This document shows, piece by piece, positions 1 to 64,000 of a stretch of 64,000 nt of DNA. A program made the translations under genes and the position numbers. Source of the stretch: Chlorokybus atmophyticus (lineage: Eukaryota > Plantae > Mesostigma and Chlorokybus algae); assembly GCA_009103225.1 (NCBI GenBank), contig RHPI01000984.1, forward strand, positions 1 through 64,000, read 5' to 3'. The number at the start of each line of letters is the position of its first letter. Positions within the stretch are counted from its first letter, which is position 1. Under the pieces are notes generated by a model. That model was given only the letters and a program-made list of their open reading frames with translations, had not been told where the DNA came from and did no database searches.

Positions 1-1105
1 AGCCAAAAACAAGGCCAAGAAAGCTGCGCGCACAGTGGTACGCACTCATCAACACACATGCACGCGCAACCACTTAAGTTGTTGCGCGGGCGTGTGCGCA
101 CGCACATGCGCGCGTGCGTGCACTCATTTAAACACATGTGCTTGTCCACCTAAGTACTCCACCTACTTAGGGGGCAAGTAAAAAAGCAACAGCTGTGGTG
201 CAAGCACTCAGGCGAATGCAGCTAAGCGTAGTGTGGTACGCACCTGTAAGCACGCATACACACGTACAAGCATGCACACATTAACGCACGCCGACATAGT
301 TGAGCACGTGCCGCGCGTGCACTTCTGTGATTAGCAGCATCGCACGCAGGCACTGACACCTTATCAAACCCTGCAGATGGTCAAGGCCGTCAGCAAGAGC
401 GCTAAAGGGAAGGCAAAGGCGGCTCGTCCATTGGTACGCACTCGTATGCCCACGCAACCACTTCTGTTACCACACGCACGTGTGCACACGCGGTCGGATC
501 TGGCAGTCAGAAGTGCACACACACTGTGTGTGGCATGCTTGCATGCACACACAAGCGGTTAAACTGTGCACGCAAGCGTGCGCACGCCAAAACTCACTCA
601 TAATGAAAAGGTGTGCACATGTGCATGCAAGCACGCACAACCACTTAAATTGGCACCTTAGCAGGCGTCAACCATTCGCAAGTCATCTGCCAAAGGCACC
701 CGAGCAACAAGATCTACCACAAGAGCTGAGGCGTCAAATTCCACTACCACTAGCGAGCTGGTTGCCGCTATGGCACAAGCAGTTAGCCAATCCAATGAGG
801 ATGACGCAACCCCGGCGGCAACGACAACTGTGACAGCAGCGGTACAAGTGGCGAAAGTAAAGGCTGGCAACCTCGCAAACCTTGTCCAGTGCATCAAATG
901 CCGTCATTGGGTTCACTGCGATTGCTGGAATCTCAAACCCATTCATGGTGAAGGTAAGTGTTGATAACTTCTGTTGTCGTACGCTATCCGTCCCATGTTG
1001 TACATAACATTACGTGCAACAGGTGCCGATTTCAATTGTCTGATAGTTGACACATGGGAGAAGCGTATCTTTGTATGTGGGAGAACCGAAGAATGCAACT
1101 TGAAG
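1..1105 (+). CDS. Partial spliced gene: K/A-rich mini-exons followed by a PHD-finger-like C-terminal half; starts upstream of the window and probably continues downstream
   Basis: Exon 665-953 (...LVQCIKCRHWVHCDCWNLKPIHGE) joins in frame through a GTAAGT donor (954) and CAG acceptor (1022) to GADFNCLIVDTWEK. This gives a CxxCxxWxHxxC...FxC pattern. The ATG at 377 follows a CTGCAG acceptor, and the donor G|GTACGC recurs near 37, 236 and 434. Confidence 0.45.
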
Positions 1106-3530
1106 GTGATGGTTGTTGTGGTCCTCCCACTTAGCTGTATCTGTACTACCACGCACATAACATGTGTTGGGGTGTAGCGCATTCTCCTCAGTAGGTTACG
1201 TAACTGTTTCAACACGATTAGAGTTTGCTATGCCGTGGCACAACCAAACTTGCTTGACACTCAGCTGACCATGAGTTTGCCGTTCAGAAAAACGAGGCAT
1301 GTTCAAGGCCGCTATTGGCTACGTGTCAAGTCGACAAGCACAGGAACGCAATGCAAGCGACGGTATGCTATACGCACGCGCGCATGCACGCACGCACGAG
1401 GAAGGTAGCAGTGACGGTGGTATTGCATTGTGCGCAGGGGCAGGAGGTGCTTGCGTCCACGAGTGCACAGGTTGCAGGCAGCGACCAGGCAAAGCAAGTG
1501 CGTCACTTTTGCATTAGGTCAAGGTGGTTGCATTGAATGCAGTGAATGATGTTCAAAGTGAGTACACTGCAGAACAAGCGGAAGAGAGAAAGGCACTGGA
1601 TTGCTAGACGCCGCGCTGATATTGAGAGGGGTGGATATGGTGTCGGTGTTAAGGTATGTGTATTGCAATGCAACAGGTATGCATACATTGAACAGCAAGG
1701 AGATTCCTGAAGCTTTGCCACACCCAGCTGCCAAAGACCAAGCGCAAGAAAGGTGAGGTGCTGCGTCGAGTGAAGGTGATTCGCGACCTTCAAGATGCCG
1801 CATTACGGTAGTAGGGCATGCACCTGCATTGCAGCTCCGGTTGCGCCATTTCCAAGCTCCCACTAAGGTTGCCTCGGCGCTGCCTCGCGCAAACCGCTTG
1901 CATTCCCCCAACACTTGTGCTACGCGCTCGCGCACTGGGGTATTGTCAGCAGATAGCACAAGGTGTCCTCCAACAGCAAGAAGCATATGGACAGGTAACT
2001 ACCACTTGATACATGCCCACCTGCTGTTTGATCTCCTTGCTTGGTAAGGTTGGCTGCCCTCTGCGACAAATAGTCGGTCTTGTGCCAGGGCAGAAACTGA
2101 AGACGACCTGCCTGAGTCGAGCCTGCAATGCTCGCAATTGTTCGTGCCAAGGACGTCAATCAGCTCCACCATGTCGTTGTCGACCAGTAGGTTGCAGGGA
2201 TGCACTGACTTTGTCTTTGAGCCGCGAGCTGCTCCGGCTTTTCCCTTGGTGGAGCAGCAGCAGATCCCTCCGGACATCGTGTGCAGCCTGTTTTTCACAT
2301 TAGCCACATGGAGTTACTCTCAACTGCAATACGGGTATCCCTTCAACCGGTTTCCGTCACCCTCCCGCCCACAAGTGTTGCGCCACAATATCTGTGGGCG
2401 GGAGGGAGCCCGAAAGCAACGGTTGCTTCCCTGCTCATGCCAGGCTGGGGCCTTGATGGCGAGGAGGTGCTGCTGGAACCAGAACTGTAGTCGAAGTCCA
2501 CTTGATCACAGCAGAAGTACACTCGCCTATACTCGTTGTTCGCAAGCAAGGTGGTGCGGGCGGCGAGTGGATGTCCTTGCCTAATTTCACGGGTTTTGCG
2601 GGGACTTGTTCACCAGACCTGTACAGGCCGATCCCATCCTTGATAATGCGAGGCTAGGTGGTCGCGCTTGGAGTGTTGCAGCAAGCTGCACTCTTTGACC
2701 ACCATGCTGTAGCGCTCTTGACACAGCCAACCCGAGCATGTCAAAGTCCTTGTGCAGTCTTATGCATGCTATACCAGTCTCAAGCGCCATATTTTGATAT
2801 ACATCGTATTGTTGCAATCGCCGCCGACCTGACACAACGCTCTCCATATCTTTAGCATAATGGTTGTAATAGTCACAGACAAAATGGCAACCGGCACAGA
2901 ATTGGCTATACTTACAGGCGCTATGACACAGAACATTAGTCATAGCCTATGACTGATTACGCAAGCGCCTATTACTCATGTCTGTTTTCGGAGGGCCTAT
3001 GCCTAACTGTACTTGCACTGCATACGCACGATGCCAGTGGGTGAGGGCCATCACGTTGTCGGAGTCGTTGAGCCCCACCTCCGCTTCGCGTGTTAGTCTT
3101 TGTAGCAGAGCGTATATGCGTAAGCACGTGCTTGCATTGTTGCCGTGGTCAGCGCATGTATGTGCAAGTTGGTTCCTGTGCCAGGTACAGCACATATGTC
3201 AGTCAGTCTGTAAGATGTGTTGATGTATCTGCATATGCGTGAACTTGTGTATCTGTGTATGCCAGTTAGAGCAGCTGTGAGGATCGTGCATGTGTGTTGC
3301 GCTCTTACCCTGATAACGTTAGAGGCAACCATACCCGGCAGCGCCAATATGCCTCACCCGCGTACATCTTTGGTGCACATAACAGTGAGACAACGGAAGA
3401 ATTGGACATTCGGCATTGGCGGGAATACTGGCAACGACGCCACAGCCGCTGTACTTGCTTCCGTTCTGCTCCTGCTAATGCTGCAAGTCCACTGGCGAAT
3501 CTGACGTTCAAGCACACTTGTTGTGTCCTC

Positions 3531-3863
3531 CTACTCCTCTTCCTCCTCCTGCTGCAGCAGAACAGCAACGACCGCAGGAGCCAACTTACTGATAGGATTC
3601 GACAGCGCCGCCAAGCCGGAGCACCCTGTTTGATCCTGCGTCTCCAGAGCAGCAAGCTCGCCAAAGGACTTTGGCAGCGCCGCCAAGCTGCCGCACCGGC
3701 TCAGGTCCAGCTTTTGCAGAGCAGCAAACTTGATCAAGGAACCTAGCAGCACCGCCAAACTGTCGCACTGGCTGAGGTCCAGCTCTTGCGGAACAGCGAG
3801 CTTGCCGGAGAACTCCGATAGCGCCACCAACCTGCAGGCCGTGCGTCTTTGCATGCATGCCAA
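3531..3863 (-). pseudogene. Remnant of an NLR-type LRR C-terminus (paralog of the 12783-16510 gene)
   Basis: The ORF reads LQKLDLSRCGSLAALPKSFGELAAL...LSNPISKLAPAVVAVLLQQEEEEE. It has the same 24-aa LRR consensus and the same VV...QQ..EEEE tail as the intact NLR, but no NB-ARC or TIR. Confidence 0.85.
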
Positions 3864-5359
3864 GCAACAACAGGGTGCTCACCCTTTCTACCTGTAGGTC
3901 AGGCAGAGGAGGCCTGTGTGACAACGGTGCTGTCAGACAGTGTGTGACAAAACAAGGGCAAAACATCACCACCAATCTTGGCGTCTCATCAACAGTGTCA
4001 CACAGCGACTGAAGGGGAATCCCCTAAGTATTACTCAGTACCACTCCGCCTCGTCTCTCCCACCATTTTGTGTTCAAGAGGACCCTTGCACAGATGTAGG
4101 CAGTAGCTGTTTAGTGAAAGAGGCAGTCTGTCACATAAGAGGCCGTGCACCGTCCCTCTCGCGCTCTGCTGTGCGTGCGCATGCGCATGTATGCGTGTGC
4201 TTGCTTGTGCACGCATGCAATCTTTGAGATAATCATCACCTTGATTGACTCCCTCTCTGTGCAAGCAAGTGCAGACTCTCACAACAGTGCCGCACGTGTG
4301 CTTGTATGCGTGCGAGAAACACTAACTGACATGTCTCCATACCTCCAACGCCAACGACGTACACCATTGTCAAGACGGTGGCACAACCCCGTTCGCATCA
4401 TCCCTGAGCCCCAGGGGAAGGAGCTCCACAAGTCAGTGTGACAACCGTCGCGTGGCCGCTATCTACACCAAGCTCAGCACCAACAGTACCAAGAGCTTCA
4501 CGCGGGGAGGCCCACATCACCACTGGCACAGTACAGCTACAACCCCGCTTCTACTACAACTTATATATAGCATACGTGACGCAATGTATGTGTATCCTGC
4601 CACCCAAGCCATGTACACGAAAGTGTACAGGTTATGTAGATAACACGCACATATACACGCACAGTGTGTACTGGATGCGCTGAGTAGAAGAGACTCCCAT
4701 AGAGTACAAACGGCGCGAGTTTTTGGAGGTAGTGGGTACAGGGAGCAAGGTATCCAGTCTAGGTCAACCAGTGATGAAGTTTATCGCAAGCAATGGGCGC
4801 CTAGAGGAAGTATGGAGTTGCAATTGTATCATTGAGAGTCGCATTGAATTCACTGTCTGCCATGCCGTGCGCATGCAGGCAGGTGCGCTCGTGTGTGTGA
4901 GAGCGCGCATAAGTGTGCGGGTACAAGGGCTGTGGTTTACCAAGTGTGTGTGCGGTTGTATACAAGAGAGGCAGCGACAGACCATGGTGCGCATGCACGA
5001 GAAAGCACGAAAGAGTGGGAAGGGGGAAAAGAAAAAGCGAAAAGGGGAAGAGAGAGAGATGGGAGGACGGCAGGTTGACGTCTGCTACTCATGAAGCAAC
5101 AGCAGTAGTTGTTGCTACACACATGACAGCCATAAGCGTACCTCCTCCTTTACCTCCTGCCGCCGCCGCCGCCGCCGCCGCCAGCCTCCCTGCCGGCCGG
5201 TGATGATAAAGATGCTATGGCGCTCACCATTATCAGCTTGTCCTTGTGCGGGGGCGGGGGCAGCCTCGTCGTCATTGCCGTGGATGAAGTGGGCGTAATG
5301 CTTGCCTCCTGGCGGCTGGCTGCCTCCACCCCGGGCTACCGCAGCACAGGCTGGCCCCC

Positions 5360-5571
5360 NNNNNNNNNNNNNNNNNNNNNNNNNNNNNNNNNNNNNNNNN
5401 NNNNNNNNNNNNNNNNNNNNNNNNNNNNNNNNNNNNNNNNNNNNNNNNNNNNNNNNNNNNNNNNNNNNNNNNNNNNNNNNNNNNNNNNNNNNNNNNNNNN
5501 NNNNNNNNNNNNNNNNNNNNNNNNNNNNNNNNNNNNNNNNNNNNNNNNNNNNNNNNNNNNNNNNNNNNNNN
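5360..5571. other. Assembly gap (212 N)
   Basis: Run of N. Confidence 0.99.
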
Positions 5572-8500
5572 CCGTTTGACACTGGATTTCAACCCCCCCC
5601 CTTTCGCCGCCTTCTCCTGCTACTGGTTTGCTCTTGTTCCCACACTTGCACGCAATCAGCTGTCCTGCACTCTTAGGACTTATCCTTAGGACAATTGCCT
5701 CTTTGAAAGTGGCATTGTGAGGGGACATGCATGTCGAGTTGCAAGAGATTGTTGGCGACTTTGCTTGCGGGGTGTGTATTACAGAGAATGCGTGACTGCG
5801 TGCAAGTGTGTGTGAATGTTGGCCAGCGAAGTGAGGATGTACACACGTCTGTGAGTGTGTGATTGGAGAAGTTGCGCATATAGCTGTCTGTGCGGATGCT
5901 GACTGGTAGCGTGTAGCGCTGAGAGTTTCAAGTTATTGGTTGTCTATGTATGTTGAAGGGTGCAGCGTTTTTTAACACATGCATCTACTTGTATGTCGAG
6001 GGGGTGACCTGCTGTTGTCCTGTTGCCAACTGCCATTTACCAAGCTCTACCACGATCAATGCTGTGCAGCTGATGTTATTCAAGTGTGCATGTACGATAT
6101 CGCAGCATTGTACAAAACCTTTACTCTCTCCCATGGATGCAGCATGCCAGTAAGCCTCCCAACCATTGCAATAATGACAGGGCAGCGCTGGGCAGAGGTG
6201 CAGCTATAATGAAACAATTTGATCTCAGCATCTAGCATGGCGAACTCCATTAGCATTCTCGCTGCTGTAACAGGTACGATCCGGTAACTTTTGCTGGTTA
6301 CTCTGGTTTGCCGGCGTGACAGCGAGCTGCAGTTGATGTGGCAGTTGCACACGCAATACACGGGCGAGTTGATTTAGGCCATGTTAACCATTGCTCAGTA
6401 AAGCTGCAATCACCCTGATAATGATATGTCGAATTGAATTCCAGGTTGGCAGAATGAGAGCCCCGGAACAACAACCTGCAAAGGATGAATCCAACATGAA
6501 GATGCCCTGCTTCTGCTCGCAGGGTTTTAGGACTGCGTGTTCATGGCTGTGTGGATCGTTTCGTACTGGGTTCCTGTCTTCACGGAGACGCACATGGCTA
6601 GAGCATGGCAACAATTACTCGTCAAAATGGTGAACCCTTTGATGTTGCTAGCTGGTACGCGCGCTTGGTTCCATGCGAATACGAAACCCTAAGCATCACC
6701 TCCGCGACAATGCAGCAGACAGTTGTTATCAGCCAAGATGGTACTACCTCCTGCAACAGTTGTACTGCCTCCTACAAGTGAACAATGGCAAACAAGGCGA
6801 CAAGGCGCAGAGCTTGCTTAATGAAGCTTGGAATGAGCTTCAGGATGCTTGTGCACATGCACATGGGTGCCAAGAAACCACGCCATGATATATAGTATGC
6901 GAGTGCAGAGTATAGTGCTGTCAGATGACGAGACACACATCGTTTCAGTAGCCGCTCGTATGCCTCCAATACTTCACTGCAAAGGGCATGGGACAACCTG
7001 GTTCACCCTTCGTGGGGTGCAAATTAAGGAAAGTATATCTGTGACTGGTACACGCACAGGCCTAAGTTTTCAGCCAGCGCTACACATGTGAAGTCAGACT
7101 GTTTCATGAAGGCAGGCTGCGGGAAAAGAGACCTGTTTCTCAGGAGCATTACAAACGCTGCCAATGTGCGATGTGTGCTGAGCGCTGTTCTTGAAGCACT
7201 GGTCGTAGTACACCTCGTTCACCATGAACTCCTTACCCGCAAGCACTGTGAACTCGCAGTGCTGCATGAACGCAGTTGTGGATGCCGGTAACCGGGCGGC
7301 CTCATCTCAAGGTGACATCTGTGCAAGGTGATGCAGGGGTGTCGTTCTGCCTGATCTCGTGGGTGAGCGGGGCCTTGTTGCGTAGCAGGCCAGAGCTGTC
7401 AAGGCAGACCCCATCGGGTACTGATGCGTGGCTAGTTGTACTTGGGATGTCTCAGTAGGACGATATATTGAAGGCGACTTCGTTGTAGCGCCCTTGATAC
7501 AGCGTGCTCGTCGCGCGTGCAGGCAGCGAAAGGCTTTCCCAGGCCCCCCTTCTTGAGCAGGTCCGATGCGGCAAGGCACCAGCTTCGCGCATTGTATCAC
7601 GTGGGTGTGCAACCTTTGGGGGCTAGTGCTGATCAGGCGGGTTGGATGTTAGGAGGCCCATACAGAGGGAACGCGTTGACAATCCCAACACTCTTCCCTG
7701 TAGTTACAGAGCATCCGTTTGAGCATGGACGTGTTGAATGGCATGTTGTGGCAGTACGACATAAATGAACCGTGCCATGCCCCCTCCCTCTTTAGCTGTT
7801 AGCAGCGCAGGCAGGTACTTGTTTGCAACCTGTATGGGCGGTTCTCAATCGATATGTTGTGGGTCTTGATGTAAGAAGTGTATGGTATGCGCATGCCCGC
7901 ACACGCATCCATGTGCACAAACACACACATGCGTGCACGCATAGGCATGCTTTGGTATGTACGTGTGTATATACAAAGCGTAGACATATGAAAGTCTACG
8001 CGCGCACGTGTGTGCGTGTGCAAGCATGCCACACAAGCATGTGTTGCATGTGCTGATTGAATCATCGCCACACACACAACATATGCACGCACACACGCAT
8101 GCACGTTGATGTAATTCATGTATGAGCTGCTTCTGATGTGTATGGGCAACACAGCAACTGCAACAGCCATGAGTTGCACTATTGTTGCGGCAGTATCGTC
8201 TAACTCAGTTGTTACAAGGATAACTACACATCCCGTGGTCACTCATGATCCGAGGGTGATCACCACGAGGTGTGCATGCATAGATGGATGGATCTGACGG
8301 TGAGAAGTGCTGTTGTCAGATTCCAACAACCACCAAGTGAAACACCTCCTGATTCGGACCACACTGCTTGCTTATTACAAGATAGGGAACATACTGGTTC
8401 CCGTCCCCCTGTCAATCATGCACTCCATATCCTCACATGTAACTGGCCTTCAAACATGCAATCATCTGTGTGTGCCACACATAATTCTTCTTGCATGCCC

Positions 8501-8829
8501 CTTACTCCGAGTAGGGATACAAGGTCTTTAAATGCTACAGACCTTGCATCCCCCTACTTACTAAAGCTGCCGTAGCTCATGCCCAGTGCCTTTTCATGCA
8601 TCAGCATATCATAGGGCAGCTGTATGTGCGCGAGTCACTCATTACATGCCAATGAGTATGTGTGGAAGCATGCTTGTGCATTGGGGTCAGCGTGTGCATG
8701 TTGGTTTCTGTGCCAGTGTGACCAGCTAGTTGGTCTATAAGTATCCGAGTACCGTGTCTGTAAGTCACCCGCAGCTGTGCAAATCGCATGCGTATGTGCA
8801 CATACTTGGCTGCTATAACCCGGTCAGGT

Positions 8830-9720
8830 TGGAGGCAATCATCCTGCAGTGCCGGCAAGTTGCCGCACACGCCTATGTCCACAGTAAACATAACTTGGAG
8901 ACAACGGATGCATTCAGGCAATGCCACCAAGCTGCTATATTTACTCCCATCCTGCTGCAGAGCCATGAGTCCACTGGACTCAGTGGCACTTGCTTATCTG
9001 TTCAGATAAGCAAGTTGCCACTGGAGAAATGCCGCTTTAGCCTCCTTGCTCCTCTCCTCTTGCAGCTGATTCAGCGCAGCAACAACAATAGGTAACAGCC
9101 TATTGACAGATTCCAGCAGCGCCGCCAAGCGGGAGCACCCGGTCAGGTTCCATTTTTGCAGAGCAGCGAGGTTGCCGAAAGACTCCGGCAGCGACACCAA
9201 GCTTATGCACTCTCTCAGGTCCAACCATTGCAGAGCAGCAAGGTTGCCGAAAGATTCCGGCAGCGACATTAAGCTTATGCACTCTCTCAGGTCCAACCAT
9301 TGCAGAGCAGCGAGGTTGCCAAAGGACTCCGGCAGCGACACCAAGCTGTCACACTGAAATGGGTTCATCCCTTGCAGAGCAGCGAGGTTGCCAAAGAGTT
9401 CCGGCAGCGACGCCAAGCAGCAGCAAGAGCCTAGGTCCAATGATTGCAAGGCATGGAGCTTGCTTAAGGAATCTGGCAATGCCTCCAATAAGCGGTCATC
9501 GAGGTTTAGCGTTTGCAAAGCCGTAAGATCTTTGAAAGAAGGGGAGCGTGCTAACAACCATGTAATTGAGGACTAGAGTCTGTAGCATAGTAAGCCCGCC
9601 AACCGCTTGAGGCAGCTCTTTAAACTCGTAACAGCCGCGCAGCTCCAAAAGTTGCAGGGCCTTAATATTGCTAAAAGACTAAGTCAGCAGCACTCAGACA
9701 TCAACATCGTAGGTGGTTTG
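8830..9720 (-). pseudogene. Decayed LRR region of another NLR paralog
   Basis: ORF 8994-9557 has about 6 repeats of LPESFGNLAALQWLDLRECISL and ends LLESVNRLLPIVVAALNQLQEE. Further degenerate LRR pieces lie at about 8830-8990 (YSSLVALPECIR) and about 9560-9720. Confidence 0.85.
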
Positions 9721-9933
9721 TTCCTAATCTGCACGACCAATTGTGTGCACGTCGCAACATTCTGCGATAACTTGCTCAAAGCCAAACAACGCGGACTCTG
9801 CCACTTCAGATACACCAGCTTTTCAGGGATCCCGTTAAGAAATTACAAGGATTACAGGCATTACAGGGATCAAGTTATAAGTTGAATCAAGGAGAGCCGA
9901 CAACCGTCTGCACGAGGAGCAGGAGAAGGCGAC

Positions 9934-10730
9934 ATGGCTACCAGTGTCGATAAGATGCTGGTGGAGATGCTAGACAGCGACAACTACAACACCTGAAGTG
10001 TACGAATGAAGATGGCGCTGATTACCAAGCAGCTCTGGGAATGTGTGAATCTTGATGGAACGAAGGCACGGGCAGATGAAGAGTGGAGTGTTCGCAGATG
10101 TTTGTGGGTGCGGTCTGGGGTTGAAGGAGACCGTATGAGCTGTTAAGAGAAGAAGGCTGCAAGGAGCCTGCACAAGCTGCCTGCGTGGGAGTGTTGCCAT
10201 CAAAAGGATCTAGGCTAGTGTAGACCTGTTTAGGATGGTCTAGGAGTTTATACAAAACTATTCAGTTAGGTTGTTGCAGGATTGTTGCACACTATTGGGA
10301 ACTGCATAGTGCTAGTTAAAGGCGGACTTCAGACTAGGCACATGAGTTGGCAATTGGTTAAGTTTGGACTTGACGGTGAAGCTGACATTTGTCAGTCTAG
10401 GCGGCTAGACTGACAAGTCTGACAGTCTGGGCGGCTGGTCTAGCGGGTCTTACAATCAGAATGGCTAGTCTGACAGTTAGAGTTGACAGTTAGATGAGGT
10501 TGGTTTGGCGATTGTGAAAAGTTGGGCAGCGGTTTAAGTAGTTAGACGCTGAAGATAGCTGCTAGGCCGCCACTTGGCGGCTGTAGAGTTGATTGGGCTA
10601 GGTATAAAGGCCTGCTTGTGATAATGCAAGTGTTCCATGTGTTGGACTGCTTTGTCCTGCTGCCTCACACACATGCTTGTTTTTGTATGATCTCTCTTGC
10701 TGCACCAGCTCTACTAGCCGGATTACAACA
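9934..10730 (+). mobile_element. Internally deleted Ty1/Copia remnant: gag N-terminus plus a probable 3' LTR (10192-10730)
   Basis: 9934 onward reads MATSVDKMLVEMLDSDNYNT*SVRMKMALITKQLWECV, resembling the Copia gag DUF4219 pattern LxxDNYxxWxxRMK with W mutated to a stop. A purine-rich GTGGGAG precedes TGTTG at 10192, the segment ends CAACA at 10730, and TATAAA lies at about 10603. Confidence 0.55.
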
Positions 10731-12782
10731 GCGTTAACGCGTAACCGTGTGTACTCGCTCTATATCTCAACGCCGTTGACGCAGACGTGTGCATTCAGTT
10801 GGATTGTTGTTTGCTTGCGCATCTATGTTATCCATTACCTGCACACAGATTGCACACAGATTACAATGCTTGAATTGTCAAGACCCCGTGTGTATTGAAG
10901 TCTGCCTGCTTGCTCTTAACCATCCGTTTGACTTGCTTGCAGCACAGCATGCATCATGCATACGCCGTGCAGCACAGATGATATGTGTGTTGCACACGTG
11001 ATTATGGCTTATACTCTGTGCAATTACGTCAAACGGCGGCCACACATGCTACAATGTGCCTCACAGCGGTGAATGCATGGACCTATCGATTGGTCCTTGC
11101 GACGCACTATGAGTGACAATGTAATTCATACCACGTAACCAGTTACGGTTATGAGAGGAGATGACAAATGCTGATACCTTTCATCAACAGTGATTGATAC
11201 ATGCGTCTTTAAGCATAATTTGACGAATACACATAATCGCTAATATGAGATATTTAAACAATTGCAAACTTAAGTTTGGAGATGTTGAGGCATTGCAAAC
11301 GCCATCCCAAGTTTTGCAAGCTTGTAAAATCAAGAGCACGTACTATTATATAGCCGAAGTTGTGTCTCGAACAGGTATAAAATTGCCTCATATGACTTCG
11401 GACGCAACATGAGGCTGGCATCCATGCTTGCGGTGAATGTAATTGAAATTCATGTGAGCCCAGTTGGAGAGCTCGCAAACAGGCAGCAACCTCTATTCCT
11501 TTGACATACCAACGTTGAGCTGTCAGCGCAGCTACCATGCCTATCATGCACACAACACACATCCACATCCTACTCTTCGCAACTGGTGCCTGTACAGCCA
11601 TGTGAGTCAGACTCATGTAAGCCAGATTTCACGGCGCATGAGATACATGCCGCGTTTACATATGTGGCCTTTGCTGCTCTATACACATGGTTTGTGTTCA
11701 ACTCCGTTTGACACTGGATTTCAAGGTCACGCGGCTCGTAGTCACGGTACATGTACCTGGCTCTGCGTAAGCTTGGAGGAGGCGCCGCGGGCGGCCTGGA
11801 CATGGACCAGAGCAGCAGCAGTGGCAAGGTAGGCGGGGAGAGAGAGTGGAGGTGTCGGGGCTGAGGCGCGACGCCGCCTTGCACAAACAGGGAGGGAGAG
11901 GGGCGGACAAGCGCGTTGGAAGGAAGCAGCTGAAGGTGCATTGCCGTGCCGCCGTCCGTCTTTGCTCGGCCGCTGGTTGGGCGGCGAGCACAGTCGCCAT
12001 AGCAGCACGCCAGCTGGCTAGTCACAGGCAGGTCAGCTATGCAATGCGTTACCGACATGCATGCCGCTGGCGGTGGTTGGTTAGCAGTGCCATGGCAGGA
12101 CATTTATTGAGTATCATGTTCTGTGAAATCGCATGCGCAAGCAAAAGAGCAATCGACTGCATGTCAACTGTTCAGCCGAGTGTCGAGCTTGGCCGCAGCC
12201 TCGTTGCAGCGCCCGCTGAGCTTGCGTGTAAAGAGAGTCGAACTCACCTGTAGCCTTGTGTGCTGCGCTATGTTTTGTCCTTGCGCTTGCTTGGCATGGT
12301 CAAGCTTGCAGAACGGGACTTCTTTAGCTAGCTAACTTTATGCCTTAAAACGAGCAGCAGCTTCGCATTGTTGGTGTGCAATTAGTGCACTTCACTGTCT
12401 TTGTTTCCGCTGACAGGCACTCTACAATTCTACTTGAACATCAACGGCACATGCGTGGTTGCATGTCACTGTGCACCACAGGCGTTGCAAGCTCCCAACA
12501 TTGTGTCTCGCTTCAGGCCAGCAAGGGGGAGCCGGCTTTAAGGTTGCAATGGACATGTTGGCCCCCAACGCAAACCTCAACGGTAAGCTCGGGACCAACA
12601 CAAACAGTACCATTCCAAACGTGCTTGACATGTTGATGTGCGTCGGGGTTTGCAACTCATGTTAATCCTGCGCAATTCGCAACTTCCTTACTTACCAGCT
12701 GAATACAAGACGGCATTTCCCCCCAAGCAGTAATGCTCCATGAGCCCTCTGACCAGTCAACTTGCGTGCAGACGGAGACAAT

Positions 12783-15700
12783 ATGGCGCCAGTAGAGACT
12801 GTTGCACATATCACCTGCGACGTTTTCTTGAGCCATAGAGGGCCTGACACTAAGAAGAATTTTGTTGACTATCTTCTCGCCAGTTTCAAAAGAGTTGGAA
12901 TTACCTGCTTTGTAGATGAATTCAGCTTAGACCCCGGGACACCCAACACAGCCTGGGACGTTATCATTGCCCACGCACGATCCGCTCGAATAAAAGTACC
13001 TGTTCTATCTCTTAACTACGGGGAGTCCTGCTACTGCCTTGAAGAGCTGCGCGTCATTACGGCAAATCCAACAAACATCATCATACCTATCTTCTTTGAT
13101 GAAACCGACAAGCTGCAGGCCAGAATCCAGGAAAGCATTCACAGGTGGGTAGATTCTCCTGTACTCCCTAGTCAATCAGGTTTGTTTCATGACCAACTTT
13201 TTGCGTCTTAAGTGCATGCCAGCGCGGTGGAACGCTTTATGTTCAAAAGGAATCTGCATACCACAAGGCGGTGGAGCAAGTGTTTGAGAGAACGGCCATC
13301 AGACTTGATCAAGTCAATGGGTGAGCTCGGTGGTCAGCGTTGATGTGGTCAACGTCTTGGCTGCGGTTGTCAGGCATTGTGTTGTGACATTTACCCTTGA
13401 CTGGCAGGTACACTGGGTCTAGATTGACAGAAGCTGTGGTGAAAGCAGTGCTGGACACGTTAGACCGCCCTGTCTTGGAAATTGCCAAATACCCCGTGGA
13501 TATGGACTTACGCGTTGGGGCTGTACTCAATAAGTTGCGTGCTGCTGAGAGTAAGGTCGTCATGCTGGGTCTTTACGGCATGGGTGGTGTTGGGAAGACT
13601 ACACTTGCAAAGGCGATTTACAACAGGCTGTATAGCGAGTTTGCTGGCAGTGGCTGCTGCTTTGTAGAGGTCGGACCAAAAGAACAAAATGCAACACATT
13701 CCGAGAACGCCAGGCTGGTACAGCTGCAACTGCTCATGCTCAAACAGCTTACTGGGAGTAAAGAATTCAAAAATGACACCAACTCCATCGATGAAGGGAC
13801 GACAAAGTTGCAGAATCACTTGCGAGACATGAAAGTGCTGCTTGTTGTCGATGACATCTGGAGTGACGATCAGAGAGAAGCCCTCCTAGATCCTTTCAAA
13901 CTGGGGGCTTCCAGCCCTGTGCTAGGTACTGGAAGTGTTGTGTTGGTGACCTCTCGTGACCTCAGCTTAGTTGGGGGGCATGAGCAGCATTCGTTGGTGG
14001 AGGAAGTGGCGGGGCTCGATGATCAGCCCGCCAAGAAGCTGTTCTGTCAAAGTGCCTTCAGCTCGGATCAAGTGCCTGGTGAGTTGGAGCGAATTGTAGA
14101 AGAGATCATCTATGCGTGCCAGGGCCTGCCGCTCGCGCTTGACGTTGTGGGTCGCTTTCTGGGCAAGCGCAGGATGAAGGGTGTGCAGTTTTGGGAAGAA
14201 ACACTGCATCAATTGCGAAATGCAGAAGCGCTCACAGGTACTGCGGACGACCGATTGTGGCAAAAGCTCGAGCTCAGCTATAAAGATCTAGCGCCCGATT
14301 ATCAACAATTATTCTTGGACATCTGCTGCTTTGCATTGGGGAAACACAAGGACAATATGCTTGCAGCGTGGGGCCAGGGCACGTCGCTGAAAGTGGATCT
14401 CCTGGTGGAGAGGTCCCTCATTCGCTTGGTACCAAGCACTGATGATGAGTGGCGCGATTGTATGGTCTTTTCAGTACATGACCAGCTCCGAGACATGGGA
14501 CGGATGATTGCCAATCGTACTCCGTTCGAGCACATCCTAACAACCGCTGCAAATAGTATACCTCAGAAGGTGCGATCTCGTGTTCTATTGCATGTCTCAA
14601 GCAGGGGGTCTTTTCTGTAGTGGCACCTTCATCGTATGTCGCGCATGGTCAACTTTGGGGGTTGATGCATGCAATCAGTCGGACTTGCACTCTACAAACT
14701 CGTTACACCATGTATGTTGAGAGCACGTTGCTCGCATATGACATGGTGCTGAATGCAGGACTATGAGTTTGTGGAGACTATGTCTTGTGCTGGTGGCACC
14801 TGGAGGGAGATATCATTTGGCATGCCCTTCATGCCTCGTCTCCGCTTTCTAGACCTTGGCACAACTGATTGGGATGGCACATTTCCAAAGGGAGTCCCTA
14901 AACAGCTGGTCTATCTGGAGTGGGAGGGCCCGCGCCGTTCAGCGTTGAGCACTTTACTGGCTGGTGTTGCGGCGTGCACAAAGTTGGTCCTCCTAAAATG
15001 TCACAAAATTGACCCTCCAGTTCAGCGGCTGGGGACTTTGTGGGGGGCCGAGGTCACGTCGGAGAGGTTAAACCCAAGCGGAAATGTTGACGCTGGGTCA
15101 CTCCTGCGGCTGGAGTCTGTTGGCAAGCTCGCTGCGTTGAAGAGGTTAGACCTAAGCTACTGCTACAGCTTGGTAGCGCTGCCAGAGTCATTTGGCAAGC
15201 TCACTACGCTGCAAGTGCTGGACCTACGTGGTTGCAGGTTGTTAAAGGCGCTCCCAAAGTCTTTCGGCAAACTTGCTGCTCTGCAGACACTGGACCTAGC
15301 TGGGGACATGTATGGCAGCCACTTGAGGGCGCTCCCGGAATCCTTTGGCAAGCTCACCGCCCTGCAGATGCTGAGGCTATGGAAGTGCCACAAGTTGGTG
15401 GCGTTGCCTGAATCGTTTGGTGAGCTTGCTGCTCTGCAAACGCTGGACTTGAGCTGGTGTAGCAGCTTGGTCGCGCTACCGAAGTCTTTCTGCGCGCTCA
15501 CTGACCTGCAGACGTTGGACATGCGACAGTGTGGCAGCTTGATAGCACTGCCGGAGTCCTTTGGAGCGCTCGCCGCATTGCAGATGCTGAACCTGAGCGG
15601 GTGTAGCAGCTTGGCAGCGCTGCCGGAGTCCTTTGGAGAGCTCGCCGCGTTGCAGATTCTGGACCTGAGTTGGTCGCAGTCGTCTCTCCGGCACGACCCA

Positions 15701-16510
15701 AATCATCTTGCAGTTGACTTCTGGAAACTGGATCGGGGCTTGTCTCGCCGCCGCAAATGCAGACTCCAGCAGCGCCATCGTAGCTTGGCGGCGCTCCCGG
15801 AGTCCTTTGGCAAGCTTGCTAATCTGAAGGCATTGGACCTGAGTGGGTGTGGCAGATTGGCAGCGCTGCCAGAGTCGTTCGGCAAGCTCGTAGATCTGCG
15901 GGAATTGGGTCTGAGCAGGTGCCGCAGCTTAGTGGCGTTGCCGGAGTCCTTTGGTAAGCTGGTTGCTTTGCAAAGGCTAAACTTGAGCAGGTGCCACAGC
16001 TTGGCATCGCTACCAGAGTCCTTCGGCGAGCTTGCTCAACTGCAAAGACTAGACTTGAGCAGGTGCCGCAGCTTGGTAGCGCTGCCAGAGTCCTTTGGCA
16101 AGCTCACTGCTCTGCAACAGCTACACCTAACTGGGTGCCCCTGCTTGGCGCTGCCCAAATCCGTCAGCGAGTGGGACGCTGTTGTTTATGCGCAGCAGCA
16201 GCAGCACGATAAGCTTTTGCTCGAGGCGAAAGAGGAAGAGGAGGAGGAGGAGGAGGAAGCGGAGGAGGAGGAAGAGGAGAAGGAGCAGGAGCAGGAGCAG
16301 GAGGAACAGGAGGAGGAGTTTACCTGGATGCAGATATCATTATTGGTATTCCTTTCTGCGTATTGCATTTACAGGCAAATCACCCCCGGGCCCGTGCGTA
16401 TCACCATGAAGGTGATTATCATCATCATCATCATCAAGATGATGATGATGATGATAATGGGGTTGTATGCCACCATCAGGATAAACTTGAGGTTCTTATG
16501 GCATGTGTAG
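12783..16510 (+). CDS. TIR-NB-ARC-LRR (TNL) immune receptor; model join(12783-13144,13213-13320,13408-14569,14759-16510), about 1127 aa
   Basis: TIR motifs are DVFLSHRGPDTKKNFV and YCLEEL (catalytic Glu). NB-ARC motifs are P-loop GMGGVGKTT, Walker B LLVVDDIW, RNBS-B VLVTSRD, GLPLAL, FLDICCF and VHD (MHD). There are 13 regular 24-aa LRRs. Introns are GT-AG with consistent phases, but the exon 1/2 boundary has an alternative solution. Confidence 0.93.
16415..16458. repeat. Inverted microsatellite ATT(ATC)6-AA-(GAT)6AAT
   Basis: Perfect 21-bp stem with a 2-nt loop, read directly. Confidence 0.9.
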
Positions 16511-18197
16511 ATGTGTGAGAAAAGCGCAGGCTTCGCTATCTATATACACTTCTCACCCACCACGTATTGCCTACAGCCCTACCCAGCTAGACAGCATGCA
16601 TAGACCTGTAGAATTGTTTGTATGAGTGTAAGTTGGTGTGAAATCACCGCGAAGGATAGCGGAGGGGTGCAGGCTGGGCTCCTTTAGCGACTGGCAAGCC
16701 CTTATGCTAGTTATACAAGCTAGCAATGCTAGGGGCCATGGTTAGGGCATGCAACGCTATATGCACAGCAACGGCAGTACTCTGCTCCTGCTGTTGCTGA
16801 GCAGCAGGAGCAGCAAGGGGCGGCGGTGTGTCTAGTAAGGGGGAAGCATGCATGCTGTGGTTGCCGTGACCGACGCTCTTTTGGGGTTGTGGCAGAGACG
16901 CCTGGCCTCTTGCTATGCTACTACAGTGCATATCATTGCACCTCACATAGCTTACCGCTTAGCACTAGCCTGGCCCCCCAGCCCCTTGTGTTTAATGTGC
17001 CTGTTTGCGTGTGAACACTGCTGGTCTGTGATGGTACACTTGTGCGCTTGTGGCTGTTGGTGTGCAAGCAAGCATTCTTCTTCATCTATGCATGCACTAC
17101 GTAGTGTATGCATGCGGATTGTCTACAATCCGCAAATACCCGCACAAGACTCTGCCTAAGGCGCCGGTGAGCCACTGACCTGCATCAAAGGCGGCCGCTG
17201 ATCTTGCATATGCGAGACCAAGACTTCCCGCCCGCCGCCTCTACCCCTGCGTACTCCACCGCCAATCAGCATCTGCGTTTGTAGCGCTTCTCCGTTAACA
17301 CCCACAGCCTCACGACACACAATGCATCGAAACAATCTACAGCAAAGCAATTGCAGCAATGTGCGACATAACCTTAATGCATTGCGATGCTAAATAGCAC
17401 TCCGTGTGCGTGCTTGTGTGGTGCGTTGTGGCGTGTGCTGTGCTATGTTGAGCTGCTGTCATCGCGTTGTGTGATGTGACTGATTGTTTTGCATTGTGTG
17501 GTTTTGTAAGAGTGCGGGAGCATTGTTACAACAACATTGTGTCTGCGTCTGTACATCGTTGCATGCCATAGTAGTGCTCAGGTGTTGCATGCGGAGCCTT
17601 GCACATGCGCAGGCACACGCGCCCAGACACACTTACATACAATCATGCGTACATCCCGCTCCCTTCTGTGCAGGTACTGGGGCTTGTGCATGTGTTACTG
17701 GGGTGGGCAGTAGAGTAATTCATATGATACATACATAAGGGAGAGTTTCAGCCCGTTGCTGGCATGCCACTGCACGCAATGGTAAGCCGCGCAACATACG
17801 AATACATGCTGCAACTTGCTTATGCGACATGCATGCGTAAAAGACTTTTTCGAATTCGAAAAATGATGCACCAAGTACCAGGCATGCATGTGCGCTTACA
17901 CACACTGGCAATCATGGATTACGATTATAATGTGAACATTACTATGGCATCCTAGTCCTCCACATGGTCTTGTGGCAGGGGTTTTGTCGTTTGAGACTGT
18001 TTATCATAAACATAATGTCCACTTATTCGCATCCCTTAATAGCCAATTCATCCTCCAAGGTTTGGCTGTGATATATTGGCACATAGCGGCTGAGTAGATT
18101 TACTTTGGGAATGCGCATGAGTATCAACAAACATATAAAGATTTATTCTTATAGGGACATGAAGCGCATCCCCCCCATTCACTGCTATTGTTGGCCA

Positions 18198-18201
18198 NNN
18201 N
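18198..18201. other. Small assembly gap (4 N)
   Basis: Run of N. Confidence 0.99.
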
Positions 18202-18359
18202 CCGCGCCCCCCGCCCCTCTGCATAAGCAGCCATTCTCTACCATTTAGCAATTTCTTATGCAATGCCGCTGCATACAAAACACTACTCGTCCTCATCATA
18301 CATGTAACCATCACCAATGTCCCAAGGCTGCGGATAGAGTGTTTGGGAAACCTCGAGGA

Positions 18360-19023
18360 TGTAACAGCCAAGGCCAGATTTCGTGATTTTCATGGCCATT
18401 TTAGGCCTTATTTGTGAGGTATCATGTTTTTCATGCCTTGTGGCGGATATCGGCGAGTTGCGAGTCTACCGCAGATATCGACCGGCCCAGGGCTAGTCTG
18501 GAAGACGCCAGAAAACGAAGGGCCAGTCGAGAAGAGCTCGACCAGATTTCTGGAAGGGCCTGGCGCCAAGTAGTATAACTTGACCATATGAGCAGCAAAT
18601 AGGAGATCTTTGGTGCGTCGGAAAGGTCTAGTAGTGTACTACAAGATTCTGCAAGATTATCTTAGCTTCTAGTTCCGTCTAGCGCTAGAGTCGTCTAGAC
18701 AGTAGCATGTGCAGACTGGTAGGTAAAAGTGACATTCTACAATTTGCAATACAACCTTTAGCTCCCTAGTTTCTGGTGTGCAAGCTTGGTGGTGGTTAGT
18801 AGGGTTGCTAGCGTGTGTCCACTAGTGTGTGCTTGCTTGTGTGATGATCCAAGGTGCTACACAAATCGGTGTGTAGCCTGGAGCGCATGTGCGTGCGTAC
18901 GCGAGTGACGGCGCGCGTGTGTGCTTGGCAGAGGGGGCAAGGTTCCGGTGTGAATACCGTGCCTTGGTGAGAGGGTTGTTAATTGGACCAACTCACATGT
19001 GACAAGGCACGAGCACCGTCACA
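18360..19023 (+). repeat. 5' LTR of Ty3 copy A
   Basis: TGTAACAG...CCGTCACA; aligns end to end with 33066-33733. Confidence 0.92.
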
Positions 19024-19025
19024 AC

Positions 19026-19037
19026 TGGTAACGGAGC
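19026..19037 (+). promoter_or_regulatory. Primer-binding site TGGTAACGGAGC
   Basis: Starts with TGG (complement of tRNA CCA) 2 nt after the LTR end. Confidence 0.8.
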
Positions 19038-22000
19038 TACGGTTGCGGAGGCGAGTGCGGTAGCGGTTTAAGGGACGAGGCTGCGAATACACTCTACTTG
19101 TGAAGGAAAGGAGGTAAAGATGGAGGATGTCCGTGTTGAGGAGCTTCAAAATGCAGTCTTGGCACTGCGAGAAGAGCTTCATCACATGCAAGCGGCGGCA
19201 CAAGCACAACGCGAGGCGTACAAGCGTGCCATGGCGCATGCACAAGTTCCCACGGCGTCAAGCTCGCGCGTGCATGTGAAGGTGCCAAAGCCAGAGCCAT
19301 TCAAGGGTCAACGTGATGGAGATGTTGTGGACGAGTGGCTCTTCCAAGTGTCATCATTGTTAAAGCTCACGAAGGTACCCGCACACTTACATGTGGAGGT
19401 TGCCGCGACATTGCTTAAAGGTGCAGCACTTGTGTAGTGGAGGCATCGATGTACGCGTGTCGCAAATGGGTTGGCGCTACCATTGACCACCATGGAAGAG
19501 TTGGCAATGGATCTCCAACCTCGATGTCAGGCTTCAATTTGTTCCCGTTGAGAGCGTGAAGGCCGCACGCGACAAACTTGCGGCACTTGTGCAAATGGGG
19601 TCGGTGATGGCGATGGCGACACGGCTGCGTTTCAACGATTGGTGATGTCCATACCCAATATGACCGAGGAGGAGCAGCTGGACAGGTATACACGTGGTTT
19701 AAAACCTTTGGGGCGTAAAGAAAGTGGAGCTACGGGACCCGCAGACACTCGCGGAGGCTATACGCATCGCGGAGCGTCTCGACGCGTTGTACTTGAAGTC
19801 CACCACAAGAAACACTGAGTGGAGGCAAAGGCATTGGATCAGCCCCGGGGAGGCTTTCAACATGCATGGAGACGAGGAGAACCAAGTTTAGCGCTTGCCA
19901 ATGGAGGTGGAGCTGACTCTGGGCCTGCACCAATGGAGGTGGGTGCCATACACACGCGTGGAAGTGAGGCGAAGCACGGCGGCGACGTGGTGAAAGAGGT
20001 AAAGGTGTGCGCAAGTGTTATGCGTATGGGTCGACTGAGCATTTGGCGTACGGATGTCCCAAACAAAGCACGCAAAGGCCAACATCGGATGGCAACCCTC
20101 GTCGTGATCGTCACGTCAACACCATGGAGCAAAATGGCGTGGAGACTTCCCCCAGTAGGTGAGGAGGCTACTGCTGGGGATAGGAAGGAGCCTCATGCAC
20201 GGACGGATGCTGTGACATGTCTATTAAGGAAGCAAGAGGAGATGGCTATGAACGCGCCAACGGTGGTGAGTTATGCAAAAGAGGAGCCAACAAAGTACTT
20301 CGGGCTTCAAGCACACATTTGCGATGACCAAGGACGATGGAGAGAGTGTAAGCTCATGATTGATAACGGTGCCAACAGCAACTTTGTAATTATTGATATT
20401 GCGCGGCGTTACGGTTGGCTTTTGTCATTAGAGGAGGTGAAGTGAAGCTCGCTGATGGAGAGCCACCCTCTGGAGGTAATGGCGATGCGTTCATGACCAA
20501 AGAGTTGTGCAATCGCATTAGGAAGATGAAAGAGAACATGCGATTTTGCTGCATCACCCTACGGAACGGGTTTGACGGGATTTTTGGACTACTGTGGCTA
20601 TGGCAACATAATCCATCCATCAATTGAAGGAAGCGCGTGCTCACCATCAAACGAAATGGTGGAGAGTTCATTCAAGCTGCATCGGACGTCATCGAGGCGC
20701 GGCACGCACAATCAGGTTGTACGACAATTGATCAGATCTCTTATATGCAGTTGGGGAAGTTAATGTCTCCACGGAAGGCAAAGGTTGCATGGTTATGCGT
20801 GGTGCGCGAAAACACTGCAAAGTCAGCACCAGAGCTGATTGACGATGTTAAGACGGCTACGATGGACCCCGAGGTGTGTAAACTTGTTGAAGAATACCAA
20901 TATACCATGGTGGACGGACTTCCATCTGGTTTACCACCTCCACGGAGCGTAGACCACTGTATGGAGCTAATTGAGGGCGTGCACAAGCCACTGCATCAAC
21001 CCGTATACAAGTTGTCACCTTTGGAGCTAGAGGAGGCCGAGAGGCAGGTGGCGGACTTGCTAAAAAGAGGCTACATCAGGCCTAGTACGTCCCCTTATGG
21101 TGCACCTATCTTGTTTGTACGAAAGAAGAACGGGAGCTTGCGCATGTGCGTCGACTACCGAGCTCTCAACAACATCACAAAGAGGAATTGCTTTCTACTC
21201 CCACGTATCGACGAGTTGCTTGAGCAATTGCAAGGTGCGCAGAACTCCACAACACTTGATTTTGCTGATTGTTATCACCAAATCCGCATCACGCCCGGGG
21301 ATGTGGAGAAAACTGCTTTTACCACACATTATGGGCACTACGAGTGGTTGGTTATGTCCTTCGGACTTACGAACGCGCCGGCAACATTTCAAACGCTAAT
21401 GACTAGCGTTTTCGCTGACTTGATTGGTAAGGGAGTCCTCGTGTACCTCGACGACATTTTGGTGTACGCGAAGACAAAGGAGGAGCACGTGGCACTTCTA
21501 CAGCGCGTGTTGCAGCGTTTGCGCGAACACAAGTTGTACGCCCAGCTATAAAAGTGCAAATTCCCCGACCAATGTAAAGGAGGTGATGTCCTTTTTAGGC
21601 CTTGTAGGGTATTATCGCAAGTTTATCATGGGGTTTTCGCGCATAGCTGCTCCCTTGATTGCCCTACTCAAGAAGGGAAAGCCTTGGAGCTGGTCAACAA
21701 CAGAGGAACATGCATTTGCTGCGTTGAAGAAGGCGCTGACGGAGGCACGAGTCCTGGCTCACCCCGACATGGAAAAGACATGTATTTTGGCTTGCGACGC
21801 GTCCGACGCAGCCGTAGGAGCTGTTTTGCAGCAAGACCATGGCAACGGCCTTTCCCCTGTAGCATTTTTCAGCAAGAAGATGAGTGGTGCGGAGCTGAAT
21901 TACCCCGTGCTCGAGAAGGAACTTTTGGCGCAAGTAATGGCGCTACGACAATGGCGTTGTTTTTTGGAAAGCAAAAAGTTCATGCTTGAGACGGATCACT

Positions 22001-24399
22001 CTCCACTGAGGTACTCACAAACACAACCTCATCTGAGTCGCAGACAAGCACGATGGCTGTAGTTCTTTCAACTTTTTGACTTCGATATCAAGTACAAGCC
22101 CGGTACGTTCAATGGTGTTGCTGACGCGCTGAGCCGGCTTAATGCAATTGAGGCACTCGCTCAAGTGCAGCCCGAGTGGACCAACCAGATTCGGCAAGTG
22201 CTTCGTGAAGACACGAAGGGTATGAAAGTGTTGCAAGAGCTGGAAAGTGCAGCCACGGACACAAGTGGGCATTGGTCAATGCGCGACGGGCTGCTATGGC
22301 ACCACGGGCGCTTGTACATCCCCAACGTTGCGCATATTCGTGTGAAGTTGCTGAAGGAAGCTCATGATGTGCCCATTGCTGGTCACCAAGGGTTGGAGAG
22401 GACTTTGGCAAGCTTGAAGCAGCGTTTTTACTGGCTAGAGATGCATTGCAATGTGCGCAATTACGTGGCGTTGTACGACGCATGCCAAAGGGTGAAGGCA
22501 AGCAATTAAAAGCCAGGTGGGTTGCTGCAACCTCCTTCTGTGCCATTGTCCAAGTGGGAGCAAGTTACCATGGACTTTATCACCGGGCTACCAACGACAA
22601 AAGAAGGGTACGACGCTATACTTGTATTCGTCGACAAAACCAGCAAAATGGTGCGCTTGGCACCGTGTGGTGAGTCTTGCACGGCACCGGAGGCAGCGCG
22701 CTTGTTCGTGAAGCATGTGTTTCATTCTCATGGATTACCACGAAGCATTGTTAGTAATCACGACCCGCTTTACAAGTAGGTTTTGGGAGGCGTTTCATAG
22801 TGCACTAGGTACCACATTAAAGTTTAGCACGGCAATCCACCCGCAAACTGATGGGCAAACGGAGCGGGCCAACCGTATAATCGAGGACATGCTGCGTTGC
22901 TATGTTAACGCGCGACAAGACAATTGGGCGGAGCTGCTTGAGTTGGTGGAGTTTGCGATCAACAACCACCACAATGCAAGCACAGGTGTCACTCCTTCCT
23001 TATGAACTACGAGCAACATCCATTGACACCGTTGACGGCATGAACACCGCGACGACATGACGTGCGTGTGGAGGCAGCTAATGACTTCCTCACAAAGTGC
23101 GCGGACATTGATAAGGCAGCTAGGGAGGCGCTATTGGTGGCATAAAACAGGCAGAAGCAATACGCGGACGCGCATCGCCGACACCTCACATTGGAGGAAG
23201 GCGACATTGTGTTACTCTCCGCGAAGCATGTACAGGTGCGTACGGGAGTTTGCAAGCTAAATAAACGCTGGTTGGGACTATTTAAATTCAGCAGAGTTAT
23301 CTCTGACGTGGCGTACAAGCTTGAGCTACCCGACACCATGCGTGTGCACCCTTTTTTCACGTCTCCCTTTTAAAGGCATATGGAGGGCAACCGCCAGAAA
23401 GGCCGCCCCCCGAAGTTGGCACGGATGGTGAACCAGAGTGGGAGGTAGCACACGGAATTTTATCCGCGTACCAGCCCTAGTCCGCACGCACGGACCATGG
23501 CCAAAACGCCAGGACGGCTTGGGGCCCGGACCAGGGTCACCCGCCTTGGTCCGAACGCGGGGACCAAGCCTGGTCAAGAAATGCGGGTTTGTCACGCTTG
23601 GTCGCGGGAGCAGGACCAGCCGTGGCTGCTTTGTCGTCACGTGCGCAGTAGGACCGCTGTTGGTCTCTCATTCATTTTGCTGCATGGACCAAGGGTGGTT
23701 CTCTCCCAGCAAAGTTCTTTCAAGAACATCACCAATATTGGTCCCGAGTAGTCGGACCCGCCTTGGTTTGCACCGTAGGAGCATGCATGGTCCAGACTCG
23801 TGGGACCAAGCGGTAGTTTGCTGTTGGGACCATGCATGGTCCACACCGAGCAACTGCAGCGTACCAGCCAAATTTTGCCGCACTGGTCCATGCTTGCATC
23901 CAAGACCAGCACTGGTGCACGACACCCGCTGGCATCCTGCACTAATGCTGGTCTATGACCCATGCACCAGCATCACACAATTTACAGTAACCAATTCTGT
24001 TATATGGATGGTACGTGTTTGGCAATCAGCCAGACCGTTAACGACAGGCTGCAGATTGATCAAACGGCTATGCGACAGCAGCCTTCTGGTAACTATCTCC
24101 AGCGCTCATACCGTCTAGGACCAAATCAAGCGTATGCTGTGCACACCACGTGATCCAGTCGCTGCAGGCACATGTTCCCTCTGTTCGCACAACCTTGAGC
24201 AGATGTAGACCGCCTGTGAGATGGACAAGTGCACGTCATGTGCGCCAACATCTGTTGTTGTCGTGGACACTGCGCGCACACTATGTGAGCAACACATCAA
24301 TTGAGGAACACAATGTACATTCTCAACAGTGGCAACAATGCAAGATTCCCTCTGGGATACCTATGATCTTGCAAGGTTTCCGTCCCGACTGGCTCCTAG

Positions 24400-26940
24400 T
24401 GCCCCATAAAGCGTAACCTCTTGGGCTCGGGCGTTTCACTTTCATCCGGCATGCCTGCATTTACAATGCATGGTCAGTGCACATACACATGGCCAGACTG
24501 CTCATACTGGCAATATTAGCTTACATGGGAGCAGCCTACGAGCATATCCTAGAGACTGCAGTGTGACACTGTGCACTGGTCACAGCTGCCATTTCGTAAA
24601 TGGCCAACGAGCGGCCTATGAGCTCAACTTGGTACCTGGCTTTTTCTTTTGTGTATCCATCCCAACCGCCCGTCCGACGTAGCGTCTGCCCCCATCCATC
24701 TCTTTGTGATGGCAAACTGCACAACCGCGTGCATGATACGGCGGGTTGTGAAGCTTCCCATCTGAACATGGTCACGGATGGGAAGAGGTGCCACCCGCGT
24801 CATCAGCTGCACTCCTTTCTTCCGCCATAGTTCCCACTGGTGGCCAACCTGCGCTTTGGTTGGTGGCTGCTCAGTGCCACAGCACACAGCCGCCAGGTGC
24901 TCCAGCTCCTCATCATCTTCTTGAATCCGGATGTCATCAGATCCTTGCATCTGCACCAGCAGCATTCAACCAGCGGCATCTAAGCAGCGGTTGAAGCAAG
25001 AGATCACCTCCACCGCATATAGCTTGCAGCTAACCCACCTGATCTTCTTCGTCTGGCTACGCATTCCGGCCCAGTTCATTAAATGTATTCGCCTAGCATT
25101 CCCCCATCCGGACGTGCCTGTTAAAGCTGCATTCATCGTCTTCGCAGACGCAGTTGCCGGTTTTGCTCATGAACATGAATGGCCACTCAACGGTCACGCT
25201 CTGGATATGCAATCCATTAGTTTGCAAGTATCACAGGCGGTTTCACTCGCGGACACTGCAACCAACTACATGCGGCGCTCGACTCGCAGTTGGTGACGTG
25301 CCGTAACAAAAGCATAACGTCACAAACAAACATACCTTCAGCTCGGCATGCATGTAGTGCTCCGTTGACTTTCCATGCATCAGCCTCTTAGACCTGATCG
25401 GTATGAAGGGCCGCACGCTGTCGTCCTCCACGCAAAACACTGGTAACCAATTGTTAATTTGGACGCTGTAGGTGCGGCAGGGCTCATCGACCTCGGCAAC
25501 CTCAAAAATAGTTGCAATGGCCACGGGCACACATGGGTCTTCACGACTTGAGGCTTGCATATCGATGTTAAAGACCTTGTCTTGGTCGTAATCGTCTACA
25601 TGTCTGCACCTCATGCACAGGAAGGGTGTTAGACAACACAACAGCTGTAAAATTTAGCTTTTTAAACTGCCCGTGCAGCTGCGATGATTGCATTTATACG
25701 AGTGTGTGCACACAGTCCGCACCTGAATGTAAGCCATGTAGCCCGCAGCACGTCGTCTGGAAGGGGGCCGTCACTTAAGGGGCACCACAGAACGACTGTC
25801 GGCGCAGGGTTGAAATTAGCAGCGGTAAAAACTCTGCCCCACCCTGAAGACCGGCGGCGAGCAGCTGTGCCGTGCTTGGCAGTTCGCTCTGTTTTTCGAG
25901 CATGCGCACGGAGCTGGACCCGCTGCTCCCTGGTCCGTCCTTTTAAAACGCCCTTTTAAAAAGTCCACTAGCGTTGTATGAAATATACCCGGATGTGCTC
26001 TACCAAGCAAGAGTAATCAGCGAGTGTGTGACCAAACGACTCATATGCACTGAACAGTGTCTACGACATATGCAATCCTTTGCTGTTACCTAAGCTTCAT
26101 AGGCACTTGACAGAGGCTAGAATTTATGCATTCCATTGCTAGGTGACCTAACGAATCATAGGCACTGATCAGTGTCTACGAGTTATGGCATCCATTGCTG
26201 TGCCCCAAAGACTCATAAGCACTGGGCAGTGTCTACGAGTTATGCAATCCATTGTGACCTGGAGACTCATAGGCACTGGACAGTGTTCCAGCTCGACACA
26301 CAATAACATGACAACTTGGCAAACAACGTGATAATAACTGACCTGCAACAGTGGCACTATTAACCAGTGAAAACAGCTGGATATGCATGGAAGACTAGCT
26401 GATTTCAGCTGAACAGCAAGCCATCTATGGCAAGTGACGTGACAACTTTGCAAACTACGTGATGGCAACTGACCTGCAAGATGGCAACACTGACCAGCAG
26501 TGAAAACAGCTTGACGGCTACCAAAGCTTGCTATATGCATAAAGACTAGCTAGGTTTAGTTGAATAGAAACCGAGCTACACACAAGGCATTCAAAGCAAA
26601 CCGTCGCATAAAACAATTGACCTCTAGACATGCGGAGCTCTATGCCTTCCCCAAACACTAAAGGCTCCAGCTCCGGCTTTAACTCCTCACAAAACCTCTG
26701 CAGCTTGGCAATGCTGGCCTGCGCTGCAGGATCCGTGCTCCGCTTGTCGAAATTCACCTCCTCCCAACCTGGACCAGGGATCTGCTCCCACTGCTTGAGC
26801 TTGTTGGTGAACTTGTCCATGTTTCGCACATGAGTGGGGTGCACAGAGGAAAAGTTGAGGAACCTTTTCTGGCCGTTGTTGCCAGAATTGAACACTTGGC
26901 TGGCTGAAGGCACTGCGGTCACCATTGTTACACTATGCAC
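24400..26940 (-). CDS. Unidentified multi-exon gene, probably degenerate
   Basis: Protein-like exons such as QIPGPGWEEVNFDKRSTDPAAQASIAKLQRFCEELKP (26620-26880) and DDYDQDKVFNIDM...HYMHAELK (25340-25600), bounded by splice-like sites. No family recognised. Confidence 0.35.
26038..26285. repeat. Degenerate tandem repeat, 5 copies of about 55-60 bp
   Basis: The core GACTCATAGGCACTG..CAGTGTCTACGAGTTATGCAATCCATTG recurs near 26038, 26093, 26153, 26210 and 26263. Confidence 0.85.
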
Positions 26941-27253
26941 AAAGCACCTAACCTCCAGGCAACAAAAGGCTCACACATCAGTCTACAGCACGAGACTTAG
27001 TGCAGCTGCGATAACCAGTGCCGAAGTTATACTGCGCACAACGCACAACACATGCGCACAACGCACGCGCGAACGGACAAATCACTGCCGGAATCTGACA
27101 ACAAACTTTTTCAAATGAATTAACTTCCAGTACCTGTGTGACCTATGGATCGTCGGAGCGGCCTATGCGGTCGCCTGTGAAGCCGCCGGCAGCCTAATGT
27201 TTGTGGTGTGCTTAAGGTAGTTTTGGCGGTGCTGGCGGAGGTATGGTAGCGGA

Positions 27254-29330
27254 ATGCTGGCTTGTGTTGCACAAGAGTGTTATTCAGAGCAAGTTGTTGC
27301 CAAGATCAGCAAGCTGAGAGACACCGTGGATAATGACATCCCTACCGTGTCGGCGGCATCGTCGACTTCAGAGGTGACTTCAAGTCACCAAGTTGGAGGC
27401 AGCCTTCACACCAGCGGACTTTCTATTGGCACTGTCCCTACTGGTAAACAAGCGTGAAGGCGGGCCATATAAAGTCCAACGGGCTTCCAGAAACCACACA
27501 CACCAAGACTGCAAAGATCGCGCAGTACCTGCACATCAGATTGCGGGTTCATGCGCAGACGAACCAACCAGGGCAGGGAGACAGCAGATGAGCTGAAGGG
27601 ATGGATGGGGGATACTCTCTCCGAAGCCATACGGGTGCGTGCGATGTTGTGAAAGTGCGTTTGTTCTTATAGATTTATAGACTTATAGACGTTGTATGCA
27701 TGCTAGTAAAGTGATATCTGGGCAAAAGACTGTGCAACAAAGTGAACTTACGTGACGCATATGTTGGCGAGCAGGCCCTGAAACATCCAAAATCGAGTAG
27801 AGTTTCCATCGACAGCGTGCGGAGAGCCACCGAGGAGTATCTGCGAAAGCATCACACTGGAGCCATTGCATCTGTAAGCACATGCAGCATGCAGCTGTTA
27901 GCGGAAAAAATGTCATCACAACGCCTTGGTTGCTAACCTTGTCGCTTGTTACCCGGAACAAGCAATTCTGGGATGACGCTGAGCGCGATGCCAACAACAT
28001 TCCCCTCTACCCGAAGGAGCAAACCACACCAAAGCGGACAAAGCGTCAGCGACAGCAAGGTTCAGCGTCAGCAGCGTCAACAGCAAGGAAACCGAGTTCG
28101 ACTTTGCTGCGACAGACACTAGGGAGCCAGAGGAGCTCGAGGAACAACTTGAGGGTGTGATGCAGGAGGGGTCGGAGGAGTCGGCGTAGAAGGCTGCGAA
28201 GGAGATGTTGGAATTGGCAGAGCAGTCTAAGGAGGAAGAGGTGGTGCCACCTGCAAAGAAACCGAGGCATGCCAGCTGGCGAGGCATGAAAATAAAAACG
28301 TCATTGGCAGATGGCTCTCCCACGACCCCCCAAACACACCTGTGAGTAACCATGCAACCATGCAAATACTCATAGACTGCTCTGATTAGGCCATGCGCGT
28401 CGTCTTATGTTATAGGCAGAGACAGTCTTTGAGTCAATATATGTATAAAATATCCTTACCATTGTCTTACACACAGGGTGGCAGGGTGAACCAACCTGAA
28501 GCCGATGCCCCACAGGCTACTAAGCCCGGTATGTCAAGGCAACACCGATCAGCGCAGGCCCGTGAACTGGCTGTGACCAATGCTGCAGCCGAGGTCAATC
28601 GATTCACCAAGACGGGGATGGATACTGTGGAGTTGCCACCACCATTAGAAGAACATCTGCGGGTGCGTCTTCATTTGAATGGTATCATGCATGCTGATGA
28701 CATGCCATGGGCGCCATGCTGCAGCCTATGACAATTCACACCAACTTACCATCACTGCGTCTTTGTTGTTTTGCAGAGTGACAGAGTGCTTCCCAACCGC
28801 AAGCGCATACATATAGCGAACGGTGACCCATGGCAGCAGTGGACAAACGGTTAAACTCCCATAGGCGAACTCTTCCATTTTGCGGACAAAGTTTTTGTCA
28901 TCAAGCCTTCCAACATCCCTGGCACAAGGCTGGGCTTGTTCACCTGCCAGCCTATTACGAAGGGTGAACGCATCATGGTCTTTGACGCAAGTGGTACTCC
29001 TACCAGGGGTTCAGAAGACATTCCCTCAGAAGGAGCACCAGCACCACCAGCGATATCACCTGCAGGTCATCAATAACGTGCCACGCCGGCAGAGCCCTGT
29101 CATCGATGGTCACCCTCGATATGGGAACATAGCTGGCTTCCTCAACTCCAGCCGCGATACGCAGTACAATCCCAACTGCCACATCATGAACTCCATTGAT
29201 GAGGCTGCGGTGCAGGTAGCTGAGGTCAGGAGTCGGAGTGACATCGCCGCTGGGGAAGAGCTGCTCATGGAATACGATCCCTTCCCTCCACCTCCAAACG
29301 AGCAACCTGCAGACAGTGTGAGTATACGCA
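27254..29330 (+). pseudogene. Multi-exon gene ending in a SET domain (about 28877-29280), one frameshift
   Basis: VFVIKPSNIPGTRLGLFTCQPITKGERIMVFD, then a frameshift near 28985, then IDGHPRYGNIAGFLNSSRDTQYNPNC...VRSRSDIAAGEELLMEYD. These match the SET motifs GxGLF, NHS-like NSS..PNC and DIxxGEELxxxY. Linkage to the upstream exons is inferred. Confidence 0.78.
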
Positions 29331-30414
29331 GCTTATATATATGGCTCATATCCATAAACATCACTTGCTCGGCCAGACACTTTCTATTGCTATTATAGAC
29401 CGCATCTGTGAGAGCTGTGCGGTCTATGACAATCATTCAGAATTGCAAACAGTGTACTGATTACCATCTGACCTCAAGTCGTGAAGTACTCTTTCGAGGC
29501 TGCCAGAGAAAAGTTTATTCAATAGGCAACAAAGATGGCAGCTCGCCACACCGTTGCGCTTGAAGACGGCGCGTACCTCGCCTTGCACTGCCCCGCGTCA
29601 AGCTGGTGAATCTTTAGGTGCCTACACATAGAGGGTGCTGAAACGACCACAAGCCGCCCAAAATCAAAAATAGAATGTAAGTGTTGAGATTGCTTCGTCT
29701 GTGCATGCTGGTACATGTTATTGTGCATTCATAGAATGCACTTGTGTCACCAGATTGACACAGTTAATCACACTATCAGATAGGCGTTTGTACGCCTTTA
29801 AAAAGGGATATTCGACTCAGCTGAAAGCAAGTGCGCTGAGCTTACACGCGTGCTGGATAGACTATTCCTGCTGTTAAGACAGATAGACTTCAGAATACAA
29901 CAAGAGAAATAATAGAGGGTATGTTGTGTTAGAAAGATGACATGATTTCGGTGTTAAACTTGTTATAACTGGTGGTTATGATCCGCAGAGACTTACCAAG
30001 GAAGTGTATCGTAAGGCAAAGACTGCAATTCGCCAAGGCCTTCAAGAGATTGCCACTCAAGGCGCCATGGTGACACGGGCTGCAAATCAGCAAAGGCTGA
30101 AAGAGCAGGATTATCAGTCAAAAATCGAGAAGACCATTATGTCCATGCTGCGCAATGGTTTGATAGCAGGCGACATTGGTTGACTGAGGAGCAGATAGCT
30201 GCCGTGCGCACCAATGCTCCTAAACGCCTAAGATGCGACTGCACAGTGGCAGGCTGAGCAATTGCAATTGCAGCAATGCAACAAGGCGGAGTGGGAGACA
30301 TGCCGGCTATGCATCAACGCCATTGCTGATCGTAGGAAACAGCAAGCGAGAAGTTTGGGTGGAAGAGCACATGAAGACCATCCATTTTCAGCATCCAGGG
30401 TGGGCTGAGTCTAA

Positions 30415-33400
30415 GTCCCCTTATGGTGCACCTATTTTGTTTGTACGAAAGAAGAACGGGAGCTTGCGCATGTGCGTCGACTACCGAGCTCTCAACAACA
30501 TCACGACGAGGAATTGCTTTCCACTTCCACGTATCGACGAGTTGCTGGAGCAATTGCAAGGTGCACAGTACTTTACAACACTTGATCTTGCTTGAGGTTA
30601 TCACCAAATCCGCATCGCGCCCGAGGATGTGGAGAAAACAGCTTTTAACACACGTTATGGGCACTACGAGTGGTTGGTCATGTCCTTCGGACTTACGAAC
30701 GCACCGGCAACATTTCAAACGCTTATGAACAGCGTTTTTGCTGACTTGATTGGTAAGGGAGTCCTCGTGTACCTCGACGACATTTTGGTGTACGCGACAA
30801 CAAAGGAGGAGCACGTGGCACTTCTACGGCGCGTGTTGCAGCGTTTGCGCGAACACAAGTTGTACGCCCAGCTACAAAAGTGCAAATTCATGCTTCGAGA
30901 TGTGGAGTACCTAGGCCACATCGTGTCGCATGAAGGCATCAAGCCGGACCCCAACAAAGTGCAGGTGGTGCGCGAGTGGGCTGCCCCGACCAACGTAAAG
31001 GAGGTGATGTCCTTTTTAGGCCTTGCGGGGTATTATCGCATATTTATCATGGGGTTTTCGCGAATAGCTGCTCCCTTGACTGCCCTACTTAAGAAGGGAA
31101 AGCCTTAGAGCTGGTCAACAACAGAGGAACATGCATTTGCTGCGTTGAAGAAGGCGCTGACGGAGGCACCAGTCCTGGCTCACCCCGACATGATGGAAAA
31201 GACATGTATTTTGGCTTGCGACGCGTCCGACGCAGCCGTAGGAGCTGTTTTGCAGCAAGACCATGGCAACGGCCTTCCCCCTGTAGCATTTTTCAGCAAG
31301 AAGATGAGTGGTGCGGAGCTGAATTACCCCGTGCTCGAGAAGGAACTTTTGGCGCAAGTAATGGCGCTACGACAATGGCGTTGTTTTTTGGAAAGCAAAA
31401 AGTTCATGCTTGAGACGGATCACTCTCCACTAAGGTACTTACAAACACAACCTCATCTGAGTCGCAGACAAGCTCGATGGCTTGAGTTCTTTCAACTTTT
31501 TGACTTCGTTATCAAGTACAAGCGCGGTACGTGAAATGGTGTTGCTGACGCGCTGAGCCGGCTTAATGCAATTGAGGCACTCGCTCGAATGCAGCCCGAG
31601 TGGACCGGCCAAATTCGGCAAGCTTCTTTTGAAGACACGGAGGGTATGAAAGTGTTGCAAGAGCTGAAAAATGCAGCTACGGACACAAGTGGGCACTGGT
31701 CAATGCACGACGGGCTGCTGTGCCACCACGGGCGCTTGTACATCCCCAACGTCACGCATATCCGTGTGAAGTTGCTGAAGGAAGCTCATGACGTGCCCAT
31801 TGCTGGTCATCAAGGGTTGGAAAGGACTTTGGCGAGCTTAGAACAACGTTGTTACTGGCGAGAGATGCATCGCGATGTGCGCGACTACGTGGCTTTGTGC
31901 GACGCATGCCAAAGGGTGAAGGCAAGCAACAAAAAGCCAGGTGGGTTGCTGCCTCTCCCTGTGCCATTATCCAAGTGGGAGCAAGTTACCATGGACTTTA
32001 TCACGGGGCTACCAAAGACAAAAGAAGGGTACGACGCTATACTTGTGTTCGTCGATAAAACCAGCAAAATGGTACGCTTGGCACCGTGTCGTGAGTCTTG
32101 CACGGCACCGGAGGCAGCACGCTTCTTCGTGAAGCATGTATTTCGTTCTTATGGATTACCATGAAGCATTGTGAGTAATCGCGACCCGCGCTTTACAAGT
32201 AAGTTTTGGGAGGCGCTGCATAGCGCACTAGGTACCACATTAAAGTTTAGCACGGCATCCCACCCGCAAACTGATGGGCAAACGGAGCGGGCCAACCGTG
32301 TGATCGAGGACATGCTGCGTTGCTACGTTAACGCGCGACAAGACAATTGGGCGGAGCTGCTTGAGTTAGTTGAGTTTGCGATCAACAACCACCACAATGC
32401 AAGCACAGGTGTCACTCCCTTCCTTATGAACTACGGGCAACATCTATTGACACCGTTGACGGCATGGACACCGCGACGACATGACGTGCGTGTGGAAACA
32501 GCTAATGACTTCCTTACAAAGTGCGCGGACATTAACAAGGCAGCTAGGGATGCGCTATTGGTGGCACAAAATCGGCAGAAGCAGTACGCGGACGCGCATC
32601 GCCGACGCCTCACGTTTCAGGAAGGCGACATTGTGTTATTCTCCGCGAAGCACGTCCAGGTGCGTACGGGAGTTCGCAAGCTGAATGAACGCTGGTTGGG
32701 ACCATTTAAGGTCAGCAAAGTTATCTTGGACGTGGCGTACAAGCTGGAGCTACCCGACACCATGCGTGTGCACCCCGTTTTTCACGTCTCCCTTCTGAAA
32801 GCATATCGAGGACAACTGCCAGAAAGGCCGCCCCCCAAAGTTGGCACGGATGGTGAACCAGAGTGGGAGGTAGAAGACATCCTTGGTGAGAAGTTTGTGC
32901 ATGGCGTATGCAAGTTTTTAATGAAATGGAAGGGCTATCCGTTGCACGAAGCATCCTGGGAGCCAGAGACACACTTGAAAAATGCTCAAGACGTTGTGCG
33001 TGACTATCTTGCTCGACGACAACCTCGCGAGCTTCGAGGACGAAGCTCACCTAGGGGGGGAGGAGTGTAACAGTCAAGGCCAAATTTTGTGATTTTCATG
33101 GCCATTTTAGGCCTTATTTGTAAGGTACATGTTTTATGACTTGTGGCGGATATCGGCGAGTTATGAGTCTGCCGCGGATCGACCGGGGCCCCAAGACCAG
33201 TCCGGAAGGTGCCAGAAAACGGAGGGCCAGTCGAGAAGGGCTCGACCAGATTTCTGGAAGGGCCTGGCGCCAAGTAGTATAACTTGACCATATGAGCAGC
33301 AAATTAGGAGATCTTTGGTGCGTTGGAAAGGTCTAGAAGTGTACTACAAGATTCTGCAAGAATATCTTAGCTTCTAGTTCCGTCTAGCGCTAGAATCGTC

Positions 33401-33733
33401 TAGACAGTAGCATGTGCAGACTGGTAGGTATAAAAGTGACATTCTACAATTTGCAATACAACCTTTAGCTCCCTAGTTTCTTGTGTGCAAGCTTGGTGGT
33501 GGTTAGCAGGGGTTGCTAGCGTGTGCCCACCGGTGTGTGCTTGCTTGTGTGACGATCCAAGGCGCTACACAAGTCGGTGTGTAGCTTCGAGCGCACGCGC
33601 GTGCATACGCGAGTGGCGGGGCGCGCGTGTGTGCTTGGCAGAGGGGGCAAGGTTCCGGTGTGAATACTGTGCCTTGGTGAGAGGGTTGTGGATTGGACCA
33701 ACTCACAGGTATCAAGGCACGAGCACCGTCACA
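30415..33733 (+). mobile_element. Ty3/Gypsy chromovirus copy B (5'-truncated): RT-RH-INT-chromodomain, PPT, 3' LTR
   Basis: Starts at the RT motif SPYGAPILF. Contains YLDDIL, RNase H, integrase and the chromodomain EWEVEDIL...KWKGYPLHEASWEPETHL. The PPT AGGGGGGGAGGAG lies at 33053-33065. It is highly similar to copy A but has fewer lesions. Confidence 0.95.
33066..33733 (+). repeat. 3' LTR of Ty3 copy B
   Basis: TGTAACAG...CCGTCACA directly after the PPT; roughly 10% diverged (by eye) from 18360-19023. Confidence 0.92.
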
Positions 33734-34028
33734 TACAATGTGGCGTGCATATGCGCATGCATTAGACATGTAACAGACTGCGCATGTAAGCATGTTGCGT
33801 ACAGAAAACGCAAGACATGCGTGTGATGGAGTACCCCGTACGCACAGACAGCAGCCGCTATAACAGCAAGCTCTCATTGCAGGCAGGCAGGAAGCACATG
33901 TATACAACGCCACTGGCCAATTGGAACTGGTCATATGGCCCACTGATCGAGCAGCTAGGGGCCTACTAGAACCTCAACAGCAAGACATTGATAGAGCAGC
34001 TATGTACAAGGTGAAAACCGCTGCTGAC

Positions 34029-34270
34029 TCAATTGGAGTAGTCATAGCCGTGACCATCGCTGACGTAGTCTCCCATGGTGGCCTCGGTATACTCCGACAG
34101 CTCGCTATCGGATGCAGCGAGTGCCAAGAAGAGGTTGTACATCTCCTCCCTCACGTTATCGGGGAGGTTGGGCACCCTCCGCATGCGATAGCGCATGCGA
34201 CGGAACTTGTGCTTGTAGCGGGCGGCACGTACATTCTCCGCTATAACATCCTCCAGTTCTACACCAAGTC
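34029..34270 (-). CDS. Terminal exon of an unidentified gene
   Basis: Reads ELEDVIAENVRAARYKHKFRRMRYRMRRVPNLPDNVREEMYNLFLALAASDSELSEYTEATMGDYVSDGHGYDYSN*. The composition is protein-like, but the frame has no start and so is absent from the ORF track. Confidence 0.4.
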
Positions 34271-34470
34271 ATGTCTATCTCTTGACGCTGTGCAGACACC
34301 TGCGTTGCTAGAGTTTGGTCACAATGCATGCTACCAACAGATATCAGCAGCTTACAGATAGTGCAAGTCATACCTTCCTGCGCAAGTCGGCAACGGTTTG
34401 CCGCAGCTCTCACACGTCGCGGCGCAGCCAAGCCGATATGCACAAGCATGCATGCCAACAGAAACATACA

Positions 34471-34980
34471 CAAACCAGAGCAAGCCTGCACAACAAGAAG
34501 GTTTACACACTGTGAGGTGGAATACCAGATCAAAGGGCGTAGCGGCAAGGGAAGAAGGCGACGGCGCATGCCAACAGAGACTGAGCAAGAAGAGGCTGGC
34601 CGTGCGTTGACTAACTTGGTCAACACACAAACACATATGCACACACACATGCACAGACAATAAAGCATCTCAACTTTGTGCATACACAAACCAAAGCAAG
34701 CCTGCACAACAAGAAGGTTTACACACAGTGACGTGGAATACCAGATCAAAGGGCGTGGCGGCGAGGGAAGAAGGCGACGGCGCATGCCAACAGAGACTGA
34801 GCAAGAAGAGGCTGGCCGTGCGTTGACTAACTTGGTCAACACACAAACACATATGCACACACACATGCACAGACAATGAAGCATCTCAACTTTGTGCATA
34901 CACAAACCAGAGCAAGCCTGCACAACAAGAAGGTTTACACACAGTGAGGTGGAATACCAGATCAAAGGGCGTGGCGGCGA
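34471..34980. repeat. 216-bp tandem duplication, about 2.4 copies
   Basis: CAAACCA(G/A)AGCAAGCCTGCAC at 34471, 34687 and 34903. Confidence 0.9.
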
Positions 34981-35724
34981 GGGAAGAAGCACTGTGGGAA
35001 GAGAGACGGCGGCGGCGGCGCCAGACACAAGACTACAACTGCAACAACCTTGACGCCCACATGCACACAACCGGCGTGGACGAGGGTTTCATAATGTGAC
35101 ACCCTGTCAAGTCTCAGCCTATTGCTGACAGCCTAGTGCGTCAGCAGAGGACTGAGAATTGACAGTCGCAAAGTCACCCCCGTCGCTGCCGCCCATGCCG
35201 CTGATACTGCCGCCGACTACGCCGCCCGCAACTTCAAACCCTAATTCGTACCTGATCGGTCCTGTTGAGCGATATTCTACTACCTGACACCCGCCTCTCA
35301 AATTGAGAGGCATGTGAGGGGTGTAACAGCTGGCCAAACGGCTGTTTGCTCAACTCGGTGCAACTAGGCTGCAATTTCTGCTGATTGTGGCGGTGAGTCT
35401 GACAAGCCTGAGTTGATGGGTAGCCCTGATAGGTATCATGTCGCTGTCACCCGCCATAGCCATGGCTAGCCATGATAGAGCGCCCATGTTCTTGTGGGGA
35501 ATTCCCGTGCCGCCGCCAGTGCTAGTCTTTGTTGAGGAAGTCCCGTGCCGCCGCCCTCGCCGGTAAGCAGCTGATGGTCACCTGCGCTTGGGAGCGCTTG
35601 CTTGCTTGGTTTGTTTGCATGAACATCTGGAAATGTGCCGGTGTGTGTGTGTGGGTGCATGTGTGGGTGGGTGGGTGGGTTGGGCTTGTGTTGTTACTTC
35701 TCGTGGTTGGGGCAAAACGCTGGG

Positions 35725-36040
35725 GCAGCCTCGTGCGTAAGGCCTCGGTGACCTTCCCTACGCCCTTGCACAAGTTGGTTGGGCGAAAACGCTGGGGGCA
35801 GCCTCGTGCGTAAGGCCTCGGTGACCTTCCCTGCGCCCTTGCACAAGTTGGTTTGGGGAAAACGCTGGGGCAGCCTCGTGCATAAGGCCTCGGTGACCTT
35901 CCCTGCGCCCTTGCACAAGTTAGTTGGGGGAAAACGCTGGGGCAGCCTCGTGCGTAAGGCCTTGGTGACCTTCCCTGCGCCCTTGCACAAGTTGGTTGGG
36001 GGAAAACGCTGGGGCAGCCTCGTGCATAAGGCCTCGGTGT
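35725..36040. repeat. 72-bp minisatellite, 4 full copies plus a partial one
   Basis: GCAGCCTCGTGC(G/A)TAAGGCC at 35725, 35798, 35870, 35942 and 36014, with a dispersed partial copy near 37130. Confidence 0.92.
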
Positions 36041-38014
36041 TCAGGTTGCATGCTTGCATTATGCGTGTGGTTTTCAGTTTCAATGGTTTTGCGGTGGTCA
36101 CCTGCGCTTGGGTGCAATTGCTTGGATGGTTTACTTGCTTGCCTTCACATATGTGCGTGTGCTGGTGTCTGTGTGTGTGTGTGGTGGTTGGGGGGTGGGG
36201 GGGGCTTGTGTCGTTGCTTGTCGTGGTGTGTAAGTTTCCTTCGATTGCAAGCCCGTGAACTCAGTCATACCTGCGTGCATGTACATGCAGGTCATGGAAG
36301 CATCCGCGAGCGGAAGCCTAGCAAAGCGTGCCAAGACGCATTCAAAGACGCCTCAGCCATTGCCATACATGAGTCCAAAATTGACTGACAAACTTCTCCA
36401 GGTGGGCAAGCGCCCGGGGAAGGTGCAGCGCTGGTTGGGGAAGGTTAGCATCGGTGACGGATACAAGCAGTGCAAGCTTGATGACTGGGCGGTCTCCACG
36501 CATGGCTACGAGGACACTGGCCCTTTGGCTATTCGAACCGTTGTGAAGGGTCCAGTGACGTGCAATGTATCGCAGCATGAGAGAGCCACCAGCCCGGCGG
36601 CGCCGCCCGACCCTGTGCCCGATCCTAAGCCCGCTCCCATGCCACTGCTCACGTCCTTCGATGTTGGCGTCATTGGCTACACTGGTATGCGTCTCACCAT
36701 CAAAACCGTCAATAAGGCTCCACTTGGCTGGAGCCTTGCATCGGGATCAGTTGTGGGGGATGTGCTGCGCGCAGGGCCGATCATAACTATCGTGGATGGA
36801 CCTTGGCCCATGCAGTTACCCGAGGCCCAGTGACTCTGTGCACATGCAATGCGTGTACAGTTTTGTGCAGGTTCAGGCTGTCGTAGTGGTGCTGTCTGAG
36901 CCATGTACCAGGTTCAGCAGTGACCTTGGCCAGTGACATTGGCGAGCAGTGACCTTGGCCCATGTATATATATCCTTGCATGTAAGTACGTGTAGATGCA
37001 TGTGTGCGATCAGTCTGCGGCACTGCATTAAAGAATGCAATGGTGGGAGTACAACTTAGGCTGTGTACATGGTCTGCTGATGTCCGTCACAGATTGCATT
37101 CGCCGACATGTGTTGGTGTATGTGCTGGGGCAGCCTCGTGCGTAAGGCCTCGGTGTCCAGGTTGCATGGTTGCATTCTTCTTGTAAATGCGTCTGCAGTT
37201 GTGATGGTTGTGGGTGAGATGCTGCTACTACTACCAGTGGGGCTCCCAACATCCACACCAGTGTGGAATTCGTGAGCCACACTGGCAGTAGTAGTTAACA
37301 ATTACGGAGCTACAACTACTAGTTGTAGCTCTGCCTAAACAGATGTTTGAGTTATTTATTCTTTAGTATCACATAAGCAATTTGGTACACTATAGTTCAC
37401 GAATGCAACATTATTCATTGTCATCTTTGTGCTTGTGACAGGCGGCATTTGTTATGGTAGGTCGGAGACAGAGTCGTGAGTCGTGAGTCGTGACTGGTGT
37501 AGGTCGGAGAGTCGAGAGTCGTGAGTCATGACTGGTGTCCGATAAGCACATTTGCTGACGTGTCGAGCAGAATGCACAATCGATTCCATACGCACGGCAA
37601 TACCCTACGCAGTGCTTTTTGCTCGTGGTGTTGGCGGCGGCGACGGCGGCGGTAGGTGAGCGGCTGCTAGCGGCACACTCGTCTGTCTCATTGTGCTGCT
37701 ATCGTTTTCATGCTCAATTCCTCATGACCATAAAGCACAGCTTTTTTGTAGACATGCAGGCAAGGTTTGTGCATGCACTGGCATTTGCCTGCTAGCTTGC
37801 TGTTCAGCTGGACTAAGTCATGTTCAGCTGGCAGGGAGCTGAACGACGTGCTTCGGCAAGGTAAAGTACGGTTTGCTTGATGTGTGAAGCACATGCACAT
37901 GGCCAAGCAGCTGCAGTCAACTGAGGCAGTTAACTGAGGTTTTTGGTTGAACAGTGTTGCGGTTGTGCACAGCTTGACCTACTAGTTTGACCTACTCAAC
38001 ACACAGGTGGAGCA

Positions 38015-40677
38015 GTGGTCATGTCAGGCACGACGTCTGGTGGGCGGTCTAGCGACCTGAGTGGAGGCTGGGAAAACTTGGACGATGAGATCTGGGGCAA
38101 AAGTGCTGGTGCACCATCAGATGAGCAGGTTGAGCGTGAGTGGGAAAAATCTGAGGAGACGGCTCACCTCCGCGACCTTGAGACCATAGCAATGATGCCC
38201 TTGAAAGTGAGCTTACAATGATGTGCAAGCAACCACCGTCGATATCAGCATGTGCTGCCGGAGTCTGTCTCGATTTCTGAGGTTTGCACAAGCAACTCAC
38301 ACTGTTGATATTGCTGTAACTAAGCTCTAGTATGCAATACTTGCACTGTGCAGGCACTAAAGGTCCTTCATTGGCGTGGCCAGCATCATACCAGTGATCG
38401 CCGCGATATCACAAAGCTGGCGGACAAGGGCCGGATTTGCTATGAGTACTGTCGTTTGCTACCGGGGAAGACCCAGACGAAGCAGGACCCACTTAAGTTT
38501 GCTCTTGCAGTTACATGCTGGCATCTTCTTCATCCAGAGTTCCGTCCTGAAAAGGTTGGCAAGGTTGTGAGAGTGTCACCAGCTGTCATGCAACATTGTT
38601 CAAGCTTGAAGGATTTTGCATTCGATGGCAGTCACCACTCTGGGCCTGGTGCAGGCAAAAACGATAATTCAGGACTTTCTTACCAACAAAAAGGCATATA
38701 CCAACGCCAAGCACAAAGAAAGGCAGAGACAGAAGAGTAGGAAACGTTACAAGGAGATGATAGAGCGCGCTGAAGCAGGGGGGTTTGAGCGAAAGCGCAA
38801 GGGAGCGCCTAAGGACAAGAACAACAAGGTGTGTGCCATGCAGTGACTGAGTTGTCTGTGCAATGTTTGCATGTCTTCAGTGCCTTTGCCATGTGCATAA
38901 TTGCAGGTCAAAGACAAGTCAAAGGCAAGAGACAGCTCCTCGCTGCACCACTCTGCTACGCCGAGAATGCCACCTCACAGGGTGAGCTACGGTTTGGTAA
39001 ATGACTATGTTTAGAACGAAACGCTTTGTGTTTGATGGTGCCTTATGTATGCAGGGTGTGAGGTGTGTACGATAGTCCCTTGTGCATGCACGGCGCCCAC
39101 GCGTTCACCTCCCGCCAGCAACGCCAGCGACGACCGAAATGTCACCTCGCAGCGTGAGCCATGTTTTGCGCGCGGGGGCCGCTGCGGGAGGTCCTGTGTA
39201 TACACTGTTCTGATCGGTGCCTTGTGCGTGCGATAGGTAACAAGAAAGGCACTGCGCTACAACCCACAAGGTCACCCGCTACTGGTTCACAGGTTAGATG
39301 TCTGTCATCATTACACGAGCAGCCAAGTGCTTGTACTCTCCTGTACATGTCATCATAACCGTTCATGACTGTTGTGTTCAGGCACCTGCCAAACAGGATG
39401 CTGATGTGCGTGATACCAGCTCAGCTCTTAAGGTATGCAACAACGACTGGAGCAAGTATCTAACAAGCATATCAGTTTTTGCAATAGAAACCGCACCACA
39501 TGTAGACACAGGACGCCGCGAATGTCATGGAGTTCATGAAAGAAAAGGAAGGCAGAGGGCAAGGGAAGCGCAAAGTGTCTGATGATGTACGCACCACTCT
39601 GCTTCACAACAAATGGCATAGCATTACGTTGTGGCTCACAATCCGATGTGTATGCTGTTGGCAGGAGCCTGAGGTGTCAAGCCCCCAAAAGAAAGCAAAG
39701 ACTGTTCGCTCAATTCCGGCTCCCTACAAGTCTAAGGAGGCAGGCCCCTCGACTAGCAAGCAGGAGAAGATGTTGGATAAAAAGAGGGGCAAGCAAAAGG
39801 AGGTATGAAGCACCATCTATGTGCGCTTATAGGCTTCTTGGGTCCTTCTGCTTGCAGAAAAACTGTCACTGCAGCAGACTCGCATGCATGCCTATCAATT
39901 GTAAGCTTGATAACACGGCGTGCCACCTGGTTGCACAGGATGAGCCATCGTATTCAAAAGTATCCGAGACAGACAAAAGCGAGGACAACGATGAAGATGG
40001 CGCCAAGGACGATGCGAACAGCCCCAATGACAGCGACAACGACTCCCCAAAGGCAGGTTTTTTGCAAGCGCTATATAGGAGAGTGCATCTGTGTATATGT
40101 CTGCCAGTTGATGTGTTTGTCACTTGCATGTGCAGGAAGACCTGAGCGACAAGGATGACACTGCACCGACGATGAAGGTTGGTAATGAAGTCAAGTTGTT
40201 CATCGATGGGCGCAAGGAGTTCGTAGGGGAGGCGCACGTAAGCGACATCAAGCCCGTCAACAAGTTTTAGGGCAAGAAGATTGGAGAGGGTAACATGGTG
40301 GTCCAGTTCAGCCGCAATCTTCACATCACTAGGACCAGACGTCCTGGTGCAGGGGAAGAAGAGGTTGTGCCTTTGCTAATCAGCTTCAAGCGTGATGGGG
40401 TTGGAGTGCAAGTGACCCACTTGAGAGGTGAACGATGATTGCGTGCTGACTGTGCGTGCGTTATGACAACACACTGCGTCTGACGTATTCATGTGTGGTT
40501 GATGCATGTGAAGAGTTCGAGGCGGGGTTGTTGCTACTTTGGCCTACTAGGTTGATGAAGACCATCAAGGTGAGGGAGCTGCCAGCAAAGGAAGGCACAT
40601 CCACACCGCGGGGGAGAGGCCGTGGGAAGGGGAGTCGGGGTGGTCGGGGTGGTCGGGGGCGAAGCAGCAGGAAGTAG
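38015..40677 (+). pseudogene. CACTA second-ORF (TnpA-like) multi-exon gene with an RG-rich tail
   Basis: The C-terminal exons read VKLFIDGRKEFVGEAHVSDIKPVNKF*GKKIGEGNMVVQF...VPLL...DACEEFEAGLLLLWPTRLM, resembling the Tnp1/En/Spm-like (Transposase_23) domain. The gene ends RGRGRGKGSRGGRGGRGRSSRK*, and upstream exons are acidic or basic and low-complexity. Confidence 0.6.
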
Positions 40678-40799
40678 ATATTGCCGTAGGAGACTTCCAC
40701 CTGCAAGTGCAGCTCTGGGTAGCAGACATACATTGTAGACAGCATTCAATGTGTTATTGTAAATCGGCTGCCATTCAGCTGACATTGCTGGGCTGGCTG

Positions 40800-41390
40800 G
40801 ACGGACTTCTGTGAATATTATCAGGACTGCATATATCGGTCTTGTCCTACTCAATATCACTTGAACATTCATAGTATCATTAACGGTTGTAAAACAGCAG
40901 CTTACCATTGTTCAACTTCATTGCCATTGAATAACGACTCACATGTAGGACTTAGTGTGTTGGCTAGATTACTATGAGTATTTAACAAATACATGCGTGC
41001 ATATGCAATGGTGTAGTACAGTTGCAGCACCACACAATACAGGGTGAATATTCAACTCTACTGCAAGTGAAAGTTTTGGGTGACTGTAAGTGGTGGTGTA
41101 GTACAGTTGCAGCACTATACCATACAGGTTGAATGTACAGCTCCACTGCAAGTGAATAAATAAATGCCCCACATATAGGACTAGTGTGCAATCTAATTGC
41201 CACAGGGATATTCACCAACAATTACATTGAACAGGCTTTAACACCTTTCAGACCAAACGGTCTGAATATTCACCTCGACATGCAGGAGCCAGGGAGGCCG
41301 CATTCTAGGCTATTCATCCCTGTTTTTGTTGACTATTCAGACCAAACAGTCTGAAAATTCAGGAATCGGGGGGGCTCAGAATTACCGGTG
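40800..41390. repeat. Probable right terminus of a CMC/CACTA-like element with subterminal repeats
   Basis: Many TGAATA/TATTCA motifs and two palindromes TTCAGACC-AAAC-(G/A)GTCTGAA (41247-41266 and 41336-41355). The end reads CACCGGTAATTC on the minus strand. Confidence 0.5.
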
Positions 41391-44300
41391 TGGGTTCAAG
41401 ACAAGTGCATATTCCAACAGCACCGGCATGGAATTTAAGCGCAGGTGGATCAAATGTAGGCCATAACCGAGCAAGTGGACATTACCTGTTGGGATGCATG
41501 CGCTAGCGTCGCCTTTCACGCGGAAGCATTTTTGGGATGTGGGGTATGTCGGACTGCTTGGTGGTGGCAGAAAGCCAGGCTCTACAGGATTGATGATGTC
41601 AGACTCGGTGCCGCTTGTGAGCGCCTGCAATGGCGGAGCGGCACTTTTGATGTCCTGCAGAAGCCTAGAGATGACTCCCACTAGCAGACCCATGGCGCGG
41701 AACAACTCGCAGTTACACGCCAAGTACGCTACACCATCCACCATGCTAGTCCTAAACAGCTCTGCAAAGTCGCCGCAGCTAATGACGCTGGTGGTGTGCT
41801 CAACTATACCCTCCACTGGCAGTCTGCCTACACCAGCCATGGTAAAGCCGCCGCCGCCGCCAAGAGCTGCTTCACTAACATGCGCTTTGCCGCAAAATGG
41901 AGCGGTTGGGGAATTTGAAGGCAATTGTTTGAATTTTCGTGCAACGCGCGTTGTCCTCATCAGGTCGACTAATATGGAGTCTCCTAACGGACTCGGTAGC
42001 GCACGTGACGTTGTACGGGAGGTACAAATCGCCTGCCATGTAGGCGGCGGCTGATCTGGCCGCGGGCGTAGGAGGTGGCGGCGGCGGTGACTGCCAGTGG
42101 TAGAGCGTGTGCGATAGAGTGGCCAGCATGTTCACCAGTCTATCTAAGGCTACAAGCGTTAACTTCGTGACAGAGCACTCAAGCGGAAGAGGCAAGAGGA
42201 TGCGCATGTGTCGGGCCATGCAGAGCAGCAGGGAACTACGCAGAGCTCTGCAAGCATGTCGCAGTCCGAAGTCTTGGGTGGGTTTGAGCCGCATTCTGCC
42301 GCAATAGACAGTATGCATGCTGAAACTATGCACCGTGCTGGCTCCAGTCATGCACCTGTGTATGCTCTCTGCTGGTGTAGTAAAGGCAAAGGGCTCAGGC
42401 AGGTATGATGCATGCTCGCAGCGTTGATGTGTGTGCACTGAGACCACACGACTAGAGCATGTCTCACGTAACTCACATGGTGTTGCGTGTTAGCCCATTG
42501 ATGTGTTGAAGATAGGACGACATCTTCGGCGCGATCAGTTGGCGCAGGAGATGGTGCATGGCCAGAACGCGGCTCCACGAATGCAGCAAACAACTGTGCA
42601 TGTGCGCAACATCCAACAGGAGCACCTGGAACCAGACCAATCAAGAGCACGAGGTCCTCAAAGAGTATGTTGACAAGATGCTGGAACTCGTGCGCATCGC
42701 GGATGAACGCGCGCTATCGGCTGCATCTATTGATCTATTGACGACGTGTTAAGGTGGGGTTTTACGGCCCGAACAGCCCTACTGCAATTGCATCCAGAAA
42801 TCAATGGCGGGATGACGAGCCTGCTGCAAGCAAGGTACCACACAGCTGCTTTCATGCCTTGGCTGCATTGATTGCGAGTAGATGCGGTTGCCAGCGAATT
42901 GCCGGATGGGGCTGTGTACGCTCATTGAAGTCTGCCATGGCAATCCACGTGACACAACGCTGTATCTTTCAGGTGCCTACGTCAGTGTATCGGCTACACA
43001 ACCTGTTGAAGCAGAGGGGCATGCCCGTGCCGCTGAAACATCATGCCTGCGTCAAAGATGGGCACTGGCATCTCTTTGATCCGATGCCACTAGAGCTTGA
43101 GCCCACAAACGATGGCATCAACACCCCGAAACGGCAGCGCAGGGAGGCGGAGATGTAGCTGCTTATGCAGGAGAAGTGCCCAACCTGCAGCGCTGAGCGC
43201 GGCAGCACTGTAACCTTTTACTACCTGCCTTTGAAGGACCGCCTGCAGTTAATGCTGAAGTCGCCCTCTGTGTGCGAGCAGCTGCTGGAGTCCTGGCGCA
43301 AACATGGCAACTGGTACTGCAGATCGCAGAGCCATGCACCGGGAGCACAGAGGGAAGTGTGGGACGGCAAGAAGCTTCTCTCCACTAAAGAGGAGGCGGT
43401 TCTCATGGTTCTGGGACCTCAGCCAGCCTATTGTGTTGCCCGTGCTCTGCACCTCCTGCAAGCATATGCACATACCGGGACACGACTTCCCAACCGAAGG
43501 CCAGCTGTTCTCGGCGGAGTGGGTGTTCAATTGTGTGAACAGTCTATGCCCAGAACCCAGTAACCGGCAGCTGCGGCGCAGTGGACATGGAAGCCCGCTG
43601 AACTTTACGCTCGTTGGTCATTGGGACGGCTTTTCTACTGCCACTACGTCGAAGCGCAGCACGCTCGCTGTGAGCCTCCAGGTCCTAAATGGTGGTGAGT
43701 GTAGCGGCTGGATGCAATGCTGCATCTATAGCTAGCCCGCCTTTGGTCCAATTGGTTTGTCTACTTGCAGGCAAGAAGGTGACATGTAAGAACAACTCGT
43801 TGCTGCCTATTATGTTCATACTAAAGGATTCTGTCCCCAACGTCCCAGACAATTTCGATGCTTTCTTGGAGCCACTGGTGTTGGAGCTAGAGGACCTGTA
43901 CGCGAATGGCATGCAGGTTGAGCATGGTCTGTCCAACGCGCAAGTGTCAACAGCACGGCCTGCCCGAGCAGCGGGTGAAGTATGCCTGGTGAGGGCCATG
44001 CTCTTTTTCTAGACAGGCGACCATCCAGCTCTGCGATATGGGCAAGTTTACCGGTGCCGGTGCGAGATGCCCTTGCAGGCGTTGCCATGTGGTGGGCAAC
44101 GAGGAAAAACGCAAAGCTCACCGCAAGAACCGCGTGGAGCAACCAGATCACACGTTCACGATTGACTTGGTGGCTTATGACACTACCCGTTACGTGTATT
44201 CACTCAATCGTGAGCTGAACCGTCACCCCCCACCTGCCCGGAATGTAGCGGAGACGCATGAGGTTGCCCTACGCCATGAACCCGACGCTCAGGGATGCGC

Positions 44301-44481
44301 GCCTGAATGGGCGGTGCGCAAGGAAATTCGATTCAACACAGGCGTCAAGGGCTACAATCCCCTGTGGCGCTTGTATCACCTGTCTGAGTTCGACCCGATC
44401 CTTGACCTGGTGTTCAACACTATGCATAACTTGGTTGAGAACATGGCCAAGTCGCTGTGCAAGCGCTTGATCGGCTCGAGG

Positions 44482-45123
44482 TGTAACGATGCTCGTGCTC
44501 ACATACATAGCACACAAGTCATACAACACATGTGTGCAGCTGAGCACAATCTTCACACCGGAACCTTGCCTTCACTCGCGCACGCACGCACGCGTCGAGC
44601 GCGCCCACGCACACGAACACTACTACTTCTCACGCCAAGCAAGAACGCAGCAGTGTGCCTTGGACCACAACTCCCTCAAGCATGCTCCAGCATACTCACA
44701 GCAGAGAGCAGAAAACAAAGTTGGTTGCATTACACAGGGTTTTTCTATTTATACAAGCACTAGGAAGAAATAGCCTAATTAGCAGGCATTTCATTATTCA
44801 CTACCAAATCTAAAGGCAGGTCCAAGTGCAGGCTCCCCGCCACGCGCGTTGGGCCTTCGGCGGCTGTGTGACTGTGCAGTCCGCGTCACCTGGCACTGCA
44901 CAGCGCGTGTCCAGTCAGCGGCTGTGTCACAACCGCGTGGCAGGTGGGTCACGTCGCCGAATTAGCTGCTGTCGATCAGGTCGCAGGCGAGTCGCGCGCG
45001 GCAGCAGGGGCAGGCGCCACATGGGCTTAATAAAGCTCATAAAAGCCCTCATCAAGCCAGCAAAAAAGGCAAAATAAGTACTTTATGTACAATAAAATAC
45101 AAAAAATGCCCCAGGCTGTGACA
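44482..45123 (-). mobile_element. Solo LTR (642 bp) related to the Ty3 family LTRs
   Basis: TGTAAC...GTGACA flanked by CGAGG/CGGGG (5-bp TSD with 1 mismatch). It shares TTCACACCGGAACCTTGCC and a TGT(A/G)ACG(A/G)TGCTCGTGC end with the reverse complement of LTR 33066-33733. Removing it restores the transposase frame LIGSR-GEAIGG. Confidence 0.82.
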
Positions 45124-47035
45124 CGGGGGGTGAGGCGATAGGTGGATCCAGTGCAATGGCGGCAGTGGACAGGAAGAGGGTCCATGATCGTCTTGAGGCG
45201 TTTCAGAAGTCACTTACCACAGAGCCAAAGGCGGGTCGTTTTCCTCACTGAATTACATCCGGGCAAGTATTGTGAGGTGTTCTTGCCCAAAAGGGTGGTG
45301 GTTTGAAGTAGGTGAGCATGCGCACGAAATGCCTGATGAGCTTGTTACCGGCACACATGTGTTGATGGTGGCATTCCGTGACTAGTTATGCAACGACTTT
45401 GCAAGCTTGGCTGGTGGAAGGCGGAGGAGTACCAGAAGTTCGTGCAGCTGGTCATCCCGTAAATAACAGACCTGCTCAAACCTGTCGAGCGGGATCTATG
45501 CATGATTGTGCATGAGATATTCCGCATGTTCTATCACGTCACGCGGGTCGAGGGATGAACTAGGGGCCACATGGACTACGTTGATGCTGTGGCACTGGCG
45601 AGTCATGTCTGAAAAGTATTTGGGGACGAATAACAAGGCGCTGGAGCACGCTGCAGCGGCTGGGCACTTGTTGGAGGACATCGTCAGTCATGGCGCGCAT
45701 GAGATCTACTGGTGCTATGTATACGAGCGCAAAGTACACGAGCACCTGAAGTTGCACACGAACAAGAAGGAATACGAGTTCACGTACATCCATCACAATG
45801 CGCGAGAGTGGTTTGTGTGCATGGTGGAGCAGATAAAGCTGGACCACAGCACTGGTCTTCGCGACCAGTGCTGTGGTCCAATTGCTTTCCTGGACAACAA
45901 AGGGGTGTTCTACCACATTCTAGCTGTATACTTGACAATAGTCTTACTCAAGCGAGCGAGCGTTAGCACACATCATGACGCACTACATGCTTTCTACCCT
46001 GAAGAAGGTGATTGAAGTGCAGCCCCTCAACCGCAAGGGTTGGTTCCAAGCGTGCAGCATGGAAGCGGCTCGTGCTCTGTGGCGTGTCATTGAGTTGCAT
46101 CCGCGCTCCTCTATCGCTAAAGAGGCACGGGATTGCGTTCCCATTGGAGAGGGTTCAATGATACCGCTGTCCGACAGGGACCACAGTGGAGTAGTCGGCG
46201 TGCTGCATTCCATGAACTGCAACAAGCCAGAGACAGCGTTGCAGGTGGCGACTCACTTCAGGGCCATCAGCATACGCGGGGTTATTTACAGGGTTGTTAA
46301 TGTGGGCTGATGCTGCGATTTGCCATGTTAGCCACCATGAATGCAATTGTGCTCGAGGGTGGCAATCCGCAGTTTCAATTCAATTTTAATGATATGCGTG
46401 CGTTTTGCCCAATGCGCAGGAAGTGCATACAACCTGTAATTGCAATGGCATATCGTGGGTTTCACGGATGACATGGTGCGTTTGCAGGACACAAGAGGAT
46501 GTGGTTTTTTGCATCGGCAAACGTGAAGTCGGCATCGCGCAATTGTCCGGCATCATGGTGCACGAGCATATTGACTGTCGATGCATATTGCGCCTAAGGC
46601 CCCATTTTCCACGATGATATGCCGGGAAATGTTGTCGGTGACATGGCAGCCATCCCTATTGACAAGGACCACACTCCAATGTATGTTCCCGCTCAAGATG
46701 TGCTACGCAAGGCAATGCTATTACCGGTGCCTTTTGGGAGTGCGCCGGATACTGCGCCTTGCAAACGACGTGCATCGCAATGCAATGAGGTTGCCATTGT
46801 CAGGTGTGGATGCATAGTAGCACGATACCGATTCGGTACCTGATACGTTTGGGGTTAGGTACGGGTATTAATACGGCATAAATATTTAGCAATACGGCTG
46901 ATACGCCCATTAAACAGTACATGTTACGCAATGTGCATATCATATGCATATCATCTTGCAGCCAATGTAGCAACAACAACTTAACATGTGATCATCAACA
47001 CAATTCGTATCACACAATGTCTGATACACAACACT

Positions 47036-50000
47036 TTACTGCAACTCCGTCTCAAAAGCTAGAATGTCATCATCATCCACCTCTGAAGCACTGCTATCGC
47101 TATCATCATCTGACTCCTCAAAAGATGCTGGGTCCCATGCGGCAAACTGCTCCTCATATTCTAGATGACTGATGAGCTCAAGCAAGCGCACGTTACTTAA
47201 AACCCAAACCAAATCGCGTGCTCGTGATGGGCGCAGCTTGTTACGCTTCTTGTTGTGAATGAAGTCGTATGTGCTCCAATTCCGCTCGCATGATGATGCC
47301 ACAGTGACTTGAGCAAGGACGCGCACCGCAACGCGTTGTAGTTCTGGTGTACTGCCTCCAAATTGAAGCCACCACTGATGCGCAGACATGTTGCTGGCGG
47401 AAGCCTTAGCTATATCACGTCCAAACAATCCATGACCACTACGATACTGCGACAGCTGGTGGGCGAGTTGCGCTTGGCTATCTGCAGTAGGCAACAACTT
47501 CTCCACAATGTTAAAGAAGCCAGACATGACATCATCGTCCTCATGCTGATCCATAAGCCGAAACTCAGGATTCAACACAAACCCAGCACACAATAAATCT
47601 GTCTTCATCATCTTCCAACGTGCATCGAAGCGGTCCAGGACTGCTTCCAGCAACGTCGTTGGTAGCACCGCAGCTTGCAGGGTCTCGCGGGCGCTGCTCA
47701 TGCGCTGGTACAGCTTGCCTACATGCACACAATGATGTCAACGTTGTGTACTTATGCATACACAATTGCAGAATGTGTAATGTACTCACCCGTGGTCGGG
47801 TGATTGCCGTCGGTCAGGCGCAGCACTTTGATTAGCGGCTCAAGAGCTGCAATAATCTGCCCAACTTGCTTCCAGAAATGTGAGGACAAAGCTATCTCTC
47901 TAGCTAACTCAGCACCTCGCGGATGTTCGCCGTGCTGTGCTGCCCATGATGACCATGCGTCGTCGACCACAGTCTTTGCCAAGTCGGCCTTCACCTCTAG
48001 AAGCCGTTGCAGCATGATGAAGGCGGAAGCGAAGCGCGTCTCACCAGGCTTGAGCAGCGTCTTTGTTGTCTTCGACCTGCACATCAACATGCAACCAAGT
48101 AAGTCAAACAAAACACTCAATTACACAAGCAGACGGGCTGCCTCAAGCTACATACAACTCACCTGAATATGGCCAGACTCTTGTGATGGTTTGAGATGAA
48201 GTTGACAAGGAACTTTCCTTTCTTGATGCTTGTTGCGAAAAAGGGCATCTTGCCGATGTCTTCAAGCAGCAAGTGTAGGACATGAGCTGCGCAAGGGCTC
48301 CAGCTCACATGCTTGTACTGCCTTGTGATGATGGCGCCAGCCGAGACACATGCACTGGCACTATCAGTGACGACTTGCACGACAGTTTCTGCACCCACCT
48401 GCACAAACAAACACATTAGGAGACGCACATGCAGCCCTAACTTACACACGCACACACATGCAGCAAAAACACACACGCACACGCATGCAGCAACAACACC
48501 AGTGCACACATGCAGCAAAATGCAGCCAGTACACACACACACATGCAGCCCTAACATACACCCACGTGCAGCAAAATGCAGCCAATGACACACCCCCATG
48601 CAGCAACATACACCCACACACGTGCAGCAAAATGCAGCCAATAGACACACACATGCAGCCCTAACATACACATACGCAGGTGCAGAAAAATGCAGCAAAA
48701 ACACACACACATGCAGCCCTAACATACACATACGCGTGCAGAAAAATGCAGCAAACACACACACACACATGCACCCCTCTCACACACATACGCGTGCAGA
48801 AAAATGCAACAAACACACACACACACATGCAGCCCTAACACACACATACGCGTGCAGAAAAATGCAGCAAACACACACACACACATGCAGCCCTAACACA
48901 CACATACGCGTGCAGAAAAATGCAGCAAAAACACACACACACATGCAGCCCTAACACACGCATACGCGTGCAGAAAAATGCAGCAAACACACACACACAC
49001 ATGCACCCCTAACACACACATACGCGTGCAGAAAAATGCAGCAAACACACACACACACATGCAGCCCTAACACACACATACGCGTGCAGAAAAATGCAGC
49101 AAACACACACACACACATGCACCCCTAACATACACATACGCGTGCAGAAAAATGCAGCAAACACACACACACACATGCACCCCTAACACACACATACGCG
49201 TGCAGAAAAATGCAGCAAACACACATACACACATGCACCCCTAACACACACATACGCGTGCAGAAAAATGCAGCACACACACACACACACACATGCACCC
49301 CTAACACACACATACGCGTGCAGGAAAATGCAGCAAACACACACACACACATGCACCCCTAACACACACATACGCGTGCAGAAAAATGCAGCAAACACAC
49401 ACACACACATGCAGCCCTAACACACGCATACGCGTGCAGAAAAATGCAGCAAAAACACACACACTAATAGCAAAAACACACGCGCATGCATTAGGACTGG
49501 ACGGATTAACTCACCAACTCAATGGCGTTGGCAATCTGCCTGGCTATGTACGCTGCCGACTTAGTTTCTCCTTCGGTGTTGACGGCGTCCAAGAACACTG
49601 CTCCATCAGGCGACACTTGCAACAAATTCCAGCAATGGCCTACTATTCACATCAGTCCATCCATCACTAGTTATTGTACAGCCAGTCTTGCGCACATTGT
49701 TCCTGAATTCTATCAGCTTGTCATCAACGTCAGTCTTCACCCTCTTAAGCAAGGTTGTGCGCAGTGCATTGTATGACGGTATTGTGTAAGAAGGTCCAAA
49801 TCTAGCAACAGCCCGCATCGCAAACTTGAACAAGGGACTGCGCACTAGAACGAAAGGCAGGCCTTGCCCATAAAACATGCGTGCTACAGCCTCATCAGTG
49901 CGCACTTTACTGGCACGGTCGAATGCCTGAATGATGCGTGGAGTTTTGGTGGTTTCAGTGGTGAGGTCAACGGTGGCACTCTGTTGATTGAAAACATCAC

Positions 50001-50277
50001 CAATGGTGCGCTTTTTCTGTGTTGCTTGCAGGACAGCAACTGAAGCTTCTTCAACCTTCAAGAAATGAGCACGCACATCTTCTGGTACGGTCATGCATGC
50101 AGCCACACCGACACCTATCTTGCCAGTCAGGTGCGCACGAATCCTCGTGACACCTCCTTGAAACTTCTTCTTGCAGTAGACACATTCGACCTTGGACTGA
50201 TTTATTGTCTTGCTGCTTGACTCGCATAACTCTTTGACATGACGCCACTCATCTGCTTGTCTCTTGCCCGAGGCCAT
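47036..50277 (-). pseudogene. hAT transposase (BED zinc finger, DUF659, hAT dimerisation domain), 4 exons, one frameshift
   Basis: Motifs are CVYCKKKFQGGVTRIRAHL (BED), ITSDGWTD, VVTDSAS, PCAAHVLHLLLEDI, ETRFAS, WWLQFG..TPELQRVAVRVL and SSCERNWSTY. A single +1 base near 49630 breaks LLNLLQVSPDG. Confidence 0.93.
48420..49480. repeat. About 56-60-bp CA-rich minisatellite filling hAT intron 1
   Basis: The unit GCA(G)CCCCTAACACACACATACGCGTGCAGAAAAATGCAGCAAACACACACACACAT repeats roughly 17 times and varies in (CA)n length. Confidence 0.93.
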
Positions 50278-51155
50278 GTCCTGCAGCAGGACCATTGCCT
50301 TGGGCAAAAGACAAGCAGCTAGCAACCGACAACCAACACACCCACACATGTGAGAGAAGGTTGCATTTGTAACAAGACACGCTAACCTGAAGCGCCTCTC
50401 ACGCCGCTGACGCCGCCCACGTCTCGCCCCTGCTCCTGCTGCCTGCCCTTGCCCTGCCGCCGCCGCCGCCAGAACAAAGCAGAGTTGCCGCCAGAACAGA
50501 CCAGAGGCCTGCTGCACGCGCGAGGGTTTCACAAAAATTTTCTAAGGCAAAAAACCCTAATAAATACGCCAAATACGCGTACCAAATACTGCTGGCTGTT
50601 GGTACGCGTATAATACGGTATCAGAAGTCCTCTGATGCCGTATCGTGCTACTATGTGTGGATGGCCCGGTGTATTCGGTCAGTGGTGATGTAGTTGAGCT
50701 GCGAGACGGGGACAAAACCAGGTGGGACGAAACGATAAACGATGTTGTGTATGCGCGTATCTTAAACACGGACAATGTGCTCAAGGGGGCATTACTTCAG
50801 GTGCTGGAGAGTGCGCTGGAGTTCGCACACAGTCTCAAGGACTCCACCGTGGTGCGGAGCAAGTTCAAATATGCGGCGATGCGGCGCATCATTCGCTGCC
50901 GGGAGGTGATCCGAAGTGGAGTGAAGCACTACGTAAGATGACCATCTGGTTTGCAGCCTCTTTGACTGGCGGACCCACCAGATGTACTTGTAGAGAGAGG
51001 TTTTACGTAGCACGAGCTAACCCTTATCATCACTAAATGTTGGCTTGCATGTGAGCGTCTCCATGCAACCCAGCTACTCCAACTGCAGTCTTGTCATGTT
51101 GTCTCATGTGTGCGCATTCGCATGCAAATACTACCCGTGCAAACGATTGTGCCAG

Positions 51156-51215
51156 CCCTAACCCTAATCCTAACCCTAACCCTAACCCTAACCCTAGCCC
51201 TAACCCTAACCCTAA
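51156..51215. repeat. Interstitial telomere-like (CCCTAA)10
   Basis: 10 hexamer units, 8 perfect (variants TCCTAA and CCCTAG), followed by degenerate units. Confidence 0.95.
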
Positions 51216-51499
51216 CTGCCTGCCCCTAGTCCTAGCCTTTACCCTTCCCCTTAACCACACCGCCAAACCTTTCACAAAGCCCACATTATGATGAAAACCA
51301 TTATGTGTACATATGCATACAGTGACCCATGCAAATGAGTGACCTGTGCAAATGCAATGGATCGTCACCTGGAACAAAAGAAAAAGCTAGTTTGAACTCC
51401 TTATACAACACGAGGAACATATACTAATTATAATATAACCTTCCAGGATGGTTAAACAGTCAACTTAAGTTGGGAAGAGAAGTGGAGTATCGTGCTGTT

Positions 51500-52560
51500 G
51501 AAGCAGACTATATTCGTGTATACACAAATTATATGCATACATGTATAGTATACACACTACTATAAATGTAGTGTAGGAGAGGAATTGCAATTGTGTATAT
51601 TAGTGCAGAAGTGTACTACACATGTAACTATAGCGGTACACCATATGCATAGTTTAAGTAGGATTATATATATATTAGCCATGTACGTGTGTATATTGCA
51701 ATATAGCCACACAGGGTAGTGGGGTGTCGAAGTGTAGTAGAGTGTTGTGGAAGTGGCACTACAGCAGTAGTGTAGTACCTGATAGGTGCAACTAAAGTAG
51801 TATACGATTGTGCAAGCATGAACTACTAATAGCCATATATATGTACTACACGTAAGTTTATAAGAATGTACACGTGCACCTATATGCACAATATGTACAT
51901 ACAATTGTAGTGGAGTGTTGAAGTGAAGTAGAGTGTTGTAGAGATGGCACTATAGCATTGGTGTAGTGGACTTCAATATAGGTACTTATAGCATACAATG
52001 TTAAGGAACGTTCACCATTGCAAGTACACTACACAAGTGTGTGTAGTACTTCAATATATAGGCATTATTTGATTAGCTGATGCTATTGCAAGCACGCGCA
52101 CAGTAGCAATGCAAGCAGCCACAAGGAGCAGGGGATATGTACTTATAACACTACAATGTAAAGGAACGTCCATACTTGTGCACAGTACAATGTCCATACT
52201 GTGTACTTGTGCACCAGTACACTATACAAGTGTGTAAAGTGTTGAAGTGTAGTAGAGTGTTGTAGAGGTGGCACAACCCTCAAAATATTAATGTTGTGTA
52301 CTTTAATATATGTACTTATAACACTACAATGCAAAGGAACGTTCACAATTGTGCATAGATCTCTACAGTGTGTATGTTAACATACACCCTCTTTGCACAA
52401 GTACATTATAGTGTTGTGAAGTGTTGAAGTGTAGTAGCGTGTTGTAAAAGTGGCACTATTAAAGTAGTAGAGAAGTGTACTACAAGTGCAACTGGCGTAG
52501 TATACACTATAGTAGAAGTGGGAAAGCAAGAGGGTGCAAAGTAGTGTGCTAGCAGGCCAC
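51500..52560. repeat. AT-rich region of degenerate direct repeats
   Basis: AAGTGTAGTAGAGTGTTGT..AGTGGCAC occurs near 51730, 51921, 52246 and 52428. TACTTATAACACTACAATG.AAAGGAACGT occurs near 52140 and 52313. Confidence 0.7.
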
Positions 52561-53689
52561 ACGCAAAAAATGTATTAGCCACACAGATTTGGGGCGGCCC
52601 AGAGCAGTGCTTAGACCTACCTATACACAGCCCACAACCACCAACCAAGCCCTCTAGGACAGTGACCTAGACATGCATTGCAGCAGCAGGCAGTAGACAT
52701 AGCAGGGGAGAGGGAATGTATATCAGCCGGATACCTTGTCGTTACATGGCAGTATTTAAGAGTGTACATAGCAATGCAATGTAACGTGTATGTGCCATAT
52801 ACAGTGGCAGGCAGTTGGTGGAGTCTGGAAACACACATAACCAAGTACAACACACGCATGCCTATGCACTACGCGACACACAGGCCGAAACATGCACACA
52901 GCGAACAGCACATGTACACACTGCCAGCACGTGTACAGAGCACGCTGCCAGCTTGGCAAACCTACGACTCAACCAAACAGCGTCTACTGCTGCCTCTTGC
53001 CCAAGCGAGCGATCACAATTTCCCGAGCACGCTCAGGGCTGATGCCTTCGAAGGACTGCACTAGATCGTCGACTAGAGCGTTCAGTTGGCTCTCGTGCGC
53101 TGCCAAAATGGTTGACTGCTCCTCAACATCCGCGGACTCAATGCTTGGGACTGCTGTCTCTGGGGGCCCCTTCAAAGCCAGCGGTGGGTGTGTCGGAATC
53201 TTCAGCTCTTTCTTCCTTCACCTGCACCGGTGGGTCGCCATGTTCGCTGTTCATTCCCAGCCTCTTGTTGACGCGCGGGCTCATGTGCATTGCTTTGCGG
53301 GCTCTTGCTTTGATGTCCGCTGCTTCGTGTAGTGGCGTAAAGGAGGCTGGTGGGTTGACACCTGAAGCGGCCACCCTTGCGCTCGCCCTCCGGCATGTCC
53401 ATTACATCCTCCAGCACGACCTCCAGCATCGCTAAAAAGTCACACGAATTGCCCAAGTTGTGTTGACACAGTTGCAATGGCTTGCGATTGGCAAATCGCA
53501 AGATGAGAGGACTTTCAAACAGTGCTCACCTGGCGTGTTGACCACATGCACACCAAACAGGTGCTCCAAGAGGCCTTGATGCACCAGCACTTTGTAGGAG
53601 TGGTTTTGTCGCTTGCCACACACTCGGGATTCGCCCACGTGAGTGCCCGCAGAGCGAACCGCCTCCACGGATGTCGCGGACTCAATTTG

Positions 53690-54790
53690 CTTCAATGTCA
53701 AGCACCCACAGCTGCACCCTCTACCTATCCAAGGACTGTTCTATTGATGGAGCCTAGATCTGGCCGGAGATCTACCAGTCAGTAAGAGAGGCAACCGCTA
53801 CGTGCTCGTGATAATAGAGCACGTTTCAAAGTGGATAAAGATAGTGGCGCTGCCATCGAAGAAGAGCAAGCTTGTAGCGGAGGCTTTTTTTGACGAAGTA
53901 CTGAGCAGATTTAATGCTTGTGCTGAGGTTCTCACTGACCAAGGCACGGAGTTTCGTAACCAGTTCAATGACTTGTTGGCGCAAGCCTTCATCGACCATC
54001 GGTAGACTTCCCGTGACCATCCTCAGGCCGATGGGCTTGCTGAGAGAATGGTACACGTGGTGAAGAAGGGGCTCGCAAGTACTGTCTCAACCACAACAAG
54101 AGAGACTAGGACTTGGCGTTGCCATGGTTGGTGATGGGCTATCGCATGACGCGGCAGGCTGCGTTGAGCTCATACAGCCCTTACTTTTTGTTGTACGGGA
54201 GAGAGCCCATACTGCCAATATGAATCCGTAGACAGGTTGAGCAGGAGCTTGACCTAGAGGATCCCAATGTGTGGGAGAAGGAGATGGCGAAGCGTGCAGA
54301 GCTGTTCCGGCGTGTGATGCCGATTGCACTTGGCAACTTGCAAGTGGCACAACTCCGCGACACGCTGCGCTATGCCAGGGTGAGGAGTGGCTTGTACAAG
54401 CCAAGACTGCAGAAAATTTCAGCCCGGAGACTTTGTCTACTTGCAGAGGAAGACTAAGGACACAATGGATACGAGTGCGAGCCGCACCATCCTTCGTGTG
54501 AAGAAGCTTCTCAATAACGGTGTGTTGTTGTTTGAGGGAGCTGATGCCCGAACCACCAAGGAGCACATGAAGAGCTGCGCTCCTTGCCATCTGCCAAATG
54601 TGGATAATAGTGTGGATCCGGCTCTGGCAATACTAGATGTGGGCCACCGTTGTGAGCGGTGTGGCCGAGCAGAGGGTTGGGACACCATGCTACTATGCGA
54701 CAGGTGTGTTGCCGGTTGGCACATGGAGTGCCTTCGTCCACCACTTGAGGAGATTCCTAATGAAGCATCGTACTGTCCGGCGTGTACAAG
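53690..54790 (+). pseudogene. Ty3-type integrase (rve) fused to a C-terminal PHD finger
   Basis: HPQLHPLPIQGLFY*WSLDLAG, VLTDQGTEF, HPQADGLAERM (D,D,E) and SPYFLLYGREP, then CERCGRAEGWDTMLLCDRCVAGWHMECLRPPLEEIPNEASYCPAC (C4HC3 PHD). Stops and frameshifts are present. Confidence 0.9.
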
Positions 54791-54929
54791 GACACGCATC
54801 TTTCGTATGCGTGTCTACCATGTGTCGAGAGATAGTGCGTGAGACAGCATGACATGGTCTCATGGTGTACAATAGCATGCGGACATGCATGACAAGGTGG
54901 TTTACGACGAGTTCAAGTCACGATGAGGG

Positions 54930-56518
54930 AAGGCACGACAAACTGCAAACTAGGTGTTGAAAGACGTGTTGCGACACTACACTTCACCCAGGTTTGATGA
55001 CCGGGATTTGCACCTGGCATTAGCTGAGTTTGCGGTGAACAATGCATGGCAAGAGTCACTGCATAGCACTCCGTTCTTTTTGAACTATGTTAGGCATCAT
55101 GTGACGCCTATGTCTCTGCAAGTTCAGCCGTTTAGCAAAGTGCCTTCGGCTAGAGACTTGACAGAGCAGATGCACGCTGCATTGGCTAGTGCAAAAGTCT
55201 GCCTGAGAGCAGTTTAAGATCGGCATAAGATGTATGCTGATCGGTAGCGCAGACCTAGAGAGGGTCTGAAGGTTGGGGACAAGGTCTTGTTGAGCACTAA
55301 GAACATAGGGCTCAAGACTAGTGGTGTACGTAAGCTCCTGCCCAGGTGGCTTGGGCCGTTCAGTGTCTCTGCAGCTGTGAGAACACGAGCCTTTAGGCTT
55401 GAATTGCCAAAGAGCATGCGTGTCCACAATGTGTTTCATGAGGCGCTGCTCAAACCATACAAGAATAATGGTAGAATGCAGCCACCTCCACCTCCTGTTG
55501 CGGTGGAGGGCGACCTTGAGCATGAAGTCGGAAGCCATTTATGGCAAGCGGTTCGGGAAGTTCAGTCAGGAAGGGCTTCCAAACAGAGTACCTTGTAAAG
55601 TGGCTGGGTTATGGTGAAGAGCATAACCTCTGGGAGCCAAATTCCTAAATTGGCAAACCGTACTGCTAAGTTGGAAGAGTATAAGAGTGAGCTCAAATCC
55701 ACAGGTGCCACTACAAGGAGCTTGTGCTTAGTTGCAATGTGCAACATTCTCTTATGTGACATGCCAACATGCGCGCACTATTACTTAATATCAGAGTTGG
55801 TTGTCACTCCCGTGACTTGCACATGTTCTACGCGTAGTGTGCGATGATTCAGAAGGGTTGGCCACCCTTGTTGGCATTTGTCGTGCGGGGCTTGTGCTCC
55901 ATCAGTTTGCAACGTGGAAGTTGCAATGCAAGTGGGGAGGAATGTCACGTCCAAAGCCCTGGCTTAAGTCACTCTCAATTTCTTACTTATGTGGTAAGTA
56001 AGAAGGACTAAGTGAGGATTCCGTATAGTCATGGTGAATGTAGCACCTGGCATACGTGCTCATGAAGTCAGTTCTTATGCACTTGGTGTATGAGGACCTA
56101 GCTACTACATAAGGCATTGTCTATTAGTAAGTACAGGACTGGTCAGTGTCAAGCGCAGAGTCGCTAAGGCACCAAGGGTGTTGCTTGTGTTGATGTATCC
56201 GAGGGTGGACAGAGTCAGCCTGTGCTGACAGGTCATCGCATAGGTGGTGAGCTCCTGTTGGCCTCGGACATTCTATGTGTCAGGTCGGAGAGCAGCGGGT
56301 AGTATGAAGGCATGGCTACCACCTTGTGATGGTAAGGGGGAGTTACTGGCCTTGCAAGACTACTCGTGCGTGGAGTGCCTGGCTGAAGCTGTTGAAGGGT
56401 GCTCTCCCATCTACTCCCTTGTGGGTTGTTGCTGGTAGCAAGGTGTGTGGTAAAGTACAACTGCTTGTGCAGAAGTTTGTGACCCTCTCAGCAGGTAAGT
56501 TGAGAGGTCAATGTGACA
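54930..56518 (+). mobile_element. Remnant of a second chromovirus family: integrase C-half, chromodomain, PPT and 3' LTR (55943-56518)
   Basis: LALAEFAVNNA...STPFFLNY, KLLPRWLGPF, MRVHNVFH and frameshifted EYLVKWLGYGEEHNLWEP. The PPT GTGGGGAGGAA precedes TGTCAC, and the LTR ends GTGACA. Confidence 0.85.
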
Positions 56519-56714
56519 CATGCGGACTATGTGGTTCATATGGACTTATCGCTTATCAAGCTGTGTCGTGCTTAGGTTGAACCACACGAACACGTCCTTG
56601 CCTCCTTGAATCGCTCATAATGCTACACAAGGCATTGATATGTGGTAGCACAAAGCTGATTACTGTCTACCCTGGCCATGTGAGCCTTGTATCATGATGT
56701 TACCACTGTGTAAC

Positions 56715-57016
56715 AATGATTGCCATTCATGGTGACCCTGAGACAGTTGTGAGCTGTTATTCGTATTCCACGTTAATTTGACGATGTCTGCCATTGCGTG
56801 GCTGCTACACACAGCAATACGCTGCTAATGGCATAATGTGTTGTCCTCTGTTGAACATTCCAAATAACCACCGTGTAAGAATGATTGCCATTCATGGTGA
56901 CCCTGAGACAGTTGTGAGCTGTTAATCGTAATTCACGTCAGTTTGACGATGTCTGCCATTGCGTGTCCGCTACACATAGCAGTAAGCTGCTAATGTGTAG
57001 CGGACACGCAATGGCA
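56715..57016. repeat. 165-bp tandem duplication ending in a near-perfect hairpin (56954-57016)
   Basis: AATGATTGCCATTCATGGTGACCCTGAGACAG at 56715 and 56880. The stem is TGCCATTGCGTGTCCGCTACACAT(-)AGCAG, the loop TAAG, and the complementary arm has a 1-nt bulge. Confidence 0.88.
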
Positions 57017-57200
57017 TATCGTGTCACATAGTGTCCTGTGTTGGACATTCCGAACAAGCCTAGGTTGATGTCCTGTGATGGGACAAGTCCTGTGTTGGAC
57101 TTGTTAGCATAGGAACAGTACCTTGTATCTATATTAATGTTTCCGAGATAATCTCAATAATACTCCCGAGGTGGAATTTAATGATCCCTATGTAGGGAAC

Positions 57201-57665
57201 TGTCATGTGTACAGGTTGGCGCGCAGTGACAAGGCCTTGTTGGCCTTAGACATTGTGTATCAGGTCGGAGAGCAACAAGTGAAGTATATAAGCTTGTGTA
57301 AGCTTGCAATTTGCATCATCATGTGAGGTGCCCTACGAGTACCAACTTGTGTGGGGGGTGCCTGCTTTGGAGCTGTTAGAAGGGCTCTCCCTCACATCCC
57401 TTATGGGGTGTGATGTTGTGTATGTGTGCGCCACCTTAGGTGCATGTGTGTGTCTGGGGCTGGAGCTGAGTGGAGGGGCGTTTGATCATCCTCTTCCTTT
57501 TTTGTGCGGAGCTGCTGGGCTGCTCCCGTGGTGTCTTGCCGCTGTACCAAGTGGTACTCACACAAGTTGTGTTGCTAGACTTCCTCCTAGCTGGAGTTGT
57601 AAGTCCTTTGTTTTGTGCACAAGTGTGCGGTGGCTACCAGCAAGTAAGTGAGTAGAAATGTCACA
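57201..57665 (+). repeat. Diverged LTR-like segment related to 56260-56518
   Basis: Shares GGCCT..GACATT...TCAGGTCGGAGAGCA, GAAGGG..CTCTCCC and an AGCA.GTAAGT.GAG....AATGT.ACA end with the upstream LTR. No TSD seen. Confidence 0.5.
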
Positions 57666-60156
57666 GTCGCAAGAACTATCTTTTTTCGTTCTCTATGCAT
57701 GACGCATATAGGGAATGAACCTTTTGCAGTCACGCAATTTTACGCACAGTCACGCTGCATTGCGGCGTGTCTGTACGCAACACGTGACGCAGCGTGAGTA
57801 GACGTTACACTATTGGCTAATACACGTTTTCATATATGTGTTGTTTAGCACAATATATGCCACTGATGATGCAATGCTTTGTGTTGAATGATGCATGTGA
57901 TTGTGCTAACCAATATACGCCTTTTTATAAATATTATGTACAATTTATCAAGATTTCGTTTCGTTCGGATTATTGTTCATTATTGTTGGTTCGTTTGCTG
58001 TCACTCAATGATGTCGCCAAAACAAAGCAAGGTTATATGAACCTTAAACTTTATGATAACAATATTGTTCAGGTTCTTGTTCTTTGTTCGTGCGGTCATG
58101 CCCGAACCTAGGTTCGGCCCCAGCCCTACTGATTAGCACTGATTGATCTACTCATTTATCTGATTGATTAAGTATCAACCTGTAGATTATTACAAATCAT
58201 TACTGTAGGAGGGATTCTGTCAGCAGGACTTCTTAGCGGCGCGTGTGCTGTGCAGGCACAAAGCCCCGCTCAATCAAGCAGTTTTTCCGGCAACTTTCCG
58301 CCACTGTCATCATCATCAGCCTGAAGCTACTCCGACGTGTTTGCGGAGTGGCATCCACGTGGACATTCAGAGGGGTAGGTTGTTGCCTTGGCTTTGGTGC
58401 AGGCGTGAGGCAGAAGGTTGGCGGCATTGTTGGCGTGGTCTGTTGCTGTGACGTGCGAAAGCTTGGGGAGGAGGTGGCACATACAAAGGAAGCATAAGGG
58501 TTAGGGTGAGGGTAAGGGCGTGATCAGGCTGTCAAGGTCTGGCAGCTAACCACGGGGGTGGCTAGCCAGGTCGACCGCCTTGCGGCTGTTGCTGGCTGGC
58601 TTTCCGCCTCTGCCTAAGATATGGCGTGGGCGTGCTGTCGCTGTTGAGCTTGGCTGTTGTTTATGGCGATGGTGACGGTGGGGGCGACGGCACTGCCGGC
58701 TGTGTCGTTGGTAAGGCTCGAGGTGTCGGCGTTTTCTTGCGGCGAGAGTCAATGGCGAGCCGAATTAATTGACAAGCACAAAATTGTGCCAGTCTTGCGT
58801 GGTTCTGGCTCTTCCTTTTTTGCAGAGTCGCTGCGGGGAGCTGCCGTCCGGTCCTCCAGCAGGCCGCACCGCACCTTCACCAAGCGCTAGCTTGCTTCTA
58901 AAGCAACCGTCCCTGGAGTAAACCTATCCGACATTGAGCCAACGGAACAGGTGAGCTCGGTTGAGGTTCTCATTCTGTGGCAGATTCACTTGTGAAACAA
59001 GGAGAGCTAGCTAGCTGTACAACTATGCCTGGCTGTGTCTGTTGCGCATCCGGCAACAACCGGTTGTGACTCTGCCAATTGACCGTTCGCTCATGGTGTT
59101 GCTTTTGCAGAGTATCTCCCAGCAAGACTGCCCTTTGTTCTAAGTGCTGCGGGCCATTGCCATACCCTCGTTTGCTGTCTTCTGTACACCAGCGATTGTT
59201 GCGGCAGCTGCTGTTGGAGCTGTTGCCAGCCATATTATGAAAGAAGAGGCGGCATCTGCTTTCGATGATGCACCTGTTGTGTAAGTTGCTTGCTGATGTG
59301 GGATCACCCTCAAAGTGGTGACGAATGGCTGTCACGCGTTGAGTGCTCTGATGCATTTGTGCGCGCACAGGCACTACAAGTCAAGGCACAATAAGCAGGA
59401 TACGGTGCGCAATGCGTTCATGGTCAGTCAATGCGTTGCCTTTGATGCGGCGTTTGCCGCATCCGTCATGATGCTACACCCTGTGGTCGTCGCTGTTGCG
59501 GCCGCTGTTGGGACCGTCACCATGGTGGACTTGCGAAGTATGATCAGCTCCACGGCAGGGAATGACAGTCACAGCGGGCCAGAACTGGCGGCCATATCCA
59601 AATCAGCAGCGTCAGGAGCCCAATCGAACAATCAGGCTGCAGGTGTTCGCACATGTACACACCTGCAGACTCACAGCATACCAATGTGTGCATATGTGCT
59701 GCATACACGTGCTATATACAGATGCTGTCGTTCTTTGTGTATTCCTTCAAGACCTGCATTAGTTAGATCTGCTGCGCATAAAAGCAGTCCTTTGTCTTCA
59801 TTGAATTGCAGTGAGCTCAGTCGGACTGCACACAGTCTACACCAAGTGCATTGGCTACATACAAGCATGTAAGCACAGCTTACCAAACAGTATGGCATGC
59901 TGTTGCATATGCTGTGCACAAACTTTTTGGCATGCCTTCTAGAACTCAATGCTGCACTGCCTTCTTTGTTGTGCACATTGCCTTGTTTACCAAGGTACTG
60001 TGCACCACAACGTCAGTGTGCACACTACCTAATTGGCACTGTATTGGTTAAGTGCGTGTGCCATCATCATGCACACCTGTGAGCCCATGCCATGCCTGCG
60101 CCCCGATTACCTGGAGCACCTCATGTTCACTCAACAGCCCACGTGTTGCTTTGCAG

Positions 60157-61965
60157 GAACAAGCACAGACACAACAGGTACAACCGCACATAGCAACAAT
60201 GCTGCCAGCAGCAACAGCAACAGCAACAGCACCGTGTTGGGACGCACTGTATACCTATTGCATTGTTAAGCGTGTCCAGAACACGCTCAACAGGTATTGC
60301 CATTGCAATTGCCAATTATGCCGTCTCGAGGAGGACCTTACCATCTCTCCCGCACCCAGACAGGAGTAGCTGGCTTGCGACTGATTGACCGGTCTGTCAT
60401 CGTAATCCATTCAGGTCAACTGGCTTGCAACACTGCGCGATAAGTACAATCTTCAAGTGCTTTTGGACTGGGAACCGCATAAGGACACATTGGAGACTTG
60501 AACCAGTAAATATGGGACTGCAGGCTACAAGGTCTGTGCACATGTAACTGTCATGCTCGTGACCAACCAATACTCAACGCACCAATGCGTGGTGCACGCT
60601 AGGCATCACGCAGTTGCTCAGCACAAACACTGCTTGCAAAGGCCCCCCAGGGGGGGCCCCTGCGATTGCAAGCTTGTTGATACTGTCGTGACTCAGCTAG
60701 TGGAACTGCAGGTAGTGGCGGTGGGAAATTTGAATGTGTTGATGTCGTCAAGCAAACTGCGGAAGGACATGCAGTTGCGAATGCCGTTGCGCGGCAGTGG
60801 CAGCTGCTGACATGTCTGCTGAACCAAATGCACAATCAAGGCAGGTGGCTCGTACTAATCGTCTTCAAGGTTGGTTCGCTCGCACATACACCCCTTGCTG
60901 TCACTGCCATTGGGCGAACAGTTGTTTTCAGACTCAAGGCGTTCAGTGCCCCGCAATTGTATCATTAATTGTATTTGGTGCGCAGGGTGCTATCCCACGA
61001 ATGCACATTCCCGAGAGGCTACGGGAATTCAGATGCTACTAAATAGATCCCGACTCGGACACATCTCAATCGGTTTTTACAAGCTTCCTGGCGGGTTTGG
61101 AGAATAAATGGGTCTTCTTGTCTTATTGCCAACGCGCCGTGACGCACGTGCAAAAGGTGTCACTGTTGATGGTTGGCTGAATGCAGGCCACACCTCTGTG
61201 ATCTGGTCGCCAACCGTGCCTACAAAACTGCATTGTCCTCTTGATATATGCAATCAGCTCACCTCCTGGTTGCATAAACGTGCAGGTGTCTCAGCTTGCG
61301 TGGAGGATACATGCTTGTGGATTTGAGGTAGTCATCGATCAGATAAAACCTTATTCCATGGCATGGGCCCAGTTTATTGCGCAGGGTTTTGCGGAAGGCA
61401 CCAAGGTTTGCGCACACGTCCCTTTTTCGAACATGAAAACTTATTGTATGTGATGTCGGCTCTGTGGTCATCTAAATGCAGTTCAGGTTCTCGTGGTGGG
61501 AGACCCAGATTATGTGCGGATTGCCAAACGGGACAACACGAGCACGTATGATGATGGGCACGGAGTATCAGTGGAATGGCTGCAGATATCCACAAGGATT
61601 TTCAACCAGCACAACGCAGGCAACGCTGCTTGTACCAGTGTTCTTGAAGGTTCGTTTCCTTACACATGAATGGTCACAACAGTTGCGCTTGTGTAACGAC
61701 TATGCGAGCGCCAAGGCAATCGCGCAGACGCCGTTGAATGCTATAGGTGGTACTGCTGCCATCGCATTGCCTGCAACCCTGTGAGCTTCTCTCTTGGAAT
61801 GTGCAGGGCGGTAACCGGGAAACCCGCCTCCCTGAATTGCTACAATCGTGGACATATCATCAGATCGACCCCGATTCTGAGTGTGATCCAGGTTCTGAAG
61901 GGTTATTGGATTATTTGAACGATGTGTTGCCCAAGTTGCAAGTTCATCACCCAACCGAGGATTGA
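60157..61965 (+). pseudogene. Tandem SEFIR/TIR-like domain gene; exons 60157-60293, 60415-60531, 60712-60869, 60986-61156, 61286-61405, 61487-61649, 61807-61965
   Basis: Domain 2 splices to KWVFLSYCQRAVTHVQK|VSQLAWRIHACGFEVVIDQIKPYSMAWAQFIAQGFAEGTK|VLVVGDPDYVRIAK...GHGVSVEWLQI...LLVPVFLK|GGNRETRLPELLQSWTYHQIDPDSE..EGLLDYL. Domain 1 is a diverged copy with the same phase-0 intron positions. The gene has 3 stops and 2 frameshifts. Confidence 0.75.
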
Positions 61966-64000
61966 TTTGGCTTACTGGTATATTGACACATTTGATTGAT
62001 ACGATGCGCCTTAGTTGTTGGACAATTCAGTAGTCTTAAAGATGTGTATAAGTTATAATTGTGAATTGGTTTGTAATAGCCCATCTTATAGTGTGCCGTA
62101 CCCGCTCTCTTGCATGGGTTGTGGCTGCAAGAGTCTTGTAGCCCTAACACACCACAACAACAGCCCTTGATGGTGTCAGCGCAGTCGGCCTTAACCCCTA
62201 ATGCCTCTTGTCGCTCACATGGGACGATGATGTGGTCGCGCATGACCATCATGGTGTGACGGTACAAGCTTTGTGCTCCGTGCGTGCAAGTGACAGACGT
62301 GCGAGCTATGCCGCCCGCACGCTGCCCGACTCGGGCCTCAAGATAATGGATTGGCATGCTGAGACGGCCATGAAGCTGCGTATCATATAGAGTGTGCTGC
62401 CGGCAGCCCGCAGGTGCAGTGAAGCACACCACTACAAATCGCCCAGTGGCCTTTCAACTATCTAAAATATCAATATTTACGCTGATACTATCAACATCCA
62501 ATGTTGATCGTATCAACACGAATGTCGAGAGCACCGCCTTGATGAGCGTCAACATACAATTTGATATTAGCAATAATCAAGCTGATGTAACAAACAGTTG
62601 CATCTCCTAGATCAACGCAAACGTCCAAAATTTACCATGCGCGATCAATGTGAATGTTTTTGTACATGCATGTTGACAGTGCAAGAAAGCCATGGATACC
62701 ATACAGCAATATACATGTTGAAATCATGTTCATGGCATGCTACCGTTTACTTGTCATCTACCCATGTATAATGTATTGGACTGTGCTTGTGCTCGGGTGT
62801 GGAACTTGACAGCTCCTGACTCAAGTAGGTGCCACCTGCCCCAATGGCAGTTCAGTGCATTGCTGCAAGTGGGGGCGCAATGCACGAATGTAGGAACTGG
62901 GCAGCTACGAGGAGCGCTAACGCATGTACTCAATAGCATCCACCTACAAGTAGAAAGGTGTTCATGCAGCTGTGAGTACATTCAGTGAAGTGGCATGTTC
63001 TGCTACAATTGCAACATACTACGTACACACCTTGGCTGCAAAATTGTCACAGACGCATTGGGCTTGCTGCCAGGGTCCTAATGTGCCACAAACTTCCTGG
63101 TTGTTGCGGTTGTTATCAGTGTTGCCCTGTTGTGTCTTCTTTGCTGTTATCGCAAGCACAGCAGCGCAACAACAAGGACCCCCCGAGGACGAGCAAGGTC
63201 ACCGAGGAGAGTGCTGAGGATGCCGTGCGTTCAGACCAGATACAGACCTGCAAAAGGAGAAGTTCAGCACTGGACACCATAGTTTTACTGCAGGCAGACA
63301 CAATGTCTATGCATGATTGTATGGCCATGCACACAGGCGCGTGCGTTCATGCGCGTGTGCAGTGGTACCAGCAAGTGAAATGGGTGACGAAAATATGTGT
63401 GGTTGGTGCAAGCGCATACGTTGCAACCATGCGCATGCGCTAATCACGCAGCAGCAGCAGCAGCAGAAGTGAGCGGAAGGCAAGAACATGGCTAGGTCTG
63501 AAATCAATTACCAGGATCAGATTCTTGAACAGCTGCCATCGTGGCTTGCGCAATAACTGAGTGTCATTCAAGTCATCTTTGTCAACTGCCTACGAAAGCG
63601 GTGGGCAACCGCCTGGGCCAGCTCTAAGGCTGAAGCACACAGTGTGGTGACCCAAAACAACGACATTCAATGCAAAATTAGAATACGTAATGTGCAGGTC
63701 GCTGGCGCTTGCACAGAATCGCTTATACTGTAGCAACAGTACTACTGAGGGCATGGACTGCTATGCTATAAAGCCAACATGTTGTTTGAACTCCTCCACC
63801 AAGTCCCTTAAAATCCATCGACAAGGGAAGATTTCAACTTCTGTGGTAGTCATCAGCTGCCCACCTAACACACGATTATAAATTGCAAAAGCACATAACG
63901 AACGCATGTCATGTGCTGATGCATGTCACACGCAAGTCCCGTGCAAGTGGGATGTCCATTGTTACATGTAGTTCGTGCCGCTGCTGCAAACGCCTTAGCA

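Follow-up and report, generated by a model that had tools for sequence, protein, structure and literature searches.

Remnant of a probable tandem SEFIR-domain gene of bacterial type in the early-branching streptophyte Chlorokybus atmophyticus

Introduction

SEFIR domains have been described in the IL-17 signalling of animals and in the anti-phage defence of bacteria; the animal SEFIRs are adaptors without the context of a catalytic-type glutamate. The bacterial SEFIR proteins (bSEFIR) are anti-phage defence proteins (Millman et al. 2022, bioRxiv 10.1101/2022.05.11.491447), and a bacterial SEFIR depletes NAD+ through its SEFIR domain (10.1101/2024.02.11.579819). In the literature searched, no paper pairing SEFIR with Chlorokybus or the Viridiplantae was found, nor one stating the catalytic residue of a bacterial SEFIR.

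The locus described here is the probable remnant of a ten-exon gene of Chlorokybus atmophyticus, contained in a 64-kb stretch of DNA (the window, meaning the whole stretch that was analysed). Three upstream exons (U1 to U3) are followed, as far as position 61965, by the exons of domain 1 (60157-61060) and domain 2 (61100-61965). The public gene model of the locus, Chrsp258S03873 (P0001, 220 aa), covers domain 2, and a near-identical second locus carries the model Chrsp249S03840 (P0003).

Domain 2 resembles bSEFIR in aligning along the full length of the SEFIR domain (positions 33-182 of the profile, E 5.5e-14), in having the invariant glutamate of the G-V-G-x-E motif and the conserved P and D positions, and in a structural model that superposes well on the crystal structure 5y8e (Z 13.1; Foldseek top match). 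It differs in that identity to the bacterial members is only 21-29 %, the C-terminal part of about 250 aa is absent (positions 183-412 of 412 are unmatched), and the gene is eukaryotic, with spliceosomal introns, and broken in this copy; the algal SEFIR is C-terminal, lies behind hydrophobic segments and was probably once tandem, whereas that of bSEFIR is N-terminal. The animal IL-17R/Act1 SEFIR (PF08357) has the same fold (Z 13.4 to 9ot1_E, 11.8 to 4nux) and a comparable membrane-anchored layout, in which a transmembrane segment precedes a cytoplasmic SEFIR, but there was no match at the sequence level (none by PDB phmmer; Pfam SEFIR under its cut-off) and no sign of common descent closer than clan level. 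Plant TNL TIR domains (PF01582), such as that of the TNL at 12762-16510 in the window, have the superfamily fold in common with domain 2 (RPS4, Z 9.7-9.9), but the algal gene has no PF01582 match, NB-ARC or LRR, and its best matches are SEFIR.

Exon structure and lesions

The exons are listed in Table 1. AG/GT was confirmed at all 12 of the borders checked. Each half has three introns, all of phase 0 and at equivalent positions. Three-frame and exon-wise translation reproduced, at its stated place, every peptide quoted in the earlier note, where splicing had been done by hand, and the borders and phases quoted there were likewise found in the sequence. Upstream, the hydrophobic runs of U2 and U3 correspond to P0003 residues 71-103 and 137-175 (Kyte-Doolittle peaks 2.16 and 2.15, respectively). 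Splicing of the phase-1 donor at 59642 to the acceptor at 60157 keeps E1a in frame; this exon is 137 nt long and so carries phase 1 from U3 to a phase-0 donor. The gene ends at a TGA stop (61963-61965, in E2d), about 30 residues past domain 2. An EP domain 3' of the gene was considered and rejected, both public models ending at 61965, and contamination or a bacterial insert was ruled out by the GT-AG introns and the surroundings of TNL and retrotransposon sequence.

Table 1 Exons of the gene remnant, with positions in the window
Feature	Position	Strand	Content	Basis
U1	58669..58845	+	Start of ancestral gene	P0003 residues 1-59 map at 93 % identity; GT donor next
U2	59111..59280	+	First hydrophobic, probably membrane-spanning, segment	P0003 mapping; AG / GTAAGT borders
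U3	59371..59642	+	Second hydrophobic segment, phase-1 end	P0001 residues 1-40 and P0003 map; donor GT at 59643
E1a	60157..60293	+	Ser/Asn/Thr-rich linker and domain-1 betaA remnant	Translation, border check
E1b	60415..60531	+	Domain-1 alphaA-betaB remnant, V..LA..L......V.LD pattern	Translation, border check
E1c	60712..60869	+	Domain-1 betaC-alphaC-betaD remnant, 158 nt	Translation, border check
E1d/E2a	60986..61156	+	Domain-1 end (P..L......IDPDS), linker, domain-2 betaA (VFLSY)	Translation, border check
E2b	61286..61405	+	Domain-2 alphaA-betaB-alphaB, intact, 40 codons	Pfam TIR_2, P0001 identity
E2c	61487..61649	+	Domain-2 betaC-alphaC, conserved G-V-x-x-E motif, 163 nt	Translation, P0001 mapping
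E2d	61807..61965	+	Domain-2 end (conserved P177, D187) and C-terminal tail	Translation, P0001 mapping

Six separate lesions were counted in 3.3 kb. U2 is broken by a TAA at 59141-59143 (mapping of P0003 gives PLF*VLRA here vs PLFNVLRA in P0003). Domain 1 contains three stop codons, namely TAA in E1a (60267-60269), TGA in E1b (60499-60501) and TAA in the E1d part of the shared exon (61040-61042), together with a shift of reading frame in E1c between about 60768 and 60771. Domain 2 is frameshifted in E2c near 61619-61627, just 5' of the betaD strand. The statement that this copy is disrupted was thus borne out in both halves and in an upstream exon. The peptide pairs VARQWQLL...WLVLIVFK and VSVEWLQI...LLVPVFLK require a change of frame within E1c and within E2c, which the earlier note had covered only by that general statement.

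Stops and frameshifts of this kind would also be seen in an intact tandem gene that had suffered sequencing or assembly errors, and the source is a short-read draft assembly with an N gap in the window. This is very improbable given six separate lesions so close together, of which at least two recur at the second locus, which was assembled independently, and three are base substitutions to stop codons rather than homopolymer slips.

SEFIR/TIR identity of domain 2

Domain 2 is a genuine SEFIR/TIR-superfamily domain. Residues 56-207 of P0001 aligned with positions 33-182 of the PADLOC bSEFIR profile (PDLC03957) at 50.8 bits. The three Pfam profiles that had been proposed for checking gave a divided answer with P0001: TIR_2 (PF13676) matched residues 63-128 at its positions 1-64 with 28.3 bits (E 2.7e-6), barely above the gathering cut-off of 28 bits and over the first half of the profile only; SEFIR (PF08357) aligned residues 63-136 with its positions 3-80 at 21.3 bits (E 3.5e-4), just under the gathering cut-off of 23; and the plant-type TIR (PF01582) gave no match at E up to 10. 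The earlier assignment to SEFIR or TIR_2, rather than to plant TNL TIRs, is upheld by the bSEFIR score, the TIR_2 match at gathering score, the missing PF01582 match and the solved SEFIR domains being the best structural matches.

A profile built from the N-termini of 68 bacterial bSEFIR proteins matched P0001 at E 1.2e-8. Among 2750 pieces from a six-frame translation of the window, it ranked E2b first, followed by E2c and E2a, and the three are collinear. Weak tblastn matches in plasmids fell on annotated TIR-domain genes in 20 of 20 cases, and two of these genes, when checked, scored 228 and 142 bits as bSEFIR. The nearest protein-atlas clusters to P0001 were bacterial SEFIR/TIR_2 (score 0.94). 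With P0001 there were no matches in NCBIfam or by phmmer in the PDB. Exon-by-exon searches of Pfam, PADLOC and PDB gave almost nothing, the exons being too short; E2b alone reached E 0.033 (15.1 bits) with TIR_2, and a large phmmer search with E2b retrieved only its own model P0001 and a spurious repeat protein (P0002).

An AlphaFold model of P0001 made on alignment A1 had a pLDDT of 64 and a pTM of 0.60, a middling confidence, and leans towards the SEFIR fold through the bacterial SEFIRs that form the rows of the alignment; the single-sequence model (pLDDT 34) was unusable. The top Foldseek match of the A1-based model was the prokaryotic SEFIR 5y8e (E 2.3e-4), and the VIA Z scores were 13.4 for 9ot1_E, 13.1 for 5y8e, 11.8 for 4nux, 10-12 for TIRs and 9.7-9.9 for the RPS4 TIR. 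The structural check that had been suggested therefore favoured solved SEFIR domains (Z about 13), and domain 2 is predicted from this model to have the flavodoxin-like three-layer SEFIR/TIR fold.

In an alignment of 54 sequences (P0001 and 53 bacterial relatives, to which its identity is as given above), P0001 keeps the invariant family residues V118, Y126, A130, G143, V144, E147 and P177. By analogy with TIR, E147, invariant throughout its column, would be the catalytic-type residue of the G-V-G-x-E motif in helix alphaC. The aligned residue in domain 1 is Gln, and the Gly of the motif is Ala there, so the Glu/Gln contrast drawn in the earlier note is real; the active/inactive pair proposed from it is moot in this copy, domain 1 consisting of dead exons without SEFIR profile signal and domain 2 being frameshifted as well.

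The bacterial betaD consensus, fiPvvf in the profile alignment, is missing from P0001, and the alternative frame of E2c reads LLVPVFLK. This peptide and WLVLIVFK of domain 1 each lie directly 5' of the same phase-0 intron. That the frameshift in E2c is a true lesion, by which a conserved betaD is lost, follows from the match of both peptides to the consensus absent from P0001.

Public gene models and the second locus

The model P0001 starts at a Met at 59522, in U3, and has exons at 59522-59642, about 61047-61156, 61286-61405, 61487-61639 and 61807-61965. Domain 1 falls within its 1.4-kb first intron, and the model enters E1d/E2a at about 61046/7. Its domain-2 borders, arrived at independently, are those of Table 1 except for the E2c donor (61640, not 61650), which drops the betaD strand, and its residues 79-117 are 100 % identical to E2b. 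The gene had been described as hidden and possibly unreported; in fact this model covers domain 2 and already bears PF13676.

P0003 reads MLLNRS and NAGNAACTS, as does the present locus, which implies the same DNA and hence the same E1d stop and E2c state. From these sequences, the second locus would have two lesions in common with this one in addition to lesions of its own. The Chlorokybus genome was described as homozygous (PMC7027972), and the Chrsp249 and Chrsp258 loci are for this reason more likely paralogues than alleles. Beyond the two loci, no relatives were retrieved when P0001 and residues 242-372 of P0003 served as queries for word searches in a protein collection that includes the proteome of Chlorokybus. 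The intact paralogues that the earlier note had proposed to look for were thus not met with there in tandem form.

A live single-domain gene as annotated, in which the look-alikes of domain 1 are mere intron sequence whether or not they are old exons, would explain why P0001 is an uninterrupted model with canonical splice sites, why all seven invariant residues including the Glu are kept and why the bSEFIR score is good across residues 56-207. The model nevertheless lacks the conserved betaD, a strand that the alternative frame still encodes right at the ancestral donor, and it begins at an internal Met past both hydrophobic segments of the P0003 model and past the U2 stop. At the sister locus a different patch is required, and an implausible one, in which E1d is read out of frame and E2b is mostly skipped. 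No protein of 121-651 aa derived from transcripts turned up in a collection that may lack Chlorokybus RNA assemblies. A live gene is accordingly unlikely, and P0001 and P0003 are read here as automated patches that preserve an open reading frame over a broken gene, that is, as patched pseudogenes. P0001 does have an open reading frame, and its expression is conceivable.

Domain 1 and the internal duplication

None of the domain-1 exons gave a SEFIR/TIR score above reversed decoys with Pfam, PADLOC or the 68-member bacterial profile, and no profile of a clan member matched this half; its putative SEFIR/TIR membership is drawn from its likeness to domain 2. Likeness between the halves was seen in exon-wise semi-global alignments against residue shuffles, whose summed z of 9.3 is biased upward by the use of the frames and borders picked by the earlier reader. 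The a-exon pair reached a z of 5.0 and the frame-B part of E1c vs E2c 5.2; E1b vs E2b alone was not significant (z -0.1). In tblastn over six frames of the 64-kb window, E1d and E2d, which share the exact sequence IDPDS, were the only exon pair that were mutual best non-self matches (E 0.014 and 0.15), and E1c/E2c gave E 2.9 and 6. The splice-anchored score over six junctions was 43, vs 18.7 +/- 8.3 (maximum 48) in 89 control bins (p about 0.02). When P0001 was chained freely and collinearly along the domain-1 region, the score did not reach significance (z 1.9), and phmmer of P0001 against the 2750 six-frame pieces retrieved no domain-1 piece.

The two negative searches, together with the control bin that exceeds the anchored score and the missing profile signal of domain 1, are what would be expected if there had never been a first domain and the likeness of 60157-61060 were due to chance, amplified by the choice of frames and borders by eye. 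Chance is a poor explanation, and a quite unlikely one, for the mutual best match of E1d and E2d across the window, which directly follows the best splice-anchored chain, for the residues retained in domain 1 (V..LA..L, V.LD, GV to AV, NQ, P..L, ID), which sit at positions conserved in bacteria, and for a reading frame that is continuous from U3 through E1a. Duplication of the domain with its introns, as proposed from the sequence earlier, is probable but not proven, because the anchored and tblastn support is moderate and phmmer and free chaining were negative; the matching GT-AG phase-0 positions stand, and the similarity between the halves is moderate.

Proposed history of the locus

The locus is probably the decaying remnant of a ten-exon gene for a membrane-anchored protein that had two bSEFIR-like domains in tandem behind a pair of hydrophobic segments and a low-complexity linker. 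A block of four exons would have been duplicated internally, giving a second SEFIR domain along with three phase-0 introns, and the duplication is likely to be old, since the codons for the shared IDPDS have diverged at the majority of their third positions. Judged by analogy to SEFIR/TIR proteins of bacteria, the intact ancestor may have acted through self-association of its SEFIR domains, in which domain 2, with the invariant Glu retained, may have cleaved NAD+ and domain 1, with Gln, may have been a non-catalytic partner. The gene would then have died through the stops and frameshift of domain 1, the stop in the upstream exon and the domain-2 frameshift that cost betaD, after which the segment would have been duplicated to give Chrsp249 and Chrsp258, each gaining further lesions.

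Significance

The main practical value of the finding is one of caution, in that Chrsp258S03873 and Chrsp249S03840 are probably patched pseudogenes. The locus also gives a starting point for seeking an intact relative of tandem type in the genomes of Mesostigma or of other Chlorokybus. For SEFIR history between animals and bacteria, a further data point is provided by this intron-bearing, bacterial-type SEFIR of an early-branching streptophyte, and the probable tandem, membrane-anchored layout hints at how SEFIR domains were deployed. More speculative, and rather improbable, is the proposal that a receptor anchored in the membrane and bearing two SEFIR domains of bacterial type, one catalytic and one degenerate, was once employed by early streptophyte algae and may still be in use in an intact relative. 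If true, the SEFIR pair would be the counterpart of signalling by paired TIRs and would belong to a broader SEFIR immune repertoire of Chlorokybus, and the present locus would be a fossil that reveals a SEFIR-SEFIR receptor architecture.

Gene structure and public model

The earlier note had read the locus by eye as a hidden gene, possibly of an unreported TIR-superfamily class, with two homologous SEFIR/TIR-like domains. These are termed here domain 1 (60157-61060, exons E1a-E1d) and domain 2 (61100-61965, exons E2a-E2d), E1d and E2a being one shared exon. Translation of 60000-62010 in three frames and exon by exon reproduced all of the peptides quoted in the note, and each half was found to have three phase-0 introns at equivalent positions, as the note had described, with AG...GT at every border. 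The copy is also disrupted as the note had stated, with direct reading giving stop codons in E1a, E1b and E1d and frame changes in E1c and E2c. The features of the locus are shown in the table.

Exons and lesions of the window locus
Feature	Position	Strand	Basis
Upstream exon	58669-58845	+	P0003 model mapping, canonical splice sites
Upstream exon	59111-59280	+	P0003 model mapping, canonical splice sites
Upstream exon	59371-59642	+	P0003 model mapping, canonical splice sites
E1a	60157-60293	+	AG...GT-bordered exon
E1b	60415-60531	+	AG...GT-bordered exon
E1c	60712-60869	+	AG...GT-bordered exon
E1d/E2a	60986-61156	+	AG...GT-bordered exon
E2b	61286-61405	+	AG...GT-bordered exon
E2c	61487-61649	+	AG...GT-bordered exon
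E2d	61807-61965	+	ends in TGA
Lesion, E1a	TAA 60267-60269	+	direct reading
Lesion, E1b	TGA 60499-60501	+	direct reading
Lesion, E1c (158 nt)	frame change near 60768-60771	+	direct reading
Lesion, E1d	TAA 61040-61042	+	direct reading
Lesion, E2c (163 nt)	frame change near 61619-61627	+	direct reading

Among single exons, only E2b gave a family-scan match (TIR_2, E 0.033), and PDB and PADLOC searches with single exons gave no match. A phmmer search with E2b returned P0001 (220 aa, 100 % identical), which exact look-up identified as EukProt EP00898 Chlorokybus atmophyticus, jgi/Chlat1/3720/Chrsp258S03873. Mapped back to the window, P0001 turns out to be the public gene model for the locus itself; the gene was thus not unreported, as domain 2 is already covered by a model with the precomputed Pfam label PF13676. 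P0001 starts at a Met at 59522, its first intron (59642 to about 61047) contains all of domain 1, and its downstream exons are E2b, E2d and, between them, E2c cut short by an alternative donor at 61640. Another apparent relative of E2b, P0002 (639 aa, tandem repeats of about 40 residues), matched at E 4.5e-4 with just 19 aligned residues, split among four stretches, which we take to be a chance, repeat-driven match.

Domain 2

The proposed fit of domain 2 to SEFIR or TIR_2 was borne out by profile searches. P0001 scored 28.3 bits against Pfam TIR_2 (cut-off 28) and 21.3 bits, below the cut-off of 23, against Pfam SEFIR, both over the first half of the domain, and its residues 56-207 matched PADLOC bSEFIR at E 5.5e-14. 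Its protein-atlas neighbours are bacterial SEFIR/TIR_2 clusters (0.94), and all 20 of the weak tblastn matches to plasmids fell on annotated TIR-domain genes. Two of these plasmid-encoded proteins, examined further, are strong bSEFIR proteins (228 and 142 bits), each with Pfam SEFIR and TIR_2, and a profile built from the N-termini of 68 bacterial relatives gathered with one of them matched P0001 at E 1.2e-8. When this profile was run against the 2750 six-frame stop-to-stop pieces of the entire window, a ranking independent of the earlier exon choices, the top three were E2b, E2c and E2a, collinear with the profile. An alignment of P0001 with bacterial SEFIR relatives (A1, 54 sequences) has seven invariant columns, including G143, V144 and E147 (motif G-V-x-x-E) and P177. 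Domain 2 belongs with the bacterial SEFIR domains and retains their invariant residues.

The 228-bit bSEFIR gene lies at 2977-4362 of a Deinococcus sp. QL22 plasmid. Directly beside it are genes for a site-specific integrase and an IS6 transposase, and a ThiF-family gene is close by, as is typical of a mobile defence island.

AlphaFold modelling of P0001 gave pLDDT 34 without an alignment, and pLDDT 64, pTM 0.60 and alternating strands and helices with A1. The A1-based model matches SEFIR domains best, namely IL-17R/Act1 (9ot1_E, Z 13.4) and prokaryotic 5y8e (VIA Z 13.1, Foldseek E 2.3e-4), followed by IL-17RA (4nux, Z 11.8) and the TIR domains of SPARTA and SARM1 (Z 10-12). The predicted structure, which leans on the bacterial SEFIR rows and is no independent proof, corroborates the SEFIR assignment. 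In the profile alignment P0001 has a gap and 'CTS' opposite the bacterial betaD consensus 'fiPvvf'. E2c in its other frame encodes LLVPVFLK, right up to the ancestral phase-0 donor (61649), and domain 1 has WLVLIVFK at the equivalent place; the E2c frame change is thus a genuine lesion, and the P0001 donor at 61640 a detour round it at the cost of one core strand.

Domain 1

Domain 1 is quite probably a decayed duplicate of domain 2, with which it shares about 25 % identity. Exon-pair alignments against shuffles gave z of 5.0 (a), -0.1 (b), 0.4 and 5.2 (first and second parts of c) and 9.8 (d), the summed z of 9.3 being biased upward by the by-eye choice of frames and borders. The duplication, which the earlier note drew from the matching introns, is favoured by tblastn: E1d and E2d are mutual best non-self matches across the window (E 0.014 and 0.15), and mutual matches of E1c and E2c reach E 2.9 and 6. 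It is also favoured by a splice-anchored score (six junction-flanking octapeptides beside GT/AG sites, in correct order and spacing) of 43, against 18.7 +/- 8.3 and a maximum of 48 in 89 control bins. On the other side, phmmer with P0001 as query recovered no domain-1 piece from the complete six-frame set of the window, and permissive collinear chaining was not significant (z 1.9). Exon-by-exon searches of domain 1 with Pfam, PADLOC and the bacterial SEFIR profile gave nothing above reversed decoys.

Domain 1 keeps V..LA..L, V.LD, the V of G-V, NQ, P..L and I-D at bacterially conserved positions, and lacks F-S-Y, two Gly and Tyr126. The Glu/Gln contrast between the halves was confirmed, E147 of domain 2 standing in an invariant column of A1 and domain 1 having Gln. 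IDPDS is exactly common to E1d and E2d, and most of its codons differ between the halves in the third position, so the duplication would be old and once under selection.

Second locus

A word search with P0001 found one further protein, P0003 (Chrsp249S03840, 372 aa), on another scaffold of the same genome, with 88-98 % identity to the window translation in shared exons. The P0003 model adds the three upstream exons of the table, and this part has two hydrophobic runs of transmembrane strength. In the window, exon 59111-59280 has a TAA at 59141-59143, where P0003 has Asn, and the P0001 model therefore starts downstream. Donor 59642 is phase 1 and, joined to acceptor 60157, stays in the frame of E1a, whose 137 nt are entered in phase 1 and finish in phase 0; this continuity speaks for an earlier transcript of ten exons with domain 1 as a part.

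In the P0003 model, E1d is translated out of frame, the E1d/E2a junction differs by 1 nt and most of E2b is missing; the model is likewise a patched pseudogene, from a near-identical second copy of the entire locus. P0003 has 'MLLNRS' and 'NAGNAACTS' exactly as in the window locus, which implies that the E1d stop and the state of E2c predate the separation of the two loci. As the Chlorokybus genome was reported to be homozygous (PMC7027972), the two are probably paralogues.

Window surroundings

The window is eukaryotic nuclear DNA (G+C about 51 %). A TNL-type receptor gene at 12762-16510 (+) is read from three successive long ORFs (149, 407 and 585 aa; TIR, NB-ARC and LRR parts), its repeats having the unit 'LPESFG.L..LQ.LDL' followed by an acidic tract. 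A 187-aa ORF on the opposite strand (8994-9557, -) has leucine-rich repeats of the same type, 'LPESFGNLAALQ.LDL', and may be a piece of another NLR-type gene. Retrotransposon pol regions at 19819-22062 (+) and 30629-33070 (+), with protease, reverse transcriptase, RNase H, integrase and chromodomain motifs seen by eye, have near-identical stretches in common; they probably represent a single Ty3/gypsy family present twice. Two ORFs resemble by eye the C-terminal dimerisation part (47036-47728, -) and the N-terminal part with BED finger (49606-50532, -) of a hAT-type transposase, with a Cys/Val-rich, strongly skewed repeat between them (48159-48770). An N run at about 5270-5500, seen as X-runs in two ORFs, is an assembly gap. 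Upstream of the SEFIR gene and separate from it, a 151-aa ORF (54387-54842, +) has the PHD-finger-like pattern C..C...C..C..WH..C...P....C..C.

Proposed function and relation to known systems

Bacterial SEFIR proteins act in phage defence, depleting NAD+ via the SEFIR domain (10.1101/2022.05.11.491447; 10.1101/2024.02.11.579819; 10.64898/2026.09.04.749371). The intact algal ancestor may have been membrane-anchored, with a cytoplasmic SEFIR pair self-associating upon activation, in which domain 2 would be a possible NAD+-cleaving unit and domain 1, with Gln for Glu, a scaffold. We infer that neither locus in the present genome is able to make the intact ancestral protein.

At domain level, domain 2 is a member of the bacterial-type bSEFIR group; the algal gene lacks the C-terminal two-thirds of the bSEFIR profile, and its product, taken whole, is therefore no bSEFIR defence protein. 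Nor is it a plant-type TIR, since a PF01582 search with P0001 gave no match, in agreement with the earlier view that it is not a plant TNL TIR. A literature search found no paper pairing SEFIR with Chlorokybus or Viridiplantae, and a 2026 STIR-clan domain atlas across EukProt (PMC13142454) used the database that holds P0001 and does not discuss it. The locus is therefore a decayed representative of a known SEFIR kind, and two public gene models, P0001 and P0003, are patched pseudogenes.
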